Shown here: one piece after another, positions 1 to 64,000 of the stretch | Layout: the number at the start of each line of letters is the position of its first letter | Position numbering within the stretch: the stretch's first letter is position 1 | From: Escherichia coli | Lineage (GTDB): Bacteria; Pseudomonadota; Gammaproteobacteria; Enterobacterales; Enterobacteriaceae | Assembly (NCBI RefSeq): GCF_044647545.1 | Contig: NZ_CP172818.1 | Direction: 5' to 3' (one strand) | Length of the DNA stretch: 64,000 nucleotides | Position numbers and translations under genes: made by a program | The notes under the pieces: generated by a model | What the model saw: the letters and a program-made list of their open reading frames with translations, nothing else | What the model was told of the DNA's origin: nothing | The model's database searches: none

Positions 1-1
1 C

Positions 2-208
2 TCATCGGCCTGTACTGACGCAGTGAATGCGCCGGAATGGCGGTATTACTGGCAGGTCAACATGCCAGCCGCCACCAACACCACCTGGATGACATGTGGC
101 GATCCCTGTGATTCCGCACTGCGTATCTGGGGCGACACCGTTGTCGAGTGCGTGCTTAACAAACTCTGCCCTTCGCATACCTACGTAATTTTTAAATATC
201 CGGAGTAA
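2..208 (+). CDS. C-terminal fragment of a phage tail/baseplate protein, truncated by window edge
   Basis: Open frame running from window start to TAA at 206-208, directly upstream of stfP; position matches the gene preceding stfP in e14; identity not recognised. Confidence 0.35.
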
Positions 209-211
209 TCC

Positions 212-841
212 ATGCATCGTATAGACACGAAAACCGCGCAGAAGGATAAGTTCGGCGCGGGTAAGAACGGTTTTACCCGTGGTAACCCCCAGACCGGCAC
301 ACCTGCCACCGATCTGGATGATGACTACTTTGACATGTTGCAGGAAGAACTTTGTAGCGTGGTGGAGGCCTCCGGTGCCAGCCTGGAGAAAGGGCGGCAT
401 GACCAGATGCTTACCGCACTTCGTGCGCTGCTGTTAAGCCGCAAGAATCCGTTTGGCGATATCAAATCGGATGGCACTGTGCAAACGGCTCTCGAAAACC
501 TTAGTTTAGGAGAAGGAGCAAAACTCAATGCAGCAACGGCTACATTAGGACGCACCGGTTTCATAGCTATACCGGTTATGATTGGTGGTATTGAGCAATC
601 AGTAATCATTCAGTGGGGGTGGAATGCCGCAAAAGCATCTGCCTCTGGGGGGGATGGAAATACAGTTGTATTCCCGGTTGCGTTTAATAATGCCTGTGTT
701 GCCGTTGTTGCAAATTATGACAATGTCAGCGCACCTATCAATGCAGTGGCAACGGGGGGATATACAACCACTTCGTTTTTATTACGGTGCGCAGCTCAAA
801 CGGGTAGTTATTACTATAACTGGATTGCTATTGGGTATTAA
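212..841 (+). CDS. stfP: Side tail fiber protein StfP (constant N-part fused to P-orientation variable part)
   Basis: 209-aa ORF; junction motif NLSLGEGAKL at the pix site; same length as K-12 StfP. Confidence 0.8.
   Translation: MHRIDTKTAQKDKFGAGKNGFTRGNPQTGTPATDLDDDYFDMLQEELCSVVEASGASLEKGRHDQMLTALRALLLSRKNPFGDIKSDGTVQTALENLSLGEGAKLNAATATLGRTGFIAIPVMIGGIEQSVIIQWGWNAAKASASGGDGNTVVFPVAFNNACVAVVANYDNVSAPINAVATGGYTTTSFLLRCAAQTGSYYYNWIAIGY
489..514 (+). other. pixL: Hin/Gin/Cin-type 26-bp inversion crossover site inside stfP
   Basis: ctctcgAAAACCttAGTTTaggagaa; AAACC-NN-GGTTT-like core; inverted relative to site at 2310-2335. Confidence 0.6.
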
Positions 842-842
842 G

Positions 843-1319
843 ATGAAAATATACTGTTGCTTAAATACCGTTGGTTTTTTTATGGATGGCTGTGGCGTCA
901 TTCCGCCAGATTCTAAAGAAATAACGGCAGAACACTGGCAGTCATTATTAAAATCTCAAGCTGAAGGAGGCGTGATCGATTTTTCTGTTTTTCCTCCTTC
1001 TATTAAAGAGGTTATCCGTACTCATGATGATGAAGTCGCAGATGCGAACTTTCAAAAGCAGATGCTTATCTCTGATGCAACTGATTTTATCAATAGCAGA
1101 CAGTGGCAGGGTAAGGCTGCATTGGGAAGACTTAAAGAAGATGAGCTGAAACAATCTGATTTGTGGGCTGGATTATCTGGACGCACTGGCGCTGGTCGAT
1201 ACCGCCAGTGCGCCGGATCTGAATGGCCTACGCCTCCGGCAGTTCAGGCCAGTAAATATCCGGTACAGTGCTGGTATCCGTTGCCATCACCGCGTCAATG
1301 TAATCCAGCACGGCGTTAA
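843..1319 (+). CDS. tfaP: Tail fiber assembly protein TfaP (start uncertain)
   Basis: ATG at 843 immediately after stfP stop; 3' end overlaps convergent tfaE; C-terminal region atypical so exact ends uncertain. Confidence 0.5.
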   Translation: MKIYCCLNTVGFFMDGCGVIPPDSKEITAEHWQSLLKSQAEGGVIDFSVFPPSIKEVIRTHDDEVADANFQKQMLISDATDFINSRQWQGKAALGRLKEDELKQSDLWAGLSGRTGAGRYRQCAGSEWPTPPAVQASKYPVQCWYPLPSPRQCNPARR

Positions 1320-1830
1320 GTCGGGTGTTTTCTGTCTGCGTCAGCTTCCTCCCGGCCTGCAATTTCAGTTGAATCAGACTAATTGAAGCCATTGCAGTAT
1401 CAATCAGTGACTGGCGCTGTGCTTCTGCCGCTTCTATTGCGGCACCGTATTGTGCCTCGGTATCGGTTACCCATTTCTCACCATCCCATTTATCGTATGG
1501 TGTTAACGGAGCGATAGTGGTCATATTTTCAGGGTAATCCCCTGGCGCTGTGATTTCTTTTGGTTCTCCCGTTTCGGTGCTATAAACAATTTCACCGCGA
1601 TGGTCTGGCACATATTTCCACGAGTTCAAATCCGTTGAGCGGCAAATTGCATAACCCGTTTTATGTGTACCAGGTGCATCTAAACAAGAACATGCCGGGA
1701 TACCGACACCGACAGCAAGATATTCGGTTGATGTTGAGATATATTCCTGTGTCCCATTATCATAGTTATAAACGGTAATATCCCCTGCCTTTACCGCGAT
1801 CAGCGCATCATTTAATACAGCTCCACCCAT
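1228..1830 (-). CDS. tfaE: Tail fiber assembly protein TfaE
   Basis: 200-aa ORF with typical Tfa C-terminal region (...VPDIYWPELPEA). Confidence 0.8.
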   Translation of the reverse strand: MGGAVLNDALIAVKAGDITVYNYDNGTQEYISTSTEYLAVGVGIPACSCLDAPGTHKTGYAICRSTDLNSWKYVPDHRGEIVYSTETGEPKEITAPGDYPENMTTIAPLTPYDKWDGEKWVTDTEAQYGAAIEAAEAQRQSLIDTAMASISLIQLKLQAGRKLTQTENTRLNAVLDYIDAVMATDTSTVPDIYWPELPEA

Positions 1831-2330
1831 TATGCAGCCCTCACGATATAATTAAATGAAATATTTCGTGGACGTGATTCGTTACCGAATTTATCTGAAC
1901 CATCAGTATTTCTCGCTGAATATGTTTGGAGGATTGTCCCTGATGATGGATTCGCATTATATTCATTTGTTCCTGCTGGATAGTATGACATTGCACTATT
2001 GTCATCTTTGAAAACAGCAGACATCAATCCATCACCACCACTTCCGTAAGCAGTTGTAAGAAATGACGGTGATCGAAAGAAAGACTATTTTGTGCCGAAA
2101 GTAAGGGAACGACCAGAATCTACCCCGCGCCCATCATCCCAGCCACGAATAAACTCACCACGTAAATCAGGCAATTTATTTGTCGGGTAAGCCTTCGCCA
2201 GTTTTGGATATTCAACGGCAGAAAAAGCCGCACCGTTGCATTTCAGCCAGCCAGTAGGCGGTGTGGCTGAAGGCCACGGAACAGGCACACCAACGGGTAA
2301 TGCCGAACCTTCTCCCAAACCAAGGTTTAT
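1830..2330 (-). pseudogene. stfE: Alternative tail-fiber variable segment StfE, interrupted by in-frame TAG at 2085-2087
   Basis: ORFs 2085..2390 and 1830..2027 are in the same frame, separated by a TAG; junction motif NLGLGEGSAL parallels StfP; an uninterrupted frame would give 166 aa. Confidence 0.6.
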
Positions 2331-2335
2331 GAAAA
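2310..2335 (+). other. pixR: Hin/Gin/Cin-type inversion crossover site just upstream of pin
   Basis: ttctcccAAACCaaGGTTTatgaaaa closely resembles hix/gix/cix consensus; reverse complement matches the 489-514 site core. Confidence 0.7.
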
Positions 2336-2392
2336 TGCGGAATAAGCGGCAAATGGCATCATTCCTGCTTTTGTCAGGGAGAGCTACCATGC

Positions 2393-2941
2393 TTATTGGC
2401 TATGTATGTGTGTCAACAAATGACCGAAACACAAATCTACAGCGTAATGCGCTGAACTGTGCAGGATGCGACTCATTTTTGAAGACAAGATAAGCGGTAC
2501 AAAGTCTGAAAGGCCGGGACTGAAAAAACTGCTCAGGACATTATCGGCAGGTGACACGCTGGTGGTCTGGAAACTGGACCGGCTGGGGCGTAGTATGCGG
2601 CATCTGGTCATTCTGGTTGAGGAGTTGCGCGAACGTGGCGTTAATTTTCGCAGCCTAACAGATGCTATTGATATCAGCACATTCGATGGGGCGTTTTTCT
2701 TTATGTGATGGGGGCCTTGGCTGAAATTGAGCGTGAACTGATTGTTGAACGAACAAAAGCTGGACTGGAAACTGCTCGTGCACAGGGACGAATTGGTGGA
2801 CGTCGTCCCAAACTTACACCAGAACAATGGGCACAAGCTGGACGATTAATTGCAGCAGGAACTCCTCGCCAGAAGGTGGCGATTATCTATGATGTTGGTG
2901 TGTCAACTTTGTATAAGAGGTTTCCTGCAGGGGATAAATAA
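2393..2941 (+). pseudogene. pin: Serine invertase Pin, disrupted by two frameshifts
   Basis: Three consecutive ORF pieces in three frames (MLIGYVCVSTNDR... stop at 2495-2497; ...RLIFEDKISGTKSERPGLKK... stop near 2706-2708; ...MGALAEIERELIVERTKAGL...GDK); together they cover a Gin/Hin-like invertase. Confidence 0.8.
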
Positions 2942-3047
2942 AGTTAAAGACACTTTGTGTACAAAAGAAAGTAAAACAACAGCAACTTGTTGCAATTTTA
3001 TCAATAAAAGTAGTATTGTCGTGAAAAATTGATTAAAGATTAATATT

Positions 3048-3881
3048 ATGCATGTTTTTGATAATAATGGAATTGAACTGAAAGCTGAGTGTTCGATAGG
3101 TGAAGAGGATGGTGTTTATGGTCTAATCCTTGAGTCGTGGGGGCCGGGTGACAGAAACAAAGATTACAATATCGCTCTTGATTATATCATTGAACGGTTG
3201 GTTGATTCTGGTGTATCCCAAGTCGTAGTATATCTGGCGTCATCATCAGTCAGAAAACATATGCATTCTTTGGATGAAAGAAAAATCCATCCTGGTGAAT
3301 ATTTTACTTTGATTGGTAATAGCCCCCGCGATATACGCTTGAAGATGTGTGGTTATCAGGCTTATTTTAGTCGTACGGGGAGAAAGGAAATTCCTTCCGG
3401 CAATAGAACGAAACGAATATTGATAAATGTTCCAGGTATTTATAGTGACAGTTTTTGGGCGTCTATAATACGTGGAGAACTATCAGAGCTTTCACAGCCT
3501 ACAGATGATGAATCGCTTCTGAATATGAGGGTTAGTAAATTAATTAAGAAAACGTTGAGTCAACCCGAGGGCTCCAGGAAACCAGTTGAGGTAGAAAGAC
3601 TACAAAAAGTTTATGTCCGAGACCCGATGGTAAAAGCTTGGATTTTACAGCAAAGTAAAGGTATATGTGAAAACTGTGGTAAAAATGCTCCGTTTTATTT
3701 AAATGATGGAAACCCATATTTGGAAGTACATCATGTAATTCCCCTGTCTTCAGGTGGTGCTGATACAACAGATAACTGTGTTGCCCTTTGTCCGAATTGC
3801 CATAGAGAATTGCACTATAGTAAAAATGCAAAAGAACTAATCGAGATGCTTTACGTTAATATAAACCGATTACAGAAATAA
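3048..3881 (+). CDS. mcrA: 5-methylcytosine-specific restriction endonuclease McrA (HNH)
   Basis: 277-aa ORF with C-terminal HNH motif (CENCG...HHVIPLSSGG...CPNCH). Confidence 0.9.
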   Translation: MHVFDNNGIELKAECSIGEEDGVYGLILESWGPGDRNKDYNIALDYIIERLVDSGVSQVVVYLASSSVRKHMHSLDERKIHPGEYFTLIGNSPRDIRLKMCGYQAYFSRTGRKEIPSGNRTKRILINVPGIYSDSFWASIIRGELSELSQPTDDESLLNMRVSKLIKKTLSQPEGSRKPVEVERLQKVYVRDPMVKAWILQQSKGICENCGKNAPFYLNDGNPYLEVHHVIPLSSGGADTTDNCVALCPNCHRELHYSKNAKELIEMLYVNINRLQK

Positions 3882-4125
3882 AATTATTTATTAAAGTCAC
3901 ATTTAAGACGTAATACCCTACAGGGTAAAAATTTTCTCTGATCTTAACTTCTGCAAATGTTAACTGCTATTTTTATGCTAAAAATGGTTATCAAAACTCA
4001 AAAACACATGTTTATAATCAATGAGTTATAGAAATGCTAAGGGCTAATGAGTTATATGCAAATTAGTAAAATTATGTTGCTATGTCAGATAGTTACGATT
4101 TAGTCATCTAACTAATGTACGCCAT

Positions 4126-4278
4126 ATGGGCTGGACTGAAGCCGCAGACTTGATTGTTAAAGGTATGGAAGGCGCAATCAACGCCAAGACTGTAACCTAT
4201 GACTTCGAACGTCTGATGGAAGGCGCTAAACTGCTGAAATGTTCAGAGTTTGGTGACGCGATCATCAAGAATATGTAA
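4126..4278 (+). pseudogene. icdC: icdC: displaced 3' fragment of isocitrate dehydrogenase at prophage attR
   Basis: Encodes [50 protein letters not shown], the Icd C-terminus, without an upstream body. Confidence 0.85.
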
Positions 4279-4301
4279 TTACTACATGTGTTAAATATTG
4301 T

Positions 4302-4334
4302 AACGGGCGTATAACACGCCCGTTGTTTTATTTA
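4302..4334 (+). terminator. Rho-independent terminator (icd 3' terminator)
   Basis: Hairpin aacgggcgt-ataac-acgcccgtt followed by gttttatttat. Confidence 0.6.
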
Positions 4335-4380
4335 TGTGGGTATTATTAATAGCACATTGAGCATATTTATATGAAGCCCA

Positions 4381-4704
4381 TTACTTGAGCCCATATGGGC
4401 ATATTTTTATAATGCAACTATTATGCAAACATTTATTTGTTATTTTGCTTTCTCCTGGAGGACACTCTTGACTGCTTTTGAGTAAACTCCATAAATCCTT
4501 GTTGAATGGTGCGATGTTATAAATAGTAATAGGATATTCTTTATCCTTAAGGATAATACCAGATTTAACCGGTGTAAATATCCTGCCAGGAGGAAGAAAT
4601 ATAGTGGATTGATACCAGATGATCATTTTCATATCACCCCATATGGCTGAAAAAGATATGCCGCATGTAGGTTGAATTACCGTGTCAATTACTATCCACT
4701 TCAT
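4381..4704 (-). CDS. iraM: Anti-adaptor protein IraM
   Basis: 107-aa [33 protein letters not shown]... recognised as IraM. Confidence 0.9.
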
Positions 4705-5148
4705 TTGTTATGTCTTATCCCACGGTGCTTAATATAGTTCATTTGGATGTTCATTTCTTGATTTTGCATATGTGTATATTACTCCCAAAAAAATAAATTA
4801 ATTAAAAATTAATGTCATTATCTATATAAAACAAAATTTAAAGCAAGGAATCTCAATAGAGATTAAACAAAATGAGATTTAGTGAAAACATTAAATTATT
4901 CACTTCGTTTTAGATTTGTTTAGCTAAAATGTTATACATTCAAATGACTGAATATTCTGTAATTAAAACATAGCCTTTATGCTACTTTGAGCCAATTTGC
5001 TAAACATTATGGTTGGCCTTTTAATATAACGATAATGATGAATATAAGCATGACCTGAGAATAAGGTTTCAATTTTTTAGTTATATAAAAATGGTTAAAC
5101 CCGTTCCTGACTAAAATACATATAATCGGATGATGACTAAACCAAAAC

Positions 5149-5200
5149 ACATGTGCGTTAAGTATTGAAACGGGCGTATGGCACGCCCGTTGGTTTTATA
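5149..5200 (+). repeat. Second copy of the icd-terminator-like hairpin module (direct repeat of 4283-4334)
   Basis: acatgtgcgttaagtattgaaacgggcgtatggcacgcccgttggttttat versus acatgtgttaaatattgtaacgggcgtataacacgcccgttgttttattt. Confidence 0.55.
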
Positions 5201-5406
5201 AATATGTTAACCGTTATAAAATAACGTATAGAAAGTCAAGTGATCACATTTCAAATATTAAGTTGATAGTATTGGCCTGGTGATTATTTATGGGTGGCAA
5301 TAAAAAGACAGTATTTATCATCCATAGGGATAGTCTCTGCACTTTTATTTCCATTATGCTAATGCCTTACTGAATTATGAAGCATTTCTTAAGCTTCCAA
5401 CTTTAG

Positions 5407-5811
5407 CTAGATTAATGGTTTATTGTTTTCTACATCTTCAATATATAAAAGCGTATTATCAATGGCGTAGTAACTGCGTTTGTTATGATTAACATCAGTA
5501 ACCCACCGGAAAACGCCCGCGTCTGCCAGTGTTGAACAGTATTCCCGAAATGTAGATTTTCCGCAAATATGAAGCAATGCGGCCTCTTTTATTTTAGCAG
5601 GGTTCTTGGTCGTACTAACTTTTAACAGGTTCCTGGTTCCTCTTAATAACAAAACCGTGTCATCGTGAGTAATAATTCTGATGTTATCCGTAGCTAGATA
5701 ATAAATGTAATGTGCAATACGGTGATGTTTTAATTCTGAATAAAACCAGGAGAAGTTTTGCTCTTTTCTCACTTGCTCAAACATCTTTTGAAAAACAACG
5801 ACCTGATCCAT
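5407..5811 (-). CDS. ycgX: Uncharacterized protein YcgX
   Basis: 134-aa ORF at the K-12 ycgX position. Confidence 0.8.
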   Translation of the reverse strand: MDQVVVFQKMFEQVRKEQNFSWFYSELKHHRIAHYIYYLATDNIRIITHDDTVLLLRGTRNLLKVSTTKNPAKIKEAALLHICGKSTFREYCSTLADAGVFRWVTDVNHNKRSYYAIDNTLLYIEDVENNKPLI

Positions 5812-6031
5812 CAGGATAATAACCTCTTGTTAGTTGTGAGACTGCGTAGTGTGCACGATCGGTTTTACCACTTCAATCTGGTCTGTCCTTTGGCTGTGAT
5901 ATGTACAAAGTGTGAAAGGGGGATTACCTGAATTCTCCCGGTGAGCATTTTGTAATGGACCAGCTCCGGTACAAACGCTGTTGTGGGTTCAGATTATAAC
6001 ATTCTGTCTAAGGGGCGGGATAAAGGTGAAA

Positions 6032-6763
6032 TTAGGGGGCATGGAAGATGACTTTATAACCTTGCTCACCCCAGTGTTGTAAAAGTTCGTTTTGCCTTCT
6101 CGTTGGTGCCATGCCTGTCCAGACAATTAATGTTTGCGTCGGGAACAGTTCCGGGCGCGGCGATTCAATGGGATCAGCAAGAACAGAAATGTGCCATCCT
6201 GACAATGATAAACGCCATGCTTCCAGCCACAATCGTGCTCTCTCTTCAACATTCCACGCCATCAGAATGGCTTCTTTACCGGGCTTACGGCGCATTTCGA
6301 AAAGCGAGGCTGCTGCGTATTCAATTAATGCGCCGTCAAACATACTGCTCATAATGCGGGAGGTGTTGTGATCAAGCACGAGACGCTGGCGAACAGGAAG
6401 GTAAACATGATTAATCAATTGATCTACTGGGTACTCTCGGCCCAGTGAAATAATTCTCGCGCGTAGTTTGGCAGGATTAGCCATACGAAGAATTGACATC
6501 ATCTCTTCTTGCAGGCGGCTCCAGTCATCTTCCGTATCCTGGCTGGTGGTTTCCAGTAATGCTTTAACTTTGCCTACAGGGACGCCATTACTTATCCAAC
6601 GCTTGATCTCTTCGATGCGTTGTATGTCTTCTTCATCAAAGAGTCGGTGTCCGCCTTCACTGCGCTGTGGTTTTAACAAACCGTAGCGGCGTTGCCAGGC
6701 CCGGAGAGTGACAGGATTAATCCCGCAACGTTCAGCAACATCACCAATGCTGTAATAAGCCAC
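6032..6763 (-). CDS. bluR: MerR-family repressor BluR
   Basis: 243-aa ORF with N-terminal MerR HTH ([30 protein letters not shown]...). Confidence 0.9.
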
Positions 6764-6967
6764 AATTCCTCCTTGCGGTCACAAATCTCCGTCGCCTGTA
6801 CACGACCCAATAATACTTTGTACAATATACGCTAAAATTGTACAAAGTATAAATAAGATTTCAGCTAAATTGAATGAAACATTATTTTTAATGTGGATTA
6901 AATTTAAACATAACGTATTCATTTTCACGATGATTTTCAGAAATCATACGAAATAATGTGCTGGAAA

Positions 6968-8179
6968 TTATTTTTTCTCCGGCCACGCAACTGAAGGGAT
7001 ACCATTCAATTTAGCTTTCGCAAACAGATCTCCCTGAAACATCTCAATTCCTGCAGATTCAAGCCACATCCACTCTTCTGGTGTTGTCACACCCATAGCA
7101 GAGACTTGAATTTCAAGTGATGTACAGCATTTTATGATCGCTTGAATAATTGCCTGCCGTGGCCCGCTTTTATGAACATTGGTAATCAATTCCTGACTGA
7201 TTTTAATTCTGTCAGGCTGGAAGCGTGACAGGAGTAACAAACCGGCAAAACCTGCGCCAAAATGATCAATTGCTACACTGATACCGGCAGCCTTAAGCGA
7301 TTTAATCGCTTCTGCAAACTCATCAAACCGAGATATGACTTCACTTTCAGTAAATTCAACGATGATTTGTTCAGGCACCAGAGCATTGGCCTTTATTTCA
7401 TCAAGTAAAAAAGAGACTGCGTCAGGTTCGTTAACCAGGGTCATAGGTAATAGATTGATTGAAATCATTTTATCACCGAGCTCAAGTGCGTGTGCCATCG
7501 CGAATGCAAGCGCCTTACTTTTGAGATCCGCTGTATAGATTTCCCCGTCTTTACGCTGCCCAACCGCTATAGCTGATGGGCTATCTTCATTTTTTTGCAC
7601 AATGGCTTCAAAAGCGATTATCCGCCGCGATAAGGGATCGACAATAGGATGAAAGGCAAAGTGGTCGTTTATAGTTGGTGAAAGGGTACAGGAATCAAGT
7701 TCTTTATCAGATCCGTCAGCGATAAAAAGCCAGGAGTCTTCGGCAGGGATCTCGAAATAGGTTGCTTGTTCGGTTGCAAGGACAAAAGTACGAAAAAATT
7801 GTAGCGCTCTGTCATCATAAGTTAGCTGAAATTTTGATGTGCCTTTGTCGAATACGGCCTGTAAAACGTCATCTCGCTCGTGCAGGCGCAAATCAAATAA
7901 TTCCATTCCCGCTTTGTCAAAACGGCGAGCAGGCGCGTAATCGCACATCAGCTCAACAATATTATAGTGCCGTGGATCCTGGCATATAGCCCGATATATC
8001 ATTTTAACCTGTTCTTCCGGACCTTCCAGAAGCTGGAAAAAATGAGAACCATTAAACAGTAAGATCCCTGTTACGTCAGACAGCATGTTCCTGCGATTTG
8101 CTATCGAAACCATTTCTTCGATTTTTTTGACAGGTTCGTCGTCACGTATATGGCTACGATAAATAAGGGTGGTAAGCAT
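6968..8179 (-). CDS. bluF: Blue-light sensor BluF (BLUF + degenerate EAL)
   Basis: 403 aa from ATG at 8179 (MLTTLIYRSHIRDDEP...); ORF-track start at 8257 is an upstream extension. Confidence 0.9.
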   Translation of the reverse strand: MLTTLIYRSHIRDDEPVKKIEEMVSIANRRNMLSDVTGILLFNGSHFFQLLEGPEEQVKMIYRAICQDPRHYNIVELMCDYAPARRFDKAGMELFDLRLHERDDVLQAVFDKGTSKFQLTYDDRALQFFRTFVLATEQATYFEIPAEDSWLFIADGSDKELDSCTLSPTINDHFAFHPIVDPLSRRIIAFEAIVQKNEDSPSAIAVGQRKDGEIYTADLKSKALAFAMAHALELGDKMISINLLPMTLVNEPDAVSFLLDEIKANALVPEQIIVEFTESEVISRFDEFAEAIKSLKAAGISVAIDHFGAGFAGLLLLSRFQPDRIKISQELITNVHKSGPRQAIIQAIIKCCTSLEIQVSAMGVTTPEEWMWLESAGIEMFQGDLFAKAKLNGIPSVAWPEKK

Positions 8180-8416
8180 TAACTGTCCAGGGTAATGGGA
8201 GAGGCGAGAGTAAGACGGTAACAGACATATCTTCCGGTGTCTTTCTTTTAATACCAAAACATAACTGTTTCTTTACATTGATAAAAAATGGAAAAAGTTG
8301 AAGATGAGTTGGCGAAAATTTTTGTATAGGTTGTTATTTAAATGATGCAATATTTTTTATCATAACCTGTTGTTTTGTATGTATTAGCACTAAATGCAAA
8401 AAATTAATTTATCATT

Positions 8417-8438
8417 TTGTACACATATTTCGTACAAG
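8417..8438. promoter_or_regulatory. Candidate MerR-type (BluR) operator in ycgZ promoter
   Basis: Imperfect inverted repeat ttGTACAcatatttcgTACAAg about 60 bp upstream of ycgZ ATG. Confidence 0.3.
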
Positions 8439-8492
8439 TTTGCTATTGTTACCTCACTTAACATTGATTAACATTTTTAACAGAGGCGTAGC

Positions 8493-8729
8493 ATGCATCA
8501 AAATTCAGTGACTTTAGATTCTGCGGGAGCAATCACTCGTTACTTTGCAAAAGCTAACTTGCCTACTCAGCAGGAAACTCTCGGAGAAATTGTGACTGAG
8601 ATTTTGAAAGATGGACGTAATCTGAGTCGAAAGTCGCTTTGTGCCAAACTTCTAGGTCGACTGGAACAAGCGACAGGGGAAGAGGAACAGAAACATTATA
8701 ATGCACTAATTGGGTTGCTTTTTGAATAA
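8493..8729 (+). CDS. ycgZ: YcgZ
   Basis: 78-aa ORF, first gene of ycgZ-ymgA-ariR-ymgC cluster. Confidence 0.85.
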   Translation: MHQNSVTLDSAGAITRYFAKANLPTQQETLGEIVTEILKDGRNLSRKSLCAKLLGRLEQATGEEEQKHYNALIGLLFE

Positions 8730-8771
8730 TGCAACAGCCTGATTATTTAACAGGTTAGCTATGAAGTCGTT

Positions 8772-9044
8772 ATGAAGACATCTGATAATGAAAGTACAAA
8801 ATATGAAATTACTGGCCAGGCGGTGCTCCAGATACTGCGCATGAAGATAAATTTTTCGTTGCAGACTCTTATTAAGCAATTACTCGTAATGAAATCTGTT
8901 GAGGAAAATGCTTTCCGACGAGATTTAATTGACAGCATAATTCGTGATTTTAGTAACAGTGATACAGGAGGGCCAAACAGAAGAACAGCGATAACTGACA
9001 ATAAAAGTATTTTCAATGGTAAGAAAATAAACAGAATACATTAA
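8772..9044 (+). CDS. ymgA: YmgA
   Basis: 90-aa ORF. Confidence 0.85.
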   Translation: MKTSDNESTKYEITGQAVLQILRMKINFSLQTLIKQLLVMKSVEENAFRRDLIDSIIRDFSNSDTGGPNRRTAITDNKSIFNGKKINRIH

Positions 9045-9072
9045 AATTTCATAAGTAAGATGAGAGGTTACT

Positions 9073-9339
9073 ATGCTTGAAGATACTACTATTCATAATG
9101 CAATAGCTGATAAAGCGTTATCAAGTTACTTTCGCAGTTCGGGTAATTTGTTAGAAGAAGAGTCAGCTGTGTTAGGGCAGGCTGTCACCAATTTAATGCT
9201 TTCAGGCGATAATGTTAATAATAAAAATATTATCTTAAGTCTGATACACTCCCTGGAAACAACAAATGATATCCTCAAAGCTGATGTGATCAGAAAAACA
9301 CTGGAAATCGTGTTGCGATACACAGCGGATGATATGTGA
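9073..9339 (+). CDS. ariR: AriR (YmgB), acid-resistance/biofilm regulator
   Basis: 88-aa [23 protein letters not shown]... Confidence 0.85.
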
Positions 9340-9451
9340 CTTTTAATTATTAAGTATAAATTTATAGAAAACTCATTCATCTTATTTTTGTCTGTCGCTT
9401 TAGACTATACACAGCATAATTTTATTGGGTTAATATTTCTACGAGGCTGAC

Positions 9452-20776: not shown

Positions 20777-21436
20777 ATGTATCAACATCACAACTGGCAA
20801 GGTGCGCTGCTGGATTATCCGGTGAGTAAAGTAGTCTGTGTTGGCAGTAACTATGCCAACCATATTAAAGAGATGGGCAGCGCAGTGCCCGAAGAGCCAG
20901 TGCTGTTTATTAAACCAGAAACGGCACTGTGCGATCTGCGGCAGCCATTGGCGATCCCATCCGATTTCGGTTCAGTTCATCATGAAGTCGAACTGGCGGT
21001 ATTGATTGGCGCGACGCTGCGTCAGGCTACGGAAGAGCATGTCCGCAAAGCCATTGCCGGTTATGGCGTGGCGCTCGATCTGACATTGCGTGATGTTCAG
21101 GGAAAAATGAAGAAAGCCGGGCAGCCGTGGGAAAAGGCTAAAGCGTTTGACAACTCTTGTCCGCTTTCCGGGTTTATTCCCACGGCGGAATTTACCGGCG
21201 ACCCGCAAAATACAACGCTGGGCCTGAGCGTAAACGGCGAACAACGCCAGCAAGGTACGACTGCGGACATGATCCATAAAATCGTTCCGCTGATCGCTTA
21301 TATGAGCAAGTTCTTTACCCTCAAGGCCGGTGACGTTGTGCTGACAGGCACGCCTGATGGCGTCGGCCCGTTGCAAAGCGGTGATGAGCTGACAGTCACT
21401 TTTGATGGGCATTCTTTGACAACTCGCGTTTTGTAA
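20777..21436 (+). CDS. ycgM: FAH-family hydrolase/oxaloacetate decarboxylase YcgM
   Basis: 219-aa ORF with fumarylacetoacetate hydrolase-family features. Confidence 0.85.
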
Positions 21437-21512
21437 TACTTTTTGCCGCCTGAAAGCGACGGCAAAACTTGCATCGCTGTGCCAGACTGGTTATAAGGTG
21501 CGTTTTAACGTA

Positions 21513-21974
21513 ATGGCGGAACACCTGATGAGCGATGTACCTTTCTGGCAAAGTAAAACCCTGGACGAAATGAGCGATGCGGAATGGGAGTCGTTGTGTG
21601 ATGGTTGCGGTCAGTGTTGCCTGCATAAACTGATGGATGAAGACACCGACGAAATCTACTTCACTAACGTCGCCTGTCGCCAGCTCAATATTAAAACCTG
21701 TCAATGTCGGAACTACGAACGTCGTTTCGAGTTTGAACCTGACTGCATTAAATTAACCCGTGAAAATCTGCCAACATTCGAATGGCTGCCAATGACCTGC
21801 GCTTATCGCTTGCTGGCGGAAGGTAAAGATTTACCTGCGTGGCATCCGCTGCTTACTGGTTCGAAAGCGGCAATGCATGGCGAACGTATCTCTGTGCGTC
21901 ATATCGCAGTGAAAGAATCAGAAGTGATTGACTGGCAGGATCATATCTTAAATAAACCTGACTGGGCGCAGTGA
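21513..21974 (+). CDS. ycgN: UPF0260 cysteine-rich protein YcgN (start codon uncertain among 21498/21513/21528)
   Basis: ORF with CDGCGQCC...C...CQC motif. Confidence 0.75.
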
Positions 21975-22180
21975 TAAATTTAATAGATGTTGATGGGGGC
22001 TTTCTTAATATACGTCTGGATGCTCGCCATTTCGTAGCCCTGTTTTTGAAAGCGCTCTGTCATAATGAGAGTTACCCGATACCTTATTATCAACAGGTAA
22101 CTCTCAATCTTTAAAAAACGTCTGTATTTTTAAATGTGATAAACTTTATACCTTGAGTACATGGAGAGAATAATCGCTGA

Positions 22181-23092
22181 TCAGACTTCAGGTACCTCAA
22201 AGAGTGTCTTCTTACCGTGTCTTTTCTGATACTCATTACAGGTGTTAATCATTTTTTTGGCCGCTTCTTTTAGCAAAGAAAGCATTAAATCATCATAATC
22301 AACGTAGAATCTGGTTGTTTCAGTTTCCGTTTTTATCTCCCCGATGGCGGCTATTTCGGTGGTTAATTTCAATTTGGCGGCATCGATATCTTTATTCGCT
22401 TGTTTAACCGTGTTAGACAGGGTGGTAAAGAAACTCTGCACAGATTTTAACTTGTTCTTCAATTCTGGAATCAGTTTCCCTTCAACTACGCCCGCAGCAA
22501 TAGAATAGGAAATGATTAAACCAAATGGACCGGCGACGACACCGGCTGCGGCACCGGCATACGCTTCCTTCCTGATTTTATCTACCTGTGACTGGAAATA
22601 GCTGCTTTTTTCTGAAAAATCATTGGTTAACTGGCTATCTAACGCCAGCAGTTTCCCGGAAGCGTTGTTGAAACTTTGTGAGCTTACCAGCAGGGATTTT
22701 TGCGCTTCATTCAGCTTCGTGATACCGTCATCCAGTACCTTAATGAGAATGTCTTTCTGGGCGGATGCTTTCTTCTCATTGTACTCATCAAATAGCAAAA
22801 TATACGCTGCGAGCAATTGCGTCGCAACACCACACCATTCATACACTGTTTGGGTTGCTTCAAAATACTTATCCTGGCTATCCATAAGTAAGGTTTTAAT
22901 ATCGCCAACTAAAACGGAGGCTGCCTGTGAATACTCCTGTTTAAAGCGACTTAACTCTTTTATGGTTTCATCAAAGGTCTGCCAGGGGATGACCTGATCG
23001 AGATATTTATTATAAAGATCTAATGCTCCATCTGCGGTTTCGATTGCGTTTTTAACTACCTCTACCGTTTTATCTGCAACGATTTCAGTCAT
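22181..23092 (-). CDS. hlyE: Pore-forming hemolysin E (ClyA)
   Basis: 303 aa from ATG 23092 (MTEIVADKTVEVVKNAIETADGALDLYNKYLDQVIPWQTF...). Confidence 0.9.
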   Translation of the reverse strand: MTEIVADKTVEVVKNAIETADGALDLYNKYLDQVIPWQTFDETIKELSRFKQEYSQAASVLVGDIKTLLMDSQDKYFEATQTVYEWCGVATQLLAAYILLFDEYNEKKASAQKDILIKVLDDGITKLNEAQKSLLVSSQSFNNASGKLLALDSQLTNDFSEKSSYFQSQVDKIRKEAYAGAAAGVVAGPFGLIISYSIAAGVVEGKLIPELKNKLKSVQSFFTTLSNTVKQANKDIDAAKLKLTTEIAAIGEIKTETETTRFYVDYDDLMLSLLKEAAKKMINTCNEYQKRHGKKTLFEVPEV

Positions 23093-23424
23093 AATCATTC
23101 GCCTCTTTAAATATATAAATTGTAATGAAACTCCTGTTTTACAACTATTAAAGAATTTTACTTCATCTAATTCATAGTTAGCCGGGCGGGATGCGTCAAT
23201 GTCTTTATTTCTATTAATATGATAAATATCAAACAATGTTTAATGTCATTATGGCTGATGCTTCTATTCTATTTTTTAGCCGGGTGATATTTTTCATTTC
23301 TGCTGGATGAGCGTCGTCGCCAGAAGGCGCGTGAGCACAGGATAAGAGAACGAAAAATCAGCAGTCTATGCAGCGACAAATATTGATAGCCTGAATCAGT
23401 ATTGATCTGCTGGTAAGAACAGAC

Positions 23425-23444
23425 TACTGTATATAAAAACAGTA
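23425..23444. promoter_or_regulatory. LexA (SOS) box of umuDC
   Basis: taCTGTatataaaaaCAGta palindrome 20 bp upstream of umuD ATG. Confidence 0.85.
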
Positions 23445-23463
23445 TAACTTCAGGCAGATTATT

Positions 23464-23883
23464 ATGTTGTTTATCAAGCCTGCGGATCTCCGCGAAATTG
23501 TGACTTTTCCGCTATTTAGCGATCTTGTTCAGTGTGGCTTTCCTTCACCGGCCGCAGATTACATTGAACAGCGCATCGATCTGAATCAACTGTTGATCCA
23601 GCATCCCAGCGCGACTTACTTCGTCAAAGCAAGTGGTGATTCTATGATTGATGGTGGAATTAGTGACGGTGATTTACTGATTGTCGATAGCGCTATTACC
23701 GCCAGCCATGGTGATATTGTCATCGCTGCTGTTGACGGCGAGTTTACGGTGAAAAAATTGCAACTACGCCCGACGGTACAGCTTATTCCCATGAACAGCG
23801 CGTACTCGCCCATTACCATCAGTAGTGAAGATACGCTGGATGTCTTTGGTGTGGTGATCCACGTCGTTAAGGCGATGCGCTGA
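23464..23883 (+). CDS. umuD: DNA polymerase V subunit UmuD
   Basis: 139-aa ORF. Confidence 0.95.
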
Positions 23884-25151
23884 TGTTTGCCCTCTGTGAT
23901 GTAAACGCGTTTTATGCCAGCTGTGAGACGGTGTTTCGCCCTGATTTATGGGGTAAACCAGTGGTTGTGCTATCGAATAATGACGGTTGCGTTATCGCCC
24001 GAAACGCTGAGGCAAAGGCGCTGGGTGTTAAAATGGGCGATCCCTGGTTCAAACAAAAAGATCTGTTTCGTCGCTGTGGCGTGGTTTGCTTTAGCAGCAA
24101 TTATGAGCTTTACGCAGACATGAGCAATCGGGTGATGTCGACGCTGGAAGAACTATCGCCCCGCGTCGAGATTTACAGTATTGATGAGGCATTCTGCGAT
24201 CTGACCGGTGTGCGTAATTGTCGCGATCTGACTGATTTTGGCAGAGAAATTCGCGCAACGGTGCTACAACGAACCCATCTTACTGTTGGTGTGGGGATCG
24301 CCCAGACCAAAACGCTGGCTAAGCTTGCCAATCATGCGGCAAAAAAATGGCAGCGGCAGACGGGTGGGGTGGTGGATTTATCAAATCTGGAACGCCAGCG
24401 TAAATTAATGTCTGCTCTCCCCGTGGATGAAGTCTGGGGGATTGGACGGCGGATCAGCAAAAAACTGGATGCGATGGGGATCAAAACCGTTCTCGATTTG
24501 GCGGATACAGATATCCGGTTTATCCGTAAACATTTTAATGTCGTGCTCGAAAGAACGGTGCGTGAACTGCGCGGCGAACCCTGTTTGCAACTGGAAGAGT
24601 TTGCACCGACGAAGCAGGAAATTATCTGTTCCCGTTCGTTTGGTGAACGCATCACGGATTATACGTCGATGCGGCAGGCCATTTGTAGTTACGCTGCCCG
24701 GGCGGCGGAAAAACTTCGCAGCGAGCATCAATATTGTCGGTTTATCTCCACGTTTATTAAGACGTCACCATTTGCGCTCAATGAACCTTATTACGGCAAT
24801 AGCGCGTCGGTAAAACTGCTGACGCCCACTCAGGACAGCAGGGATATCATTAACGCCGCTACGCGATCTCTGGATGCCATCTGGCAAGCGGGCCATCGTT
24901 ATCAAAAAGCGGGCGTGATGCTGGGGGATTTCTTCAGTCAGGGAGTCGCGCAGCTCAATTTATTCGATGACAACGCACCGCGCCCCGGGAGTGAGCAATT
25001 GATGGCGGTAATGGATACGCTAAATGCTAAAGAGGGCAGAGGAACACTCTATTTTGTCGGGCAGGGGATCCAGCAACAATGGCAGATGAAGCGTGCCATG
25101 CTTTCACCACGTTATACAACGCGAAGTTCTGATTTACTGCGGGTCAAATAA
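23883..25151 (+). CDS. umuC: DNA polymerase V catalytic subunit UmuC
   Basis: 422-aa ORF; start overlaps umuD stop. Confidence 0.95.
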   Translation: MFALCDVNAFYASCETVFRPDLWGKPVVVLSNNDGCVIARNAEAKALGVKMGDPWFKQKDLFRRCGVVCFSSNYELYADMSNRVMSTLEELSPRVEIYSIDEAFCDLTGVRNCRDLTDFGREIRATVLQRTHLTVGVGIAQTKTLAKLANHAAKKWQRQTGGVVDLSNLERQRKLMSALPVDEVWGIGRRISKKLDAMGIKTVLDLADTDIRFIRKHFNVVLERTVRELRGEPCLQLEEFAPTKQEIICSRSFGERITDYTSMRQAICSYAARAAEKLRSEHQYCRFISTFIKTSPFALNEPYYGNSASVKLLTPTQDSRDIINAATRSLDAIWQAGHRYQKAGVMLGDFFSQGVAQLNLFDDNAPRPGSEQLMAVMDTLNAKEGRGTLYFVGQGIQQQWQMKRAMLSPRYTTRSSDLLRVK

Positions 25152-25196
25152 ACATAGCGGCAGGAAAAAAGCGCTCCCGCAGGAGCGCTGAATGGA

Positions 25197-25727
25197 TTAG
25201 CGACCGAACAGGTCACGTTTTTTCGCTTTAAACGGCTGGGAAATCACCACCAGCACCGCGACAATCAGGTAAGCGATAAAAATACCGAGCAACCACTGCG
25301 GCATTTCCAGACCTAAAAAATCCCACTGACGCTCGGCACAATCGCCAGAGGCGACAAACACTTGCGGCACCCATTTATCCAGCGGCAGCCATTCCGGGAA
25401 ACGAACCATAAAATCACAGGTGGCAAACGGCGAAGGATAGAGCTGAAGCATGGTGTGCTCGTAAGTTAACTGCACACCGCGGAACGCACTATACAACCAG
25501 ATAACCATCGCTACATAACGCAGTGGCGTTTTTGGGGCGATCGCGCCAATCAGCGCAGCACCCAGAACGCCGAATAATGCGCAGCGTTCATAAATACAGA
25601 GCACGCAAGGTTTCAGTAACATCACATGCTGGAACCACAGCGCCGTCAGTTCCAGTGCCAGAGCAGTAAACGCCATCAACAGCCACGCGCCCCGGCCTTG
25701 TGAACATTGGTTCAAAAATCGCAACAT
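25197..25727 (-). CDS. dsbB: Disulfide oxidoreductase DsbB
   Basis: 176 aa from ATG 25727 ([17 protein letters not shown]...). Confidence 0.9.
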
Positions 25728-25872
25728 AATCATTTCCCTGCAATATGCATAGAGTGCGCAGTTTAAACCAATTCATTCGCTGCGCCACCAGGAGGCAGCA
25801 AAAATAGGACGCAATTGGACAATTATCGGGCGAAAAGGCAAACCGGGCATTTATATGCCCGGTAAGTTGTTA

Positions 25873-27414
25873 TCAAAGCGTTGCTATCCAGCCCATTTGC
25901 ATAAACCATTCGGTTACAGGGGCAAGCGTAAACTCGACGCAGAGCAGTCCGACGAGTGTCAGTACGAGGGTGTAAGGCAGGGCCATCCACACCATGCGGC
26001 CATAAGAGAGGCGAATCAATGGCGCGAGTGCAGAGGTCAGCAGGAACAGGAACGCAGCCTGACCGTTCGGTGTAGCGACAGAGGGCAGATTGGTACCGGT
26101 ATTAATGGCGACCGCCAGCAGCTCGTATTGCTTCAACGTGATAGCGCCACTTTCCATTGCCGCTTTCGCTTCGTTGATATAAATCGTCCCCACGAAGACA
26201 TTATCCGAAATGGATGACAGCAGGCCGTTAAAAATATAGAACAACGACAGCTGGGCGTGTTCCGATGCCTGTAGGACAAAATGAATGATTGGTGAGAACA
26301 GTTGCTGATCAATAATTACCGCGACGACCGAGAAAAAGACAGTCAACAGTGCGGTGAATGGCAGAGATTCGGTGAAGGCTTTACCGATAGCATGTTCATC
26401 AGTGACACCAGTCAATGATGTCGCCAGAATAATGACCGACAAACCAATCAGGCCAACCTCCGCCAGATGCAACGCCAGCGCGGTGACCAGCCAGACGCCG
26501 ATAATCGCCTGGACAATCAGACGAATTTTATCCTGACGGGTACGCTGGTGGCGACTTTGATCGTCAAACTGTTGCAGCACTTCGCGGACTTTCTCCGGCA
26601 GCGTTTCGCCGTAGCCAAAACAACGCAGCTTCTCCACCAGCAGGCAGGTCAACAGGCCACAAATCAGAACCGGAACGGTCACTGGCGACATGCGCAGGAA
26701 GAAATCGCCAAAATGCCAGCCAGCTGCTTTAGCGATGATCAAGTTCTGTGGTTCGCCCACCATGGTCATCACGCCGCCTAATGCGGTGCCAACACCGGCA
26801 TGCATCATCAGGCTGCGCAAAAAGCCACGGAACTGTTCCAGAACCACTTTGTAATGCTTGTCGATATGACTATCGTCTTGCAGGTCGGTATCTTCAGTAC
26901 GGGAAGAGGCAACACGATGATAAATACCATAAAAACCGACTGCGACGCTGATCACCACCGCCACGACGGTTAAGGCATCGAGGAACGCGGAGAGGAACGC
27001 CGCCGCCATGCAAAAAGAGAGCGACAGCAGCATTTTGGAGCGAATGCTTAGCAGCAAACGGGTAAATATGAACAGCAACAGCTGTTTCATAAAATAGATA
27101 CCCGCCACCATAAACATCAGTAACAGCAAGACTTCAAGATTCGCCGCCACCTCTTCACGAACATGTTCCGCGCTGGTCATGCCGATGAATACCGCTTCGA
27201 TAGCCAACAGACCACCGGGGAGCAGCGGATAGCATTTGAGGGCCATCGCCAGAGTGAAAATAAATTCCGCCACCAGCAGCCAACCGGCAACAAAGGGGCT
27301 GATGATGAAAATTAACGGATTAAGAATTAAGAAAATAATGAGGGCGAGTTTGTACCAGTCGGGGGACTGGCCCAAAAAATTGCGCCATAGCGCACGGCCC
27401 CAGGAGATCTCCAT
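25873..27414 (-). CDS. nhaB: Na+/H+ antiporter NhaB
   Basis: 513 aa from ATG 27414 ([23 protein letters not shown]...). Confidence 0.9.
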
Positions 27415-27636
27415 GATGGTTTCCCTTACCTTAGAAATAATCAATGATGTTTTTATCTTAGAACGCAAAGCTTAACGGTCAGGAGGGGATCGAGGCAAGT
27501 GTTGATGGTCTGGAGAAAAGAGATGTAGAAAATGAAGCCTTGATCCCTTTTTTCTTCTTTTTGTGTGCTATCAGCGTAGATAGCCCTCTGGTATGATGAG
27601 TCCAACTTTGTTTTGCTGTGTTATGGAAATCTCACT

Positions 27637-28356
27637 ATGGTCATTAAGGCGCAAAGCCCGGCGGGTTTCGCGGAAGAGTACATTATTGAAAGTATCTGGA
27701 ATAACCGCTTCCCTCCCGGGACTATTTTGCCCGCAGAACGTGAACTTTCAGAATTAATTGGCGTAACGCGTACTACGTTACGTGAAGTGTTACAGCGTCT
27801 GGCACGAGATGGCTGGTTGACCATTCAACATGGCAAGCCGACGAAGGTGAATAATTTCTGGGAAACTTCCGGTTTAAATATCCTTGAAACACTGGCGCGA
27901 CTGGATCACGAAAGTGTGCCGCAGCTTATTGATAATTTGCTGTCGGTGCGTACCAATATTTCCACTATTTTTATTCGCACCGCGTTTCGTCAGCATCCCG
28001 ATAAAGCGCAGGAAGTGCTGGCTACCGCTAATGAAGTGGCCGATCACGCCGATGCCTTTGCCGAGCTGGATTACAACATATTCCGCGGTCTGGCGTTTGC
28101 TTCCGGCAACCCGATTTACGGTCTGATCCTTAACGGGATGAAAGGGCTGTATACGCGCATTGGTCGTCACTATTTCGCCAATCCGGAAGCGCGCAGTCTG
28201 GCGCTGGGTTTCTACCACAAACTGTCGGCGTTGTGCAGTGAAGGCGCACACGATCAGGTATACGAAACAGTGCGTCGCTATGGGCATGAGAGCGGCGAGA
28301 TTTGGCACCGGATGCAGAAAAATCTGCCGGGTGATTTAGCCATTCAGGGGCGATAA
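27637..28356 (+). CDS. fadR: Fatty-acid metabolism regulator FadR (GntR family)
   Basis: 239 aa from ATG 27637 ([28 protein letters not shown]...). Confidence 0.95.
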
Positions 28357-28373
28357 TCCCTTCCGTTTAAAAA

Positions 28374-28399
28374 GCAAACCCCTCAAACGAGGGGTTTTT
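28374..28399. terminator. Bidirectional terminator between fadR and ycgB
   Basis: aaacccctc-aaac-gaggggttttt, with an A-run upstream on the + strand. Confidence 0.65.
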
Positions 28400-28407
28400 G
28401 GTTGTTT

Positions 28408-29940
28408 TTACAGATTTCCCATTCTTGGCGGGCAACGTTCCAGCAACTCGACGCTGCCGTCTTCGTTTTGCTGTTCCAGCATCACATCAAATCCCCACAG
28501 GCGATGCACATGCTTCAGTACTTCTTTGCGCCCCCGATCCAGCGGTGCGCGATTATGTGGAATGTAACGCAGCGTCAGCGAACGGTCGCCGCGCAAATCC
28601 ACGTTCCAGATCTGAATATTCGGCTCCAGATTACTTAAATTATATTGCGACGATAACCGGTTACGGATCTCCCGATAACCTTCTTCATTATGAATAGCGG
28701 AAATCTCCAGATAATTATGCCGATCGTCGTCCAGCACGGTGAAGAAGCGGAAATCACGCATCACTTTCGGTGATAGGAACTGACTGATAAAGCTCTCATC
28801 TTTGAAATCACGCATCGCAAAATGTAATGTGTCCAGCCAGTCAGAACCGGCGATATCCGGGAACCAGTATTTGTCTTCTTCCGTTGGCGACTGACAAATC
28901 CGTTTAATATCCTGGAACATGGCGAACCCGAGGGCATACGGGTTGATGCCGCTGTACCACGGGCTGTTATAGGGCGGCTGGAAGACCACATTGGTGTGGC
29001 TGTGCAAAAACTCCAGCATAAAACGTTCCGTTACTTTCCCTTCATCATACAGATGGTTAAGGATGGTGTAGTGCCAGAAGGTCGCCCAGCCTTCGTTCAT
29101 CACCTGAGTCTGTTTTTGCGGATAAAAATACTGGCTCACCTTACGCACAATACGCAGGATTTCACGCTGCCATGATTCCAGCAGTGGCGCATTTTTCTCC
29201 ATAAAATAGAGCAAGTTTTCTTGTGGTTCGGACGGATAGCGGCGCGCTTCAGCAACCGTTTTCTCTTCCTCGCGCTTCGGCAGGGTACGCCAGAGCATAT
29301 TGACCTGACTTTGCAGATACTCTTCGCGACTTTTCTGCCGGGCTTTCTCTTCTTGCAGCGAGATTTTTTGCGGGCGTTTGTACCGGTCCACGCCGTAGTT
29401 CATCAGCGCGTGGCACGAGTCCAGAAGCCGTTCTACTTCATCAACGCCATAACGTTCTTCGCACTCGGTAATATATTTACGGGCAAAAATCAGATAATCG
29501 ACAATCGAACTGGCGTCGGTCCAGCTACGGAATAAGTAATTGTTTTTGAAGAAAGAGTTATGCCCATAGCAGGCGTGTGCCATCACCAGCGCTTGCATGG
29601 TAATGGTGTTTTCTTCCATCAGGTAAGCGATACACGGGTTAGAGTTAATGACGATTTCATAGGCCAGTCCTTGCTGACCGTGCTTATACAGCCGTTCAGT
29701 CTCGATAAACTTTTTACCGAATGACCAGTGCGGATAGTTAATTGGCATGCCGACGCTGGAGTAGGCATCCATCATCTGTTCTGAGGTTATCACTTCAATC
29801 TGGTGCGGGTAGGTATCCAGCCGGTAGAGTTTCGCCACCCGGTCTATCTCTGCCAGATAAACATCCAGCAGGTCGAACGTCCAGTCGGGTCCATCGCTCA
29901 AACGTGTGGTGTCCTTATTCATAGAATCGATCGTCGCCAT
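28408..29940 (-). CDS. ycgB: SpoVR-family protein YcgB
   Basis: 510-aa ORF. Confidence 0.9.
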   Translation of the reverse strand: MATIDSMNKDTTRLSDGPDWTFDLLDVYLAEIDRVAKLYRLDTYPHQIEVITSEQMMDAYSSVGMPINYPHWSFGKKFIETERLYKHGQQGLAYEIVINSNPCIAYLMEENTITMQALVMAHACYGHNSFFKNNYLFRSWTDASSIVDYLIFARKYITECEERYGVDEVERLLDSCHALMNYGVDRYKRPQKISLQEEKARQKSREEYLQSQVNMLWRTLPKREEEKTVAEARRYPSEPQENLLYFMEKNAPLLESWQREILRIVRKVSQYFYPQKQTQVMNEGWATFWHYTILNHLYDEGKVTERFMLEFLHSHTNVVFQPPYNSPWYSGINPYALGFAMFQDIKRICQSPTEEDKYWFPDIAGSDWLDTLHFAMRDFKDESFISQFLSPKVMRDFRFFTVLDDDRHNYLEISAIHNEEGYREIRNRLSSQYNLSNLEPNIQIWNVDLRGDRSLTLRYIPHNRAPLDRGRKEVLKHVHRLWGFDVMLEQQNEDGSVELLERCPPRMGNL

Positions 29941-30156
29941 ACGCGCACCTCATTGTTGTCGGCGCTCTCTGTGTGGAGCACCTCATTTCAAGCATAGAAC
30001 ACCTGTTAAAAACCGCGTCGCCGGAGAATTTTTTTCTTTGCGATTTCTTATTATTAGAGTGCCACTAATCCGCTTCTGAACGGAATTTTATGCTGGATAA
30101 AAAGGGCGTTCAGCAGGAGATACTAAAGACGCCATATTGCCGCAGAGTCAGGGAGA

Positions 30157-30172
30157 TGTGAGCCAGCTCACC
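30157..30172. promoter_or_regulatory. CRP binding site in dadAX promoter
   Basis: TGTGAgccagcTCACc matches TGTGA-N6-TCACA. Confidence 0.7.
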
Positions 30173-30224
30173 ATAAAAAAGCCATATGTTGAATAATATT
30201 TTCAACTGAGTTATCAAGATGTAA

Positions 30225-31568
<1,344 letters not shown>

Positions 31569-31577
31569 GGAAACGAG

Positions 31578-32648
31578 ATGACCCGTCCGATACAGGCCAG
31601 CCTCGATCTGCAGGCATTAAAACAGAATCTGTCCATTGTCCGGCAGGCCGCGCCGCACGCGCGCGTTTGGTCGGTGGTAAAAGCGAATGCTTACGGGCAC
31701 GGTATTGAGCGTATCTGGAGCGCGCTAGGGGCCACCGATGGCTTTGCATTACTTAATCTGGAAGAGGCAATAACGTTACGTGAGCGCGGCTGGAAAGGAC
31801 CGATCCTGATGCTGGAGGGATTTTTCCATGCACAGGATCTGGAGATTTATGACCAGTACCGCCTGACCACCTGCGTCCACAGCAACTGGCAGCTCAAAGC
31901 ACTGCAAAATGCGCGGCTAAAAGCGCCGTTGGATATTTATCTTAAAGTGAACAGTGGGATGAATCGGTTGGGCTTCCAGCCCGATCGCGTGCTTACCGTC
32001 TGGCAGCAGTTGCGGGCGATGGCGAATGTTGGCGAAATGACCCTGATGTCGCATTTTGCCGAGGCGGAACATCCTGATGGAATTTCCAGCGCGATGGCGC
32101 GTATTGAGCAGGCGGCGGAAGGGCTGGAGTGTCGGCGTTCGTTGTCCAATTCGGCGGCGACTCTGTGGCACCCGGAAGCGCATTTTGACTGGGTTCGGCC
32201 TGGCATTATTTTGTATGGCGCTTCGCCGTCCGGTCAGTGGCGTGATATCGCCAATACCGGATTACGCCCGGTGATGACGCTAAGCAGTGAGATTATTGGT
32301 GTCCAGACGCTAAAAGCGGGCGAGCGTGTGGGCTACGGCGGTCGCTATACTGCGCGCGATGAGCAGCGAATCGGCATTGTCGCCGCAGGATACGCCGACG
32401 GTTATCCGCGCCATGCGCCTACCGGTACTCCTGTTTTAGTGGACGGCGTGCGCACCATGACGGTGGGGACCGTCTCGATGGATATGCTGGCGGTTGATTT
32501 AACGCCTTGCCCGCAGGCGGGGATTGGTACGCCGGTTGAGCTGTGGGGCAAGGAGATCAAAATTGATGATGTCGCCGCCGCTGCCGGAACGGTGGGCTAT
32601 GAGTTGATGTGCGCGCTGGCGTTACGTGTCCCGGTTGTGACGGTGTAA
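31578..32648 (+). CDS. dadX: Catabolic alanine racemase DadX
   Basis: 356-aa ORF with PLP-lysine motif VVKANAYGHG. Confidence 0.95.
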   Translation: MTRPIQASLDLQALKQNLSIVRQAAPHARVWSVVKANAYGHGIERIWSALGATDGFALLNLEEAITLRERGWKGPILMLEGFFHAQDLEIYDQYRLTTCVHSNWQLKALQNARLKAPLDIYLKVNSGMNRLGFQPDRVLTVWQQLRAMANVGEMTLMSHFAEAEHPDGISSAMARIEQAAEGLECRRSLSNSAATLWHPEAHFDWVRPGIILYGASPSGQWRDIANTGLRPVMTLSSEIIGVQTLKAGERVGYGGRYTARDEQRIGIVAAGYADGYPRHAPTGTPVLVDGVRTMTVGTVSMDMLAVDLTPCPQAGIGTPVELWGKEIKIDDVAAAAGTVGYELMCALALRVPVVTV

Positions 32649-33033
32649 CTTGTTGTAAGCCGGATCGGAGGCAGCGTCTTCTGGTTGCGAAAAAATCATC
32701 CATCCGGCTGGTCAGCAACTGTAGTTGGTGATGTGACAGAGCCATTTCCCATGATAGTGTCCATTACAATGATGGACACTATTTCCCCGGAACCTGAACT
32801 CACCGCACAGGCGTTCTACATAAAACGCTTACGTTTCATTGTTGACTCGAACTCGACTTCAGATAAATCACGCTTCACCCTTGATGGAGCCTGTACATAG
32901 ATTTGTGTAATTGCCTGATTTTGATATGTTCAATTCACCTTCAAATGAAGGTGAATTTATGGCCGACAAACAATTACAGGCTCTGGCTGCGGTCAGTAAA
33001 GCATCGCATCCGGCGATAGATGCTGCATTAAAT

Positions 33034-34818
<1,785 letters not shown>

Positions 34819-34864
34819 TTAGCGGCAGAGACAGCGTTTTACTTAGCCCTGAAGCGTGATTTTT

Positions 34865-36490
<1,626 letters not shown>

Positions 36491-36491
36491 A

Positions 36492-37226
36492 TCAGTCGCG
36501 CACTTTGTCCGCTTTTTTCCGGGCTTCTCGCTCGAGAGAGAAAATAATCCGCTGTAATTGCCGCTCCACCGTCGGGCTGACGTTAAGAAAACGGAAGCTC
36601 AGACGGGGAGTGGTGATGGTTTCATTCTTGCCATCAATCACTTTGCGCTCGCTGATGGAGATTAACTGGGCGTCAAAGTGAAAAACACCCCATTGCCCCA
36701 TGTTGACTTCAATCTGAGCGAAGCGCATGCCTTCGTGCAATCCGGCAGGCTTTGCTGTTTCCAGTAATGCGCCCATGCCGCCTAACGATAAATCATACAG
36801 GCGGAAACGTAACGTACTGTTATCCGCCAGTTTGGTCTGGCAAAAATAAGGCGGATGGAGTGGGGCGGAGATGCGGAAATATCGGCGTCGTTGTACAAAC
36901 CACAAGGTGGGAGGCGGTACGGTAATAAATGCCGGAAGCTGCAAGTATTCACTCTGCTGTAGTTGTTCAACAGTAAACTCGACTTTCGCACCCTGAGTTT
37001 CGGCGGTAATGGTAATGTGCTGCGCCTTTAGCACGGCGATGTTGTCTTCGGCCTGGCTGCCGAAATCCAGCACCAGTTTATCCGGAGTTATTGCCAGTAT
37101 TTTGCTGATCAGCTGCCCGCCATTCCAGCTAATACGCAAAGGAATTGCGGCTTTGTGCAAATCGCGTAACACGCCCAGGACGGCTAACGGATTTTGTTTC
37201 AGGAACTGCTCATGGTAATGACTCAC
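36492..37226 (-). CDS. ycgR: Flagellar brake protein YcgR (PilZ domain)
   Basis: 244-aa ORF. Confidence 0.9.
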   Translation of the reverse strand: MSHYHEQFLKQNPLAVLGVLRDLHKAAIPLRISWNGGQLISKILAITPDKLVLDFGSQAEDNIAVLKAQHITITAETQGAKVEFTVEQLQQSEYLQLPAFITVPPPTLWFVQRRRYFRISAPLHPPYFCQTKLADNSTLRFRLYDLSLGGMGALLETAKPAGLHEGMRFAQIEVNMGQWGVFHFDAQLISISERKVIDGKNETITTPRLSFRFLNVSPTVERQLQRIIFSLEREARKKADKVRD

Positions 37227-37426
37227 GCGGAAAAACTCCTGACTGACAAACTGTCTTAGGTTTATCGGTCACAGTTAACAAAACTTAATACAAATGCGTG
37301 AATATTTTTTACATGTCGTTCTTAAATCAGCCGACATACGCCCAGCATCGATCCCGCCCTTGCCTATACTTAGAGCGTTGACGTAAGCATTTCTTGCGTC
37401 CGATTCATCGAAACGAGGGCCTGAAC

Positions 37427-37681
37427 ATGGGAATTATTGCCTGGATTATTTTTGGCCTGATAGCCGGCATAATCGCCAAGCTAATCATGCCGGGACGTGA
37501 TGGTGGTGGATTTTTCCTGACCTGTATTCTCGGGATAGTCGGTGCGGTGGTCGGCGGCTGGCTGGCGACCATGTTTGGCATTGGCGGCACCATCAGCGGT
37601 TTTAATTTGCACAGCTTCCTGGTGGCGGTGGTGGGCGCTATCCTGGTGCTGGGCGTATTCCGCCTCCTGCGAAGAGAATAA
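37427..37681 (+). CDS. ymgE: Transglycosylase-associated small membrane protein YmgE
   Basis: 84 aa from ATG 37427 (MGIIAWIIFGLIAGIIAKLIMPG...). Confidence 0.85.
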   Translation: MGIIAWIIFGLIAGIIAKLIMPGRDGGGFFLTCILGIVGAVVGGWLATMFGIGGTISGFNLHSFLVAVVGAILVLGVFRLLRRE

Positions 37682-38082
37682 GATTTTCATAAGGCGGATA
37701 GTGATACAGATGCCGCTATCCGCTTTCACATCAGAACGTATACTCGATACCTGCTTTACGGGGTGAAAAAAATCAATATAGCACTTCGATATCCGATAAA
37801 GTCGGTTCCCGGTAACAACAACAGAATCCTTTTTTAATTATTGTTTCGTTGTTTTTGGTGTGATTCAGAAAATAAATATTTTAGACAGTAGCCAGTCAGG
37901 CGTTAAAAATGGGGCGGATAGTGAGGCGGTTTTGGCTGCGCTTATTGAACATTTTCAGAATTGATCAGAATCCTTCTGTAGATTCGTAGCCAAAATACCC
38001 GTTCGGCAATGCTTCAGTTACGCGAAGAGGAATGGGTCTGAATTCTTTTTTTGGTTGTCAACTTTGGTAGTGTCTGGATTAT

Positions 38083-38286
38083 GTGATTATTAATTTAACT
38101 CCAGAAAGCAAAAAACGTCGACGAAGTGAACACCAGACATTCAGGAAGCAATTGATGCTTTATATAGCCAACGTCTGGGGCGTAAAGTCGCTGGGTGATG
38201 AGGTGAGACACTTACCCGTAAATGACGCTAATTCGCAAAATCCACGCACTCCAAACATTTGCGCAATACTTCCCGCCAGGACTTGA
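38083..38286 (+). CDS. Hypothetical 67-aa ORF in the interval where K-12 carries ycgY (possible remnant)
   Basis: Only + strand ORF of at least 60 aa between ymgE and treA; GTG start; no recognisable domain. Confidence 0.2.
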   Translation: MIINLTPESKKRRRSEHQTFRKQLMLYIANVWGVKSLGDEVRHLPVNDANSQNPRTPNICAILPART

Positions 38287-38378
38287 AAAACCGTCGTGAG
38301 AAAAAACCATAGCTATGGTGTTATCCGCCGACAACGCCATCCGGAGAAGCCGAATGACGTTGTCGGAGTAAGCGCTGG

Positions 38379-40076
38379 TTAAGGCGTAGGTTCCGCCTCT
38401 TTTTGTTTTAGCGGTTGTGTTGTTGATTCACTGAGTGGACGCGTCGCCGGAACATTGTCACACGGTTGCTCTTTCGGGCAGATCAAATCCAGCATTTTCA
38501 GCGTCACGCCATTGGTCCAGCCAAAGCCATCCTGTAATGGATATTCGCCACCGCCGCCCCCCGTTCCGGTGGCGCTGACATCATATTTTTCCACCAGCTT
38601 TTTCTCCCGGTCATAGGTGTGCTGAACATTGGTCAGGAAGTGCCAGCTAATGTCCATCGCCACCTCTTTTTGCCCGTAGTTTTGTAATCCTTCTGTCGCG
38701 ACCCACTGCAACGGTGCCCAGCCGTTTGGCGCATCCCATTGTTGTCCACTTTTCACCGACGTGGTGTTCAGGCCGCCGGGTTGCAGCAGATGTGTTTTCG
38801 TCGCCGTCGCCATTTTGCTGGCGCGATCTTTCGCTGCCGCATTGACGTACAGCGGGAACAGGGCGGCCGCGGTTAACTGATTGCGCACTTTATGACTTTT
38901 CAGGTCGTAATCGGCATACCAGCCTTGTTGATCGTTCCACAGGTATTTTTCGATCCCTTTTTGACGGGCATTCGCCAGCGTTTCGTACTGGTTTGCCATC
39001 GCGTTATCTCCGGCAGCTTTGCTGGCGCGGGCGAGGATTTTTTCCATTTTAAACATCAGGCTGTTCAGATCGACCGGTACGATGCTGGTGGTGCGTAAGG
39101 TATTTAACTGCTGCGGATTGTCCATCCAGCGTGAGCTGAAATCCCAGCCAGACGCAGCGGCAGAGCGCAGGTCGCGGTAAATTTCAGTGGCAGGTCGATT
39201 CGGATTGCTTTTGGCGGTGGCAATATCTTCCACCCATGACTCTGGTCGTGGCGTATCGCGATCGTCCCAGTAGCGGTTGAGAAGGGTACCATCCTGAAGT
39301 TTGACAATGCGTTTTTCCTGTTGTCCGGCTTGCAGGTTTTCAACACCGTCCATCCAGTAAGCATATTCTTTTTGCATTTGCGGCAGGTATTGTTTCAACG
39401 CGGCGTCGCCTTCATGCTGCGTCAGTAACTCTACCATCAGGGCAAAGAAGGGCGGCTGCGAGCGGCTTAAATAGTAACTGCGGTTGCCGTTGGGAATATG
39501 CCCGTAAGTGTCTATTTCATGAGCAAAATTGGCCACCATATCCGCGACTTTATCCCAGTGACCGCTTTCGGCAAGTCCTAACATGGTGAAGTAACTGTCC
39601 CAGTAATATACCTCGCGAAAACGTCCGCCCGGCACGACATAAGGTTCCGGCAGCGGTAACAGAGAATCCCATTTTTCGGTGTTTTCGGTAGAACGCGTTA
39701 ATACCGGCCAAAGTCCGTCAATATGTTCGCGCAGTGACTGCCCCTCTGGCGGAACATATTTCTCGCCCTCTTTTGGCAGGGTGAAATTGACGTTAACGAA
39801 ATGGCGCAGATCAAATCCGCTCTGGTTTTGCTGCATCCGATAATCAGCAAGGATCATCAGCGGATCGCTGTTCGGCACGGCATCGGCAAAGGTTTTTTGG
39901 TCCGGAAAAAGTTTGGCGTTTTGCACATCATTAAACAGCGGCCCTAATAAAATATCAGGCGGCTGTGGCGTTACCGATGTTTCTTCTGCCTGCACCGATA
40001 GCGCAGCAAAACACAAAAAGATGCAGGCTGGAATTAACGCCATTTTTTGCGGGCGAGAAGGGGTGGGGGATTTCAT
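38379..40076 (-). CDS. treA: Periplasmic trehalase TreA
   Basis: 565 aa from ATG 40076, signal peptide. Confidence 0.95.
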
Positions 40077-40395
40077 CAATCATTCTCCTTTGGCGAAACC
40101 GAATAAAACGGTATTCAAGTATCAGAAAACCTTAGTTCAGGATCGCACTAGCTGCATGATCGAAATCACATTCTGCGAACTGACAGACATTTTAGAAAAG
40201 GGAATTAAAGGGATAAATAACGGCGAAATAGAGTGATAAAATAACATCTGTTTATTAGTCAGCCAGCGACGTTGGGTTCGCGATTAGCGAAGAAAAATCA
40301 TCATAATTTGGTGAAAAATATAACAGGTAGTTAAAAAACATCAGTGCAGAGTAAATTGCCGGATGACATCAGAATGATGCCATCCGAACGGTGGT

Positions 40396-41814
40396 TTAAC
40401 CCTGACGGTTGAAACGTTGCGTTTTAACGTCCAGCGTTAGCGTTTCTTCTGGTTGTATCGCATACAGTTTCTCACCCTGCTGGCAAATCCAGCCAATTCC
40501 CAGTTCACGGGCGATTAGGGCACTGTGGGATAGCGGACTTCCGGCGCTAAGGCAGATACCTTTTACAACCGCTGGATCCAGTTGCAGTACTGTGGAGGGA
40601 TAAATGTTCTCCGCCAGTAGAATAGTTGGCGAGTTAAACTGCGGGAGTTCTTCTTTCGTTTGGGTCAGGTGGACCAGGGTGCGATGCAGAAGATCGTCCA
40701 CATCGATATAGCGAGCCTGTAGATATTCATCATCCAGCTGTTGGTATTGCTGGCTAAGTTCTTTAAGAACGTGCTGCCAGGCATATTCCGCCGTGCAATG
40801 TTCATGCTGAAGGAGTTCGCTTGCCGCCGCCTGCAGTTCCGGATCATCTAACAGTGTATGGTGACCAGAAAAGATTGCGGCAATATCGTCAAGCCCGCTG
40901 GTTTCTGCTTTCGCTGTTAACGTCATCAGATCTAATAACGTGAAGTCAATGGCCTGGCGTAATCGTTCTTGTTCTTCTTCCACGGTCAGGATTGATTTTG
41001 CCTGTACCGTACATAAAACAGGTTGATAATAAAAGGCTTTACCCGAAACAGGCGGAACGGGACGCAGAGTAGGTGGAGCAACTTCCTCCGTTTCACCAAA
41101 GTTATCTTCAGCCAGCTGACGGAAAGCGATCAGTGCCTCTTCAGCTTCTGGTCCTTTCGCAATCAGGCGCAGCGTATCGTTATAGCGAACTTGTAGTAAC
41201 GCAATCTGATTAATACTCTCCGGTGTAACGCATTTGCCGTTTTTCTCCAGCAACATATCGGCATTAAATGTCGATAAGGTATAAACCAGTCGGGAGGCCG
41301 GACGTACATGCAGGCCGTTACGGTTTTTTATGACCACCGACAGAGAACGGGCTTCTTCATCGTACGGAGGACATGTGTCAGAGATTTCAGTGTCGGAGGA
41401 CGGTAAACCCAGTTGTTCACGTTTGGCTTCCAGCGCATGCATGGCGTCAAAGATGACTTTGTCGATATCCGCCCCCGAGGCCGCGCTGACCGTTGCTGCC
41501 AGTGTACCTTCGACCAACGGCGCAGCACACAAACGTACTTTTGCGGCGATCTCGGGAGCCAGCAATTCCAGCGCAGTTTCAGCACTCAATAATGCGCTTC
41601 CCATATCCATCATGACCAGCACATGGTCGGCATCGGCAACAGATTCGATGGCCTCCATCACTTTGACGGCATCGGTACCAATGGGATTTTGTGGATCGTC
41701 AATTCCCGCGGCAATGGCGATTTTACAATTATCACTCATTAACATCTGACGGGCTAATTCACCGACACCTTCTCCCAGTCGGCTGCTATGTGAAACTATG
41801 ACCAGGTTTACCAT
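40396..41814 (-). CDS. dhaM: Dihydroxyacetone kinase phosphotransfer subunit DhaM (EIIA-HPr-EI-like)
   Basis: 472 aa from ATG 41814. Confidence 0.9.
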   Translation of the reverse strand: MVNLVIVSHSSRLGEGVGELARQMLMSDNCKIAIAAGIDDPQNPIGTDAVKVMEAIESVADADHVLVMMDMGSALLSAETALELLAPEIAAKVRLCAAPLVEGTLAATVSAASGADIDKVIFDAMHALEAKREQLGLPSSDTEISDTCPPYDEEARSLSVVIKNRNGLHVRPASRLVYTLSTFNADMLLEKNGKCVTPESINQIALLQVRYNDTLRLIAKGPEAEEALIAFRQLAEDNFGETEEVAPPTLRPVPPVSGKAFYYQPVLCTVQAKSILTVEEEQERLRQAIDFTLLDLMTLTAKAETSGLDDIAAIFSGHHTLLDDPELQAAASELLQHEHCTAEYAWQHVLKELSQQYQQLDDEYLQARYIDVDDLLHRTLVHLTQTKEELPQFNSPTILLAENIYPSTVLQLDPAVVKGICLSAGSPLSHSALIARELGIGWICQQGEKLYAIQPEETLTLDVKTQRFNRQG

Positions 41815-41824
41815 CACCAATTCC

Positions 41825-42457
41825 TTACTCTTTTGCGGCTAACGCCAACATTTGCATCATAAACATCACCGAGGTCGCGCCGGGATCCTGGTGACCAATA
41901 CTGCGTTCACCGAGATAACTGGCGCGGCCTTTGCGGGCTTGCATCGTAATCGTACTTTGTGCAGCGGATTCGGCGATGCTACTGGCAGCGTCGAGCGCCG
42001 CCGGAACAGGGAGATTTTGCTCGCAGGACTGACGTAACGATTCCACCACCGGCACCCACACATCACACATGGTTTTATCGCCAGGTTCGGCTTTCCCGCG
42101 ACTGATTACGCCGTCCGCGCCATCGCGGAACATCTGATAAAGCTCTTCCAGCGTCAGGCTTTGCCGTGCCTGGGTTGTCTGTGCGGCGCGGATAAAGAAG
42201 GTACCGAACAGCGGACCACTGGCACCTCCGACGCTGGAAAGTAGCGTCATGCCGGTATTCTTGAGAATGAAACCGATATCTTTATCTGCGATAGCAGGGA
42301 GTTTTTCCACCACTTTGCTAAAGCCTCGATTCATATTTAGCCCGTGGTCAGCGTCGCCAATCTCGCGATCCAGTCCAGTAAGATACTCGCTCTCGGTGCT
42401 GAAAATATCGCCACAACGAGTGAGCCAGTTAACAATTTGAGTTCTGCTCAGTGACAT
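41825..42457 (-). CDS. dhaL: Dihydroxyacetone kinase ADP-binding subunit DhaL
   Basis: 210 aa from ATG 42457 (MSLSRTQIVNWLTRCGDIF...). Confidence 0.9.
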   Translation of the reverse strand: MSLSRTQIVNWLTRCGDIFSTESEYLTGLDREIGDADHGLNMNRGFSKVVEKLPAIADKDIGFILKNTGMTLLSSVGGASGPLFGTFFIRAAQTTQARQSLTLEELYQMFRDGADGVISRGKAEPGDKTMCDVWVPVVESLRQSCEQNLPVPAALDAASSIAESAAQSTITMQARKGRASYLGERSIGHQDPGATSVMFMMQMLALAAKE

Positions 42458-42467
42458 TGCTTTCTCC

Positions 42468-43538
42468 TTATTTACCCCAGTTAAGGGCCGGGGTGTGGAC
42501 AGGGGCGTCCCAGAGTGCCAGCGTTTCGTCATCAACTTTCAGTAAGCTGATTGAGAAACCGGTCATATCCAGTGAGGTGCAGTACGCGCCAATTAAATTA
42601 CGTTCGATAGTCAATCCCGCTTGCTGGCAACGTGTGGTCAGGCGGCTATAGACGCCGTACAGCTCAGAAAGCGGAGTTGCGCCAAGATTGTTAACCAGCG
42701 CAATCACCCGATCGCCAGACTGGAGCGGTTGTTTGGTTTGTGGTTCTTCCTGCCAGCTGCCTTGTTGATAATCCCAGAAACGCAAAGTGCGATGGTATGA
42801 GCCATTTTCCAGCAGGGTGTCGAACATTTCATCGACGGTTTGATCAAGGGAAGAGAAGGGGCGGCGGTCAATACCTGGCTCACCATGAATGCCGACGCCA
42901 AACTCCATCTCATTATCCGCCAGGGTAAAAGAAGGTTTGCCCGCGGCAGGAACGGTACAGGCACCGAGAGCGATACCTATTGAATGGCCTTGATTATTCA
43001 ACTTACGCCCCAGTTCCGCACAGGCGTCCAGTGAGTCGCCACGCTCCGCCGCTGCACCTACGAGTTTTTCAATTAATACGGTGTTGGCAACGCCGCGCCG
43101 CCCGGCGGTATAAAGACTGTCTTTTACTGCAACGTCGTCATCAATGACCACAGTGGTCACTTTTACGCCGCTATCGTGCAGTAACTCGGTTGCTGTTTCG
43201 AAGTTAAGAATATCGCCGGTGTAATTTTTGATAATCAACAGTACACCTTCGCCGCCATCAATTTGCATGGCGCATTCAAAGATTTTATCGGGCGTCGGTG
43301 AGGTGAAAATTTCGCCCGGACAGGCCCCAGAAAGCATCCCCTGACCGATATAACCACAATGCATCGGCTCGTGTCCGCTGCCGCCACCCGACAGCAGGGC
43401 GACTTTTCCTGCCACGGGGGCATCAGCTCGGGTGACATACACCGGATCCTGGTGCAGTATCAGCGATGGATGCGCTTTCGCTAGTCCTGCCAGTTGTTCG
43501 TCCAGTACGTCTTGCACATCATTGATCAATTTTTTCAT
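42468..43538 (-). CDS. dhaK: Dihydroxyacetone kinase subunit DhaK
   Basis: 356 aa from ATG 43538 (MKKLINDVQDVLDEQLAGL...). Confidence 0.9.
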   Translation of the reverse strand: MKKLINDVQDVLDEQLAGLAKAHPSLILHQDPVYVTRADAPVAGKVALLSGGGSGHEPMHCGYIGQGMLSGACPGEIFTSPTPDKIFECAMQIDGGEGVLLIIKNYTGDILNFETATELLHDSGVKVTTVVIDDDVAVKDSLYTAGRRGVANTVLIEKLVGAAAERGDSLDACAELGRKLNNQGHSIGIALGACTVPAAGKPSFTLADNEMEFGVGIHGEPGIDRRPFSSLDQTVDEMFDTLLENGSYHRTLRFWDYQQGSWQEEPQTKQPLQSGDRVIALVNNLGATPLSELYGVYSRLTTRCQQAGLTIERNLIGAYCTSLDMTGFSISLLKVDDETLALWDAPVHTPALNWGK

Positions 43539-43653
43539 TATTTTGCTCCAGCAATTACGGTAGGGCATGGATGATGTTCAACGACACGGCGACCACTGAC
43601 TGCCGATGAATCCATTGTGCATCAGGCAAGGGAAAAGAAAATTAGCCCAAATT

Positions 43654-43701
43654 ATGTTTCATAGTGAAACATATTCTTTAATGAATGTTCCATATTGAAA
43701 C
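43654..43701. promoter_or_regulatory. Tandem palindromic motifs in dhaK-dhaR divergent region (candidate DhaR sites)
   Basis: atGTTTCatagtGAAACat and atGTTCCatattGAAACtt about 10 bp apart. Confidence 0.4.
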
Positions 43702-43765
43702 TTTTACGTGTATTAATACTTAAAATTGCGAGCCGGAACACCTTTTGTCATAAGGGATGCGGGAT

Positions 43766-45685
43766 ATGAGTGGCGCTTTTAACAACGATGGTCGGGACAT
43801 ATCTCCCTTAATTGCAACCTCCTGGGAGAGATGCAATAAGCTGATGAAACGGGAGACATGGAACGTACCACACCAGGCCCAGGGCGTGACATTTGCTTCT
43901 ATTTATCGGCGTAAGAAAGCGATGCTGACGCTCGGGCAGGCTGCGCTGGAAGATGCCTGGGAATATATGGCACCGCGAGCGTGTGCGTTGCTTATCCTCG
44001 ATGAAACCGCCTGCATTCTCAGCCGTAATGGCGATCCGCAAACCTTGCAGCAACTAAGTACACTGGGATTCAATGACGGCACGTATTGCGCCGAGGGAAT
44101 TATTGGTACTTGTGCGCTATCGTTAGCGGCTATCTCTGGTCAGGCCGTGAAAACGATGGCCGATCAACATTTCAAACAGGCACTCTGGAACTGGGCCTTT
44201 TGCGCAACGCCGTTGTTTGACAGCAAGGGCCGATTGACGGGAACAATAGCGCTGGCGTGTCCGGTTGAACAAACTACCGCAGCTGATTTGCCGTTGACGT
44301 TGGCAATCGCACGCGAGGTCGGAAATTTACTGCTGACGGACAGTTTGCTCGCTGAAACTAACCGCCATTTAAATCAACTTAATGCCCTGTTAGAAAGTAT
44401 GGATGATGGCGTGATTAGCTGGGACGAGCAGGGTAATTTGCAATTTATCAACGCCCAGGCGGCGCGAGTCTTGCGCCTTGACGCGACGGCAAGTCAGGGA
44501 CGAGCAATCACTGAACTCTTAACGTTACCCGCCGTATTGCAACAAGCAATAAAACAGGCACATCCGCTCAAACACGTAGAAGCAACCTTTGAAAGTCAGC
44601 ACCAGTTTATTGATGCGGTGATAACCCTTAAACCGATAATAGAAACGCAGGGAACCAGCTTTATTTTGTTGCTCCATCCTGTGGAACAGATGCGGCAGTT
44701 AATGACCAGTCAATTAGGAAGAGTCAACCATACTTTCGCTCATATGCCACAGGACGATCCGCAAACCCGCCGCTTGATTCATTTTGGTCGCCAGGCGGCG
44801 CGCAGTAGCTTTCCTGTCCTGCTTTGTGGAGAAGAGGGCGTGGGCAAGGCACTGCTAAGTCAGGCAATTCATAATGAAAGTGAGCGTGCAGCGGGGCCTT
44901 ATATCGCCGTCAATTGTGAGTTATATGGTGATGCGGCGCTGGCGGAAGAATTTATTGGCGGCGATCGCACGGACAATGAAAATGGTCGTCTGAGTCGACT
45001 GGAACTGGCGCACGGCGGCACGCTGTTTCTTGAAAAGATTGAATATCTGGCGGTGGAGTTACAGTCTGCTTTGCTTCAGGTTATCAAGCAGGGTGTTATC
45101 ACGCGACTGGATGCGCGGCGTTTAATACCCATTGATGTCAAAGTGATTGCCACAACGACCGCGGACCTGGCAATGCTGGTGGAACAAAATCGCTTTAGTC
45201 GCCAGCTGTATTACGCGCTGCATGCATTTGAAATTACCATCCCGCCTCTGCGTATGCGGCGTGGCAGCATTCCGGCGCTGGTGAATAACAAATTACGCAG
45301 CCTTGAAAAACGCATCTCTACGCGGCTGAAAATTGATGACGATGCCCTCGCTCGCCTGGTTTCTTGTGCATGGCCAGGCAACGATTTTGAACTTTACAGC
45401 GTCATCGAGAATCTTGCACTGAGTAGTGATAACGGGCGCATTCGCGTCAGTGATTTACCTGAACATCTGTTTACCGAGCAGGCGACAGATGATGTCAGCG
45501 CCACTCGCCTTTCCACCAGTCTGTCATTTGCGGAAGTTGAAAAAGAGGCAATTATTAACGCAGCCCAGGTCACAGGCGGTCGCATTCAGGAAATGTCGGC
45601 TTTACTTGGAATCGGCCGCACTACGCTGTGGCGGAAAATGAAGCAACATGGCATTGATGCAGGGCAGTTTAAGCGCCGGGTATGA
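43766..45685 (+). CDS. dhaR: Transcriptional activator DhaR (GAF/PAS + AAA+ + Fis-type HTH)
   Basis: 639 aa from ATG 43766 (MSGAFNNDGR...). Confidence 0.9.
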   Translation: MSGAFNNDGRDISPLIATSWERCNKLMKRETWNVPHQAQGVTFASIYRRKKAMLTLGQAALEDAWEYMAPRACALLILDETACILSRNGDPQTLQQLSTLGFNDGTYCAEGIIGTCALSLAAISGQAVKTMADQHFKQALWNWAFCATPLFDSKGRLTGTIALACPVEQTTAADLPLTLAIAREVGNLLLTDSLLAETNRHLNQLNALLESMDDGVISWDEQGNLQFINAQAARVLRLDATASQGRAITELLTLPAVLQQAIKQAHPLKHVEATFESQHQFIDAVITLKPIIETQGTSFILLLHPVEQMRQLMTSQLGRVNHTFAHMPQDDPQTRRLIHFGRQAARSSFPVLLCGEEGVGKALLSQAIHNESERAAGPYIAVNCELYGDAALAEEFIGGDRTDNENGRLSRLELAHGGTLFLEKIEYLAVELQSALLQVIKQGVITRLDARRLIPIDVKVIATTTADLAMLVEQNRFSRQLYYALHAFEITIPPLRMRRGSIPALVNNKLRSLEKRISTRLKIDDDALARLVSCAWPGNDFELYSVIENLALSSDNGRIRVSDLPEHLFTEQATDDVSATRLSTSLSFAEVEKEAIINAAQVTGGRIQEMSALLGIGRTTLWRKMKQHGIDAGQFKRRV

Positions 45686-45784
45686 AAGACAGAAACGATT
45701 TCTGATACATCAGAGTGATCTGTATTTCATTCCGGCGCACGCTAACAATTTTCAGCATCGTTTAAGGGCTTGTCTATCCCGCAC

Positions 45785-48639
45785 TTAAAAGCTGAAGCGA
45801 TATCCTCCGTTGACTTGCTTCTGATCAAAGAGGTTACCCTGCGTGTAATCCGCTTCGAGATAGAATGTGTGCTGTTTGTTATACTGTGCACTGACTCCCA
45901 CGCCGTTATTCCAGCCATTACCTTTGAAACTGTACTTCTCCCGGGAGTTGTTCAACAGATATTCGGTATCCCCTGAAAACTCGCGGATAGCGCCAGTCTT
46001 CACATAGACATTCAGCTGGCTGTTGCCTGCGGTGATGTCATACCCCAGTATCATGCTGGCACGCCCCAGCAGCGATTCGTAGTGATTCAGATGTATATTG
46101 AGGCCATTACTCGCCTTCATAGTCATCTCATTCTGGTGGCTGTATGTAAGCTGGGTTTGCGGCTGAATATAGAACCCATAACCAGTAGGGGACAGGTTGA
46201 ACCTCTGCCCGGCTTCCAGGGAGATGCTCATTCCATTCGCAGTGCCGTTGGCGTTAACGCCGTTGTTCTGACTGTCCAGTACGTGGGGAAATGATTTTGG
46301 CGCGATGCTTTTATAACGAGATCGCTGTAAAACTGTTTTGTGCCATGTAACTGGCGTACATTCCCATGTAGTCTACGTGTGTTACGCTCCCGCTATAGTC
46401 CGGCGATGCATGTGTTGAGCCAATATACAGACCGACATACAACGGCATTACATCAGAGAGACGTTTATCCCCACCAAACTGGATACCGCTGTAACCCATG
46501 TCAAAGCCGCTCAGTTTGCCACTGGCAAAGGAGTCTGAGGCTTCCCCCATAACTGCGCAACCAGATATTACCGTCTTTACTCTGATTTCGCAGGTCACCC
46601 ATCCGTTGCATCAGCGTACGGTTTTCAACATAGTTCAATAAGTAACCGACATTGAGATAATTGCCGCCAGCATCTGCGGTCGTGGTGGGTTTAGGCGTGG
46701 GAGCGGGTTCAGGCGTAGGATCGGGGTTGACTATGGAGGCTGAGCGGGAAATGGTGTGGTTCAGGATTAGGAGTCGGTTCCGGAACTGTCCCGGAAGCGT
46801 AAAGCTCCCAGTTAGTGCCATTTTTACGCACATCAGACATATCCCCCAACTCAACCTGAGAAGACGCGCTGAACGAGGCCGCGCCGTCAGTGGTTATTAC
46901 CACGGTCAGAACTTCATTTCCCGTCGTGGCCTCGCTGCCCTGGTTCAGCATAGCTATATGTGATTACCAGCACTACTCCCGCTGATATTCAATAAATCCC
47001 CTTTATTATTAACGCCATTACCCTCGCCAACAACATCAGCACGCATAATAAAGGTACTGTTACCGCTCAGGTTCTCTACGTTTAATGTGGCAAATGTGCC
47101 GGCAGTTGACCCGTGGCTGGCAAAATCGACAGTTGAATGGCTCAGCGCCAGCGTGTCGAGATTAGAATTACTTGTTACGTTCCAGACGCTGTTATTCATT
47201 GCAACGTCCAGTTTTCCGCCATTGACATTATCGCTGAGGGAGGAACCTGTCCAAACCGACCCAGGGTGCATATCCAGATTGATTAGCCCACCTTTGGAAA
47301 GAACGCTACCGTTGATAAGCATACGACCCGAGGCGTTGATGCGGCTGGCGGCATAACCATCGTCATGTTGCGTTGCGATGGCCATCTGGTCGGGTGTACT
47401 CATATCAATGACCAGATCGCTCGTGAGGTCGATCTGGCTGTTGGTCATGGCATAAATTCCCCTGGCTCCTGCCGCGCCGGTGATAGCCAAACTGTCTCCG
47501 GTTATTCTACCGCCGCTGAGAGCCCACAAACCCAGCGCCAGACTGCCATTACGATCAACTGTAATATCGGTATTTTGCATGTTGACAACAGCCGTTGCCG
47601 TCTGGGCCGAGGCACCATAAGAACCGCCGGAAAAGATGCTGTTTCGTTGCGCTGCCGTGCCAGTAAAATTGATTATCGCGTCTGAACCACTGGTGACGAG
47701 GCCACCGCCCTGCGCGGAAGAAATATGGCTATCTGCACCGATAGTGGTTGTACCACCACGAACTTCGACGCCATTGGCCGCGGCTCCAGTTACATCAACA
47801 GTGAGTGCATTCGCGCTAACCTGGCCAAAGCTCCAGAGGCCGTGAGCATTATCGCCATTGGTTTTAATGGTACTGTTTGTTCCGAGATCGACAACAGAGT
47901 TTTTCTGTACGTTTATCCCCATGGCGCTGTAGCCCTGAACATCGATTGTCAGGTCTGTAGCCGTAAAACGCGCAGCACCATTGGCGTTATTGCCGTTGAG
48001 ACCACCGATATAAACACCTGTACTTCCATCGGTCGTGATTTTACTTCCGCTTCCAAGATCGACACTGGTGCCATAGTCATTGATGGTTAGGCCTATACCG
48101 TTCGAGTTTTCAATGGTGAATTGAGTGGCTGTTAGTGTTGAGCTATGCCCAATAATGATGCCGTCATCGTTACTCTTAATGGTGCTGCCTGTGCCTAAGT
48201 CAGCATGGGTATAGTCACCAATTAAGTTAATGCCGATGGCAGAGGTTTGACCAACAACATCTACTGTGAGTCGGTTAGCTGTCAGGGAGCTGTTTTTGCC
48301 CTGAATAATGATTCCTTTTGCATATCCAGAGGCGTCGTTGACATTGACGGTGACATCATTACCCAGGTTGATATTGCCAGGCGTGTTTCCTGCTGGGGTC
48401 ATTACACCATAGAGGTTTCCTGATGGATCGGCGGTATCTCCTGTAATTCTGTCACCATCATTAATAGTAATATTGGTGCCATATTGACTTCCTGTATCAG
48501 CAGCTATCAGCAGGGGGGAAAAGATAATTGCATTCAAACCAATAGCGCCAAATTTTATCAGTTGAATTGAGGGCGAACGGATTTTTAATTCAGCGAGACG
48601 ATCTGCTTTGGTATTCCCATTGTGTTGTTTGATGCCCAT
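45785..48639 (-). pseudogene. ycgV: Autotransporter adhesin YcgV with multiple frameshifts in the C-terminal third
   Basis: Five ORF fragments (46954..48639 passenger; 46709..46951; 46501..46854; 46311..46598; 45785..46231 beta-barrel ending YRFSF) jointly span an autotransporter of roughly 950 codons. Confidence 0.75.
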
Positions 48640-48980
48640 ACCACTCCTATATAGTACCCAGACTATGGGTCTATGGATTTTGTCATTTTGTTTAAATCAA
48701 TGAATAATATCCTCTTATCATCATGATATTTGTATGGTGCAATCATGATGAGCTTCTCAGAGAATAATTCTCTATTACCGGGCAAAATCAGGAACACAGG
48801 AATTAATATATATTTAACATCCCCCTTACAAAGGTGAGTTTATATCGAGTTATTCCCTAAGTTGTCGTTACTTATTCCAATTCGTTACTATAAATATGGC
48901 AAAAATATTACAACAAACAGCGGTTAAAAAATTTGGTGAAGATTTTTTGTAATAATCCTAATTAGTTATGGGAATTTCGC

Positions 48981-49163
48981 TTGATGTATCTGCATAACAA
49001 AAACAATATGCGCCATTTTTGCATTACTAATAAGAAAAAGCAAAAAACATCGATATTCATTTTTGGTCAATGGGTTTTCTGGCCTATCGTTGTTATTGTG
49101 CTACTGGTTATCATTTTCATCTTGCCAGCATATTGGAGCGTGATCAATTTTGATCAGCTGTGA
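48981..49163 (+). CDS. Hypothetical small membrane protein (60 aa, one predicted TM helix)
   Basis: ORF MMYLHNKNNMRHFCITNKKKQKTSIFIFGQWVFWPIVVIVLLVIIFILPAYWSVINFDQL in AT-rich ycgV-ychF spacer; weak SD. Confidence 0.2.
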   Translation: MMYLHNKNNMRHFCITNKKKQKTSIFIFGQWVFWPIVVIVLLVIIFILPAYWSVINFDQL

Positions 49164-49409
49164 AGGGGGCTGATGTGTAGTGATACAAAAACTTACGTTA
49201 TATCACTGCTAATGAGATATCCGGCATCTGAACACTTATGTCTTTAATTATTCTCGTGGTTCACTATAGGCAATAAGCACAAAAGTGTAGGATGTTACAA
49301 GAATGAATTAGGACTCTATGAAATGAAAAATCCACGCAATTGCGTGGATTTAATGGTTTTTTTGATTCTCATGAAGTTCAATGAAACCTCATGAGACAAC
49401 AAATTTTAT

Positions 49410-50501
49410 TTAGACGTTGAACAGGAAGTTCATTACATCGCCATCTTTAACGATGTAATCTTTGCCTTCTGCACGCATTTTGCCTGCTTCTTTCGCGCCT
49501 TGTTCACCTTTGTAAGTGATGAAATCTTCAAACGAGATGGTTTGTGCACGGATAAAGCCTTTTTCAAAATCAGTATGGATTTTGCCAGCGGCCTGCGGCG
49601 CGGTTGCACCAACCGGAATGGTCCATGCACGTACTTCTTTCACCCCAGCGGTGAAGTAAGTTTGCAGGTTCAGCAGCTTATAACCGGCACGGATCACACG
49701 GTTCAGGCCCGGCTCTTCCAGCCCAAGCTCCTGCATAAACTCGTCACGTTCTTCGTCGTCCAGTTCGGCAATGTCTGCTTCAACAGCAGCACAAACCGGA
49801 ACCACAACAGAACCTTCTTTCGCCGCGATTTCACGCACCTGGTCAAGATACGGGTTGTTTTCAAAACCGTCTTCGTTGACGTTGGCGATGTACATTGTTG
49901 GTTTCAGCGTCAGGAAGCTCAGGTAACGAATAGCCGCTTTCTCTTCAGCGCTTAAATCCAGCGCGCGCAGCATACCTGCGTTTTCCAGCTGGGGCAGGCA
50001 TTTTTCCAGGACCGCCAGCTCAGCTTTCGCGTCTTTATCGCCACCTTTGGCTTTCTTCTGTACGCGATGAATCGCACGTTCACAGGTGTCGAGATCCGCC
50101 AGCGCCAGTTCGGTGTTGATAACTTCAATATCATCCGCCGGGTTAACTTTGCCGGAAACGTGAATGATGTTGTCATTTTCAAAGCAGCGAACAACGTGAC
50201 CGATCGCTTCGGTTTCACGGATGTTGGTCAGGAACTGGTTACCCAGACCTTCGCCTTTCGATGCGCCTTTTACCAGACCGGCGATATCGACAAATTCCAT
50301 GGTCGTGGGAAGCGTACGCTGCGGTTTTACGATTTCAGCCAGTTGATCCAGGCGAGGGTCAGGCATTGGTACGACGCCTGTGTTCGGCTCAATGGTACAG
50401 AATGGAAAGTTGGCCGCTTCAATACCGGCTTTGGTCAGCGCGTTGAACAGGGTAGATTTCCCGACGTTGGGCAAACCGACGATACCGCATTTGAATCCCA
50501 T
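49410..50501 (-). CDS. ychF: Ribosome-binding ATPase YchF
   Basis: 363-aa ORF with G1 motif GLPNVGKST. Confidence 0.95.
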
Positions 50502-50617
50502 GATTTAAATCACCTTAATATCTTAATAATCAACCTGTTATTGCTAACAGATTGCAGAAATGGAAATAACTTTGCCTATTATACACGGCACTCGGCAAAA
50601 ATGCCGCAGACAACGAC

Positions 50618-51202
50618 TTATTGCGCTTTAAAGGCGTGCAATCGGTTCGTTGCTTTGGTCAAGCCATCTGTAAACCACATTTCAGTACAACGTGCCGCTT
50701 CGTCGATGGCTTCATCAATTAACTTCTGTTCACTAACAGGCGGTTTGCCTAACACAAAACCGACAACTTTATTTTTATCGCCTGGATGACCAATTCCGAT
50801 GCGTAAACGGTGAAAGTTAGGGTTATTACCCAATTTACTGATGATGTCTTTCAGTCCATTGTGACCACCATGGCCACCGCCCAACTTAAATTTGGCGACG
50901 CCAGGAGGCAGATCCAGTTCGTCGTGGGCCACCAGAATTTCGTCCGGATTAATACGGAAAAAACTGGCCATCGCCGCAACGGCTTTGCCGCTGAGATTCA
51001 TAAATGTAGTCGGGACTAACAGGCGGACATCTTCGCCTCCAAGGGTGACTCGCGAAGTATAACCAAAGAATTTAGCCTCTTCGCGCAGCGGAGCGCGCAA
51101 TCGCTCTGCCAGTAAGTCAACGAACCAGGCACCAGCATTATGTCGCGTTGCGGCGTATTCAGCGCCGGGGTTCGCCAGGCCGACAATCAATTTAATCGTC
51201 AC
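50618..51202 (-). CDS. pth: Peptidyl-tRNA hydrolase
   Basis: 194-aa ORF. Confidence 0.95.
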
Positions 51203-51479
51203 GTTTTTTTGTCCTGAGTGTGTACATAACTGGCGCGTAGTTTACTGGTTGCGGCCCCGCTTGACAAAAAACTGCGTATCAAATGCAGATAACGCAATAA
51301 TTGCCTGAGTGGACTATTAGAAAGCCAAGGTGTTCAGGCGTTTATTTGTAAAGTTTTGTTGAAATAAGGGTTGTAATTGTGATCACGCCCGCACATAACC
51401 CACAGGGTGTTGTCTATACTTTACACATAAGGAAGAGGGGTATTCCCTGTTACAACCCAGAAAGTTCCGGAGGTGACAT

Positions 51480-51758
51480 ATGAAACGCAAAAACGCTTCG
51501 TTACTCGGTAACGTGCTCATGGGGTTGGGTCTGGTGGTAATGGTGGTCGGTGTGGGGTATTCAATCCTCAACCAGTTACCACAGTTTAATATGCCCCAGT
51601 ATTTCGCACATGGTGCAGTGCTAAGTATTTTCGTCGGTGCCATTCTCTGGCTGGCGGGTGCCCGTGTTGGCGGGCATGAACAGGTGTGCGACCGTTACTG
51701 GTGGGTTCGCCACTATGACAAACGTTGCCGCCGTAGCGATAATCGCCGTCATAGCTAA
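51480..51758 (+). CDS. ychH: Stress-induced membrane protein YchH
   Basis: 92-aa ORF. Confidence 0.85.
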   Translation: MKRKNASLLGNVLMGLGLVVMVVGVGYSILNQLPQFNMPQYFAHGAVLSIFVGAILWLAGARVGGHEQVCDRYWWVRHYDKRCRRSDNRRHS

Positions 51759-51812
51759 CAAATACTGCAGTTTACTGACCAGTCAGTTTGCTCTGACTGG
51801 TCAATCTCGTAC

Positions 51813-53492
51813 TTATAAATCCGCCATCGCCGCGCGACGATTCGGGAAGAAAGCAAGGCGGCCCGGGATCGGTTGAATGCCTGCGCGAGCCATCGTGCGC
51901 AGTGGCTGGAATTCCACGTTGCACACGCGCAGTTCACATCCTTCGGGTAGACGCTTCACAAAACGCTGGAACGCATCAAGACCACCAGCATCAAGTACCG
52001 GAACGGCATCCCACTTCAGAATCACAATCCGTTTGCCTTCAAGACGTGACTCCAGGTCTGTGAATAAGCCTTCAGCAGCAGCAAAAAACAGCGGGCCAAT
52101 AACGCGCAGTACCAGGACATCGTCTGGAACATCTACGACTACCGGTGCCAGGCGAGTCATACGTGCGATACGACGCATAAACAGCAGCGATGCCAGCACG
52201 ATCCCCACGCTGATGGCAATAACCATATCAAACAGCACGGTCAGCGACATGCACAACAGCATGACAATGATGTCATCTTTCGGTGCATGACGCAGCAAGT
52301 CGACCACTTTGTGCGCTTCACTCATGTTCCACGCCACCATCAACAGCAGGGCTGCCATGGCGGAAAGCGGCAGCCAGGAGAGCAGCGGTGCCAGTACCAG
52401 CAGGGCAAGAATAACCAGAATAGAGTGGATCACCGCCGAGATAGGGGAAGTTGCCCCGGCACGGACGTTAGCGGCAGAACGCGCGATGGCAGCTGTAGCG
52501 GTAATGCCACCAAAGAACGGAGCGATAATATTCCCCAGTCCCTGTCCAACCAGTTCGCTGTTCGCTTTGTGTTTCGTTCCGGTCATACCATCCAGTACCA
52601 CGGCGCAGAGCAGAGATTCGATTGCGCCGAGCATTGCCATTGAGAATGCCGCAGGCAGCAGTGTGCGAATAGAATCCCAGGTTAGCGTGAATTCTGAATC
52701 AGGCAGATCCCACGGCAGCACAAGTTGCGGCAGCAGTTGCGGAATACCGTTACCCTGAGAACCATCGGCCAGGACGTAGTGGAATTGCGAACCGATGGTA
52801 GCAACATGTCCGCCGAGCAGATTAACAATCCCCATCACCGCGCAACCAGCCAGCAAGGCCGGAAGATGACCGGGTAAACGAATGCCCAGACGCGGCCAGA
52901 AAACCAGAATACCAAGCGTCACAATGCCAATGGCTGCATCACCCACATTAATGGTCGGCAGCGCCATAAATAATGCGCCGACTTTTTGTAGATAATGTTC
53001 CGGGACATGGGCCATTTGCAGACCGAGAAAATCTTTAATCTGCATGGTACCGATGGTGATCCCGATACCCGAGGTGAAACCTAAGGTGACGGAAACCGGA
53101 ATATACTCAATCAGGCGCCCAAAGCGTGCCAGCCCCATCAGAATCAAAAAGATCCCCGACAGCAAGGTCGCAACCAGCAGTCCTGCCAGTCCAAACTGTT
53201 GCGAAACGGGATAGAGAATTACCACAAATGCCGCAGTCGGACCGGAAACGCTAAAGCGTGACCCCCCCGTCAGAGCAATGACAATCCCCGCAACAGCTGC
53301 GGTATATAAACCGTACTGGGGTGCCACACCACTACCAATAGCCAACGCCATCGCCAGCGGGATAGCAATAATCCCGACGGTTATCCCGGCAATCAGGTCA
53401 CGGGTAAACCGTGCGGCAGTATATTTTTCTTTCCAGCAAGCGTCGATCAGAGCGCGGAAAGGCATCACATGTGAGGAAAATATTTTGTTCAC
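51813..53492 (-). CDS. dauA: C4-dicarboxylate transporter DauA (SulP family, STAS domain)
   Basis: 559-aa multi-TM ORF. Confidence 0.9.
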
Positions 53493-53573
53493 AATAATGT
53501 TTCATCCGTGAGCGCATCATCTGTCAACTAAATGGCAGGTGAAGGAGGCATAGGTCATACAAATGGATATTAC

Positions 53574-53600
53574 AGACAAAAAAACCCGCCGCAGCGGGTC
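53574..53600 (-). terminator. prs terminator
   Basis: Minus strand cccgctgcggcggg hairpin followed by ttttttt. Confidence 0.65.
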
Positions 53601-53616
53601 TTTGAGCCGGGTTCGA

Positions 53617-54690
<1,074 letters not shown>

Positions 54691-54714
54691 TCACCGAAAC
54701 TCAGCTTGCCCGGC

Positions 54715-55565
54715 TTAAAGCATGGCTCTGTGCAATGGGGAAAGATTAACGCCTTTCGCCACAAAGCCATTGAGCCATTCCGGGGCTTGCTCTAGCACCT
54801 GGCGGGCTTCAGACTCTGTATCAAATTCAGCAAAGACACAGGCCCCTGTCCCAGTCAGGCGCGACGGGGCGTATTCTAACAGCCAGGAAAGCACCGCATC
54901 AACCTCGCGAAAACGTTTTCTTGCGATAACCTCGCAATCATTGCTGAATTCACATTTTAGCAACGTTTCTATTGACCTTTTTGGCGTATTGCGCGGGAGT
55001 TCAGGATCTTTAAAAATCACCGGTGTCGGAATACTTACACCAGGGTGCGCCACCAGATACCACTTCTCTGGCGGATCCACCGGCGTTAGTATTTCACCAA
55101 CGCCTTCGGCAAACGCGGCATGCCCCCGAACAAAGACAGGAACATCTGCGCCCAGCGTCAGTCCCATTTCCGCCAGCTCATCCATGCTTAGCCCGCATTG
55201 CCAGAGATGATTTAATGCCACCAGGACCGTCGCGGCATTGGATGAACCACCGCCGAGACCGCCGCCCATCGGCAAACGCTTGTCAATGCTGATATTCGCA
55301 CCGCTTCCCGTCGGAAGGCGCCCGCTGTCTGCCGCAGTTTTCATCAATAACCGCGCTGCGCGAACGATCAGGTTATCTTCATGTTCCACGCCTTCAACGG
55401 GCGTTAACAGACGAATATCCCCATCGTCACGAAGCTCAATGTTGATGGTGTCGCCGTAATCAAGAAACTGAAACAGCGTTTGCAGCGTGTGGTAACCATC
55501 CGCACGCTGACCGGTAATGTATAAAAACAGATTAAGTTTTGCCGGAGAGGGCCACTGTGTCCGCA

Positions 55566-55566
<1 letters not shown>
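54715..55566 (-). CDS. ispE: 4-diphosphocytidyl-2-C-methyl-D-erythritol kinase IspE
   Basis: 283-aa ORF. Confidence 0.95.
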
Positions 55567-56258
<692 letters not shown>

Positions 56259-56402
56259 CTATGTTCACGTTGTCTTAATTGCCAGAATCTAACGGCTTTC
56301 AGCAATTACTCCAAAAGGGGGCGCTCTCTTTTATTGATCTTACGCATCCTGTATGATGCAAGCAGACTAACCCTATCAACGTTGGTATTATTTCCCGCAG
56401 AC

Positions 56403-57659
56403 ATGACCCTTTTAGCACTCGGTATCAACCATAAAACGGCACCTGTATCGCTGCGAGAACGTGTATCGTTTTCGCCGGATAAGCTCGAGCAGGCGCTTGA
56501 CAGCCTGCTTGCGCAGCCGATGGTGCAGGGCGGTGTGGTGCTGTCGACGTGTAACCGCACAGAACTTTATCTCAGCGTTGAAGAACGGGATGACCTGCAA
56601 GAGGCGCTCATTCGCTGGTTGTGTGATTACCATAATCTCAACGAAGACGATCTGCGTAATAGCCTCTACTGGCATCAGGATAACGATGCGGTCAGTCATT
56701 TAATGCGCGTTGCCAGTGGGCTTGATTCTCTCGTCCTTGGCGAGCCGCAGATCCTCGGTCAGGTTAAAAAAGCGTTTGCCGATTCGCAAAAAGGTCATAT
56801 GAAGGCCAGAGAACTGGAACGCATGTTTCAGAAATCTTTCTCTGTGGCGAAACGCGTTCGCACTGAAACAGATATCGGTGCCAGTGCTGTGTCTGTCGCT
56901 TTTGCGGCTTGTACGCTGGCGCGGCAGATCTTTGAATCGCTCTCTACGGTGACGGTACTGCTGGTGGGTGCGGGCGAAACCATCGAGCTGGTGGCGCGTC
57001 ATCTGCGTGAACACAAAGTACAGAAGATGATTATCGCCAACCGCACTCGCGAACGTGCCCAAATTCTGGCAGATGAAGTCGGCGCGGAAGTGATTGCCCT
57101 GAGCGATATCGACGAGCGTCTGCGCGAAGCCGATATCATCATTAGTTCCACCGCCAGCCCGTTACCGATTATCGGGAAAGGCATGGTGGAGCGGGCATTA
57201 AAAAGCCGTCGCAACCAACCAATGCTGCTGGTGGATATTGCCGTTCCGCGCGATGTTGAGCCGGAAGTTGGTAAACTGGCGAATGCTTATCTTTATAGCG
57301 TTGACGATCTGCAAAGCATTATTTCGCACAATCTGGCGCAGCGTAAAGCCGCAGCAGTTGAGGCGGAAACTATAGTCGCTCAGGAAACCAGCGAATTTAT
57401 GGCGTGGTTGCGTGCACAAAGCGCCAGCGAGACCATTCGCGAGTATCGCAGCCAGGCAGAGCACGTTCGCGATGAGTTAACCGCCAAAGCGTTAGCGGCC
57501 CTTGAGCAGGGCGGCGACGCCCAAGCCATTATGCAGGATCTGGCATGGAAACTGACTAACCGCCTGATCCATGCGCCAACGAAATCACTTCAACAGGCCG
57601 CCCGTGACGGGGATAACGAACGCCTGAATATTCTGCGCGACAGCCTCGGGCTGGAGTAG
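56403..57659 (+). CDS. hemA: Glutamyl-tRNA reductase HemA
   Basis: 418 aa from ATG 56403 ([21 protein letters not shown]...). Confidence 0.95.
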
Positions 57660-57700
57660 CAGTACATCATTTTCCTTTTTTACAGGGTGCATTTACGCCT

Positions 57701-58783
57701 ATGAAGCCTTCTATCGTTGCCAAACTGGAAGCCCTGCATGAACGCCATGAAGAAGTTCAGGCGTTGCTGGGTGACGCGCAAACTATCGCCGACCAGGAAC
57801 GTTTTCGCGCATTATCACGCGAATATGCGCAGTTAAGTGATGTTTCGCGCAGTTTTACCGACTGGCAACAGGTTCAGGAAGATATCGAAACCGCACAGAT
57901 GATGCTCGATGATCCTGAAATGCGTGAGATGGCGCAGGATGAACTGCGCGAAGCTAAAGAAAAAAGCGAGCAACTGGAACAGCAATTACAGGTTCTGTTA
58001 CTACCAAAAGATCCTGATGACGAACGTAACGCCTTCCTCGAAGTCCGTGCCGGAACCGGCGGCGACGAAGCGGCGCTGTTCGCAGGCGATCTGTTCCGTA
58101 TGTACAGCCGTTATGCCGAAGCCCGCCGCTGGCGGGTAGAAATCATGAGCGCCAGCGAGGGTGAACATGGTGGTTATAAAGAGATCATCGCCAAAATTAG
58201 CGGTGATGGTGTGTATGGTCGTCTGAAATTTGAATCCGGCGGTCATCGCGTGCAGCGTGTGCCTGCTACGGAATCGCAGGGGCGTATTCATACTTCTGCT
58301 TGTACCGTTGCGGTAATGCCAGAACTGCCTGACGCAGAACTGCCGGACATCAACCCGGCAGATTTGCGCATAGATACTTTCCGCTCGTCAGGGGCGGGTG
58401 GTCAGCACGTTAACACCACCGATTCGGCAATTCGTATTACTCACTTGCCGACAGGGATTGTTGTTGAATGTCAGGACGAACGTTCACAACATAAAAACAA
58501 AGCTAAAGCACTTTCTGTACTTGGTGCTCGCATCCACGCTGCAGAAATGGCAAAACGGCAACAGGCCGAAGCGTCTACCCGTCGTAACCTGCTGGGGAGT
58601 GGCGATCGCAGCGACCGTAACCGTACTTACAACTTCCCGCAGGGGCGCGTTACCGATCACCGCATCAACCTGACGCTCTACCGTCTGGATGAAGTGATGG
58701 AAGGTAAGCTGGATATGCTAATTGAACCGATTATCCAGGAACATCAGGCCGACCAACTGGCGGCGTTGTCCGAGCAGGAATAA
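57701..58783 (+). CDS. prfA: Peptide chain release factor RF1
   Basis: 360-aa ORF with GGQ motif. Confidence 0.95.
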
Positions 58784-59616
58784 TGGAATATCAACACTGG
58801 TTACGTGAAGCAATAAGCCAACTTCAGGCGAGCGAAAGCCCGCGGCGTGATGCTGAAATCCTGCTGGCGCATGTTACCGGCAAAGGGCGTACTTTTATTC
58901 TCGCCTTTGGTGAAACGCAGCTGACTGACGAACAATGTCAGCAACTTGATGCGCTACTGACGCGTCGTCGCGATGGTGAACCTATTGCTCATTTAACCGG
59001 GGTGCGAGAATTCTGGTCGCTGCCGTTATTTGTTTCGCCAGCGACCTTAATTCCGCGCCCGGATACGGAGTGTCTGGTGGAGCAGGCACTGGCGCGGTTG
59101 CCTGAACAACCTTGCCGTATTCTCGATCTCGGGACGGGTACCGGGGCGATTGCGCTGGCGCTGGCTAGCGAGCGCCCGGACTGCGAAATTACCGCTGTAG
59201 ATCGTATGCCAGATGCTGTCTCTCTGGCGCAACGTAATGCTCAGAATCTGGCGATCAAAAACATCCATATTCTGCAAAGCGACTGGTTTAGCGCGCTAGC
59301 CGGGCAGCAGTTTGCGATGATTGTCAGTAATCCGCCGTATATTGACGAGCAGGACCCACATCTTCAACAAGGCGATGTCCGCTTTGAGCCGCTCACTGCG
59401 CTGGTTGCGGCAGACAGTGGAATGGCAGACATCGTGCATATCATCGAACAGTCGCGTAACGCGCTGGTATCCGGCGGCTTTCTGCTTCTGGAACATGGCT
59501 GGCAGCAGGGCGAAGCGGTGCGACAGGCATTTATCCACGCGGGATATCATGACGTCGAAACCTGTCGGGACTATGGTGATAACGAGCGCGTAACGCTCGG
59601 CCGCTATTATCAATGA
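58783..59616 (+). CDS. prmC: Release-factor glutamine methyltransferase PrmC (HemK)
   Basis: 277-aa ORF with NPPY motif; start overlaps prfA stop. Confidence 0.95.
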   Translation: MEYQHWLREAISQLQASESPRRDAEILLAHVTGKGRTFILAFGETQLTDEQCQQLDALLTRRRDGEPIAHLTGVREFWSLPLFVSPATLIPRPDTECLVEQALARLPEQPCRILDLGTGTGAIALALASERPDCEITAVDRMPDAVSLAQRNAQNLAIKNIHILQSDWFSALAGQQFAMIVSNPPYIDEQDPHLQQGDVRFEPLTALVAADSGMADIVHIIEQSRNALVSGGFLLLEHGWQQGEAVRQAFIHAGYHDVETCRDYGDNERVTLGRYYQ

Positions 59617-60005
59617 CAAGTTTTTCTACACTGCTTAGTGTTCATCTTATTAGTATCGCGCTTTCTGTTGGGCTATTAACCTTACGTTTCTGGCTACGTT
59701 ATCAGAAGCATCCACAGGCATTTGCGCGCTGGACGCGCATTGTGCCGCCGGTTGTCGATACGCTGTTATTGTTAAGCGGCATTGCGTTGATGGCTAAAGC
59801 GCACATCCTGCCATTTTCCGGGCAGGCACAGTGGCTGACTGAAAAGCTGTTTGGAGTTATCATTTATATCGTTTTGGGTTTTATTGCACTCGATTATCGT
59901 CGTATGCACAGTCAGCAGGCGCGCATTATTGCCTTCCCGCTGGCGTTGGTGGTGCTGTACATCATCATTAAACTCGCCACCACAAAAGTACCGTTACTGG
60001 GGTAA
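59613..60005 (+). CDS. sirB2: Inner membrane protein SirB2 (YchQ)
   Basis: 130-aa ORF; 4-nt overlap with prmC. Confidence 0.85.
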   Translation: MTSFSTLLSVHLISIALSVGLLTLRFWLRYQKHPQAFARWTRIVPPVVDTLLLLSGIALMAKAHILPFSGQAQWLTEKLFGVIIYIVLGFIALDYRRMHSQQARIIAFPLALVVLYIIIKLATTKVPLLG

Positions 60006-60008
60006 GTC

Positions 60009-60818
60009 ATGAGATCGTTAGCTGATTTCGAATTTAATAAAGCGCCATTGTGCGAAGGCATGATCCTGGCTTGCGAAGCAATCCGCCGCGATTTTCCCTC
60101 GCAAGATGTTTACGACGAACTGGAGCGTCTCGTTAGTCTGGCGAAGGAAGAAATCAGCCAGCTTCTGCCTTTAGAAGAGCAGCTGGAAAAACTGATCGCG
60201 CTGTTTTACGGCGACTGGGGATTTAAAGCCTCACGCGGCGTTTATCGTCTTTCCGATGCATTATGGCTGGACCAGGTGTTAAAGAATCGACAGGGCAGTG
60301 CGGTATCATTAGGTGCCGTTTTATTATGGGTCGCGAATCGTCTCGATTTGCCACTGCTGCCGGTGATTTTCCCTACGCAGCTGATATTGCGCTTTGAATG
60401 TCCGGATGGCGAAATTTGGCTGATTAATCCTTTTAACGGTGAATCGTTAAGCGAACATATGCTGGACGTATGGTTAAAGGGAAATATCAGCCCGTCGGCG
60501 GAACTGTTTTATGAAGACCTTGATGAAGCTGATAACATTGAGGTAATCCGCAAATTGCTGGATACACTCAAAGCCTCGTTGATGGAAGAAAATCAGATGG
60601 AGCTGGCGCTACGTACCAGCGAAGCTTTATTACAATTTAACCCGGAAGATCCCTATGAAATTCGCGATCGCGGGTTGATTTATGCGCAACTGGATTGCGA
60701 ACACGTTGCGTTGAACGATTTAAGTTATTTCGTTGAACAGTGTCCGGAAGACCCGATCAGCGAAATGATCCGTGTGCAAATAAATAACATCGCGCATAAA
60801 CATATTGTGCTGCATTAA
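60009..60818 (+). CDS. sirB1: SirB1 (YchA)
   Basis: 269-aa ORF. Confidence 0.85.
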   Translation: MRSLADFEFNKAPLCEGMILACEAIRRDFPSQDVYDELERLVSLAKEEISQLLPLEEQLEKLIALFYGDWGFKASRGVYRLSDALWLDQVLKNRQGSAVSLGAVLLWVANRLDLPLLPVIFPTQLILRFECPDGEIWLINPFNGESLSEHMLDVWLKGNISPSAELFYEDLDEADNIEVIRKLLDTLKASLMEENQMELALRTSEALLQFNPEDPYEIRDRGLIYAQLDCEHVALNDLSYFVEQCPEDPISEMIRVQINNIAHKHIVLH

Positions 60819-60844
60819 TTAATCGACATTTTACTCAAGATTAA

Positions 60845-61708
<864 letters not shown>

Positions 61709-61785
61709 TCTTTTTTGCCTGAAAACTAAAGCCTTAGCGTTCTGCGTTAAGGTTTTTTTCATGGGTGCCGGATACAAAAAAGGCC

Positions 61786-61820
61786 GCAGGCTGTTACCCC
61801 TGCGGCCGTTTTCGGGCGCA
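61786..61820. terminator. Bidirectional hairpin terminator (kdsA on + strand, ldr on - strand)
   Basis: ggccgcagg-ctgttaccc-ctgcggcc flanked by aaaaa upstream and gtttt downstream. Confidence 0.6.
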
Positions 61821-61856
61821 TATTGCCATCACGGCAGCCTGACGCCCGTTTTCACC

Positions 61857-61964
61857 TTACTTCCGGTTACGCCACCAGCTGACAATCACTGCGGTAATAA
61901 TTCCCGCCAGGATCGGTGCTGCCAGGTCGTGCCAGAAAGTCATGGCAAACTGCGCGAGCGTCAT
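61857..61964 (-). CDS. ldr: Type I toxin Ldr, copy 1 (35 aa)
   Basis: Encodes MTLAQFAMTFWHDLAAPILAGIITAVIVSWWRNRK; which K-12 paralog (ldrA/B/C) is not resolved. Confidence 0.85.
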   Translation of the reverse strand: MTLAQFAMTFWHDLAAPILAGIITAVIVSWWRNRK

Positions 61965-62139
61965 ATAGCCGCCTTGTTGTAATGACAACATTTTGCGGCT
62001 ATTCTTGAATTGTTCTGGTTCAAGATTAGCCCCCGTTCTGTTGTCAGGTTGTACCTCTCAACGTGCGGGGGGGTTCTCTTTCCAGCAACCAATGCCACCA
62101 GGGATAAAGCCCCCGCAACATTGCGCCTCACCGGATAAC

Positions 62140-62225
62140 GCCGGCTTGGTGTGGATACTACGTCTCAATTCATCTTCACTTCATCCCTGAAATGTTTGCA
62201 ATGAAGAGTGCATTCCGGTTTTTCA
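62140..62225 (+). ncRNA. rdl: Candidate Rdl antisense RNA, copy 1 (position inferred)
   Basis: Conserved repeat segment upstream of ldr on the opposite strand, ending in gcattccggttttt; boundaries approximate. Confidence 0.4.
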
Positions 62226-62232
62226 ACAGCTG

Positions 62233-62518
62233 TTATTTCTTTTTACCCTTCCTTTCCCCCCCCTTTTTCCCACCTTTATGCCCTAAACAAATACTCATAC
62301 CCTTCAATCAAATTACCCTTATTTCCTCTCATCGGGTTCTCTCACAACAATCAGGATAAAGCCCCCCATTCCCTCCGGATACCCGGCTGGATATCGTCTC
62401 AATTCATCTCACTCATCCCAAATGTTCAAAATCATCCTCAACCCAGTCGTTTCATGAGTGCTCTGGATGATGCTTCCAGCTCGGGTTGCCAATATTTACT
62501 TGCAGAAGAGATAAAGAC
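62233..62518. repeat. Degenerate partial ldr/rdl repeat unit without a toxin ORF
   Basis: Aligns loosely to the leader/rdl part of the flanking units (ggataaagccccc...tctcaattcatct...); C/T-rich low-complexity tract at 62240-62290. Confidence 0.6.
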
Positions 62519-62599
62519 AAAAAGGGCCGCAGGCTGTTACCCCTACGGCCGGTTTCGGGCGCATATTGCCATCACGGCAGCCTGACGCCCGTTTTCACC

Positions 62600-62707
62600 T
62601 TACTTCCGGTTACGCCACCAGCTGACAATCACTGCGGTAATAATCCCCGCCAGGATCGGTGCCGCCAGGTCGTGCCAGAAAATCATGGCAAACTGCGCGA
62701 GCGTCAT
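62600..62707 (-). CDS. ldr: Type I toxin Ldr, copy 2 (35 aa)
   Basis: Encodes MTLAQFAMIFWHDLAAPILAGIITAVIVSWWRNRK. Confidence 0.85.
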   Translation of the reverse strand: MTLAQFAMIFWHDLAAPILAGIITAVIVSWWRNRK

Positions 62708-62879
62708 ATAGCCGCCTTGTTGTAATGACAACATTTTGCGGCTATTCTTGAATTGTTGATGGTTCAAGATTAGCCCCCGTTCTGTTGTCAGGTTTTACCT
62801 CTCAACGTGCGGGGGTTTTCTCTTTCCAGCAACCAATGCCACCAGGGATAAAGCCCCCGCAACATTGCGCCTCACCGGA

Positions 62880-62970
62880 TAACGCCGGCTTGGTGTGGAT
62901 ATTACGTCTCAATTCATCTTCACTTCATCCCTGAAATGTTTGCAATAAAGAGTACATTCCGGCTTTTCAA
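62880..62970 (+). ncRNA. rdl: Candidate Rdl antisense RNA, copy 2 (position inferred)
   Basis: Same conserved segment as copy 1, ending in acattccggctttt. Confidence 0.4.
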
Positions 62971-63112
62971 CAGCTGTTGCAGTGGTTTCGTGCAGGTTGT
63001 GGTACAGGCTCGCAATTCTGATTAACGACCTGTTCAGGTAGTATGAAGAAATACAATAAGCAGGAATTTATATTATCTCCCCCGATTTCTGTCATCAGAG
63101 GAGATATAACTG

Positions 63113-64000: not shown

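Follow-up and report, generated by a model that had tools for sequence, protein, structure and literature searches.

Can the tail-fibre segment at the beginning of this stretch of E. coli DNA still be inverted? In DNA-inversion systems of the Din type, a small serine recombinase binds two inverted 26-bp sites. The 5' part of the recombinase gene contains an enhancer to which Fis is bound; both sites are cut at the central 2 bp, and the segment is rotated by 180 degrees. Switches of the Hin/Gin/Cin/Pin class are already known, ordinary, and long described; the question here concerns the copy in this strain, which is either frozen or mis-assembled. An earlier note on this DNA had proposed a segment locked in the StfP orientation, in which an alternative fiber with an in-frame stop codon decays together with the invertase. 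We analyzed the window, that is, the whole stretch of 64 kb. We conclude, with a probability of roughly 0.88, that we are dealing with the P (Pin) invertible segment, located where an e14-type cryptic prophage at icd has its right end, and that this copy is disabled as written and its cargo partly broken.

Identity of the locus

The features of the region are listed in Table 1. The segment is followed by pin, mcrA, and an icd' remnant in that order, and it is therefore assigned to the right end of an e14-type prophage integrated at icd, the end that is covered by the window. The left end of e14 carries lit, int, and xis; in CP092703.1, a near-identical relative, int, xis, and a Peptidase_U49 (Lit) gene are found upstream. 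Overall identity to stfP-tfaP-tfaE-stfE-pinE-mcrA-icd' of K-12 is 94.6%, with the same synteny, and Pfam supported all gene assignments. The full ymfQ-like gene of CP092703.1 matches Phage_Mu_Gp48. The P segment and PinE of K-12 e14 were reportedly described by Plasterk and van de Putte.

As proposed in the earlier note, the invertible segment is about 1.8 kb long (1821 bp from crossover point to crossover point). It is orthologous to the K-12 P segment, and its content, stfP(variable)-tfaP and the convergent tfaE-stfE, agrees with the K-12 annotation and with Pfam. The orientation is StfP-on, the same as in the K-12 locus compared, and an intact 209-aa StfP is read in it.

Table 1. Coordinates of the features at the prophage end (positions in the window)
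Feature	Position	Strand	Evidence or remark
ymfQ-like baseplate gene, 3' end	1..208	+	aligns to K-12 ymfQ
stfP, intact 209-aa ORF	212..841	+	Pfam Gp53-like_C, E=8e-16
Left crossover site, CTCTCGAAAACC TT AGTTTAGGAGAA	489..514	.	inside stfP
tfaP, damaged	843..1319	+	Caudo_TAP; alignment to K-12
tfaE, intact 200-aa ORF for tail-fibre assembly in the silent cassette	1228..1830	-	Caudo_TAP profile positions 1-131, E=4e-32
Block 99.6% identical to P2-like prophage G gene and H C-terminus	1243..2326	.	sequence comparison
stfE' variable part (tail-collar fibre C-terminus), interrupted	1830..2322	-	Pfam Collar domain
Out-of-frame stretch, 16 codons	2055..2103	-	bounded by +1 indel (2103) and -1 indel (2055)
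Right crossover site, TTCTCCCAAACC AA GGTTTATGAAAA	2310..2335	.	upstream of pin
Short leader (MVALPDKSRNDAICRLFRIFIN...) beyond the segment, joined to the cassette that faces pin	2336..2390	-	ORF 2085-2390
pinE pseudogene	2389..2941	+	Resolvase and HTH_7 (Pfam), three reading frames
Stretch homologous to the Fis-dependent recombinational enhancer	2407..2477	.	pin/gin/cin alignment; P1 annotation
mcrA (HNH endonuclease)	3048..3881	+	identical to K-12
icd' remnant, prophage right end	4115..4278	+	near-identical to K-12; chromosomal backbone begins here

Crossover sites and products of inversion

Two 26-bp sites lie in inverted orientation at the predicted positions. They are complementary at 20 of 26 bases over 489-514 / 2310-2335 and at 19 of 21 over 496-516 / 2308-2328, the top inverted repeat of the region. 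The central dinucleotides, TT on the left and AA on the right, are complementary, as inversion requires, and the pair is that of a Din-type system. When compared with known sites, both aligned with the annotated boundaries of the Mu G segment (gix) and with the cixL/cixR crossovers of P1. The core AAACC-NN-GGTTT, claimed for both sites, is complete in the right site only: the left core is AAACC-TT-AGTTT, with one half-site AAACT in place of AAACC. Relative to the K-12 e14 sites at the same positions (CTCTCGAAAACCTTGGTTTGGGAGAA and TTCTCCCAAACCAACGTTTATGAAAA), the left site shows two G>A changes, at 503 and 508. We do not take these as proof of a dead site, since the functional right site of K-12 deviates at the same half-site position (AAACG) and the T at the other changed position also occurs in the P1 sites.

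The 12-mer core is not significant alone (three matches with at most one mismatch in 64 kb versus 2.86 expected), and of 100 shuffles of 400-2450, 2 also gave an inverted repeat of 19/21. The real support for the sites comes from their orthology to the K-12 e14 sites, whose inversion was demonstrated experimentally, with 1797 bp between the same repeats (PMC12529663). Here the spacing between the 16-bp repeats is 1791 bp, 6 bp shorter. Our own measurement on the K-12 sequence reproduced the published 1797 bp.

Inversion would join the constant N-terminus of the fibre (stfP 212-501) to one of two cassettes, each comprising a C-terminus and a chaperone. When the segment was inverted in silico, the fusions were in frame on both sides. 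StfP2 is halted at 175 aa by a TAG, and a StfE2-like ORF of 135 aa (leader plus StfP variable part) is intact. With a constant N-terminus, two convergent cassettes, and two in-frame fusions, the locus has the layout of a tail-fibre host-range switch.

The invertase gene and the enhancer homologue

A homologue of the adjoining serine recombinase is present, but its frame is split three ways, and the locus is a decayed member of the Din-type class rather than a non-member. The broken invertase gene claimed earlier is borne out in this sequence: pinE is a pseudogene. Its catalytic YxRVS motif shows an R7C exchange, and single-nucleotide indels disrupt the gene at four places (-1 at 2471, +1 at about 2682, T6>T5 at about 2694, and, at about 2702, a missing C in CAT). 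The part from 2740 onwards matches K-12 exactly. The best match to the diverged 5' part has 93.9% DNA identity, and the best intact relative among 5.8 billion proteins has 92% protein identity; neither the DNA search nor these proteins yielded a donor. CP092703.1, with a near-identical genomic background, encodes the same StfP and an intact 184-aa pin, indicating that the damage to pin is specific to this source. A literature search on CP092703 found nothing. The change H106Y would recall enhancer-independent invertase mutants. The apparent Pin F105L/H106Y exchange proved to be an alignment artefact, as two 1-nt deletions explain the same bases without any substitution.

According to the annotation of P1, the cin enhancer occupies gene nt 19-90. 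In the pin/gin/cin alignment, the homologous stretch of pinE carries six private substitutions. Its two G-N13-C 15-mers are putative Fis sites. The proximal one (2410-2424) is kept, and the distal one is disrupted by the 1-nt deletion at 2471; Fis binding may be lost. The pseudogene, the base missing from the distal Fis-type element, and the two transitions in the left site would together account for the disabled state, and inversion is presumably lost.

The fibre genes and the TAG codon

In stfP, the constant part (212-501) is followed by the variable part (502-841), which lies inside the segment. The sequence is identical to K-12 over 501-1100, and the exact StfP protein was found in one other record, CP092703.1. 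The following gene, tfaP, is the chaperone gene of the expressed orientation. Two indels, +G at 1165 and -A at 1218, put 18 codons out of frame, the stop codon of K-12 is absent, and the ORF continues to 1319. Only profile positions 58-106 of Caudo_TAP are matched, with a score exactly at the cutoff. The 3' end (1156-1261) diverges from K-12 by about 13%. No donor or closer allele for this patch was found in 5,426 E. coli genomes, where the best match reached 93.8% with the conserved flank and 90.4% when the patch was taken alone. Each of the ten substitutions is AT>GC. We considered DGR-like adenine mutagenesis and rejected it, as neither a reverse transcriptase nor a template repeat was present. 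Read in the corrected frame, the patch gives a Tfa C-terminus that is plausible and conservative (WLDYLDALALVDTASAPD), and with no DGR parts present it is simply another allele.

Together with its leader, stfE' spans 1830-2390 on the minus strand. The TAG reported at 2085-2087 is present: the window reads CTA, which is TAG on the minus strand, and this codon ends the frame entering from the crossover site. It is, however, the product of a frameshift pair. An extra A at 2103 and GG>G at 2055 shift the frame of the 16 codons between them, and the TAG belongs to this shifted stretch. The ORF beyond it (1830-2027) is again in the frame that enters from the crossover site. We compared 1262-2326 with the intact allele in 46 E. 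coli genomes and 3 viral contigs (49 copies). The 1-nt deletion and the 1-nt insertion were the only differences, with 0 substitutions, which excludes a point nonsense substitution.

Both indels, and with them the stop, are absent from all 49 other copies of this allele. CP092703.1 is N-masked exactly in the stfE' stretch concerned and cannot decide the matter. Exact scans of viral contigs for the double-indel stretch and for the private 5' sequence of pin found nothing, and the shorter pattern between the two indels matched only the intact P2-like allele. Exact-protein look-ups of the 101-aa StfE' fragment, the extended TfaP, two Pin fragments, and TfaE gave no record, in a collection that apparently lacks the source genome, so that this null result is silent on whether the lesions are real.

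Taken together, the cargo would be broken by the frameshifts in stfE' (which create the TAG) and in tfaP. The alternative fiber and the invertase are both interrupted, as had been claimed, but the changes are not confined to them: they extend to tfaP, to the left site, and to the enhancer stretch.

Origin of the silent cassette

Judged by its sequence, the silent cassette is a P2-like H/G module and not the stfE/tfaE allele of K-12. Over 1243-2326, it differs from the P2-like copy by two edge substitutions and the two indels and is otherwise identical. This identity stops 3 nt past the AA crossover core. The backbone of the strains that carry the P2-like prophage is about 99.99% identical to the window (4 substitutions in 40.3 kb). 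In these prophages (e.g., E. coli FDAARGOS_497 and other ST648-type genomes), the H gene has its own complete 26-bp site, TTCTCCCAAACC AA GGTATGCGAGAA. There, in contrast to the e14 locus, the module is fixed, without an invertase or a second cassette, and is fused to a long constant part in an uninterrupted H of 513 aa.

A co-resident P2-like prophage might have donated the cassette, or swapped it, by way of the crossover site itself, with the switch inactivated afterwards. Such an event would have been site-specific on one side and homologous, within the 3' end of tfa, on the other. The idea follows from the end of identity within 3 nt of the 2-bp core and from the 26-bp site in H; we nevertheless regard it as improbable. 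If true, the block would be the fresh trace of an event in which fibre modules passed between prophages by the action of an invertase. The mosaic boundary at the crossover core adds to the cases of modular exchange already known for tail-fibre genes and implies no new principle.

Real decay or assembly error

The strongest alternative holds that the frameshifts, including the pair that makes the TAG, are consensus or polishing errors in a multi-copy region, and that switch and cargo are intact in the organism. The errors could stem from a long-read consensus left unpolished, or from mis-polishing by reads that came from paralogous tfa, stf, or pin modules. What makes this a serious rival to real decay is the clustering of the nine or ten indels, all of them in the multi-copy block: nine single-base indels fall within 1150-2750 and one at the duplicated icd' junction, and the 40.3 kb of backbone is free of internal ones, as are the single-copy parts of e14 (1-1100 and 2740-4100). 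Of 5,426 E. coli genomes, 3,605 contain paralogues of the block. Two indels without any substitution relative to the 49 other copies is a ratio unusual for natural decay, and this pair brackets exactly the place of greatest difference between the K-12-type and P2-type alleles, which there also differ by 15 nt in length. The intact pin of the near-identical strain points in the same direction. On the other hand, a simple indel-type error does not explain the many substitutions in the tfaP 3' end and the pin 5' part (about 13% versus K-12, including R7C). Moreover, tfaE (603 nt) lies in the middle of the block without an indel, and most indels lie outside long homopolymers. We rate this explanation at somewhat less than an even chance and assume that the lesions are probably present in the organism as well as in the assembly. 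The case is a warning: what looked like a nonsense codon in a prophage module with many copies proved to be a pair of frameshifts peculiar to one assembly.

A second alternative accepts the lesions as real and leaves the segment unlocked: a Pin-type recombinase encoded elsewhere in the genome would invert it in trans, and a StfE2-like protein could still be produced. In K-12, three recombinases invert the P segment, PinE and, in trans from other prophages, PinR and PinQ, the last of which dominates, and the segment is documented in both orientations (PMC12529663). Since Pin-type recombinases act in trans there, "locked" does not follow from a dead pinE alone; of the earlier statement that the segment is locked in the StfP orientation, the orientation and the dead invertase stand. 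The matching TT/AA cores are kept here, the half-sites are within the range of gix, cix, and the K-12 sites, and the flip yields the intact 135-aa ORF. However, the cis-acting enhancer is needed with any recombinase, and its homologue is damaged at the distal G-N13-C element and by the private substitutions. In addition, no further recombinase gene was found within the 64-kb window. We consider inversion in trans unlikely, and a locked segment remains a plausible reading of the sequence.

The idea that the sites are chance or relic similarities in a segment never invertible in this lineage could appeal to the unenriched core and the shuffled repeats, but it is already contradicted by positional orthology to experimentally proven sites, the complete layout of a constant part, two convergent cassettes, and an adjoining invertase, and the two in-frame fusions, and we give it next to no credence.

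The disabled P segment remains our preferred reading. Inversion of the e14 P segment in K-12 is reported to be an inducible anti-phage switch: it creates StfE2, which blocks adsorption of phage T2 (Kirigo et al. 2025, PMC12529663). If the present copy is frozen StfP-on/StfE2-off, the strain is predicted to be without this inducible protection; the coding capacity for a StfE2-type protein is nevertheless intact.

Comparison with known systems

The closest relative is the P segment of K-12 e14. Both share the locus (icd), gene order, and orientation, the 26-bp sites apart from 3 bases, and 100% identity in the variable part of stfP, in mcrA, and in the 3' part of pin. The copy described here differs in its P2-like silent cassette and the 6 bp shorter segment, in the pinE pseudogene and the frameshifted tfaP and stfE', and in the two G>A changes of the left site and the base missing from the enhancer homologue.

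Like the Mu G segment with Gin and the P1 C segment with Cin, the locus consists of a constant S part and two convergent Sv-U cassettes, with the invertase beside one site and, at the 5' end of its gene, the enhancer (here an enhancer homologue). Its 26-bp sites have the half-site NNNNNNNAAACC in common with gix and cix. The Mu and P1 segments are larger (3 kb and 4.2 kb), reside in viable phages, have intact invertases, and differ in site flanks and fibre alleles.

Hin/hix of Salmonella also uses 26-bp sites, with a 65-bp enhancer about 100 bp from one site and a Fis site at each end (PMC3798978). The recombinase subclass is the same, and the enhancer homologue described here begins about 85 bp from the right site; the likeness to hix considered here is one of layout. 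The systems differ in what is switched: Hin switches a promoter, not fibre cassettes.

Organization of the locus

We searched 5,426 complete E. coli genomes by megablast. The e14 prophage of K-12 was the top match (95% coverage, 94.6% identity), and its annotation gives the same gene order as the window. The content proposed for the segment from sequence alone (stfP-tfaP, convergent tfaE-stfE, and pin beyond) is borne out by ORFs, K-12 annotation, and Pfam. Overall, the observations of that first reading held, and its interpretation only in part.

Features of the e14-type invertible segment and its surroundings
Feature	Position	Strand	Basis
Baseplate-gene 3' end	1-208		ORF listing/reading of 1-3600
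stfP	212-841	+	ORF listing; Pfam agrees
tfaP, frameshifted	843-1319	+	ORF listing; Pfam agrees
tfaE	1228-1830	-	ORF listing; Pfam agrees
stfE', fiber C-terminus	1830-2390	-	ORF listing; Pfam agrees
Resolvase-type gene (pin), split over three frames	2389-2941		ORF listing; Pfam agrees
mcrA	3048-3881		ORF listing; Pfam agrees
icd 3' fragment	4126-4278		ORF listing

The chromosomal backbone begins at 4115; over 40.3 kb, 4 substitutions and zero internal indels separate it from ST648-type strains such as FDAARGOS_497, and the ST648-type strains sharing it carry no prophage at icd. The remaining 18 kb are ordinary chromosome. Absent from the window, compared to FDAARGOS_497, are a cluster of 6.7 kb encoding a TonB-dependent receptor, ModD, and an ABC transporter, another stretch of 1.9 kb, and the island after dhaR. 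In one autotransporter gene, part of the sequence is so divergent that megablast does not align it. These differences map to 37754-38378, 32886-32973, 45678 onwards, and 12372-13959.

Crossover sites

The left site (489-514) reads CTCTCGAAAACC TT AGTTTAGGAGAA and the right site (2310-2335) TTCTCCCAAACC AA GGTTTATGAAAA. The top inverted repeat of the region (6-nt seed) pairs 496-516 with 2308-2328 at 19 of 21 bases. By themselves, the statistics support the sites weakly, since the window contains 3 matches to the 12-mer core against 2.86 expected, showing no enrichment, and 2 of 100 shuffles reached a 19/21 repeat. The two inverted sites described in the earlier note were confirmed chiefly by orthology: they are positional orthologues of the K-12 sites, the left differing by two G>A changes and the right by one C>G. 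The proposed comparison with gix and cix was also carried out, and the sites match base for base the annotated boundaries of the Mu G segment and the P1 cixL/cixR crossovers. Inversion between these same repeats, 1797 bp apart, was previously demonstrated in K-12 (Kirigo et al. 2025, PMC12529663); we measured 1797 bp in K-12 and 1791 bp in the window. The left-site changes fall on half-site positions that vary in functional sites (one gives AAACG in the K-12 right site, the other is T in cix), and we therefore rejected them as proof of a dead site. The left site also encodes a G>S change in StfP, which is present in CP092703.1, a near-identical background carrying the same StfP.

Lesions in stfE', tfaP, and pin

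As noted earlier, a TAG interrupts stfE' on the minus strand at 2085-2087, and the flanking ORFs share one frame. However, the stfE'/tfaE of the window is not the K-12 allele, with DNA divergence of up to about 60% in places. Over 1262-2326, the window differs from an intact P2-like allele only in that a G has been lost at 2055 and an A gained at 2103. Where the intact P2-like H (tail fiber) protein reads ...GRSLLSAQNSLSFDHRHFLPTAYG..., the window translates as ...GRSLTFGTK*SFFRSPSFLTTAYG... The TAG thus results from two compensating frameshifts (+1/-1) that are unique to the window sequence.

The chaperone gene of the expressed orientation, tfaP, is also frameshifted, which had escaped the first reading: +G at 1165 and -A at 1218 shift 18 codons. 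Because the P2-like block starts at 1243, the K-12 stop is lost and the frame reads through into the tfaE 3' end. The tfaP 3' end is approximately 13% diverged from K-12, and no closer allele was found among the 5,426 genomes.

The first 350 nt of pin differ by at least 6% from every pinE in the genome collection. From 2740 on, the gene is identical to K-12. Four 1-nt indels break its frame, and R7C alters the catalytic YxRVS motif; in a search of 5.8 billion proteins, no match to the frame-repaired translation exceeded 92%. A further private substitution, M114I (window 2728), affects codon 114, which presumably lies in the oligomerization helix, where enhancer-independent invertase mutants map. 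Apparent F105L/H106Y changes nearby were rejected as an alignment artefact.

In the P1 record, the cin enhancer is annotated at gene nt 19-90. Aligning pin, gin, and cin revealed two conserved G-N13-C 15-mers (nt 22-36 and 71-85), one at each enhancer end. In the window, nt 83 is lost through the deletion at 2471, which destroys the distal 15-mer. Considering that Hin-class invertases require a Fis-bound enhancer in cis (PMC3798978), this deletion could block inversion with any recombinase.

Decay or assembly artefact

Nine single-base indels relative to the nearest relatives all lie in 1150-2750, and one more falls at 4117, the duplicated icd' junction; the 40.3-kb backbone is free of them, as are e14 parts 1-1100 and 2740-4100. 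In two pairs (1165/1218 and 2055/2103), the indels compensate each other's frame and lie approximately 50 nt apart. That the indels arose in assembly is quite possible, if somewhat short of probable: most E. coli genomes carry paralogues of the affected part of e14, and two indels with zero substitutions over 1 kb are an odd ratio for natural decay. However, pin and tfaP carry private substitutions that do not resemble long-read consensus errors, and tfaE is free of indels. CP092703.1 (GCA_022488285.1), with only three non-N differences over window 2750-10813, has an intact pin of 184 aa and a tfaP whose 3' end is K-12-like, so the damage is specific to the source of the window; its scattered Ns, concentrated in stfE', make it unusable for checking the indels there.

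In K-12, PinE, PinQ, and PinR all invert the segment, and the inverted state yields StfE2, a protein composed of the leader and the variable part of StfP that blocks adsorption of T2 (PMC12529663). Inverting the window in silico gave an intact 135-aa StfE2-like ORF and an StfP2 that the TAG truncates at 175 aa. Should the lesions be real, the strain would be fixed StfP-on, unless a trans-acting recombinase and the damaged enhancer still suffice.

Mosaic structure and relation to known systems

The window matches K-12 closely over 1-1100 and 2740-4100 (zero differences in 501-1100 and 2801-4100). All 17 substitutions relative to K-12 in 1-600 are common to CP092703.1. This e14 belongs to a lineage of its own and resides in a non-K-12 (ST648-like) backbone, the sequenced relatives of which lack e14. 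The divergent block, 1152-2745, is also the range that aligns to inversion modules of P2-like phages, e.g., pro483. Within it, 1243-2326 shares 99.6% identity with the G (assembly) gene and the H C-terminus of a P2-like prophage. That prophage occurs in 46 complete genomes, including several ST648-type strains with the shared backbone, and in 3 IMG/VR contigs. Identity to H ends 3 nt past the AA core.

Exchange of fiber modules at these crossover sites is an old idea from the 1990s literature. The mosaic boundary is compatible with it, and with site-specific and homologous exchange alike. Taken together, the system itself was already known, and the window holds a degraded or imperfectly assembled copy of it. 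In the P2-like prophage of FDAARGOS_497, no invertase lies next to the H gene, although that gene holds its own complete 26-bp cix-like site, TTCTCCCAAACC AA GGTATGCGAGAA (6481-6506 of that prophage, L003).

Follow-up and report, generated by a model that had tools for sequence, protein, structure and literature searches.

In the e14 prophage of Escherichia coli K-12 the DNA invertase gene pinE follows ycfK (stfP), tfaP, tfaE and stfE and precedes mcrA and icd', with inverted crossover sites about 1.8 kb apart lying beside it. The repeat sequences of the K-12 P segment bounded by these sites, and the orientation and T2-sensitivity switch that it provides, have been described (PMC12529663). PinQ, encoded by prophage Qin, can act in trans to invert the e14 P segment; this inversion blocks adsorption of phage T2, and in a K-12 pinE deletion the P segment is locked when expression is at native levels (PMC12529663). 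In Tn3 resolvase the substitutions R8A, R8K and Q14R gave no recombination in vivo, with cleavage rates relative to the parent of <0.0001, 0.0002 and 0.016, respectively (PMC2794168).

The stretch of DNA analyzed here, referred to as the window, comprises 64,000 nucleotides of an E. coli record (NZ_CP172818.1), of which positions 1-4116 correspond to the right end of an e14-type defective prophage. The following features were assigned in this region.

From position 1: end of ymfQ.
212-841: ycfK/stfP.
489-514: left 26-bp crossover site of the P segment, with G>A at 503 and 508 relative to K-12.
From 843: tfaP.
1228-1830, minus strand: tfaE, from the ORF listing.
1830-2390, minus strand: stfE fragments, as ORFs 1830-2027 and 2085-2390.
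2309-2334: right crossover site of the P segment.
2389-2941, plus strand: disrupted pinE-type DNA invertase reading frame, 553 nt compared with 555 nt in intact alleles.
3048-3881, plus strand: mcrA, identical to K-12.
4115-4278, plus strand: attR side, with the icd 3' fragment at 4126-4278, compared in a three-way alignment.

The order ymfQ-stfP-tfaP-tfaE-stfE-pinE-mcrA, followed by the duplicated icd 3' fragment, is that of e14, and the unique parts of the region are base-for-base K-12 sequence and may be reference sequence. Inverted repeat arms at 496-516 and 2308-2328 (21 nt, 90% complementary, 1791 nt apart) delimit a P segment of approximately 1.8 kb, and AAACC-NN-GGTTT cores are present at both crossover sites. 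The sites are therefore present in inverted orientation as in K-12, differing from it at the two G>A positions of the left site, and the P segment was seen only in the MG1655 reference orientation.

The pinE gene begins with an ATG at 2389 and terminates with a stop codon at 2939-2941; an earlier description made from the sequence alone (the preliminary description) had placed it at 2393-2941, correct at the end and four bases late at the start. Three-frame translation and the ORF listing gave fragments at 2389-2493 (34 aa), 2466-2708 (80 aa) and 2705-2941 (78 aa), and a tblastn search with K-12 PinE likewise pulled the protein out of three frames. At the level of ORFs this agrees with the preliminary description, in which the gene was said to be broken twice and spread over three frames. 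In alignment with the intact pinE genes of K-12, BS-04 and 23CRST035 there are instead three indel sites comprising four bases, and each lesion could be placed precisely in these alignments. The lesions are as follows.

2407-2409, plus strand: codon 7, TGT (Cys) in place of the active-site Arg, which is CGT or CGC in intact alleles.
2425-2427, plus strand: codon 13, CGA (Arg) in place of an invariant Gln (CAG), through an AG>GA swap private to this record.
2471-2472, plus strand: first frameshift, one G absent between the two positions (between GCGA and CTC), plus G>C at 2474.
2681-2702, plus strand: second lesion cluster, with G>A at 2681, an extra T at 2682/2683 and two T-run losses.

The single-base loss at 2471/2472 lies outside any homopolymer. 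In the second cluster two T runs are each one T short, at 2694-2698 (T5 versus T6) and 2700-2702 (T3 versus T4), and these losses coincide exactly with the two positions at which K-12 has C and the remnant haplotype described below has T. The true path through the frames is 1>3>1>3>2, with the residues SMGRF briefly in frame 1, and the gene as written thus consists of three fragments separated by four indel bases rather than an uninterrupted reading frame. Programmed frameshifting or a functional split gene was considered and rejected, since invariant residues are changed, the sites follow no slippery-site logic and the frame path is incompatible with either.

Repair of the indels restores a full-length, 184-aa Gin/Pin-type invertase. 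This repaired translation matches the Pfam Resolvase family (PF00239, 2.5e-45, residues 3-135) and HTH_7 (PF02796, 5.5e-14, residues 138-181), so that the two-domain architecture of invertases of about 184-193 aa is present on the indel-repaired translation only. It aligns over its full length with Mu Gin (PDB 3uj3, 4m6f; 1.5e-87 for 3uj3) and, in the catalytic domain, with gamma-delta resolvase (4.6e-28), where the catalytic Ser is kept, and 10 of its 184 residues differ from those of K-12 PinE. These similarities indicate that the window pinE is a relic of a real gene and not a chance pattern of ORFs. Its 3' end is identical to the last 213 nt of K-12 pinE; it departs from the K-12 gene in the four indel bases, in Cys7 and Arg13, and in a different haplotype over the 5' 390 bp.

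Conservation was assessed over 120 homologue cluster representatives. Arg occupies position 7 in all 118 that aligned there, and corresponds to Arg8 in Tn3/gamma-delta resolvase numbering. The preliminary description had read the motif as YVCVSTNDR, with Cys two residues before the Ser where the active-site Arg belongs, and this was borne out. The catalytic Ser9 (Ser10 in resolvase) is itself retained in the YVCVS motif and is Ser in 119/119 homologues. The change at position 13, which had not been singled out before, affects a Gln found in 119/119 homologues and equivalent to Gln14 of Tn3 resolvase, whilst a further substitution, D16N, lies at a position that varies among homologues. At the positions of Cys7 and Arg13 both Gin and the resolvases carry Arg and Gln, respectively, and the window pinE therefore lacks both the active-site Arg and the Gln14 equivalent. 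Because of the frameshifts together with Cys7 and Q13R, the gene as written cannot encode an active invertase. The private changes between 2426 and 2474 also fall where, by analogy with hin and gin, a Fis-dependent enhancer would be expected, at roughly codons 8-30 in the 5' part of the invertase gene.

Comparison of the wider window with other genomes revealed a mosaic of two lineages. In first searches no complete E. coli genome exceeded 94.5% identity to pinE, and a 20-kb backbone piece reached at most 97.7% over its full length; shorter queries exposed identity to ST648. A source in Shigella or a divergent Escherichia, as the first matches of 94-97.7% might suggest, was discarded, the ranking having favoured coverage and the backbone being 100% ST648-type E. 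coli. Positions 13959-32886 are identical to the ST648 strain ECONIH1 at 18,928/18,928 nt with no gaps, and windows 4115-12372, 32973-37754, 38378-41693 and 40694-45678 are 99.96-100% identical to it; over 60 complete genomes match an 8.2-kb part of this backbone at about 100% identity. Matches to ST648-type genomes begin only at 4115. Interspersed with the backbone are islands of K-12 sequence. No difference from K-12 was found at 509-1155 or in the ycgV island (46960-49305), and the ycgH island (12361-13970) matches K-12 at 1610/1610 positions, the ECONIH1 allele at this point being unrelated and of the same length. Three ECONIH1-specific islands (L017 33247-35172, L017 39953-46685 and the island after dhaR) are absent from the window, and its gene order follows K-12.

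The points at which the sequence switches between lineages are closely tied to the limits of homology. At ycgH, ST648 alleles are seen up to 22 nt short of the heterology and reappear 13 nt beyond it. At attR the three-way alignment places the switch from K-12 to ST648-type sequence at about 4117, with one base lost at the switch itself. This base loss is of the same kind as the T-run losses in pinE. Genomes related to the sequenced strain, retrieved through the PdeG protein of the window, have an intact icd and no e14, and the same is true of ECONIH1. A genuine K-12 x ST648 recombinant, arising from a laboratory cross or as a natural hybrid, is unlikely, as all K-12 islands have been kept and all ST648 islands lost, and crossovers would need to fall within 13-22 nt of each heterology. 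Whilst a real recombinant would require paired crossovers at every heterology, a mapped consensus would produce this pattern automatically.

Within the e14 region the K-12 sequence is itself interrupted by tracts derived from paralogous prophage genes, and the boundaries of these tracts were located as follows.

1156-1242, plus strand: tfaP 3' end, a noisy patch in which a G is gained at 1165, an A is lost at 1218 and private AT>GC substitutions occur.
1243-2326, minus strand: tfaE and the variable part of stfE, matching at 1081/1085 positions the H (C-terminal part) and G genes of a P2-like prophage (locus L021).
2337-2728, plus strand: haplotype of a truncated Cys7 pin remnant, covering the promoter region and codons 1-114 and containing all pinE lesions.
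2729-4116, plus strand: pinE 3' end, mcrA and intergenic sequence, matching K-12 MG1655 without a single substitution or indel.

The limits of the P2-like tract, 1243 and 2326, are also the ends of similarity to L021. The sole indels of the tract relative to that locus are a base lost at about 2056 and a compensating base gained at about 2103, 47 nt apart, and this pair breaks stfE. Positions 1-508 resemble the ymfQ-stfP module of other e14-like relics, and the best match to the patch at 1156-1242 among 5,426 E. coli genomes was 87%. The tract at 2337-2728 has 60 differences from K-12, with none after 2728. Its closest DNA relatives, at 95-96.7%, are truncated pin remnants adjacent to prfC in L3Cip3, FORC_082, 50EVAW, 23CRST011 and AMSHJX01, the best matches (96.7%) being those of L3Cip3, FORC_082 and 50EVAW. 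These remnants are annotated as incomplete pseudogenes and end at codon 115, after which unrelated DNA follows, whereas the window continues with K-12 pinE; homology to them stops at window position 2730, and the last non-K-12 base of the window pinE is at 2728. In 23CRST035 and L023, natural full-length alleles with a similar 5' part, the 3' parts are not K-12.

The L3Cip3 remnant has in common with the window both the TGT (Cys7) codon and an upstream G, and the TGT codon occurs in the independent sequences L014, L022, L023 and L024. Cys7 is carried by the L3Cip3-type remnants, by the truncated copies L022 and L024 and, in the IMG/VR contig L023 (UViG_2579779002_000008), by a full-length allele whose ORF of 184 aa is uninterrupted. 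R7C is thus a genuine variant that exists in nature, carried by several E. coli prophage relics, mostly truncated dead copies. The frameshifts and Q13R of the window, in contrast, are found in none of the prfC-adjacent remnants, and no remnant with the private lesions was present among 5,426 complete genomes, where the best match was the 96.7% given above. The junction string across the first frameshift was likewise not found in JGI metagenomes or IMG/VR. An exact-protein look-up among about 15 billion proteins recovered the 80-aa and 77-aa pinE fragments of the window from one contig only, which at 4,499,902 bp is K-12-sized, the ST648-type genomes considered here being 4.9-5.4 Mb.

The private differences are also distinctive in form and position. 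There are about 13 in 390 bp of the pinE tract, beside 1.4 kb with none, and they consist of +/-1 indels, swaps between adjacent bases, T runs called too short and AT>GC changes. Outside the paralogue tracts they occur only in a comparable noisy patch next to ycgV (46165-46959), with none in the backbone. Many of the indels form compensating pairs, as at 1165/1218, 2056/2103 and 2682 with 2694-2702. Two further records, CP092703.1 and CP092815.1 (4.67 Mb), of which a literature search found no trace, have the same backbone and P2-like tract as the window and contain scattered N's; in both, pinE and tfaP are intact K-12 genes, and runs of N occupy the position of the stfE indel pair of the window.

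Taken together, these observations favour the interpretation, to which we assign a probability of roughly 0.7, that the broken pinE is a chimera of reference-guided assembly and not a gene that decayed in the strain. Reads of an ST648-like E. coli would have been laid on K-12 MG1655, with homologous DNA yielding the strain's own sequence and the reference being retained for DNA of K-12 that the strain lacks (e14, the K-12 ycgH allele and ycgV). Reads from paralogous prophages elsewhere in the strain would then have mapped to e14 by similarity and replaced the reference: the tail-fibre genes H and G of a P2-like prophage over 1243-2326, an e14-like remnant module over 1-508, and a truncated Cys7 pin remnant over 2337-2728, beneath which lay K-12 pinE. 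Thin, divergent and soft-clipped pile-ups in these tracts could have given a noisy consensus in which +/-1 indels, base swaps and shortened T runs appear as frameshifts. The features by which such an artefact is recognized are present in the window, namely pure reference islands, a backbone of another lineage, absence of the islands specific to the sample and switches at homology boundaries. 'Complete' genomes made as a template-based consensus likewise retain reference-only regions verbatim, lack sample-only islands, carry paralogue reads on reference-only genes, have a reference-sized chromosome and show N's in sister records; in the present case we infer the assembly method from the sequence pattern alone, as we do that the real strain lacks e14 and that the indels are miscalls. 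The sequenced strain very probably carries a dead Cys7 pin relic somewhere, and the interpretation of the frameshifts and Q13R as miscalls, rather than real lesions of that relic, is favoured because of the form and location of these changes.

Several observations weigh against a chimeric origin. A K-12-identical mcrA is common in genuine e14 lysogens (the McrA cluster contains approximately 1000 contigs), so that this tract alone is not diagnostic, and tail-fibre and pin genes are naturally mosaic, with recombinant alleles occurring in nature. The base loss at 2471 and Q13R fall outside the haplotype-variable sites and may be true lesions present in the remnant copy of the strain itself. ECONIH1 lacks the prfC-adjacent prophage remnant, which makes the proposed donor copy in the sequenced strain hypothetical. 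The principal alternative is that the gene is a genuinely decayed e14 pinE, which received its 5' half by natural recombination from a dead Cys7 lineage and later acquired frameshifts; the P segment would then stay locked in the absence of a second Pin-type invertase acting in trans. The natural occurrence of R7C in at least four independent sequences, mostly truncated dead copies with one full-length ORF, is consistent with such a history, as are the plausibility of further lesions accumulating in an already inactive allele, the abolition of Tn3 resolvase recombination by changes at R8 and Q14 (PMC2794168), and the disruption of the neighbouring tfaP and stfE, which is expected in a defective prophage. 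The perfect accuracy of the backbone also argues that general read error is not the cause. Decay in place is nevertheless unlikely: the remnant-type tract breaks off 2-3 nt from the limit of homology to the remnant and gives way to pure K-12 sequence, the dense private differences stop abruptly beside a long stretch free of them, and the same switching between K-12 and ST648 sequence, 13-22 nt from the ends of homology, recurs at ycgH and ycgV. The relatives of the strain are without e14, the frameshifts occur in a single record, and the sister records have intact K-12 pinE.

A further reading, gene conversion in vivo in a real e14 lysogen with a truncated dead pin remnant as donor and the 5' part of a functional pinE as recipient, would explain why the 2337-2728 haplotype, with R7C and the upstream G, is common to the truncated prfC-adjacent remnants, and why the tract is a complete haplotype rather than a base-by-base mixture. 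Conversion, however, needs homology on both sides, and here only 2-3 nt separate the edge of the tract from the point where donor homology runs out; nor does conversion account for the K-12 islands of the backbone, and the search of 5,426 complete genomes provided no lesion-bearing donor, the best remaining at 96.7%. We consider this very improbable, and hold the same view of the proposal that pinE is intact and functional, with simple homopolymer read errors producing the frameshifts in a de novo assembly that is otherwise correct. The latter gains some credence from the location of two of the four indel bases in T runs and from the recovery of a full-length 184-aa protein on repair, but the loss at 2471 is not in a homopolymer, and the repaired protein still contains Cys7 and Arg13 at positions invariant in 118-119 homologues. 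Moreover, the 18.9 kb of backbone identical to ECONIH1 contains 117 homopolymers of at least 5 bases without a single difference, which rules out plain homopolymer or read error across the assembly. The caution in the preliminary description that sequencing error might be responsible was thus the right instinct, attached to the wrong mechanism.

That description had further concluded that pinE is a decayed pseudogene and that the strain probably cannot flip its tail-fibre segment. The former stands insofar as no active invertase would be made from the gene as written; decay in place within e14 is probably wrong, given a 5' 390 bp of remnant haplotype, K-12 sequence in the remainder, and relatives that lack e14 and have icd uninterrupted. 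The latter is probably moot, as the record resembles a K-12-templated consensus of an ST648-like strain. Were the locus real, the inability to flip would be broadly right under K-12-like conditions but not absolute, because PinQ inverts the e14 P segment in trans. It is doubtful, and in our estimation a slim prospect, that a real locus exists in which a Cys7 remnant has overwritten the 5' half of a working pinE and, together with the left-site changes, locks the P switch in the T2-sensitive K-12 orientation.

The observation on pinE was therefore correct in outline, and the feature is an ordinary one, most likely an artefact. Its biological weight is small, since broken invertase genes are commonplace in cryptic prophages. 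The apparent pseudogenes of this record (pinE, tfaP, stfE and ycgV), its prophage content (e14 and mcrA) and gene presence or absence in it should be kept out of comparative or evolutionary arguments, as the record appears to be a reference-templated consensus presented as a complete genome. Inversion of the P segment by PinE and PinQ has recently been tied to defence against phage T2, and surveys for locked switches must filter such chimeras. The same caution applies to related records with K-12-sized chromosomes, including CP092703.1 and CP092815.1, and BS-04 may also be a similar chimeric record.

Within the ycgH autotransporter pseudogene, a tract of 1,610 nt (window 12361-13970) is 100% identical to K-12 MG1655, and the sequence on either side of it is 100% ST648-type, as in strain ECONIH1. 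At the ycgH position ECONIH1 carries an allele of the same length and of unrelated sequence; ST648 alleles reach to within 22 nt and 13 nt of the edges of the tract. At the attR/icd' junction, the right end of the defective prophage e14 (window 4115-4119), the window reads ATG-TACGCC versus ATGCTGCGCC in K-12 and ATGTTACGCC in ECONIH1, with one base missing precisely at the changeover from K-12-type to ST648-type sequence. In the ycgV region (45611-49305), positions 46960-49305 are identical to K-12 and are directly preceded by a noisy patch with numerous small indels (46165-46959). The ycgV ORF in the window (46954-48639) encodes 561 aa, compared with 955 aa for its K-12 counterpart, and because of the noisy patch adjoining the K-12-identical part, ycgV too looks like a pseudogene. 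ECONIH1 carries a different island at the ycgV position. Gene order at 32886-32973, 37754-38378 and 45678 is as in K-12, and the following ECONIH1-specific islands are absent from the window:

Hypothetical gene, 1.9 kb
Cluster of a TonB receptor and an iron ABC transporter, 6.7 kb
Helicase island, located after dhaR

When aligned to K-12, the ldr toxin repeat region (61774-62992) has one repeat unit (about 535 bp) fewer, and a 209-nt stretch within it (62235-62444) does not align to K-12.

Paired indels were also observed in the tail-fibre genes of e14. At the 3' end of tfaP (1156-1242), an inserted G at 1165 and a deleted A at 1218 put 53 nt out of frame before the frame is restored, and the private substitutions alongside these indels are nearly all from A/T to G/C. 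No match above 87% to this patch was found among E. coli genomes, and part of its haplotype is similar to tfa alleles adjoining the pin relics with Cys at the active-site Arg position (Cys7; L022, L024 and strain BS-04). The following tract (1243-2326), containing tfaE and stfE, shares 99.6% identity with two tail-fibre genes of a P2-like prophage (GCA_021343655.1), G and the C-terminal part of H. Here a one-base loss (about 2056) and a one-base gain (about 2103) that compensate each other disrupt stfE, and in the sister records CP092703.1 and CP092815.1 runs of N occupy the same place (2053-2105). In the left crossover site of the invertible P segment, the inner half-site carries G to A changes at 503 and 508 (window TTAGTTTAGGAGAAGG versus K-12 TTGGTTTGGGAGAAGG), one of them adjoining the core dinucleotide, and therefore the inverted-repeat arms are no longer identical. 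Both changes are also present in CP092703.1.

The Cys7 (R7C) pin allele was found repeatedly in independent sequences (L023, L022, L024 and L014), one of which retains a full reading frame:

L023:6579-7133, uninterrupted 184-aa Cys7 pin ORF (IMG/VR UViG_2579779002_000008)

The other copies (L022, L024 and L014) break off near codons 41, 88 and 115. This recurrence, in one full ORF and variously truncated copies, suggests that these invertase alleles form a catalytically dead lineage whose members are eroding differently. The nominally intact pinE of BS-04 (L001:4049-4603, NZ_CP172819.1) itself has a patchwork appearance. Over residues 69-88 (SVRHLVVLVEELCEQGVNFSS) it agrees with the L024 remnant, up to where that remnant is cut off; the segment that follows agrees with the L3Cip3-type remnant, and what remains is K-12 sequence. 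BS-04, whose chromosome measures 4.52 Mb and whose protein accession numbers lie next to those of the window's source, could be a further reference-templated record.

Follow-up and report, generated by a model that had tools for sequence, protein, structure and literature searches.

Organization of the prophage–host junction

The sequence at positions 3882–4278 of the window, which is the whole stretch of 64,000 nucleotides of Escherichia coli DNA that was analysed, is most probably part of the attR of an e14-type prophage that a tyrosine integrase inserted into host icd, at the 3' end of the gene (probability roughly 0.93). The gene order is mcrA, a spacer, a 164-nt 3' fragment of icd, the icd terminator and iraM, as follows.

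mcrA, 3048–3881, plus strand: intact 277-aa open reading frame for a type IV modification-dependent HNH restriction endonuclease (EcoKMcrA).
Spacer, 3882–4114, no strand: 233 bp, AT-rich (GC 27%), phage-derived, 100% identical to K-12 e14.
att core or crossover block, 4115–4124, no strand: ATG-TACGCCA, the normal form being the 11-nt ATG YTR CGCCA.
icdC, 4115–4278, plus strand: native icd 3' end (codons ~362–416 plus the stop) displaced by the prophage.
Native icd intrinsic terminator, 4300–4326, plus strand: 11-pair hairpin and then a T run, identical in the intact icd of ST648.
iraM, 4381–4704, minus strand: first host gene past the junction, annotated as iraM in K-12, XH988 and ST648.

The window is identical to K-12 e14 from about 2745 to 4116 (0 differences in 1.37 kb including mcrA), and this identity ends at 4116/4117, at the ATG of the att core. 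Differences from K-12 begin at 4117 and amount to 8–9 per 100 bp across icdC. The host flank at 4120–5400 shows no difference from the prophage-free strain ST648; the match continues past icdC through the terminator, iraM and ymgL, all with 0 differences, and the host allele to the right of the junction is non-K-12. Because the e14 identity stops and the ST648 identity starts within a few nucleotides, the phage/host switch is placed in ATG (4115–4117)/TA (4118–4119). The sharpness of this boundary, together with the related assembly CP092703.1 described below, is what points to an integrase-mediated origin, as attL, intE and xisE lie outside the window.

The region is collinear with K-12 e14 (15093–19380 of the K-12 locus, L001) over ymfQ, the tail-fibre genes, pin, mcrA and icdC, in agreement with the e14 arrangement named in the original prediction. 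Beyond iraM follow ycgX, bluR and bluF, and collinearity with the K-12 chromosome, uninterrupted by any large insertion, runs on as far as chaA (97.6% identity). As had also been predicted, mcrA is the last prophage gene and lies inside the prophage boundary, the e14-identical tract extending past it to 4116/4117, and the stretch 4126–4278 does align to the icd 3' end, with the boundary at 4115–4117. The gap of about 245 bp proposed between mcrA and icd is correct as the distance from the mcrA stop to the ATG of the downstream reading frame at 4126 (244 nt), but icd homology begins 11 nt before this ATG, at 4115–4117, so the spacer is 233 bp long.

Among 5426 complete E. coli genomes, icd runs straight into iraM in 3024 (intact attB), and the mcrA 3' end and the spacer are found in 339, mostly K-12 laboratory derivatives, with both together in 338 of the 339. 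This co-occurrence and the common intact icd–iraM arrangement place mcrA inside the element and make the spacer a part of it. The right junction of e14, comprising mcrA, the attachment arm and the displaced icd tail, is itself well known and ordinary; descriptions of the right end of e14 go back to Brody & Hill (1988) and Hill et al. (1989), both cited through PMC6379469 and PMC11148124.

The att core and the crossover

In the window the core is one nucleotide short, the missing position falling between 4117 and 4118. In K-12, attL and attR are identical only over ATGCTGCGCCA (11 nt) and diverge after it, which bounds the crossover to this block, that is, within ATG-YTR-CGCCA at 4115–4124. The junction in the IMG/VR locus L019, which looks like a tandem prophage array at icd, reads ATGCTGCGTCAC; a phage origin of its T would confine the crossover to the first 8 nt. 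At core positions 4–6, both sides of a given lysogen have the same triplet, CTG in some independent lysogens and TTA in others, a pattern that would be expected of markers inside the overlap region of a tyrosine recombinase. The 1-nt deletion is absent in 332 genomes with the e14 junction and in 15 IMG/VR loci. Undamaged cores of the CP092703.1 type read ATGCTGCGCC or ATGTTACGCC, the former in CP092703.1 itself.

A clean free-phage attP was sought in IMG/VR, where the matches were attR junctions or tandem-array hybrids, and the crossover was narrowed only to the extent given above. The only near-full phage match was ON470584.1 (L007, 'Escherichia phage vB_EcoM-689R6, partial genome'). This entry holds the host genes icd, rluE, nudJ, mnmA and hflD, and its pin-mcrA is joined straight to inverted tail genes; it is a scrambled prophage region and not a packaged genome.

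The inversion switch and the lesions of the prophage end

The invertible tail-fibre segment and its invertase gene lie upstream of mcrA.

Left crossover site of the invertible segment, 489–514, reverse complement TTCTCCTAAACTAAGGTTTTCGAG: inside the tail-fibre gene 212–841.
Right crossover site of the invertible segment, 2310–2335, TTCTCCCAAACCAAGGTTTATGAAAA: just upstream of pin, as in K-12 e14.
pin pseudogene, 2389–2941, plus strand: Din-family serine invertase with the 5' two-thirds divergent and frameshifted.

The two 26-bp sites, which are presumably of the Din family, judging by the hix/gix consensus, are inverted relative to each other and ~1.8 kb apart. This spacing agrees with the e14 inversion of 1797 bp in XL1-Blue (PMC11148124). 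Inverted sites with alternative fibre C-termini and tfa, as in Din-family switches, are present in the window, the alternative fibre segment and the second tfa being on the minus strand, but an intact invertase gene is not. The 3' third of pin (from ~2745) is identical to K-12 pinE, while the alignment as a whole contains four 1-nt indels and the substitution R8C, and the reading frame is split in three (34, 80, and 78 codons). The four indels are absent in 13 IMG/VR loci and in CP092703.1 and were seen in no other sequence examined. The description of the region as a frozen inversion switch is therefore apt for this sequence, with its four pin indels and R8C, but does not extend to e14 in general, since K-12 pinE and the pin of CP092703.1 are intact.

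Several patches in this region are unusual. The 5' part of pin and the sequence upstream of it form a sharply bounded divergent patch (2337–2728; ~88% identity to K-12 pinE), whose best match elsewhere (96.3%) is a paralogous 'recombinase family protein' of other prophages. On either side of this patch, the adjoining sequence matches CP092703.1 exactly. The tfa gene in the expressed orientation (843–1232) is frameshifted, with a cluster of substitutions and three indels at 1156–1261. The alternative tail-fibre C-terminal segment (1830–2390, minus strand) has an in-frame stop near 2085.

CP092703.1 (L025, GCA_022488285.1, 1209790–1230419) is a near-isogenic public genome and encodes an identical tail-fibre protein. 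It has an intact pin of 184 aa, and lit, intE and xisE are located upstream of the same tail-fibre gene in a short K-12-like layout. Although a separate assembly, it contains the same junction and the same host icdC allele, and a single real mismatch was found against window positions 4120–10813. The window departs from it only in the patches 1156–1261, 1880–2105 (Ns in CP092703.1), 2337–2728 and 4117–4119. Several of them fall on sequences with homologous copies at other places in the genome, namely the tfa 3' ends, the invertase paralogues and the icd duplication. As this near-isogenic sequence is intact at both places, the core deletion and the pin indels must have arisen very recently or else be artefacts of assembly; the lesions fit gene conversion and decay in the recent past as well as mis-polishing of repeats. 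In CP092703.1 itself, N is called at 79 scattered positions over 20.6 kb, mostly in the places where the window is unusual. On the left (ymfD to ~ymfL), its e14 agrees fully with K-12 (100% identity) except for one patch, and its YmfE is identical to K-12 YmfE.

It is a tentative possibility, somewhat against the odds, that the core deletion and the dead pin are real and that the element is grounded, so that excision through Int would no longer occur, leaving mcrA in practice as a defence gene fixed in the host next to a tail-fibre switch that is frozen. The position of the deletion inside ATG-YTR-CGCCA, the sole block where attL equals attR, would suit this, as would the four indels in pin, the frameshift in the expressed tfa and the stop in the alternative fibre segment, while 1.37 kb including mcrA stayed unchanged. 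However, the lesion patches 1156–1261, 2337–2728 and 4117–4119 coincide with repeated sequences, mis-polishing of which would give the same pattern, and CP092703.1 has both the intact 184-aa pin and the ATGCTGCGCC core. Even in a grounded element, RecA-dependent deletion between the icd repeats would remain possible.

A more elaborate and improbable history is that a K-12-type e14 integrated in tandem at the attR of a divergent e14-like resident already in decay, and that a deletion between the two pin genes then left the resident with a new right end. Such a renewal would account for a chimeric dead pin, a pristine mcrA–P arm tract and a core scar, the 1-nt deletion, where a phage CTG met a host TTA; the prophage would then be unable to leave, with the restriction gene alone kept intact.

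The mcrA gene and its K-12 identity

The mcrA gene has no nucleotide difference from K-12 mcrA, and the encoded protein equals K-12 McrA. A full-length match was obtained to the crystal structure of EcoKMcrA (PDB 6GHC, E=2.9e-190), and the N-terminal domain matches the structures 6R64, 6T21 and 6T22. The Pfam HNH domain is at residues 207–256, and the PADLOC model mREase_IV (type IV methyl-directed restriction) is matched end to end with E=6.5e-203. From the protein identity and the structure matches, both parts of EcoKMcrA are present, the N-terminal NEco modification-reading domain and the C-terminal HNH nuclease. EcoKMcrA is a dimer whose N-terminal domains read 5mC/5hmC in the Y5mCGR context and whose HNH domains cut (PMC6182155, PMC7145662); the HNH nuclease has CxxC zinc ligands and H229 (PMC6182155). 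Given its identity to this characterised enzyme, the McrA of the window would be expected to restrict 5mC/5hmC-modified DNA in vivo. AT-rich (GC 38%), mcrA is accessory cargo placed between the invertase gene pin and the proposed P arm; its product would cut incoming DNA modified at Y5mCGR and so protect the lysogen.

The identity of the mcrA–P arm module to K-12 raises the question of whether the junction came in on a piece of K-12 chromosome by homologous recombination, after transduction, conjugation or a cross in the laboratory, or whether the assembly is a chimera that joins K-12 to another strain. The 100% identity is in itself suggestive, as natural isolates usually differ by 0.4–2.4% and the left part of e14 in CP092703.1 is K-12-identical too. 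Nevertheless, either event is very unlikely. The K-12-identical tract ends at most 3 nt from the att core, and the adjoining icdC is non-K-12; homologous import is disfavoured because the K-12 icdC alleles would have come along. Likewise, import of the mcrA module by homologous recombination with the icd repeat as the landing pad is disfavoured, as the K-12 identity ends at the core, outside icdC. As for a chimera, the only sequence common to K-12 and the ST648 type at the joint is an 11-mer, too short for an assembly join, and the independent assembly CP092703.1 has the same junction with the host allele. That the K-12 identity ends at the core next to a non-K-12 icdC argues instead that the junction was formed by site-specific integration into the icd of this host, and the same holds in CP092703.1, where the left part of e14 is largely K-12-identical and icdC is non-K-12.

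The displaced icd 3' end

The 50-aa open reading frame at 4126–4278 translates as quoted in the original prediction (MGWTEAADL...). Over 4120–4278 (159 nt), the sequence shows 0 differences from ST648 and NRZ94505, two prophage-free strains, at the 3' end of their intact icd. It differs at 14 of 159 nt from the e14-borne end of K-12 icd and at 12 of 159 nt from K-12 icdC, which ends in ..GEAIIENM. Relative to K-12 Icd, the fragment has two residue changes, D398E and E414K; E398 and K414 recur in ST648 and NRZ94505, where Icd is intact, and are also encoded by icdC in XH988 and NC101. PGAP calls the equivalent stretch a partial isocitrate dehydrogenase. The C-terminus had been taken as non-canonical; it does differ from K-12 Icd at these two residues, but it is the native host allele.

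In the literature, icdC is the original C-terminus of icd (PMC4444293), and excision of e14 restores icd by fusing its 5' part to icdC (PMC4444293, PMC11148124, PMC6379469). Together with the occurrence of the same residues in the prophage-free intact Icd, this makes icdC an ordinary native allele and the reference the odd one: the end of the K-12 reference Icd (D398, E414) is the phage-supplied replacement. The opposite assignment, in which the fragment is a phage-borne copy, functional icd keeps its native end and the prophage boundary lies to the right of the fragment, can appeal to the two residues that differ from the reference and is refuted by the 0/159 match to prophage-free icd (0 onward through the terminator, iraM and ymgL), by the end of e14 identity at 4116/4117 and not past the fragment, and by the published statement on icdC (PMC4444293).

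In the proposed origin of attR by integration into icd, attP would contain, to the right of the crossover core, the phage's own copy of the last ~55 icd codons and the terminator. After integration, this phage copy would complete a functional icd at attL (outside the window), and the original icd 3' end of the host would stay at attR as the untranslated icdC at 4115–4278.

The icd terminator region is duplicated ~867 bp further on (4287–4329 and 5154–5196, segment 4327–5193). The two copies bracket iraM and ymgK and give a 51-nt alignment of ~86% identity (score 64, compared with 19.7 ± 2.3 for shuffles). NC101 has a single terminator and lacks exactly those 867 bp, and by even sampling of ranked matches the short form without the 867 bp occurs in roughly one-fifth of complete E. 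coli genomes. The duplication and the short form in NC101 indicate that iraM lies on an indel whose two ends are direct repeats of the icd terminator; the indel could be a relic of integration or a repeat-mediated deletion.

The spacer as a proposed P arm

No open reading frame of at least 40 aa is present on either strand of 3882–4125, the only ones being chance frames of 24 and 27 aa. The spacer has no Rfam match, and its folding is no better than that of shuffled sequences (z-score 0.36); a hidden RNA or small gene in the spacer was rejected on these grounds. The following short elements were found.

Weak terminator-like hairpin, 3914–3927, plus strand: TACCCTACAGGGTA and then an A/T run, 3' of mcrA; putative, from a consensus scan.
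Candidate arm-type Int site, 3986–3996, plus strand: GGTTATCAAAA, with the role proposed from the motif match.
Candidate IHF site, 4016–4028, plus strand: AATCAATGAGTTA, matching the consensus WATCAANNNNTTR.
Direct repeat, 4020–4030 and 4046–4056, plus strand: two copies of the 11-nt AATGAGTTATA, candidate Xis sites.

The gap between mcrA and icd is not empty and most likely represents the P arm of attP as kept in attR. The 11-mer GGTTATCAAAA is present in K-12 attL as three tandem copies (0–2 mismatches) that lie in the P' arm, directly behind the terminator mimic, and it recurs in XH988 attL and in the IMG/VR locus L019. One IHF consensus match was observed in the spacer against 0.05 expected per shuffled arm. 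The two copies of AATGAGTTATA are possibly Xis sites, by analogy to X1/X2 of lambda. All of these roles are those of candidates identified by motif matching. The 233-bp P arm would accordingly hold a candidate Int site (3986–3996), an IHF match (4016–4028) and a possible Xis repeat, and the element may be competent for excision.

The attP of lambda consists of a P arm (P1/H1/P2/X1/X2/F/H2), a core and a P' arm with three tandem arm-type sites. The proposed site resembles it in having an AT-rich arm of ~230 bp, one arm-type motif in P with a tandem triplet in P', and, as motif matches, an IHF consensus sequence and a direct repeat between the arm site and the core. It differs in that the e14-type core is inside a protein-coding gene and the homology between attP and attB extends ~210 bp on one side. 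Measured from 3986 up to the last P' repeat, the site is ~395 bp long. The minimal attP of the sister phage 21 is reportedly 366–418 bp (Wang et al. 1997), and this length would fit the range, a comparison that serves as a lead and not as a test.

A relic P arm near 5079–5099 (TAAAAATGGTTA / AGTTATAT) was considered and rejected, as the local alignment score of 24 is at the level of shuffles (23.2 ± 3.0); the duplicate of the terminator alone gives a significant score. Elsewhere in the window, Rfam matches at the gathering level were obtained for the C0299 sRNA (23326–23404) and two rdlD antitoxin RNAs (62012–62079 and 62756–62821). K-12 has three ldr/rdl units in this region, so that the window, with its two rdlD matches, appears to be one unit short.

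Comparison with related elements

K-12 e14 (stfE/tfa invertible P segment, pinE, mcrA, attR, icdC) shares with the window the icd site, the gene order, the identical mcrA and 233-bp arm, and the succession of icdC, icd terminator and iraM. It differs in the tail-fibre region (93% identical) and the 5' part of pin (~88%), and the window is distinguished by its non-K-12 icdC allele, frameshifted pin and core of one nucleotide less. The full-length e14-like prophage of XH988, an example from wild E. coli (~41 kb, with a Mu-like tail module), shares the end from pin and mcrA through the P arm to icdC and the intE/xisE type, and its mcrA has 2 nt differences from that of the window. It differs in having complete head and tail genes and another variable tail-fibre region, and its attL-side cargo is an AAA ATPase and a hypothetical protein instead of ymfD/ymfE/lit. 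The slot between int and attL is variable: ymfD/ymfE/lit in K-12 (L001, 4670–7391), the AAA ATPase and hypothetical protein in XH988 (L004/L005), and a DUF262 protein with a hypothetical protein in ON470584 (35567–37278).

Other lambdoid phages that integrate at icd, namely phage 21, NC-SV of NC101 and the '61icd' type (Wang et al. 1997, through PMC12803456 and PMC10111431), share with e14 the attB in icd, the replacement icd 3' end and the icdC left at attR, and differ from it in the P arm and the attR-side cargo. In the NC-SV-type element of NC101 (L008, 629–5535), the last genes before attR are sitABCD and a gene for a 252-aa hypothetical protein, and mcrA is absent.

The presumed P' arm repeats also differ between elements, being GGTTATCAAAA in e14 and TTCCCCAAAAC in the IMG/VR loci L012 and L024. 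In these two loci, the e14-type attR is followed downstream by a host-like icd 3' end, the terminator and a triple repeat of TTCCCCAAAAC, probably marking the P' arm of another element, phage-21-like, that stands in tandem with e14. In the apparent array of L019 (IMGVR_UViG_2529293224_000002, 4111–14434), an e14-type P arm is joined to another phage-type icd 3' end (ATGCTGCGTCACATGCAGTGGTTC...). It is followed by a P' arm with GGTTATCAAAA repeats and then by pertussis-toxin-like S1 and S2/S3 subunits and a CdtB-like nuclease; the cargo further includes a ricin-B lectin, DinI and Lom.

Implications

Here an e14-type element with the K-12 mcrA allele adjoins an icd background other than that of K-12, and the joint falls precisely on the att core, which points to integrase-mediated spread and not to inheritance of the K-12 chromosome. 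If the lesions are real, the element would be locked in and its tail-fibre switch frozen; if they are assembly or polishing errors, it is not locked in. For annotation, the value of the junction is that the C-terminus of the reference K-12 Icd is phage-derived and that the 'pseudogene' icdC carries the native allele, with little beyond this. For surveys of defence islands, the attR-side slot of e14-type elements is invariably occupied by mcrA, while the attL-side slot varies.

Follow-up and report, generated by a model that had tools for sequence, protein, structure and literature searches.

The closest described relatives of the locus analysed here are the duplications made at the 3' end of icd by the integration of prophage e14 and of phage 21. 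Hill et al. in 1989 and Wang et al. in 1997 are said to have described how both elements duplicate the icd 3' end into attL and attR, and according to Wang et al. (1997) the attP of phage 21 reportedly contains a segment of 209 bases homologous to icd. The e14 duplication is summarised in PMC6379469, as are 'grounded' prophages, i.e. att-flanked remnants without recombinase genes.

The window, i.e. the whole stretch of 64 kb of Escherichia coli DNA that was analysed, is a K-12-type segment in which the gene iraM lies between two direct repeats of the icd terminator module (copies A and B). As in the att duplications of e14 and phage 21, the target gene is icd, the repeats share one orientation and the right-hand limit lies just past a T-run; likewise, the terminator at icd would be the one supplied by the element, with the displaced copy at the far end and the cargo near the att ends. 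Unlike those elements, the iraM element measures 815 bp, holds one gene and is without integrase, excisionase and arm sites. The reading favoured here, with a probability of roughly two in three, is that copies A and B are vestiges of the attL- and attR-type repeats of an old icd-targeting element, of which iraM would be the surviving cargo.

The terminator module repeated around iraM

Positions 1-4119 of the window hold the right end of prophage e14 (tail-fibre genes, pin, mcrA at 3048-3881 and the right att arm), as assigned from open reading frames (ORFs) and the K-12 annotation. It is followed on the + strand by icdC (4120-4282), the native icd 3' end displaced by e14 integration, in which an ORF at 4126-4278 translates to the C-terminus of Icd, and by copy A (4283-4334, + strand), the icd terminator module with its hairpin at 4302-4324 and a T-run. 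A spacer of 46 nt (4335-4380), specific to the small-island allele, separates copy A from the stop codon of iraM (4381-4704, - strand), which was identified from the RefSeq annotation of relatives and encodes an anti-adaptor of RssB belonging to a phage accessory-gene family. The iraM upstream region (4705-5148, - strand) has a GC content of 0.26 and includes the small ORF ymgK (4963-5007, - strand). Copy B (5149-5200, + strand), a truncated second icd 3' module with its hairpin at 5169-5191, adjoins a right flank (5201-5811, - strand) that is common to iraM-plus and iraM-less genomes. This flank comprises ymgL (5244-5354, - strand), directly to the right of copy B, and ycgX (5407-5811, - strand), which encodes a DUF1398 phage-family protein (PHROG 413, Pfam DUF1398); according to ORFs and the RefSeq annotation of near-identical genomes, bluR and bluF come next. 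Within the 815 bp between the copies the only ORFs are iraM and small ones. The original prediction placed iraM in an AT-rich island bracketed by the repeats. The GC content between the copies is indeed 0.30, but low values continue beyond copy B through ymgL (0.31) and ycgX (0.37), so that the repeats do not bound a compositional island.

A repeat search returned a direct repeat of 43 nt at 4287-4329 and 5154-5196, with 86% identity and a start spacing of 867 bp. In the gapped local alignment of 4284-4331 with 5149-5199, 44 of 51 positions match, with four mismatches and three gap positions; the score was 64, whereas shuffled copies searched against the rest of the window scored 23.8 on average (standard deviation 2.1) and 33 at most. 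Both repeats are in + orientation and bracket iraM. Each consists of the hairpin AACGGGCGT-N5-ACGCCCGTT, with identical stems, preceded by about 19 nt of similar sequence (ACATGTG..GTTAA.TATTG.A, 16 of 19 positions shared) and followed by GTTTTAT (7 of 7). Since the similarity includes flanks outside the stem, it is not a generic hairpin resemblance, and the pairwise alignment bears out the proposal that a module of about 50 bp at 4283-4334 recurs at 5149-5200 with iraM in between.

The hairpin pattern AACGGGCGTNNNNNACGCCCGTT has exactly two matches in the 64-kb window with three mismatches allowed, where 0.03 are expected by chance. Per genome, the module occurs at a median of two and at most five places, those inspected being icd, icd fragments and the iraM locus. 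Although both copies have the shape of ordinary intrinsic terminators, an accidental resemblance of two generic GC-rich terminator hairpins is refuted by the identical stems, the matching flanks, the alignment score and the confinement of the module to icd-related places, and is given virtually no weight. A dispersed intergenic repeat family (REP/BIME, ERIC) was likewise ruled out, with few copies per genome and two in the window, and a word-7 search of the window yielded no third, older copy to the right of copy B. The possibility of an integron gene cassette with an attC site was also rejected, on the shape of the hairpin and the gene content: the hairpin, with its perfect GC-rich stem of 9 bp and its T-run, is a terminator, no integrase gene is nearby, and other genera have icd terminators homologous to the module. 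No Rfam family matched the module above threshold; a sub-threshold match to the sRNA family tpke11 over copy A (4283-4353; 26.4 bits against a gathering threshold of 43, E = 0.012) probably reflects terminator resemblance only.

The terminator scan made a terminator-like call on the + strand for both copies, whose folding energies are -19.2 and -17.1 kcal/mol, and both fold stably on both strands. Copy A is the element that terminates icd in place, whereas copy B, as judged from its sequence, may be a putative terminator or insulator between ymgL-ycgX and iraM. These properties are also those expected if the terminator had been copied locally in tandem, iraM had been inserted between the copies and both had been kept for insulation, with A ending icd and iraM and B ending ymgL-ycgX. 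In K-12-type alleles the stem of copy B is perfectly preserved, the differences between A and B being confined to the loop and the flanks, and the structure of the hairpin is conserved across elements through compensatory changes. However, on the - strand no T-run follows either hairpin and the terminator scan made no call for either, and no + strand gene lies upstream of copy B. Such a functional duplication would moreover leave unexplained the phage junctions at the repeat end and the icd remnant of the clade I allele (both described below), and it is considered distinctly improbable.

Attachment-site homology at icd and the relation to e14

Copy A is the distal end of a longer homology. The 212 bp at 4120-4331, i.e. 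the last 159 bp of icd plus the module, match the icd ends of other genomes, with the BLAST homology starting at 4120, and this segment of about 212 bp is carried and duplicated by e14-like and phage-21-like elements. The module of copy A is therefore the non-coding end of the icd segment duplicated by e14, and the claim that iraM lies at the same recombination hotspot that e14 uses is literally true. K-12 has an alternative icd 3' end on the e14 side of icd; the module after it, GTTAAATTTATTAACGGGAGCGTAACGCTCCCGTTGTTTT, is homologous and shows compensatory changes in the stem. The same arrangement together with the arm CTAACGGTTATCAAAATTTTATCAAAA adjoins icd in Citrobacter, Pluralibacter, Tenebrionibacter, Enterobacter, Mixta and Yokenella; in phage-21-like prophages, in which int and xis come right after icd, an A-type module is followed by TTCCCCAAAAC repeats. 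Across the module versions two of the nine stem pairs carry changes on both sides with pairing kept, which fits a conserved terminator.

When K-12 attL, K-12 attR and uninterrupted icd were aligned, attL was of the element type and attR of the native type along the whole homology. This places the crossover at the left edge of the homology and makes the hairpin its distal, passenger end. After the T-run of the hairpin, four sequences diverge within about 3 nt of one point: GTTTT is followed by TTGTTAGG in e14-like elements, GTTTTAT by GATGATG in phage-21-like elements and by TTATGTGG at the left junction of the iraM island, and GTTTTTAT by AAATATG in the native flank. For the spacer at 4335-4380 no counterpart was found in the clade I allele, where homology begins at 4377, or in the phage arms.

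In the K-12 annotation e14 occupies 1196209-1211412, and iraM of K-12 lies about 100 bp from its annotated right end. In the paper on IraL, iraM was stated to be on the e14 prophage (PMC4045071); were it simply a part of e14, the repeats would be the att sites of e14 itself. However, attR of e14 consists of icdC and copy A, and iraM lies to the right of it. Most E. coli genomes, furthermore, carry an intact icd followed by copy A, iraM and copy B without e14. The published statement is therefore not correct with regard to iraM, and the assignment of iraM to e14 is refuted, retaining hardly any weight. A remnant of the e14 right arm to the left of copy B was also considered: the 12-nt exact repeat TAAAAATGGTTA (3979 and 5086) was not significant, 47 of 300 shuffles scoring as high.

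Regarding other taxa, at least eight genera of Enterobacterales have e14-like elements with the near-invariant arm CTAACGGTTATCAAAATTTTATCAAAA at the 3' end of icd. The hairpin of these elements is of the E. coli type in some cases and of the e14 type in others, implying that sequence has been exchanged within the att homology. A scan of contigs with the hairpin pattern, made for outgroups, returned mostly attL ends of e14-like or phage-21-like elements, with E. albertii and a divergent Escherichia carrying a large deletion among them, instead of native empty sites. The cluster listings for K-12-type IraM and YcgX comprise E. coli and Shigella only. BluR orthologues were followed towards the outgroup context, but the bluR cluster of Citrobacter freundii lies away from icd.

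Several single loci show further traffic at this site. A divergent Escherichia (L006, NZ_JAATUR010000009.1, labelled E. coli SCPM-O-B-8794; icd 95.5% identical to that of K-12) has an e14-like left end at icd, followed about 1.6 kb later by sequence corresponding to window position 9915 onward, the interval from iraM to ymgC being deleted. An E. coli-type icd end (97-100% identity) with an e14-like arm occurs in a metagenome-assembled genome labelled Sporosarcina psychrophila (L013, DYWT01000019.1), probably as a result of contamination or mis-binning. In Tenebrionibacter intestinalis an e14-like element lies at the 3' end of icd, and a distant IraM homologue (L009:3078-3407; 31% identity, E = 1e-18) is encoded about 7 kb upstream of icd. 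In O157:H7 (strain 86-24, L056; also L028), icd is followed by phage-21-type int and xis, a truncated replication gene, ren, emrE and ybcK, of which ren, emrE and ybcK are DLP12-type genes; this position lacks iraM, copy B, ymgL and ycgX. The O55:H7 strain RM12579 retains the iraM island.

Empty sites and the cryptic clade I allele

The region 4100-5420 was compared by megablast with 5426 complete E. coli genomes. The whole region was present in 3861 genomes, and the small iraM island in 3883. In a second class, 434 bp stood in place of 1301 bp; these sites are shorter by exactly 867 bp, the spacing of the repeats. A query representing the empty-site junction was covered in 1037 of the 5426 genomes. 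A single copy thus marks the empty site in genomes lacking iraM, the point to be checked under the original prediction. In strains ZH193 and A24 the order is icd end, one module with an A-type loop, the right flank of copy B, ymgL and ycgX, the surroundings being otherwise colinear; the right side of copy B is contiguous with the flank seen at the empty site. The sampled iraM-less examples ATCC 11775, LF82, NRG 857C, NC101, ZH193 and APEC O1 are all known B2 strains. No genome with both copies but without iraM was seen in this survey, which was non-exhaustive.

The single copy at empty sites was A-like (AA loop) and never B-like among the 5426 genomes, and a synthetic empty site with the B-type GG loop yielded no match above 98.1% among them. 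With the A-type loop present at every empty site, nothing points to repeated deletions in which the crossover fell to the left of the loop.

The K-12 haplotype of 4100-5420 is rare, with at least 99% identity in 83 of 5431 matching records and 90-95% identity in 4893; compared with the common allele, the K-12 island is about 7% different and its flanks are 1.5-4% different. Insertions of IS1 in or beside the island have given rise to secondary deletions (L003:3773-4470 and L029:2630-3327). One IS1-deletion genome kept copy A and iraM and lost the interval from copy B to ymgC, and another kept copy A with 34 nt of the island and lost iraM through ymgA.

A longer allele of the island was found via IraM homologues at 74% identity (loci L042 and L047-L055). 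Primers specific for Escherichia cryptic clade I, directed at a marker gene of 1368 bp, have been published (Okuno et al. 2023, PMC10100065); in the same paper, clade I and E. coli sensu stricto are placed as sister lineages. Both primers match exactly inside the gene for a protein of 455 aa (1368 bp) in all eight loci checked (L047, L048 and L050-L055), which identifies the island as the allele of cryptic clade I. It is present in 19 complete genomes, measures 6.3 kb from the icd stop codon to copy B and corresponds to window positions 4332-5158 (L055:1501-7880; also in L047-L054 and L042). The order of features is rluE, icd, a hairpin with an e14-type arm, the 455-aa gene, a transposase fragment, trkG, an iraM variant, a ymgB-like gene, a second hairpin, ymgL, ycgX and bluR. 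The clade I marker island (PMC10100065) resembles the iraM island in occupying the same icd-ycgX interval and in containing an iraM variant and copy B; it differs from the K-12 island in its length, its e14-type arm, trkG, the ymgB-like gene and IS fragments, the sequences being either 72-81% identical or unrelated.

No integrase was found in the clade I island, the contents of which are a gene of unknown function, trkG, iraM, the ymgB-like gene and transposase fragments. The protein of 455 aa matched no defence system and no Pfam family significantly. The trkG gene is about 90% identical to the trkG of other E. coli genomes. At L055:6406-7225 (window 4705-4733 for comparison), the conserved promoter region and iraM are separated by a gene of the YmgB/AriR family (86 aa), which is oriented like iraM and together with it looks like a two-gene operon; K-12-type genomes are without this stretch of about 450 bp, and their promoter region abuts iraM.

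The clade I allele is informative with regard to copy B, which is preceded there by ATCAAGAATATGT(T)AA, i.e. the last codons of icd (13 nt exact, up to 19 nt with one gap), giving a match of 66 nt to window 4264-4329 (E = 1e-10 to 6e-9). Copy B of K-12 is preceded by 0 nt of icd coding sequence and keeps about 50 bp of the homology of about 210 bp; upstream of copy B, no icd homology was detected beyond these 13-19 nt in either K-12 or clade I. The icd coding remnant indicates that copy B derives from a longer duplicate of the icd 3' end, of the attR type. A fragment resembling an IS3-family transposase lies between the iraM upstream region of clade I and the icd remnant, and could explain how the remainder of the displaced icd fragment was lost. 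At its left end, the clade I island carries TTATCAAAA repeats, an arm type identical to that of e14 attL, whereas no arm-type repeats were found in the K-12-type island (4335-4380). Since the clade I island may have arisen when an e14-like element inserted later beside an older small island, its e14-type arm is no proof that iraM travelled on an e14-like element.

The nucleotide identity between K-12 and clade I is 96% in the 5' part of icd, 81% in iraM, 72% in the iraM upstream region, 51-63% in the ymgL region, 79-87% in the 3' half of ycgX and 93-100% from about 5690 rightwards; within the upstream region, two stretches (4733-5077 and 5094-5148) show homology to the clade I allele, with 72-75% identity. 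With iraM and its right-hand neighbours comparably divergent and in the same order in the sister lineage, the order iraM-copy B-ymgL-ycgX is suggested to be old. The island alleles, at 72-81% identity, are far below the genome average of the two lineages, and horizontal replacement by recombination may account for this.

These data bear on a gain of iraM without any integrase, in which iraM and one module would have entered a single-copy site by homologous or microhomology recombination within the 50-bp module, e.g. as a donor circle, the B2 state being the ancestral empty site. An indel of exactly one repeat unit is what such a gain would produce, the A-type loop at all empty sites with the B-type at none of the 5426 genomes fits a single ancestral state, and the small island is without integrase or arm sites. 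A terminator-only cassette does not predict, however, that copy B of clade I reaches into the icd coding sequence. The presence of the order iraM-B-ymgL-ycgX in the sister lineage too, with comparable divergence of iraM (81%) and the 3' half of ycgX (79-87%), also speaks against it, as does the fact that iraL and the phage homologues of iraM carry no module and have only the coding sequence in common. A local cassette gain is accordingly regarded as unlikely, and the duplication is better described as a vestigial pair of attL/attR type than as a terminator cassette.

Under the att-remnant reading, the B2 state would be somewhat more probably a loss, through recombination or slippage between A and B to the right of the loop, than a site that was never occupied. 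With an A-like copy at the empty sites, a never-occupied site requires that copy B mutated after the duplication; with clade I as a sister group that has iraM, one loss of 867 bp in B2 is somewhat more parsimonious than two independent gains.

iraM as probable phage-family cargo at an attachment site

IraM of K-12 matches PHROG 4407 over its full length (E = 4.5e-51), YcgX matches PHROG 413 (E = 1.3e-41) and TrkG matches PHROG 1916. Relatives of IraM with 55-71% identity are encoded between stx and the lysis cassette of Stx2 phages, beside the Q antiterminator in lambdoid prophages of E. albertii, and in IS-rich islands. A search for flanks common to iraM and to iraL or the phage homologues showed that homology is limited to the coding sequence, with no module attached. 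PHROG 413, the ycgX family, is annotated as head protein. As ycgX encodes a phage-family protein, the 'native' flank may itself be still older prophage debris.

In the scenario preferred here, an e14-like or phage-21-like element carrying about 210 bp of the icd 3' end and the terminator hairpin in its attP would have integrated with a crossover at the 5' edge of the icd homology. A crossover at this edge gives icd a 3' end and a terminator supplied by the element (the position of copy A), and the displaced native icd 3' end with its terminator (the position of copy B) would have come to lie past the element, joined to ymgL-ycgX. Decay would then have removed the integrase and the arm sites, and all but a small part of the icd fragment that had been displaced, so that E. 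coli sensu stricto would retain iraM with the promoter region and some 50 bp of copy B. In the K-12 lineage, e14 would have integrated later at the reconstituted icd, and the present order of e14, icdC with copy A, iraM remnant and copy B would be a tandem accretion. The proposal that iraM entered or was rearranged by recombination at the icd 3' end gains support from the pairwise alignment, the 867-bp empty site and the att homology.

Several observations weigh on the other side. No integrase, excisionase or arm-type repeat was found within the 815 bp between the copies. The left junction and the point where the att homology ends are no more than about 3 nt apart, and 46 nt of unmatched sequence follow; a random decay deletion ending at that junction would not be expected. 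The case for a longer duplicate consists of 13-19 nt in one other lineage, clade I. A very remote alternative is that the 50-bp hairpin module is itself the substrate of recombination, single-gene units being moved by a recombinase that recognises the hairpin or terminator or by hairpin-stimulated template switching; if this were true, the 867-bp polymorphism would represent a minimal cassette system that is still active, not a fossil.

Compared with tandem accretion and with cis-mobilizable elements, an att-remnant at iraM would show the same picture of an older, decayed, att-flanked remnant beside a newer element, here e14. Unlike in cis-mobilizable elements, the crossover core (at the left edge, near 4120) is missing at copy B, so that mobilisation in trans by the integrase of e14 or phage 21 would not be expected. 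A further parallel is provided by iraL, which lies on a genomic island in strain CFT073 (PMC4045071), and by the IraM homologues of Stx2 phages ('morons'): these belong to the same family and share with iraM the AT-rich single-gene unit, the location on mobile (or formerly mobile) DNA and the variable presence. Those phage homologues sit between the Q antiterminator or stx and the lysis genes, whereas iraM sits at an att site. An att-flanked prophage remnant produced by repeated use of one site is an ordinary kind of scar, apparently undescribed for iraM.

The findings place iraM, which encodes a well-studied regulator of RpoS stability, outside e14 and would make it a remnant of elements that used the icd attachment site earlier. 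They provide a structural account, in the form of one repeat unit, for the absence of iraM from about a fifth of E. coli genomes, and the repeat pair predicts a simple deletion junction detectable by PCR. The diagnostic marker of cryptic clade I, too, lies on an island in the same att-scarred interval. On the att-remnant reading, the iraM locus would be a natural case of the fixation of cargo while the phage disappears.

What the first reader, a model, noticed from the sequence alone, without database searches (positions are those of the whole stretch)
8258..8492. Divergent bluF/ycgZ control region with a MerR-type palindrome
The AT-rich spacer between bluF and ycgZ contains the imperfect palindrome ttGTACAcatatttcgTACAAg at 8417-8438, a plausible BluR operator at a MerR-type promoter. 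It is worth pinning down because BluR control of ycgZ-ymgA-ariR-ymgC is the regulatory core of this island.
Basis: inference. Interest (0 to 1): 0.25.

Follow-up and report, generated by a model that had tools for sequence, protein, structure and literature searches.

The report
Known BluR operator in ycgZ promoter

Summary
The window is E. coli. An inverted repeat of this kind is not unusual in the AT-rich spacer: 78% of shuffles contain one.

It is nevertheless the BluR operator published by Tschowri et al. 2012 (PMC3509220). They found a DNase I footprint on "TGTAC...GTACA / GTACA...GTACA" overlapping the -35 and the spacer of PycgZ. Their mutants at -39/-38/-37 and -24/-21 map to window 8417-8419 and 8432/8435. 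Those mutants lose BluR binding and derepress ycgZ.

In 21 of 23 bluR-bluF-ycgZ loci from about ten other genera, TGTACA-N7/8-TGTACA lies 66-85 nt upstream of ycgZ. None of 28 BLUF-EAL loci that lack bluR has one there.

Two corrections:
- bluF starts at 8179, not 8257, so the spacer is 8180-8492.
- The promoter is only loosely "MerR-type". The published spacer is 18 bp, the dyad centre is at -29, and BluR acts only as a repressor.

Side lead: the bluR promoter carries conserved TGTACA-N11-14-TGTACA boxes, which suggests autoregulation. I found no paper reporting this.

Novelty: already known. Interest: low.

The parts
8417..8437 (.). BluR operator: TTGTAC-N9-GTACAA, also readable as TGTACA(8418-8423)-N7-cGTACA(8431-8436). 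It spans -39 to -19 relative to +1 = 8456, with the dyad centre at 8427 (-29).
   Evidence: Sequence and inverted repeat. Published DNase I footprint with EMSA and lacZ mutants: PMC3509220. Mutant names C-39A/T-38G/G-37A and G-24A/C-21A map to 8417-8419 and 8432/8435. Conserved in 21 of 23 syntenic loci from other genera.
8420..8425 (+). -35 hexamer of PycgZ (TACACA, 4 of 6). This is my inference from the published 18-bp spacing to the -10. The alternative TGTACA at 8418-8423 with a 20-bp spacer scores equally.
   Evidence: Spacer length of 18 bp is stated in PMC3509220. Hexamer enumeration. The figure that boxes the hexamers is not held, so the exact hexamer is inferred.
8441..8449 (+). Extended -10 element TGcTATTGT. 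TG is at -15/-14, C at -13 (a sigma-S feature), and TATTGT at -12 to -7.
   Evidence: PMC6900184 describes an extended -10 and sigma-38-specific bases at this promoter. The element is invariant in all E. coli strains sampled.
8456..8456 (+). ycgZ-ymgA-ariR-ymgC transcription start (+1), accurate to about 1 nt.
   Evidence: Primer extension placed it 36 nt upstream of the ATG (PMC3509220). I fixed it at 8456 from the numbering of the operator mutants. This also puts the marbox centre at -62, as published.
8387..8401 (+). MarA-binding marbox GCACTAAATGCAAAA in forward orientation, spanning -69 to -55 (centre -62). MarA activates sigma-70-dependent transcription by a class I mechanism.
   Evidence: It matches the consensus GCAHWWWWTGYYAAA at 14 of 15 positions. 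Position and function come from PMC6900184. Coordinates.
8493..8729 (+). ycgZ, the first gene of the BluR-repressed operon. It is followed by ymgA (8772-9044), ariR (9073-9339) and ymgC (9452-9700).
   Evidence: Pfam family YmgB/AriR.
6968..8179 (-). bluF, a BLUF-EAL blue-light anti-repressor of BluR, transcribed divergently from ycgZ. The published TSS is 30 nt upstream of its ATG, at about 8209.
   Evidence: Annotation of an identical strain and of K-12. Pfam BLUF + EAL. TSS from PMC3509220.
6032..6763 (-). bluR, the MerR-family repressor that binds the operator.
   Evidence: Annotation. Pfam MerR_1 + MlrA_helical + MlrA_C.

Best explanation
The palindrome is the operator of BluR (YcgE), a MerR-family repressor and paralogue of MlrA, in the sigma-S/sigma-70 promoter of ycgZ-ymgA-ariR-ymgC.

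BluR contacts two hexamers 13 bp apart centre to centre: TGTACA at -38 to -33 and cGTACA at -25 to -20. This covers the -35 hexamer and the upstream half of the 18-bp spacer. Binding bends the DNA and keeps RNA polymerase off the promoter.

In blue light and at low temperature, the BLUF-EAL protein BluF binds BluR and removes it from the DNA. The operon is then transcribed. Its small proteins act on the Rcs phosphorelay, which lowers curli and raises colanic acid. MarA bound at -62 adds a separate sigma-70-specific activation input.

Shown in the papers: the footprint, the loss of binding and of repression in operator mutants, the TSS, and anti-repression by BluF.
Shown here: the window site is the K-12 site apart from T for C at -39. 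The site is nearly invariant in E. coli. The same two-hexamer operator accompanies bluR and ycgZ in about ten other genera.
Inferred: steric occlusion of the -35 as the mode of repression, and that the T(-39) allele behaves like the K-12 allele.
For: - Identity of locus and genes.
- The window differs from K-12 in the operator only at 8417.
- The supplement's mutant names place the mutated bases at window 8417-8419 and 8432/8435.
- The resulting geometry agrees independently with the marbox at -62 in PMC6900184.
- In E. coli, the 44-mer 8406-8449 is exact in 4414 (K-12 allele) plus 206 (window allele) of 4866 matching records. The surrounding spacer varies.
- Across genera, 21 of 23 loci with bluR + ycgZ have TGTACA-N7/8-TGTACA with at most 1 mismatch, 66-85 nt upstream of ycgZ. 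Only one further match, with N9, lies in a locus that lacks bluR, and it is not next to bluF; the other extra matches are in bluR-bearing loci, several of them upstream of bluR. 469 kb were scanned in all. Hexamer columns are 19-20 of 20 invariant against unconserved flanks.
Against: - The inverted repeat alone is not statistically unusual in this AT-rich spacer.
- The right half-site in E. coli is degenerate (cGTACA).
- The window allele (T at -39) has not itself been tested.
- The 2009 paper showing BluF-dependent release was not available to read, so that step rests on its summary in the 2012 paper.
- The figure showing the exact footprint limits and the boxed -35 is not held.
- TGTACA matches the -35 consensus at 4 of 6 positions, so part of the conservation could reflect promoter function.
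Confidence: 0.95

Rival explanations
1. BluR reads the site as two tandem 13-bp units (TGTACA-nn-TTT-nn, a direct repeat) and not as an inverted repeat. This would resemble the direct-repeat operators of the light-responsive CarH/LitR branch of the MerR family. The protein and function stay the same; only the recognition geometry differs.
For: - TGTACA is self-complementary, so the hexamers cannot tell the two readings apart.
- In the cross-genus alignment both hexamers are followed by the same nnTTT tract. T counts are 20/17/16 of 20 after the first hexamer and 19/19/18 of 20 after the second. The region upstream of the first hexamer is not the A-rich mirror image.
- The 2012 paper itself notes a 'repetitive motif GTACA...GTACA' overlapping the palindrome.
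Against: - MerR-family proteins are typically dimers on dyad-symmetric sites (established knowledge; Brown et al. 2003, as cited).
- The base before the first hexamer (T in 14 of 20) and the base after the second (A in 13 of 20) do mirror each other.
- The T-tract after the second hexamer may be conserved for promoter reasons, since it leads into the TG of the extended -10.
Confidence: 0.2
2. The conserved hexamers are core promoter elements (-35-like TGTACA or TACACA). On this view they are conserved because RNA polymerase needs them, and BluR binding is secondary.
For: TGTACA and TACACA each match TTGACA at 4 of 6 positions, and they sit at -38 to -31.
Against: - Two hexamers at a fixed 13-14 bp distance are conserved, not one.
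- They occur only where bluR is present, in 21 of 23 loci against 0 of 28.
- Mutating them raised ycgZ expression to the level of a bluR knockout rather than lowering it.
- The promoter has an extended -10, which lessens the need for a -35.
Confidence: 0.03
3. The paralogue MlrA, or another TGTACA-reading MerR/LitR-type protein, is a physiologically relevant binder of this site, alongside BluR or instead of it.
For: - BluR and MlrA differ in only four residues of the helix-turn-helix.
- Both recognise GTACA, and BluR binds the MlrA site at csgD.
- Pseudomonas class II LitR proteins also bind TGTACA-N12-TGTACA.
Against: - The spacing here is N7, against N12 at MlrA and LitR sites. That is half a helical turn different.
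- A bluR knockout alone fully derepresses ycgZ.
- I found no report of MlrA binding here.
Confidence: 0.05
4. The palindrome is a chance inverted repeat in AT-rich DNA, or a DNA/RNA hairpin, with no protein-binding role.
For: Comparable 6+6 inverted repeats occur in 78% of shuffled spacers.
Against: - Published footprint and mutagenesis.
- Conservation across genera.
- The site lies upstream of +1, so it is not in the ycgZ mRNA.
- The DNA hairpin is weak, at -2.9 kcal/mol with a 9-nt loop.
- There is no Rfam match.
Confidence: 0.01

Closest known systems
BluR (YcgE) operator of the E. coli K-12 ycgZ promoter (Tschowri, Lindenberg & Hengge 2012, Mol Microbiol 85:893; PMC3509220)
   Same: Same locus, same genes and same position relative to the TSS. 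The sequence from -38 to -7 is identical.
   Different: The window has T instead of C at -39 (8417). This lengthens each perfect arm from 5 to 6 bp and matches the cross-genus consensus TTGTACA. The allele occurs in about 4% of complete E. coli genomes: 206 of 4866 records.
MlrA box at the csgD promoter (AAAGTTGTACA-N12-TGCACAATTTT; Ogasawara et al. 2010, as quoted in PMC3509220) and the class II LitR boxes of Pseudomonas (TGTACA-N12-TGTACA; PMC9758184)
   Same: The half-site is the same hexamer, TGTACA. The regulators belong to the same MerR subfamily, and BluR carries the MlrA helical and C-terminal domains. BluR can bind the csgD site weakly.
   Different: Spacing between hexamers is N7 (N8 in three genera) rather than N12. 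BluR represses, whereas MlrA activates.
Canonical MerR-type promoters (merT, zntA, copA, soxS; Brown et al. 2003)
   Same: A MerR-family helix-turn-helix protein binds a roughly 20-bp dyad inside a promoter with a longer-than-optimal spacer (18 bp) and bends the DNA.
   Different: The spacer is 18 bp, not 19-20. The dyad centre is at -29, over the -35 and the upstream spacer, rather than mid-spacer. There is no known ligand and no activation. Induction works by protein-protein anti-repression through BluF, which the authors liken to CarS-CarA.

Membership tests
Published BluR operator of PycgZ | Sequence matches the footprinted K-12 site (TGTAC...GTACA / GTACA...GTACA) | tested here: met
   The window and K-12 are identical from 8418 to 8492, apart from one base at 8453 downstream of the -10. 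The only difference in the site is T/C at 8417.
Published BluR operator of PycgZ | Position overlaps the -35 and the spacer of the ycgZ promoter, and the mutated bases -39/-38/-37 and -24/-21 fall within it | tested here: met
   The mutant primer names map to 8417-8419 and 8432/8435. The marbox at -62 is an independent check.
Published BluR operator of PycgZ | Genomic context: divergent from bluF-bluR and upstream of ycgZ-ymgA-ariR-ymgC | tested here: met
Published BluR operator of PycgZ | BluR protein physically binds this DNA | not testable with these tools
   Shown for K-12 DNA by footprint and EMSA (PMC3509220). Not shown for the T(-39) allele.
   21 of 23 syntenic loci from Citrobacter, Enterobacter, Atlantibacter, Pectobacterium, Pantoea, Erwinia, Phytobacter, Kosakonia, Pseudenterobacter and others carry the motif. 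None of 28 loci without bluR does.
Canonical MerR-type (activatable) promoter | A -35/-10 spacer of 19-20 bp | tested here: inconclusive
   The published spacing is 18 bp. My enumeration gives TACACA at 18 bp and TGTACA at 20 bp with equal hexamer scores.
Canonical MerR-type (activatable) promoter | Operator dyad centred within the spacer between -35 and -10 | tested here: not met
   The dyad centre is at -29, and the left half-site covers -38 to -33, on or upstream of the -35. [quoted passage not shown]
Canonical MerR-type (activatable) promoter | The regulator switches from repressor to activator on binding an effector | not testable with these tools
   The literature reports BluR as a repressor only, relieved by BluF.
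MlrA / class II LitR box | TGTACA hexamer half-sites | tested here: met
   Consensus sequences are quoted.
MlrA / class II LitR box | 12-nt spacing between hexamers | tested here: not met
   The spacing is N7 in E. coli and 18 other loci, and N8 in 3.

The most novel reading that the evidence does not exclude
The BluR circuit may have more cis-elements than the single footprinted operator.

(a) The bluR promoter carries TGTACA hexamers at 6839-6844, 6819-6824 and 6797-6802. Relative to the published bluR TSS these lie at about -27 to -22, -7 to -2 and +16 to +21. A TGTACA-N11-14-TGTACA pair at the same place is conserved in nearly all 24 bluR-bearing loci from other genera. This predicts negative autoregulation by BluR, or cross-regulation by MlrA. 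I found neither reported in the papers I could search.

(b) Outside the E. coli/Citrobacter freundii clade, PycgZ has a third hexamer, TGTATA, exactly 13 nt after the second one. This suggests an ancestral three-hexamer operator of which E. coli keeps a reduced version.
Probability: 0.35. Interest if true: 0.35.

Novelty: already known. Interest (0 to 1): 0.1.

Why it matters
BluR control of ycgZ-ymgA-ariR-ymgC is the output switch of the E. coli blue-light and cold pathway, which tunes curli, colanic acid and biofilm formation through Rcs. Identifying its operator explains how light reaches transcription. That question was answered experimentally in 2012, so this finding adds nothing new for E. 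coli.

This check adds three things:
- The operator is ancestral and conserved across at least ten enterobacterial genera as TGTACA-N7-TGTACA.
- E. coli carries a degenerate right half-site.
- The window strain has a minority allele (T at -39) that restores one base of symmetry.

The conserved TGTACA boxes at the bluR promoter are a testable lead for an undescribed feedback loop.

Tried and rejected
- The standard sigma-70 scan with 16-18 bp spacers and a strict -10 missed PycgZ and reported only a weak site inside ycgZ. The real promoter has a TATTGT -10 with an extended TG, so I enumerated hexamers by hand.
- Hairpin or cruciform reading: the DNA fold is only -2.9 kcal/mol with a 9-nt loop, and the site is upstream of +1. 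Rejected.
- Structured RNA: no Rfam family matches at gathering score in 5800-10100.
- Repeat statistics as evidence: comparable inverted repeats are common in shuffles. Rejected as support.
- Reading Tschowri et al. 2009 (Genes Dev), for BluF-dependent release and possible data on bluR autoregulation: not held under either DOI or PMC id.
- Literature search for BluR autoregulation or BluR gSELEX/ChIP: nothing relevant found. SrsR is reported to bind upstream of bluR, which is unrelated to the TGTACA boxes.
- The BluF homologue search returned mostly Citrobacter proteins in its top 120. I therefore used a small alignment for the genome scan. The scan reached many genera but did not return Klebsiella or E. 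coli itself.

Full report
**What is in the sequence.** The window is Escherichia coli. Positions 8100-8600 are 100% identical to strain FDAARGOS_497 and match 4926 of 5426 complete E. coli genomes at 93-100% identity.

RefSeq annotation of that strain and of K-12 MG1655, projected on the window, gives these genes:
- bluR, 6032-6763 (-)
- bluF, 6968-8179 (-)
- ycgZ, 8493-8729 (+)
- ymgA, 8772-9044
- ariR, 9073-9339
- ymgC, 9452-9700
- pdeG, 10032-11555

Pfam confirms that BluR is MerR_1 + MlrA_helical + MlrA_C, that BluF is BLUF + EAL, and that YcgZ and AriR belong to the YmgB family.

The annotated bluF ATG is at 8179. The divergent control region is therefore 8180-8492: 313 bp, 31% G+C, and the same length as in K-12.

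**The observation.** The string ttGTACAcatatttcgTACAAg is at 8417-8438, as reported. The repeat finder gives arms TTGTAC (8417-8422) and GTACAA (8432-8437), perfectly complementary, with 9 nt between them. The site can equally be written TGTACA-N7-cGTACA (8418-8436).

Such a repeat is not unusual on its own. At least one perfect 6+6 inverted repeat with a 4-14 nt gap turned up in 78% of 2000 dinucleotide-preserving shuffles of the spacer. With at least two G/C per arm the figure is 32%.

**What is published.** Tschowri, Lindenberg and Hengge (2012; PMC3509220) reported the following.
- They mapped the 5' ends of bluR, bluF and ycgZ at 54, 30 and 36 nt upstream of the respective start codons.
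- They reported an 18-bp -35/-10 spacing at PycgZ.
- They footprinted purified, tag-free BluR on the ycgZ promoter.
- The protected site contains "a repetitive motif (GTACA...GTACA)" overlapping "a palindromic motif (TGTAC...GTACA)". It covers the -35 region and part of the spacer and shows two DNase-hypersensitive sites.
- Point mutations in the two half-sites reduced or abolished BluR binding in EMSA. [quoted passage not shown]

The supplement names the mutants C-39A/T-38G, C-39A/T-38G/G-37A and G-24A/C-21A, with primers reading ATCATT**AG**GTACACATATTTC. On the window sequence this fixes +1 at 8456.

Kettles et al. (2019; PMC6900184) describe an extended -10, sigma-38-specific bases, a distal UP half-site and a forward marbox centred 62 bp upstream of the start. 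With +1 = 8456, the marbox GCACTAAATGCAAAA (8387-8401) spans -69 to -55, centre -62. This checks the numbering independently.

**Promoter geometry.**

| Element | Sequence | Position relative to +1 = 8456 |
|---|---|---|
| Left hexamer | TGTACA | -38 to -33 |
| Right hexamer | cGTACA | -25 to -20 |
| Dyad centre | - | -29 |
| Extended -10 | TGcTATTGT | -15 to -7 |

An 18-bp spacer gives TACACA (8420-8425) as the -35. TGTACA with a 20-bp spacer scores the same. The figure that boxes the hexamers is not held, so the exact -35 is my inference.

The promoter therefore resembles a MerR-type promoter only loosely. The authors call the 18-bp spacing "consistent with" MerR-like control. Against this, the dyad is not centred in the spacer, BluR is reported to act only as a repressor, and induction works through the anti-repressor BluF rather than through ligand-driven DNA distortion.

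**Variation within E. coli.** The window and K-12 differ at 21 of 313 spacer positions. Only one of these touches the site: 8417 is T in the window and C in K-12. Five further strains spread across the identity range all have C at 8417 and an otherwise invariant stretch from 8418 through the -10.

For the 44-mer 8406-8449, the K-12 allele is exact in 4414 of 4866 matching records. The window allele is exact in 206.

The window allele lengthens the perfect arms from 5 to 6 bp. It also matches the consensus of other genera, where T precedes the first hexamer in 14 of 20 sites. Position -39 was mutated in the paper only to A and only together with -38, so the effect of T versus C is untested.

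A scan of one genome per species, using a BluF alignment, returned 52 BLUF-EAL loci. tblastn with the window proteins divided them as follows:
- 23 loci have the full arrangement, ycgZ-like operon divergent from bluF-bluR. They come from several Citrobacter species, a "Raoultella" MAG, Pectobacterium, three Enterobacter lineages, Atlantibacter, Pantoea coffeiphila, Erwinia JUb26, Phytobacter, Kosakonia, Pseudenterobacter and strain LSJC7.
- One is a truncated locus that has bluR.
- 28 loci have no bluR.

TGTACA-N7-TGTACA (18 loci) or the N8 form (3 loci), with at most one mismatch in 12, lies 66-85 nt upstream of the ycgZ start in 21 of the 23 syntenic loci. The other two keep one exact hexamer and a degenerate partner. 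No locus without bluR has such a motif near bluF. Over the 469 kb scanned, the only other match in a locus that lacks bluR is a single N9 match in L041, not next to bluF; the remaining extra matches are all in bluR-bearing loci, several of them just upstream of bluR.

In the anchored alignment the hexamer columns are 19-20 of 20 invariant, while the flanks are not conserved. The lineages are not phylogenetically independent, but they span at least ten genera. The palindrome is therefore conserved, and the ancestral form is two perfect TGTACA hexamers. E. coli and the C. freundii group have a degenerate first base in the right hexamer.

**A nuance on recognition.** TGTACA is self-complementary, so the hexamers cannot distinguish inverted from tandem recognition. 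Both hexamers are followed by a conserved nnTTT tract, and the region upstream of the first hexamer is not its A-rich mirror. This fits a tandem 13-bp unit as well as a dyad does, and it echoes the paper's remark on a direct repeat. I keep this as a minority rival on geometry only.

**Mechanism.** BluR bound at -39 to -19 covers the -35 and the upstream spacer and bends the DNA. This blocks RNA polymerase from using a promoter that is otherwise driven by sigma-S, and by sigma-70 when MarA is bound at -62. Light-activated BluF binds BluR and releases it from the DNA. The operon products then act through RcsC to lower curli and raise colanic acid.

The binding, the operator mutants, the TSS and the MarA input are published experiments. 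Steric occlusion as the mode of repression, and equivalence of the T(-39) allele, are my inferences.

**Rejected alternatives.**
- A hairpin or cruciform is weak (-2.9 kcal/mol) and lies upstream of +1.
- No Rfam family matches.
- A pure core-promoter role conflicts with the derepression seen in operator mutants and with the dependence of the motif on bluR.
- MlrA and LitR boxes share the hexamer but use N12 spacing.

**Side observations.** The bluF-bluR spacer holds three of the window's fifteen TGTACA hexamers within 204 bp, at 6839-6844, 6819-6824 and 6797-6802. With the published bluR start about 54 nt upstream of the GTG at 6763, they lie at about -27 to -22, -7 to -2 and +16 to +21.

A pair of hexamers 11-14 nt apart (most often 13) sits at the equivalent place upstream of bluR in nearly every bluR-bearing locus from other genera. 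This predicts BluR autoregulation or MlrA cross-talk. I found no report of either, although the 2009 paper could not be read.

Most non-E. coli ycgZ-bluF spacers also carry a lone TGTACA 89-116 bp upstream of the operator. E. coli has TGTATA at the equivalent spot, 8323-8328. Outside the E. coli/C. freundii clade, a third hexamer TGTATA follows the second at exactly 13 nt and overlaps a likely -10, TATAAC.

**Verdict.** The feature is already known from direct experiments on an essentially identical sequence. Interest is low. What this check adds is cross-genus conservation, a minority allele at -39, and a testable lead at the bluR promoter.

Noticed in passing
window 6797-6844 (- strand), bluR promoter; equivalent regions of L003-L024, L045, L048, L049, L052: Three TGTACA hexamers lie upstream of bluR. 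Two are the 8-bp palindrome TTGTACAA, separated by 14 nt, and a third lies 16 nt further on. They sit at about -27 to -22, -7 to -2 and +16 to +21 of the published bluR TSS. A TGTACA-N11-14-TGTACA pair is conserved at the same place in nearly all bluR loci of other genera. The spacing is like that of MlrA and LitR boxes. This suggests BluR autoregulation or MlrA cross-regulation, and I found no report of either.
   Followed up: partly
window 8323-8328; L003-L011, L014-L016, L020, L023, L024, L045, L049, L052 at about -170 to -199 from the ycgZ ATG: A lone TGTACA (often TTGTACAA) lies 89-116 bp upstream of the operator in 18 of 23 syntenic spacers. E. coli has TGTATA at the equivalent position. 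It is too far from either mapped TSS to be a core promoter element. It may be an auxiliary half-site.
   Followed up: partly
L008-L023 and L052, 13 nt downstream of the second operator hexamer; no equivalent in window 8450-8455: Outside the E. coli/Citrobacter freundii clade, a third hexamer TGTATA follows the second TGTACA at exactly N13 and overlaps a likely -10, TATAAC. E. coli and the C. freundii group lack it and use a -10 that lies 8 nt further upstream.
   Followed up: partly
L057 (E. coli OkiPb01684, NZ_AP042519.1), equivalent to window about 8412: An IS1A element is inserted a few bases upstream of the BluR operator. It replaces the marbox, the UP half-site and bluF, but leaves the operator, the -10 and ycgZ intact.
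   Followed up: no
window 8257 versus 8179: The longest ORF for bluF runs 26 codons upstream of the annotated ATG to a TTG at 8257.
   Followed up: yes
search results: In 12 E. coli records the ycgZ promoter region is on a replicon labelled as a plasmid. About 500 of 5426 genomes have no match to the region at all, so the locus is not universal in E. coli.
   Followed up: no
L033-L037, L039, L040, L046 (Rahnella) and L029 (Siccibacter): These BLUF-EAL loci have ycgZ/ariR-like small genes nearby but no bluR and no TGTACA-N7-TGTACA motif. Here the small-protein operon is linked to the photoreceptor without the MerR repressor.
   Followed up: no

Follow-up and report, generated by a model that had tools for sequence, protein, structure and literature searches.

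The dadX–cvrA locus

The DNA analysed here (the window) is a stretch of 64,000 nucleotides from Escherichia coli, and the region of interest within it is the 385-bp spacer between two converging genes. On the left lies dadX (31578 to 32648, plus strand), taken from the list of open reading frames and annotated as dadX in all matching E. coli records; on the right lies cvrA (33034 to 34770, minus strand), which has the same support from the reading frame and from annotation in matching records. The limits of 32649 to 33033 given to the spacer in the first-pass annotation agree with both reading frames. That annotation was right about the borders of the convergent spacer but missed a gene inside them: the ATG of ymgM, at 32959, follows directly after the second of the two palindromes described below. 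The neighbouring gene groups dadA-dadX and cvrA-ldcA-emtA are 100% identical to those of several E. coli genomes (FDAARGOS_497, MS6198 and a strain named ST648). Positions in K-12 (MG1655) are obtained by adding 1,207,301 to the window position.

Across 5,426 complete E. coli genomes the dadX–cvrA spacer is polymorphic, with at least four forms. The first is the 385-bp K-12-type, and this is the architecture of the window. The second is about 2.2 kb long and carries an intact gene for a leucine-rich-repeat (LRR) protein of 478 amino acids on the minus strand, as in records L003 (offset from the window by 29599) and L107. The third, O157-type, is an internal deletion of the 2.2-kb form. The fourth, found in B2-type strains, is 120 bp long and is without both palindromes, the insertion sequence (IS) relics and everything else described here in the spacer. 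Far from being an empty convergent spacer, the dadX–cvrA interval is a mosaic of mobile-element debris plus one gene. Scans for the sigma-70 consensus found no consensus promoter in the spacer or in either IS left end, and no Rfam family came near its gathering score in the spacer (best E = 1.8).

Two perfect palindromes in the spacer

Palindrome 1, ATAGTGTCCAT-tacaatg-ATGGACACTAT, has 11-bp arms at 32754-32764 and 32772-32782 separated by a 7-nt loop. Palindrome 2, AATTCACCTTCA-aa-TGAAGGTGAATT, has 12-bp arms at 32932-32943 and 32946-32957 around a 2-nt centre. Both had been picked out as perfect palindromes in the first-pass annotation and both are present in the sequence, with small corrections to their placement: palindrome 1 had been set 2 nt too low, and palindrome 2, which had been described as two 11-bp arms around 4 nt, is the same object as the 12+2+12 structure but had been started 1 nt too high.

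Chance can be excluded as the source of the pair, because none of 5000 dinucleotide-preserving shuffles of the 385-bp spacer produced two perfect inverted repeats (arms of at least 11 bp, loop of at most 10 nt); one such repeat appeared in 4 of the 5000. By the same definition the whole 64-kb window holds 8 perfect inverted repeats, compared with about 0.35 in shuffles. As RNA, palindrome 1 is predicted to fold with -20.3 kcal/mol on the plus strand and -18.8 kcal/mol on the minus strand (z = -6.0 and -4.0 against shuffles), and palindrome 2 with -14.3 and -14.8 kcal/mol (z = -3.8 and -4.6). No shuffle folded as well as either palindrome.

An IS66-family left end around palindrome 1

Alignment to intact IS66 copies of Pantoea stewartii, together with blastn, delimits an IS66-family left-end remnant at 32735 to 32832 on the minus strand, its inner limit near 32735 being approximate. 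Read on that strand, the remnant begins with the tip GTAAGCG (32832 to 32826) and continues with 50 nt, palindrome 1 and about 20 nt of a degenerate tnpA start. The minus strand of the window aligns with the Pantoea left ends from GTAAGCG at 32832 through the palindrome to about 32735, and blastn against plasmids returned 76 to 81% identity to DNA just 5' of genes annotated as 'IS66-like element accessory protein TnpA' in Pantoea, Serratia, Klebsiella and others. The region around palindrome 1 thus has both the terminal inverted repeat beginning 5'-GTAAGCG and left-end homology to bona fide members of the IS66 family. Neither tnpA, tnpB or tnpC nor a second inverted repeat or an 8-bp target duplication was found in the window around palindrome 1, and the region is therefore a remnant and not an element. 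Judged by this homology, palindrome 1 is part of an IS66-family relic on the minus strand, of which about 100 bp of the left end survive. The MG1655 RefSeq record has no annotation over the homologous stretch of K-12 (about 1240036-1240133).

The tip of the relic adjoins a 3' fragment (32816 to 32886, minus strand) of the SlrP/SspH2-like LRR gene (protein of 478 amino acids) that is intact in other E. coli. The intact gene (3217 to 4653 of L003, minus strand) is annotated as a hypothetical protein and has LRR matches in Pfam and NCBIfam. In the window, the LRR reading frame extends 16 nt into the IS66 tip and then meets a stop at 32816-32818, which indicates that an IS66-family IS cut the LRR gene short. 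A two-ended IS66 miniature element of 177 bp, with GTAAGCC at 32656 facing GTAAGCG at 32832, was also considered and was rejected because only 6 nt are shared with real right ends and no target duplication is present.

Among E. coli alleles, the arms of palindrome 1 are intact in both the K-12-type and the window-type, and the loop differs at 2 of its 7 positions. Intact arms around a varying loop could reflect a retained function or the noise of small numbers.

The palindrome 1 dyad in intact IS66 elements

With one genome searched per species, both exact arms of palindrome 1, separated by a gap of 5 to 9 nt, were found at 99 loci. About 90 of these are in Pantoea stewartii and lie mostly at contig ends, typically 47 nt from the end, as is characteristic of a repeat present in many copies. 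The remaining loci include other Pantoea, Erwinia, Mixta, Enterobacter and several Alphaproteobacteria. Matches to the pattern outside IS66 (Yersinia, Gottfriedia and the rplT-pheS spacer of Desulfobacteraceae) were set aside as coincidental terminator-like hairpins, because perfect hairpins across 298 Gb will match a given 11-mer a few times.

In intact elements, the dyad lies 43 to 52 nt (71 in one outlier) inside the GTAAGCG(TC) terminus and ends 2 to 6 nt before the first open reading frame, tnpA. In the Pantoea element, a gene for an HTH_Tnp_1 protein precedes one for TnpB_IS66. Complete copies of the Pantoea-type element in viral contigs are 2.5 to 2.7 kb long and have 8-bp target duplications, and thus bear the hallmarks of the IS66 family. 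Variants of the dyad include a one-sided change, ATAATGTCCAT/ATGGACACTAT, and two-sided changes in which the symmetry is kept, GATAGAGTCCA/TGGACTCTATC and TAATGTCCAT/ATGGACATTA; the most abundant IS66 variant tolerates an A-C mismatch. More distant members of the family have quasi-palindromes with the same GTCCA/TGGAC core in the same place.

Across 15 IS66 left ends, most of them gathered by their exact arms, 8 of 11 core pairs are invariant and one shows a compensatory change. Since the arms hardly vary, in part as a result of exact-arm gathering, such pair counts do not tell whether the dyad acts as an RNA hairpin or as a site bound by protein. The arms are also identical in copies from Alpha- and Gammaproteobacteria despite flanks that cannot be aligned, and the loop is free to differ; this comparison of copies favours sequence-specific recognition. 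Most likely, the IS66 dyad is bound by a dimeric IS protein, forms a start-masking RNA hairpin in read-through transcripts, or does both. No description of a subterminal dyad in IS66 was found in a literature search whose range left the primary IS66 papers outside.

An IS1414-like left end around palindrome 2

The second palindrome lies in a 102-bp IS1414-like (IS256-family) left-end remnant at 32887 to 32988 on the plus strand, made up of the tip (GAGCCTGTACATAG...), a leader, a ribosome-binding site, an ATG and the first 10 transposase codons. Window positions 32886-32988 share 93% identity with one end, the left, of an intact IS1414 on plasmid p67_83, the transposase ATG included. That element has the same tip, GAGCCTGTACATAG, an 8-bp target duplication, AGCTCTGG, and a transposase that matches PF00872. 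Both the IS1414 left inverted repeat and the homology to the transposase start are found around palindrome 2. An even closer match, at 99% identity, is an IS256-family pseudogene copy next to an isoaspartyl-peptidase gene (L106), and MG1655 RefSeq annotates 'IS1414 (partial)' at 1240188-1240289, which corresponds exactly to 32887-32988 of the window. The Mutator-type transposase gene is absent from the window: only codons 1 to 10 are found, after which the reading frame runs on as ymgM. By this homology, palindrome 2 is part of an IS1414-like, IS256-family left-end relic on the plus strand. A literature search on IS1414 remnants found nothing relevant.

The 12 pairs of palindrome 2 are complete both in the window and in the copy of the IS256 family, whereas intact IS1414 has 8 of them and the K-12 version has decayed. 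The predicted hairpin energy is -14.3 kcal/mol in the window, -4.4 kcal/mol in K-12 and -3.2 kcal/mol in IS1414. With 8 of 12 pairs in the intact element, the hairpin has not been conserved within the IS1414 lineage and so is not essential for that IS. The identical perfect 26-nt palindrome occurs elsewhere in the IS256-family pseudogene by the isoaspartyl-peptidase gene, in about 200 genomes. At the dadX–cvrA locus it was found in 0 of 5,426 complete E. coli genomes, the best spacer identity being 96.6%, and the window allele had no match in JGI metagenome contigs.

Near the inner end of the relic, at 32975 to 32983, lies TACAGGCTC, a 9-bp inverted copy of the tip sequence GAGCCTGTA (32887-32895). 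It marks a deletion junction between IS-derived DNA and old spacer. A 97-bp miniature element bounded by GAGCCTGTA and TACAGGCTC was considered and rejected, since it lacks a target duplication and its flanks lie 1.9 kb apart in the unrearranged allele.

ymgM and its IS-derived start

The gene that begins in the IS1414-like relic, ymgM, encodes a small protein of 67 amino acids (32959 to 33162, plus strand) and is b4740 in MG1655, at 1240260-1240463. The protein matches Pfam PF23693 over residues 1-67 of 67 (E = 1.4e-46, 157 bits against a cut-off of 27), and the synteny between dadX and cvrA matches MG1655. The leader, Shine-Dalgarno sequence and codons 1-10 of the gene are IS-derived, and over its last 129 nt it runs antisense to the 3' end of cvrA. 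Homologues of YmgM were found in Escherichia and Shigella only, with N-termini that differ between the spacer forms. The window protein differs from that of K-12 by five amino acids (A2, L8, V12, H17, A23); the protein collection contains the K-12 protein but not the exact window variant. In MG1655, YmgM-SPA has been detected by immunoblot (VanOrsdel et al. 2018, PMC6001520, Table 1), and ymgM and cvrA appear together in a published list of convergent transcripts that overlap (PMC12288877). On the plus strand of K-12, 50 nt beyond the stop codon of ymgM, a 3' region with strong dependence on Rho has been mapped at 1240513 (Adams et al. 2021, PMC7815308 supplement).

Palindrome 2 occupies positions -27 to -2 relative to the ymgM ATG. 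Within its right arm lies the Shine-Dalgarno sequence GAAGGTG (32947-32953), separated from the ATG by 5 nt. When the 91-nt window context is folded, the minimum-energy and centroid structures both contain the hairpin, whereas the K-12 centroid does not, so that the ribosome-binding site lies inside a predicted hairpin in the window but is open in K-12. Palindrome 2 would lock the ymgM ribosome-binding site in a hairpin of -14 kcal/mol, and from this predicted lock a lower translation of YmgM is to be expected than in K-12, where the hairpin has decayed. A transcription start inside palindrome 2 would preclude the full hairpin in the native mRNA; the Cappable-seq supplement has no transcription-start entries at ymgM-region coordinates.

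RNA 3' ends in the spacer

Published K-12 Term-seq, covering two conditions or data sets, lists 1240019/20 on the plus strand (window 32718/9) as the sole 3' ends in the spacer (PMC7815308 supplement). In these K-12 data the dadX-side end lies 35 nt upstream of palindrome 1 and 10 nt past the stem of an imperfect hairpin that follows dadX (32658 to 32709, plus strand; AGCCGGAT...ATCCGGCT). This hairpin appears in the inverted-repeat listing, and the fold of 32645-32730 reaches -28.2 kcal/mol. It is this hairpin, and not palindrome 1, that is tied to the dadX-side RNA 3' end. On the other side, 10 nt after the cvrA stop, a hairpin followed by UUUAC lies at 33000 to 33024 on the minus strand (fold of 32985-33040, minus strand, -11.8 kcal/mol). 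From its predicted fold, it is likely to be the cvrA 3' structure, a weak terminator-like site.

The K-12 Term-seq lists no 3' end at either palindrome, in a strain in which the hairpin of palindrome 2 does not exist, and an intrinsic-terminator scan returned no site at either. The stems are followed by UUUCCCC and CAUGGG (palindrome 1) and by UAUGGCC and GAACAUA (palindrome 2), none of which is a U-tract. The statement in the first-pass annotation that neither palindrome is followed by a T-tract, and that they are not classic terminators, is thus borne out by the sequence and by the scan. The alternative it had allowed for, with Term-seq ends showing the palindromes to be the 3' hairpins of dadX and cvrA, is not what the K-12 data show.

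Alternative explanations

Could the palindromes nevertheless act at 3' ends, as non-canonical terminators or exonuclease blocks, with palindrome 1 serving dadAX and palindrome 2 serving cvrA or transcripts antisense to ymgM? Both fold stably on both strands, and palindrome 1 lies 106 nt past the dadX stop and, in strains that carry the intact LRR gene, 34 nt past the stop of that gene on the minus strand. However, a U-tract is absent on both strands, the Term-seq end lies upstream of palindrome 1 in two K-12 data sets with none at the palindromes, and cvrA has a hairpin plus UUU of its own at 33000-33024. Palindrome 2, moreover, forms no hairpin in K-12 or in more than 3000 other genomes with the K-12-type spacer, and B2-type E. 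coli have neither palindrome. A role at 3' ends is thus highly improbable. We give still less credence to the palindromes being operators for host transcription factors that regulate dadAX, ymgM or cvrA. Their perfect dyad symmetry with a spacer would suit such a role, as would the way in which the arms of palindrome 1 are kept among E. coli alleles while the loop varies. Yet neither the 11-mer nor the 12-mer recurs in the 64-kb window beyond single-mismatch chance matches, and both palindromes lie downstream of dadX, at no known promoter. The genome-wide motif search proposed in the first-pass annotation led to about 90 IS copies in Pantoea stewartii and to other IS66 elements, not to a host regulon; the arms of palindrome 1 thus occur in IS66 elements of unrelated bacteria and not at host promoters. 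Palindrome 2 does not behave as a conserved host element either, since at the locus it is perfect in the window allele only, is decayed in K-12 and is perfect in none of the 5,426 complete genomes searched. The earlier suggestion that the two might be host protein-binding dyads or RNA structures belonging to the convergent spacer does not hold, as both derive from IS left-end leaders.

A further question is how palindrome 2 came to be perfect at this locus. The flanks of the window spacer are close to those of long-form strains (1 mismatch in 290 and 2 in 128), and its architecture is nevertheless K-12-type. Its IS1414-like segment differs from K-12 at 7 of 102 positions, and the right junction reads CAGGCTCTGGCT|GCGG in the window and TGCAGGCTC|AGGCTGCGT in K-12. 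This junction sits at the 9-bp inverted IS-tip copy (32975-32983), which in the long form is the tip of an older inverted IS256-family relic. No genome was found with a full IS at the relic site. The window allele could have arisen by an independent deletion or by gene conversion from a distant IS copy, or it could be close to the ancestral state. One explanation is that the perfection of palindrome 2 is a recent mutation from the imperfect IS1414/K-12 version, by template switching or gene conversion, with no selected function. All four differences from IS1414 within the 26 nt turn mismatches into pairs, the allele is unique among 5,426 genomes (best spacer identity 96.6%), and the flanks match, at 100% identity, those of ST648-like strains with a near-identical perfect copy about 1 Mb away. 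On the other hand, the same perfect palindrome is carried by an independent IS256-family copy in about 200 genomes, from which it follows that it pre-existed as an IS variant and was not made in the window strain; for this reason quasi-palindrome template switching in the window strain was rejected as its origin. A single template switch, in any case, cannot explain corrections in both arms. Gene conversion from the IS256-family copy is possible, although the copy in the window does not match that donor exactly, with one base changed (TTA in place of TTG) and a different right junction. Taken as a whole, a recent and functionless perfection of palindrome 2 is rather unlikely, but it deserves to be kept in mind.

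Leader palindromes in a mobile-element graveyard

The explanation that we prefer, and consider very probably correct, is that both palindromes are cis-elements inherited from the left ends of ISs and that dadX–cvrA is a mobile-element graveyard; the roles assigned to them in the parent elements and at the locus are those that we infer. In each parent element, the palindrome sits just ahead of the first IS gene, with the terminal inverted repeat on one side of it and the start codon of that gene on the other. Leader palindromes in this position would control, and more precisely restrain, the expression of that gene. The IS66 dyad, which abuts the start of tnpA and so of a helix-turn-helix protein, may bind a dimeric IS protein, mask the start in read-through RNA, or do both, and the IS1414-type hairpin would mask the Shine-Dalgarno sequence. 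At dadX–cvrA, palindrome 1 would be a fossil, with an RNA role that is incidental at most, because no transposase remains at the locus. The IS1414-like relic provides ymgM with its ribosome-binding site, its ATG and its first 10 codons, and the remainder of the gene runs antisense through the end of cvrA.

A bolder proposal can be put forward only tentatively, as one that we would not back at even odds. The IS66 dyad, ATAGTGTCCAT-N7-9-ATGGACACTAT at about 50 nt from the left tip, may be an undescribed operator for the helix-turn-helix accessory protein TnpA or a site of transpososome assembly, and ymgM may be a young gene, put together from the translation-initiation region of IS1414 and the antisense strand of cvrA, that is off here through an IS leader hairpin and on in K-12 through the decay of that hairpin. 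The relics in the spacer are ordinary IS relics, of which the IS1414 relic is already annotated in K-12 and the IS66 relic is not.

These results have several consequences for the annotation of the region. Two apparent mystery dyads are removed from the dadX–cvrA region of E. coli, one unannotated feature is added (the IS66-family left-end relic, K-12 ~1240036-1240133), and an LRR-effector-like gene is shown to have been truncated by an IS66-family IS. The IS66 family is widespread and its mechanism is poorly understood. A conserved subterminal dyad beside tnpA in these elements is a candidate regulatory or transposase-binding site. For its part, ymgM clearly illustrates how an IS can donate the ribosome-binding site, start codon and N-terminus of an expressed small protein. 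Its natural alleles differ by about 10 kcal/mol in the predicted occlusion of the ribosome-binding site, and thus offer a ready contrast for whether YmgM expression matters. Both leads, the IS66 dyad and the possible translational block of ymgM, are modest, and nothing known is overturned.

Comparison with known systems

Stable intergenic stem-loops downstream of converging genes are a feature that the two palindromes share with Rho-independent terminators and REP-type 3' stabilisers. Unlike these, the palindromes are without a U-tract, a mapped 3' end, any resemblance to REP or an Rfam match. Among mobile elements, the IS66 family (IS66, IS679, ISEc8 and relatives, with the gene order tnpA-tnpB-tnpC) has in common with the window the GTAAGCG terminus, the distance from tip to palindrome and the 76 to 81% left-end identity, whereas the window is without tnpA, tnpB, tnpC, a right end and a target duplication. 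The 'IS1414 (partial)' feature of MG1655 agrees with the window in position, junctions, tip, leader, ribosome-binding site, ATG and the 10 transposase codons. The window copy differs from IS1414 in being a sub-variant with a perfect 12-bp leader palindrome, of which K-12 has a decayed version.

A functional model is provided by the leader repeats of IS10 and IS50. In elements of this type, transcription from the promoter of the IS itself begins between the arms, and only transcripts from outside can fold. The leader inverted repeats of IS10, IS50 and other ISs, a subject reviewed by Mahillon and Chandler and by Nagy and Chandler, sequester the ribosome-binding site of the transposase gene in read-through transcripts. 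The palindromes described here likewise follow the left terminal repeat and precede the transposase start, with an arm that covers the ribosome-binding site in palindrome 2, as in the IS10/IS50 type, or abuts the start codon in palindrome 1 of intact IS66 elements. They part company in palindrome 1, where the strict conservation of sequence points at least equally to protein binding.

Origin of ymgM and the IS256-family relics

The ymgM gene (window 32959-33162, plus strand) is a chimera of an insertion sequence-derived start, old spacer DNA and cvrA antisense. Its ribosome-binding site, ATG and codons 1 to 10 come from the transposase gene of an IS1414-like element, its middle part from the old spacer DNA, and its last 129 nt lie antisense to the 3' end of cvrA. 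In the remaining forms of the dadX-cvrA spacer the same antisense frame is open, with other starts (MQAQAA..., MRPASHP... and MYPVIDAA...).

The long form of the spacer carries a second IS256-family left-end relic, inverted and on the reverse strand (L003 5154-5254; L107 2245-2343), with 77 to 80% identity to window 32887-32988. This inverted relic is older than the IS1414-like left-end relic, and its tip falls exactly where the K-12-type deletion has its right junction. The IS1414-like left end also repeats its own tip in inverted orientation within transposase codons 6 to 9, as a 9-bp perfect inverted repeat (GAGCCTGTA at window 32887-32895 and TACAGGCTC at 32975-32983) that borders a 97-bp unit. 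This unit was considered as a miniature element and rejected because it has no target duplication.

Other palindromes and IS66 copies

The exact arms of the palindrome at window 32754-32782, which lies in the IS66-family left-end relic, were found without IS66 context in four places: two in Yersinia (L096 5182-5210; L105 1032-1060), one in Gottfriedia (L098 758-784) and one in the rplT-pheS spacer of a Desulfobacteraceae member (L007 1564-1591). These matches, examined through ORF lists, were judged to be coincidental hairpins. In a Pantoea stewartii locus (L021 ~6030-6159), one IS66 copy has inserted into the tnpA gene of a second, with the ...NGINDNLL sequence of the host copy passing directly into a GTAAGCGTC tip. 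Such nesting attests to the element's high activity in this genome.

Elsewhere in the window, the longest perfect inverted repeat by far is at 9795-9848; its arms measure 24 bp and its loop 6 nt (ATATCAGGTGTCAAGAATGGAGAG ttctcg ...). Four further perfect inverted repeats have arms of 11 to 14 bp (6813-6850, 14971-14995, 16927-16952 and 51776-51803). A loopless 12-bp perfect palindrome, AAATCCACGCAATTGCGTGGATTT (49328-49351), is followed by T's. K-12 Term-seq lists a 3' end at 1256636 (-) with a sequence that includes this palindrome, which thus resembles an ordinary intrinsic terminator.

An apparently truncated leucine-rich-repeat gene

In many E. coli, the dadX-cvrA interval encodes a 478-aa leucine-rich-repeat protein, intact on the minus strand at L003 3217-4653 and L107 338-1774. 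A 3' fragment of the gene is left at window 32816-32886. Its frame stops 16 nt into the IS66 tip, and the gene therefore appears to have been truncated by the IS66-family element. The leucine-rich-repeat region of the protein is similar to the type III effectors SlrP and SspH2; unlike them, however, the 478-aa protein does not have the C-terminal ligase domain.

Follow-up and report, generated by a model that had tools for sequence, protein, structure and literature searches.

In Escherichia coli K-12 the ycgY gene is located on the + strand between ymgE and treA, where it occupies 441 bp (146 codons and a stop codon) and starts with GTG. The 146-residue product found at the annotated comparator locus was identical to YCGY_ECOLI, an uncharacterized orphan; neither a Pfam nor an NCBIfam match was obtained for K-12 YcgY itself, and a search of 100,044 species representatives returned no YcgY relatives. 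In one screen the overexpression of ycgY was reported to raise the nalidixic acid MIC more than 12-fold, the protein again being called uncharacterized (PMC12924614). The E. coli locus was found to be dimorphic, with ycgY present in 3,177 of 5,426 complete genomes and missing from the other 2,249 (about 40%), those of the latter that were examined having a six-gene cluster. In many complete E. coli genomes, among the matches listed, ycgY was split by IS1A or IS1B, which suggests that such splits are a recurrent natural route of ycgY loss, or that the gene is an IS1 target. Judged from its distribution, ycgY is a dispensable orphan gene restricted to E. coli, and as such a gene, missing from some two fifths of the complete genomes, its loss is unremarkable.

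The DNA analysed here, referred to as the window, is a stretch of 64,000 nucleotides from an E. coli contig (NZ_CP172818.1). The gene order of the window was that of K-12, with a single colinear alignment to MG1655 covering 2308-62235, and the window was also colinear with other ycgY-bearing genomes. The interval of interest (37682-38378, 697 bp) was bounded on one side by ymgE on the + strand (37427-37681), an ORF of 84 codons and a stop codon that is annotated as ymgE in the 100% identical FDAARGOS_497, and on the other by treA on the - strand (38379-40076). Both genes were present as ST648-lineage alleles, where ST648 lineage is a convenience label for the genomes that are 100% identical to the window flanks; we take this lineage to belong to phylogroup F. 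The initial annotation of the window had found no intact ycgY between ymgE and treA while expecting a K-12 gene of roughly 146 codons in this interval. The absence was confirmed, and the expected gene is present on the + strand at 441 bp in MG1655 and other annotated genomes, which refutes the alternative offered at the time, that the length or the strand ascribed to it was wrong.

A ycgY remnant homologous to the entire 441-bp K-12 gene was located at 37860-38299 on the + strand. Its position, strand and GTG start were the same as those of K-12 ycgY, the two sequences aligned from end to end, and the upstream region and codons 1-31 were identical. In contrast to the intact K-12 gene, the reading frame of the window copy was lost through approximately 19 indels, with the first stop, a TGA at 37962-37964, closing the frame after codon 34. 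A tblastn search with K-12 YcgY, which the initial annotation had proposed as the way to locate the disruption, did so and gave homologous pieces along the whole gene that were distributed over all three + frames with several stops between them. The piece SQNTRSAMLQLREEEW was read in one frame, SEFFFW in another and CLDYVIINLTPESKK in the third, and the frame switched again through AIDALYSQR, ETLTR and QTFAQYFPPGLEKPS. The interval aligned end to end with ycgY-bearing genomes at approximately 92.8% identity, so that the missing ORF is a result based on homology and not on chance.

The alignment of 37755-38377 (623 bp) with MG1655 contained 22 mismatches and 19 gap openings. The longest + strand frame of the interval was, as had been reported, 67 codons in length (38083-38286); it starts with GTG, its first 11 residues (IINLTPESKK) track YcgY and the rest is out-of-frame read-through. 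Neither a Pfam nor an NCBIfam match was found for the product of this frame. An intact ycgY that was shorter or used a non-ATG start was considered and rejected, as the GTG start was present at the same place as in K-12 and the frame that followed it ended after codon 34. The location between ymgE and treA, the shared strand with ymgE and the nucleotide homology over the whole gene are those of a ycgY orthologue; an unbroken reading frame running for some 146 codons after the GTG was absent. The window copy is a dead K-12-type ycgY. With about 19 small indels and 22 substitutions past codon 31 no YcgY product is possible, and the most that could be translated from it is an N-terminal peptide of 34 residues.

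Two hairpins, both intact, were predicted at the ends of the interval. The first was directly 3' of ymgE on the + strand (37691-37726) and had a 13-bp stem followed by UUUC, with a folding energy of -18.5 kcal/mol and a z-score of -3.8; it is likely to be the ymgE terminator. This hairpin sits within the 73 bp that follow ymgE (37682-37754), which were common to all interval types and 100% identical to the ST648-lineage genome. The second hairpin was directly 3' of the treA stop codon on the - strand (38328-38366; -39.5 kcal/mol, z-score -5.9) and is likely to serve as the terminator of treA and of the convergent ycgY. Its sequence was of the K-12 type with a single base altered at 38337. It was found in ycgY-type intervals and was missing from island-type intervals and the ST648-lineage genome, meaning that the signals for treA termination differ between the two locus types. 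A non-coding RNA within the interval was also considered and rejected, as no Rfam match was obtained at E<=1 and a promoter and terminator scan of the interval revealed nothing above chance.

When the flanks of the interval were compared with other genomes, 33000-37754 and 38378-42000 were 100% identical to FDAARGOS_497, IMT16316, Ecol_881, MS6198, ECONIH1 and strain ST648, among others. The spacing between ymgE and treA was 6,805 bp in all eight genomes listed among the matches to both flanks, each at 100% identity, compared with 697 bp in the window. Every ST648-lineage genome checked lacked ycgY and contained instead a cluster of six - strand genes for a TonB-dependent receptor, ModD, a class I SAM methyltransferase, an ABC ATPase, a FecCD permease and an iron-binding protein. 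The ymgE and treA flanks and the first 73 bp after ymgE of the island-type interval were 100% those of the window, whereas the 6,731 bp (6.7 kb) of iron-uptake genes that follow were replaced in the window by 623 bp of ycgY-type sequence, and no trace of the island was found in the window. On the left, identity to the ST648 lineage stopped at 37754 and K-12-type sequence started at 37755, as given by the BLAST end points. The last SNP specific to the ST648 lineage was at 37748, 6 bp from this breakpoint, and the SNPs marking the left flank were in alignment columns 21 and 67. On the right the breakpoint was at 38377/38378, with 100% identity to the ST648 lineage restarting at 38378.

The K-12-type segment (37755-38377, + strand) was not uniform. 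A stretch at 37764-37954, which takes in the region upstream of ycgY together with the GTG start (37860) and the 31 initial codons, had zero differences from K-12. It was followed at 37955-38300 by a scrambled zone in which small indels and substitutions were clustered into about 13 patches, set between K-12-identical runs of 29-49 bp, which gave 41 events within approximately 350 bp. The insertions and deletions almost cancelled, with a net change of +1 bp across the 623 bp, and several of the patches generated short local repeats. Five natural ycgY alleles, picked across the identity range, were aligned with the window. Pairwise these alleles differed by at most 15 SNPs and zero indels, while the window had a state of its own in 74 alignment columns and had no variant in common with any natural allele other than that of K-12. 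At the 16 naturally variable columns the window had the K-12-type base in 14 and a base unseen in the natural alleles in the remaining 2. The naturally disrupted alleles are inactivated at the same locus as the window copy, but by a single IS1A or IS1B in an otherwise K-12-like gene, whereas the window copy contains no IS element and dozens of tiny unique changes.

The closest match among the 5,426 complete E. coli genomes reached 92.8% identity across the interval and 86.7% across the scrambled core. This RefSeq collection is a sample of E. coli, and the comparison could therefore have missed a real but rare lineage. Neither a scrambled or intermediate ycgY allele nor a second ycgY-like locus was found in any of these genomes. 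A window-specific 33-mer (GTGAACACCAGACATTCAGGAAGCAATTGATGC) had no match in the GTDB species representatives or the JGI metagenome contigs, and the 67-aa, 34-aa and 42-aa ORFs and the truncated 561-aa YcgV had no record among approximately 15 billion proteins and 153 billion gene positions. A divergent natural allele, or introgression from another Escherichia, was rejected because no closer allele was present in the 5,426 genomes in either near or distant search mode, no YcgY relative was found in the species representatives and the 33-mer was unmatched.

A further candidate, that the patches had been copied from the iron-uptake island or from a ycgY remnant of the ST648 lineage, was rejected on the basis that no homology, and no ycgY-like remnant, was found in 123 kb of ST648-lineage context and that base agreement was at chance level. 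The patch substitutions agreed with the island in 1 of 14 and 1 of 10 cases, no better than chance, the patch bases fitted the island edges no better than they fitted random island segments, and k-mer sharing was not enriched. The patch sequences were not copied from the island or from nearby ST648-lineage sequence, and none of the genomes had another ycgY-like locus that could have supplied them.

The juxtaposition of two sequence types extended over the whole window. Approximately 54 kb was 99.96-100% identical to FDAARGOS_497 (4115-12372, 13959-32886, 32973-37754, 38378-45678, 49293-62235 and 62444-64000), and these stretches differed from K-12 by 23 mismatches per kb. All islands specific to the ST648 lineage, three in number, were missing from the window, and each breakpoint could be placed to a single base. 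These were a 1.9-kb island with a leucine-rich-repeat gene (window 32887-32972), the 6.7-kb iron-uptake cluster at the ycgY locus and a 40-kb island after dhaR (after window 45678). The stretches for which the ST648 lineage has nothing, or is too divergent to align, were K-12 sequence in the window. Zero differences from K-12 were observed at 2729-4114 (the remainder of pin, mcrA and the e14 icd fragment), at 12373-13958 (the ycgH passenger region), at 45679-46164 and 46960-49292 (both in ycgV) and at the 5' stretch of the ycgY segment described above. The K-12-only sequence came to approximately 6.0 kb with 0 differences observed, compared with about 139 expected at core-level divergence. The scrambled patches were confined to K-12-only stretches, namely those of ycgY, ycgV (46165-46959) and ldr (62236-62443).

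The e14 end of the window departed from K-12 mainly through substitutions. Positions 1243-2326, within the invertible-segment frame of e14, matched a P2-like prophage (L016 3501-4584) at 99.6% identity in its genes for the tail fibre and for tail-fibre assembly; in FDAARGOS_497 this prophage is 305 kb from the icd locus. The identity was 99.7% in other ST648-lineage genomes and mostly 80-90% in the remaining genomes, with 88-92% to K-12 e14. These values indicate that 1243-2326 is paralogous prophage sequence of the ST648 lineage inside the K-12 e14 frame, a match that is not decisive when taken alone since phage tail-fibre modules are naturally mosaic.

Reference-guided assemblies keep the order of the template, lose insertions of the sample, keep template sequence that is uncovered or divergent, and project reads from paralogues onto the template. 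Each of these four properties was matched by the window. It was colinear with K-12 with the template-only segments included; the insertions of the sample lineage (1.9, 6.7 and 40 kb) were missing with base-exact breakpoints; K-12 sequence was kept where that of the sample was absent or too divergent (12373-13958, ycgV and mcrA); and paralogous sample sequence was present in the template's copy (1243-2326). The most economical, and a probable, reading is that a K-12 template has been overwritten in the window with the sequence of an ST648-lineage strain; the ycgY 'pseudogene' is then most likely an assembly artefact. The disruption, the mosaic and the uniqueness of the changes are demonstrated here, and we infer both the projection and the cause of the patches from the pattern of the sequence.

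An ST648-lineage strain would have been projected onto K-12 through the mapping of its reads, through polishing or through some comparable reference-guided procedure for a consensus, and the bases of the strain would have been written wherever strain and K-12 align. Insertions of the strain itself, which are not representable on the template, would have been lost, and where the strain has no counterpart, as at ycgY, the K-12 template would have been retained and locally corrupted. The ycgY remnant would then not be part of the strain at all, being retained template corrupted in patches. Prophage reads would have been mapped to the nearest K-12 homologue and would have placed P2-like sequence in the e14 frame, exactly as observed. 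Between ymgE and treA the real strain would most likely have the 6.7-kb iron-uptake cluster (TonB receptor, ModD and ABC genes) and no ycgY. The scrambled patches of the window are unlike the textbook outcome of simple consensus calling. Template without coverage would be expected to come through a plain mapping consensus unaltered, and the patches count against the template reading for that reason. They would fit polishing noise on an unsupported backbone, and would fit simulated noise equally well.

The other alternative in the initial annotation was that this strain has a pseudogenized ycgY, comparable to its ycgV and pin. The disruption stands at the level of the sequence, but the evidence does not fit natural decay. 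It is true that ycgY, ycgV and pin share their fate, which points to the construction of the sequence and not to the biology of the strain. For a genuine natural pseudogene, a strain with an ST648-like core would have acquired or kept K-12-type ycgY, ycgV and e14, after which ycgY decayed by small indels. We regard this as unlikely, despite several features that are consistent with it. The sequence is clearly derived from ycgY and disabled, and the combination of homology to an intact gene elsewhere with disabling mutations is that of a unitary pseudogene. The gene is dispensable in nature, being missing from the 2,249 genomes noted above, IS1 insertions in it are common among the matches listed, and its upstream region is intact, as are the hairpins on either side.

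Natural decay is doubted because the relatives with 100% identical flanks have the iron cluster and no ycgY, because the segment is K-12-identical outside dense patches unique to the window, and because the same pattern is repeated at ycgV, ycgH, e14 and ldr. There would have been no time for decay, the K-12-only sequence having zero substitutions over about 6 kb and ycgY 41 events over 350 bp, an amount of change that is out of line with the divergence of the surrounding DNA of the same origin. A crossover no more than 6 bp from the heterology boundary would have been needed here and likewise at five other loci. The imports would have to be K-12-identical without background divergence, and dozens of unique indels would have to be limited to parts of them. 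The changes were common to no other genome, related or unrelated, with neither the same nor an intermediate allele in related genomes, and the five natural alleles sampled were without any indel.

A sequence that had been computationally edited, simulated or generated by a model, for example by noise put into the accessory segments of a composite, is improbable. Such an origin would agree with patches set within otherwise perfect K-12 sequence, with the near balance of insertions and deletions, with the short local repeats and with the lack of a match in any public collection searched. The mosaic, however, has exactly the form that would result from read mapping to K-12, paralogous prophage included, and would not be expected from an arbitrary simulation. 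It is very improbable that the scrambling reflects a real localized mutational process that acted on a newly acquired K-12-type ycgY, ycgV and ldr unit and spared the 54-kb core. The survival of a shorter functional gene, either the 67-codon frame or the 34-codon N-terminal frame, is hardly credible, since although both frames are open and the 34-codon one has a K-12-identical upstream region, the 67-codon frame departs from YcgY after its 11 initial residues, belongs to no matched family, has no identical product among the approximately 15 billion proteins and occurs in no other genome of the 5,426.

With a K-12 template as the preferred reading, the window seems to combine two genomes, with ST648-lineage sequence in a K-12 frame, and findings in the K-12-only segments should consequently not be treated as strain biology until the provenance of the sequence has been checked. 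This applies to ycgY, ycgV and pin as 'pseudogenes', to the e14 end and to the unusual ldr unit, all of which are suspect, and the real gene content at the ycgY locus is probably the iron-uptake cluster, which is not visible in the window. The loss of ycgY in the window is either trivial biology or, more probably, not real, and the case is of value mainly as a caution for the reading of the entire window.

Several further observations were made in the course of these comparisons. The genome NZ_CP042934.2 (4.69 Mb), labelled as E. coli 042, differed from K-12 at 7 of 2,620 positions at the locus and was dropped as a cross-phylogroup comparator, this number of differences making it uninformative on other phylogroups; its size and likeness to K-12 are presumably out of keeping with strain 042. 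An autotransporter ORF of 353 aa was on record on a K-12-like metagenome contig, and is therefore not diagnostic. The ycgH passenger region at 12373-13958 (1,586 bp) was 100% identical to K-12 and other genomes with K-12-type ycgH, with flanks that were 100% ST648-lineage, so that the sequence type switched abruptly on both sides of the block; within this region FDAARGOS_497 and K-12 differ in 30-80% of columns. At 32887-32972 (86 bp) the window had the K-12 arrangement with 5 mismatches to K-12, at the site between dadX and cvrA where the ST648 lineage has its 1.9-kb insertion with the leucine-rich-repeat protein gene.

In ycgV (45679-49292) a K-12-only segment was found in place of the 40-kb ST648-lineage island, and the scrambled zone at 46165-46959 contained 23 mismatches and 10 gap openings relative to K-12, so that ycgV is truncated to a frame of 561 codons; among natural sequences the closest to this zone was 95.4% identical. 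The ldr region at 62236-62443 was a 208-bp remnant at a site where K-12 has an extra 535-bp ldr unit and the ST648-lineage genome has none, and it fitted neither of the two well (73.7% with 8 gap openings at best). The 5' part of pin/pinE (2324-2728) had 47 mismatches and 5 gap openings relative to K-12 pinE, next to the zero differences at 2729-4114, and this divergent part may be derived from another invertase of the sample strain.

Follow-up and report, generated by a model that had tools for sequence, protein, structure and literature searches.

YcgV and its Counterpart in the Window

Self-translocation of a type Va autotransporter depends on a passenger and a β-barrel that are encoded in one continuous reading frame. 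Among the known members of this type is YcgV of Escherichia coli K-12, an AIDA-I/SAAT-like protein of "Group 4" that has been placed with the self-associating biofilm adhesins (PMC9289746) and serves as a marker in adhesin typing (PMC11184843). The K-12 reference gene (b1202, WP_001334788.1) spans 2868 bp, and according to Pfam its product comprises a Pertactin domain (residues 494–615), a Pro/Thr linker (approximately 619–654), and an Autotransporter beta-domain that forms the barrel (PF03797; 694–935, E = 1.6e-37). Natural ycgV pseudogenes have a place in the comparison as well. Those of S1-CAM-01-C, 19213, and loci L006–L011 are disrupted in the C-terminal third of the gene, as is the copy described here.

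The stretch of DNA analyzed in this study (hereafter, the window) comprises 64,000 nucleotides of E. coli contig NZ_CP172818.1. Its ycgV homolog (Table 1) is situated between dhaR and ychF, the position orthologous to the K-12 locus, and gene positions 1–1680 and 2489–2868 as well as both intergenic flanks are 100% identical to K-12 at the nucleotide level. The Pertactin and Autotransporter beta-domains are still recognizable in the fragments, albeit divided: PF03797 is split between the 148-aa ORF (E = 2e-19) and the 95-aa ORF, where it falls short of the gathering score (E = 5e-5), and the Pertactin-type or autochaperone domain PF03212 is present but cut in two (residues 494–560 of the 561-aa ORF and 3–51 of the 80-aa ORF). 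Unlike its K-12 counterpart, the gene consists of five ORFs in three frames with a net loss of 13 bp, and no single product can hold both passenger and barrel. The locus thus has the domains and the synteny of a type Va YcgV orthologue and lacks the single ORF. This layout agrees with the initial annotation, which had described the first approximately 560 codons as one ORF (561 codons), the remaining third as four more fragments in three frames (80, 117, 95, and 148 codons; confirmed by the ORF layout and by tblastn, which recovered the YcgV protein in three frames), and the extreme C-terminal barrel with its terminal YRFSF as open again.

Lesions within ycgV

The alignment to K-12 ycgV that had been suggested in the initial annotation, carried out here as a global alignment, enumerated 32 substitutions and 8 indels. 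In gene coordinates, single bases are deleted at 1684, 1885, 1909, 2319, and 2362, three bases at 1799, and six at 2261, and one base is inserted at 2109. All differences are confined to gene positions 1681–2488, and the rest of the gene is 100% identical to K-12. A lesion cluster had been placed at 46230–46960 before; the cluster itself was correctly recognized, but the affected zone is slightly wider (Table 1). The 561-aa ORF ends after codon 561 because the first deletion itself creates a TAG stop, and patches 6 and 7 leave the C-terminal ORF out of frame with the N-terminal one.

In total, approximately 40 events are gathered in about nine patches. All of them lie within 795 bp, and the rest of the 3,614-bp block shows no difference from K-12. 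For nine patches placed independently, such confinement has a probability of approximately 0.22^9, roughly 1e-6, and the clustering is thus far beyond chance. Several of the indels coincide with homopolymers or other short runs, namely TT, two CCC runs, and T5, or are located beside an A5 run, and one adjoins a G6 run. Judged by eye, some patches also destroy restriction sites (EcoRV, KpnI), in an inconsistent pattern.

Table 1. Positions of ycgV, its ORFs and lesions, and of other segments of the window that depart from the surrounding backbone.
Feature	Position	Strand	Remarks
e14 prophage end	1–4114		K-12-only arrangement; 2729–4114, including mcrA, exact K-12
pinE 5' half	2338–2728		Overwritten with paralog-like, codon-spaced substitutions and frameshifts
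ycgH block	12373–13958		0 differences from K-12; ECONIH1 allele very divergent
ycgY block	37755–38377		K-12-type; ECONIH1 has a 6.7-kb iron-uptake cluster instead
K-12-type ycgV block	45679–49292		dhaR–ychF interval; K-12-identical outside the lesion zone; no counterpart in the nearest relatives
ycgV-homologous region	45785–48639	minus	Type Va autotransporter adhesin; 2855 bp versus 2868 bp in K-12
ORF, 561 aa (N-terminal)	46954–48639	minus	Signal region, passenger, first half of Pertactin domain; same ATG as K-12 YcgV
ORF, 80 aa	46709–46951	minus	
ORF, 117 aa	46501–46854	minus	
ORF, 95 aa	46311–46598	minus	
ORF, 148 aa (C-terminal)	45785–46231	minus	Second half of β-barrel, ends GGYRFSF; frame differs from the N-terminal ORF
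Lesion zone	46165–46959		Covers YcgV residues ~561–830: second half of Pertactin, linker, first half of barrel
Patch 1	46946–46959	minus	5 substitutions, −1 deletion; makes TAG stop after codon 561
Patch 2	46835–46843	minus	−3 deletion, 3 substitutions; adjoins G6 run
Patch 3	46735–46759	minus	Two −1 deletions in CCC runs, GC>TT
Patch 4	46536–46537	minus	+1 insertion, 1 substitution
Patch 5	46375–46390	minus	−6 deletion, about 9 substitutions
Patches 6–7	46287–46334	minus	−1 deletion in T5 run, −1 at A5 run, 7 substitutions
Patch 8	46165–46166	minus	AG>TC at two adjacent bases; Glu replaced by Gln in 148-aa ORF
Degenerate ldr repeat copy	62236–62443		208 bp, G-poor (15 G), rich in C and T

A K-12 Locus in a Foreign Backbone

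Over its whole length the window is 97.7% identical to K-12, and between positions 47000 and 49000 there is not a single difference. Two kinds of sequence contribute to this average. Six backbone blocks, amounting to approximately 52 kb, are 99.96–100% identical to ECONIH1, an ST648-type genome, and diverge from K-12 by approximately 23 substitutions per kb (2.3%); the stretches flanking the ycgV block (39000–45678 and 49400–56000) match ECONIH1, and several other genomes too, at 100% identity. The K-12 blocks, by comparison, contain 5,982 bp in which not one base departs from K-12, although the divergence of the backbone would predict approximately 138 differences, and they coincide with sequence that is absent or unalignable in ECONIH1. 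The transitions between the two are abrupt: at the seven junctions, the last backbone-type SNP is found 3, 23, 14, 7, 8, 68, and 15 bp from the block edge, and K-12-type SNPs reach into the homologous flank at none of them (0/7).

In ECONIH1, the interval between dhaR and ychF is occupied by a 40.4-kb island that encodes two integrases and lacks ycgV, and in four other genomes with 100%-identical flanks the two genes are separated by a gap of approximately 40–43 kb. The ECONIH1 allele of ycgH shares 61% nucleotide identity with the window over 13616–13958 and 30–50% amino acid identity across the unalignable remainder. The e14 arrangement with mcrA is present in only approximately 165–170 genomes, which among the matches listed are all K-12-type laboratory strains; those strains and the window are collinear in this part, and icd is intact in ECONIH1. 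Conversely, the ECONIH1 insertions of 40.4, 6.7, and 1.9 kb are all missing from the window, which, judging from this composition, is a chimera. The passenger had initially been called intact, and its sequence indeed matches K-12 completely up to gene position 1680. As a sign of a live gene, however, this observation has no value, because the dhaR–ychF interval consists of K-12 sequence in a backbone whose closest relatives lack ycgV at this site.

Damage outside ycgV

Similar lesions were detected in ycgY, whose block matches K-12 exactly except for a zone at 37955–38326. Closely packed patches there contain 20 substitutions and 21 indel events, and these are as private as those of ycgV: among 5,426 genomes, no match to the zone exceeded 92.4%. 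The only alignment obtained for the 208-bp piece close to the end of the window is to the 535-bp ldr repeat unit, of which it represents a copy riddled with deletions; the piece is absent from both K-12 and ECONIH1. As ycgY is just as scrambled, and privately so, and as this junk ldr copy is present in addition, the fault belongs to the assembly and not to ycgV. The substitutions in the 5' half of pinE follow a pattern that would be expected if the homologous invertase of another prophage had been laid over the template.

The mutation spectra differ accordingly between the segments. The transition:transversion ratio (Ts:Tv) is 2.1 in the backbone with 0.03 indels per substitution, and the pinE zone has values of 1.9 and 0.11, respectively. 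The corresponding figures are 0.64 and 0.65 in the ycgV zone and 1.2 and 1.05 in the ycgY zone.

Search for Shared Variants and Donors

Positions 46100–47000 were compared to 5,426 complete E. coli genomes. The best match was 95.8% identical, the best-matching sequences were K-12-type alleles, and none of the genomes contained the changes. Among approximately 15 billion proteins, exact copies of the 561-, 148-, and 80-aa products were each found a single time, and the same NCBI contig encodes all three. When six further full-length ycgV alleles (90–99.9% identical) were aligned, the base of the window recurred in just 3 of the 47 variant columns; likewise, any sharer among 33 metagenome alleles was found for only 3 of these 47 columns, which is about the level expected by chance with polymorphism in 94 of 900 columns. 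A variant 21-mer from patch 5 was absent (0 matches) both from 100,044 species genomes and from the JGI metagenomes, where the wild-type 27-mer at the same site, used as control, retrieved 38 matches, and a 21-mer spanning patch 1 was also absent from the 100,044 species genomes. A natural divergent allele or a mosaic of such alleles was rejected as a source, since the variants fall on columns that are otherwise invariant in the six full-length and 33 metagenome alleles.

The 901-bp ycgV segment has no paralog in the remainder of the window, and neither 68 kb of K-12 nor 108 kb of ECONIH1 contains one; even sensitive BLAST revealed no similarity to this segment in 1,480 genomes that lack ycgV. 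Eight patch-centered segments yielded no donor either and matched only ycgV or ycgY themselves (80–90% identity). Gene conversion or cross-mapping from a paralog was therefore rejected for donors with at least approximately 28 bp of identity, shorter or very divergent donors being beyond the reach of this search. Mutagenesis by a diversity-generating retroelement (DGR-type) was discarded as well, as the substitutions are not adenine-specific and indels are present.

Four variants recur singly in other K-12-type alleles, namely 1745A>T and 1885delC in S1-CAM-01-C, 2319delT in 19213, and 2355G>A in WP2-S18-ESBL-08. These three genomes had been chosen for their high rank in BLAST, and homopolymers make up two of the four shared sites; the agreement is probably a product of selection bias and of recurrent homopolymer changes, and some of the changes may be real. 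Descent from the frameshifted alleles of S1-CAM-01-C or 19213 was rejected even though the window shares two of the three differences that S1-CAM-01-C has in ycgV. Variants specific to S1-CAM-01-C are missing from the window at two sites in the ycgV block and at one in ycgH, where the window equals K-12, and S1-CAM-01-C does not possess e14. Two homopolymer deletions of these natural pseudogenes, 1885delC (S1-CAM-01-C) and 2319delT (19213), recur in the window copy. The pseudogenes of S1-CAM-01-C, 19213, and L006–L010, however, each have one disrupting lesion in an ordinary allele and a coherent genomic background, and L011 has five single-base deletions, whereas the window displays 40 changes in nine patches on a template that is foreign to its backbone.

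Origin of the Frameshift Cluster

We consider it likely that the source record derives from an ECONIH1-related (ST648-like) strain whose assembly was templated on K-12 and is chimeric, and that the ycgV cluster is an assembly artefact. Wherever data of the strain aligned to a K-12 template, the template would have been replaced by the strain's own sequence, resulting in near-100% identity to ECONIH1; where the strain offered nothing alignable, at the e14 end, ycgH, ycgY, and ycgV, the K-12 template would have been left in place, and the strain's own insertions (the approximately 40-kb insertion, the 6.7-kb iron-uptake cluster, and the 1.9-kb insert) would have been dropped. A single K-12 template overwritten in this manner would account for the mosaic, its edges, and the missing insertions together. 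In the unsupported template, consensus calling or polishing on few spurious or poor reads might then have written the tight patches of substitutions and small indels; polishing on spurious alignments and low-depth consensus are both candidates for this step. What the sequence shows directly is a mosaic with its junctions, together with changes that are private, unusual in spectrum, and accompanied by similar damage at other sites of the window; from these we infer a templating pipeline and a noise-writing step. A pure reference fill would not by itself explain why the noise is located 200–500 bp inside the blocks with their edges spared, or why most of the fill is untouched. Furthermore, complex, indel-rich intergenic parts of the backbone are perfectly reproduced, which favors an overlay of contigs or long reads over a simple short-read consensus, and the pipeline is accordingly uncertain.

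Reference-guided or patched assemblies resemble the window in several respects: they contain sample sequence where it is alignable and exact reference where it is not, they lose the insertions of the sample, their breakpoints lie at the edges of homology, and they stay collinear through a prophage that only the reference possesses. The patchy noise within an untouched template, on the other hand, is not the standard output of any tool that we could name. Each sequence-level property looked for as a mark of a templated artefact was found, and this points to such an origin: exact reference sequence is confined to unalignable intervals with switches at the homology edges (all four blocks), insertions specific to the sample are missing at the same sites, and unsupported intervals contain independent, unpolished noise (the scrambled ycgY and the ldr copy). 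None of the properties looked for in a pseudogene of the lineage was found. Instead of sharing the ancestry of its surroundings, the locus is 100% K-12-type outside the lesion zone between flanks that are 100% ECONIH1-type; instead of being dispersed and of background spectrum, the lesions occupy about nine patches in 795 bp with a Ts:Tv of 0.64 versus 2.1; and instead of being common to other isolates, the variant k-mers had 0 metagenome matches versus 38 for the wild type.

If the sequence were real, a natural F-type strain might have acquired K-12-type ycgV, ycgY, ycgH, and e14 by recombination, with ycgV and ycgY being genuine, decaying pseudogenes. The gene is dispensable in nature, being absent from approximately 27% of complete genomes, and several assemblies contain single ycgV frameshifts or nonsense mutations, two of which match indels of the window. 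Nevertheless, this scenario appears very unlikely to us, as it requires four imports that each end 3–68 bp from an edge of non-homology without one substitution in 5,982 bp, followed by decay that is confined to 795 bp in nine tight multi-base patches with the unusual Ts:Tv and indel proportion of this zone, and as the changes are found in no other genome or metagenome searched and ycgV is present at the locus in none of the examined relatives with identical flanks. The "advanced, localized decay" that the initial annotation had offered as one of two explanations thus finds no support in lesions that are private, patchy, and of odd spectrum, or in relatives without ycgV at the locus. Its other explanation, "local sequence-quality problems," is borne out by the K-12 template block in a foreign backbone, the private changes, and the parallel damage in ycgY and ldr. 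A variant in which an F-type strain imported K-12-type ycgV and then experienced a local burst, either a mutation shower or an error-prone repair tract, across the 800-bp linker and barrel, with a similar burst in ycgY, would be extremely improbable. Less credible still is a biological templated or targeted process acting on linker and barrel, be it gene conversion from a paralogous autotransporter, template switching, a mutation shower, or a diversity-generating mechanism, and we would assign it hardly any weight. Gene conversion and template switching do yield clustered multi-base changes, and the in-frame −3 and −6 deletions and the compensating −1/−1/−1 and +1/−1 sets restore the frame locally; but there is no donor in the window, K-12, 108 kb of ECONIH1, or any of the 5,426 genomes, the two largest patches are unmatched in 100,044 species genomes (patch 5 in metagenomes as well), the changed bases lack the adenine specificity of a DGR-like mechanism, and the same pattern recurs in the unrelated gene ycgY.

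Real K-12 DNA in the sample is a possible yet rather improbable origin of the K-12 blocks. Such DNA, introduced by a laboratory contaminant, by a conjugation recipient such as J53 or C600, or through a mixed culture or a metagenome, would have been assembled into the chromosome of the dominant strain at very low coverage, and the lesions would represent read errors; the cluster would be an artefact in this case too, though one of co-assembly. Errors that are rich in indels and linked to homopolymers do resemble noisy reads of low depth, as does the junk ldr copy, and with e14 and mcrA the window possesses sequences that are exclusive to K-12. Yet 5,982 bp of error-free K-12 blocks are hard to reconcile with a coverage that produced 5% error in adjacent zones, the islands of the dominant strain are missing at all three sites despite the higher coverage expected for them, and the block edges fall exactly on the homology boundaries. 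Templating would consequently account better than co-assembly of contaminant K-12 DNA both for the 5,982 bp without errors and for the absence of the islands. We retain the K-12-templated assembly as the preferred explanation. The frameshift cluster is almost certainly assembly noise and no record of past mutations, and ycgV is most likely missing from the dhaR–ychF locus of the real organism.

Implications for ycgV and the Strain

The ycgV frameshift cluster is very likely not a real biological feature and appears to require no new mechanism beyond an ordinary assembly artefact. Its biological weight is small, and it says nothing about the loss of an adhesin in this lineage. The consequences concern the use of the record, which would wrongly credit the strain with a K-12-type ycgV pseudogene, e14 with mcrA, ycgY, and a K-12 ycgH, and at the same time would hide a real insertion of approximately 40 kb (the integrase island in ECONIH1) and an iron-uptake cluster. 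Counts of pseudogenes, calls of gene presence and absence in the pan-genome, and scans for recombination would all be distorted by its use.

Segments resembling K-12 in the window

Outside ycgV, further segments were compared with K-12 and with ECONIH1, an ST648-type genome that is a near relative of the window's backbone.

Locations of the segments and of the ECONIH1 island
Feature	Location	Genes
e14 prophage end	window 1-4114	tail-fibre genes, pinE, mcrA, icd'
ycgH passenger	window 12373-13958	
Short K-12-type interval	window 32887-32972	
ycgY	window 37955-38326	
ldr-like piece	window 62236-62443	
40.4-kb island between dhaR and ychF	ECONIH1 NZ_CP009859.1 1426000-1466250 (L005)	

The gene arrangement of the e14 prophage end is K-12-only. 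Positions 2729-4114 are exact K-12 sequence, the 5' half of pinE (2338-2728) carries codon-spaced, paralog-like substitutions and a frame broken by five indels, and positions 1-2300, in which the P-invertible segment is oriented as in some K-12 records, share 92.8% identity with K-12. The ycgH passenger is identical to the ycgH pseudogene of K-12. Its counterpart in the nearest relatives is an allele of equal length that is very divergent (30-50% amino acid identity) and belongs to the ECIAI39_1904 family of autotransporters. The short K-12-type interval differs from K-12 at five positions, and at this site ECONIH1 contains a 1.9-kb insertion. A portion of the interval matches ECONIH1 sequence in inverted orientation.

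Private patch scrambling of the same kind as in ycgV was observed in ycgY, where 20 substitutions and 21 indel events lie on an exact K-12 background and the top match among 5,426 genomes reaches only 92.4%. In ECONIH1, ycgY is replaced by a 6.7-kb TonB-receptor/ABC iron-uptake cluster. The 208-bp ldr-like piece is C/T-rich and G-poor (15 G) and is absent from both K-12 and ECONIH1. It can be aligned solely as a copy, with extensive deletions, of the 535-bp repeat unit of ldr (type I toxin), which has three copies in K-12 and two in ECONIH1. It looks like unpolished read noise.

The ycgV locus in other genomes

Independent disruptions of ycgV, natural or assembly-level, occur in other E. coli assemblies (loci L006-L011, L019 and L022). 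Nonsense or frameshift lesions were found at nt 2312-2383, S1-CAM-01-C carries 1885delC and 19213 carries 2319delT, and a 148-aa C-terminal YcgV fragment is present on about 102 contigs. The gene is missing or partial in approximately 27% of complete genomes. In ECONIH1 the island stands in place of ycgV, at the position of window junctions 45678 and 49293, and four further genomes have a similar dhaR-ychF gap of approximately 40-43 kb. The island encodes two tyrosine recombinases, an AAA ATPase, RadC, and DEAD/DEAH helicase and HTH proteins of very large size, and it contains IS3 and IS1182 elements. It could represent a defence island or a mobile one.
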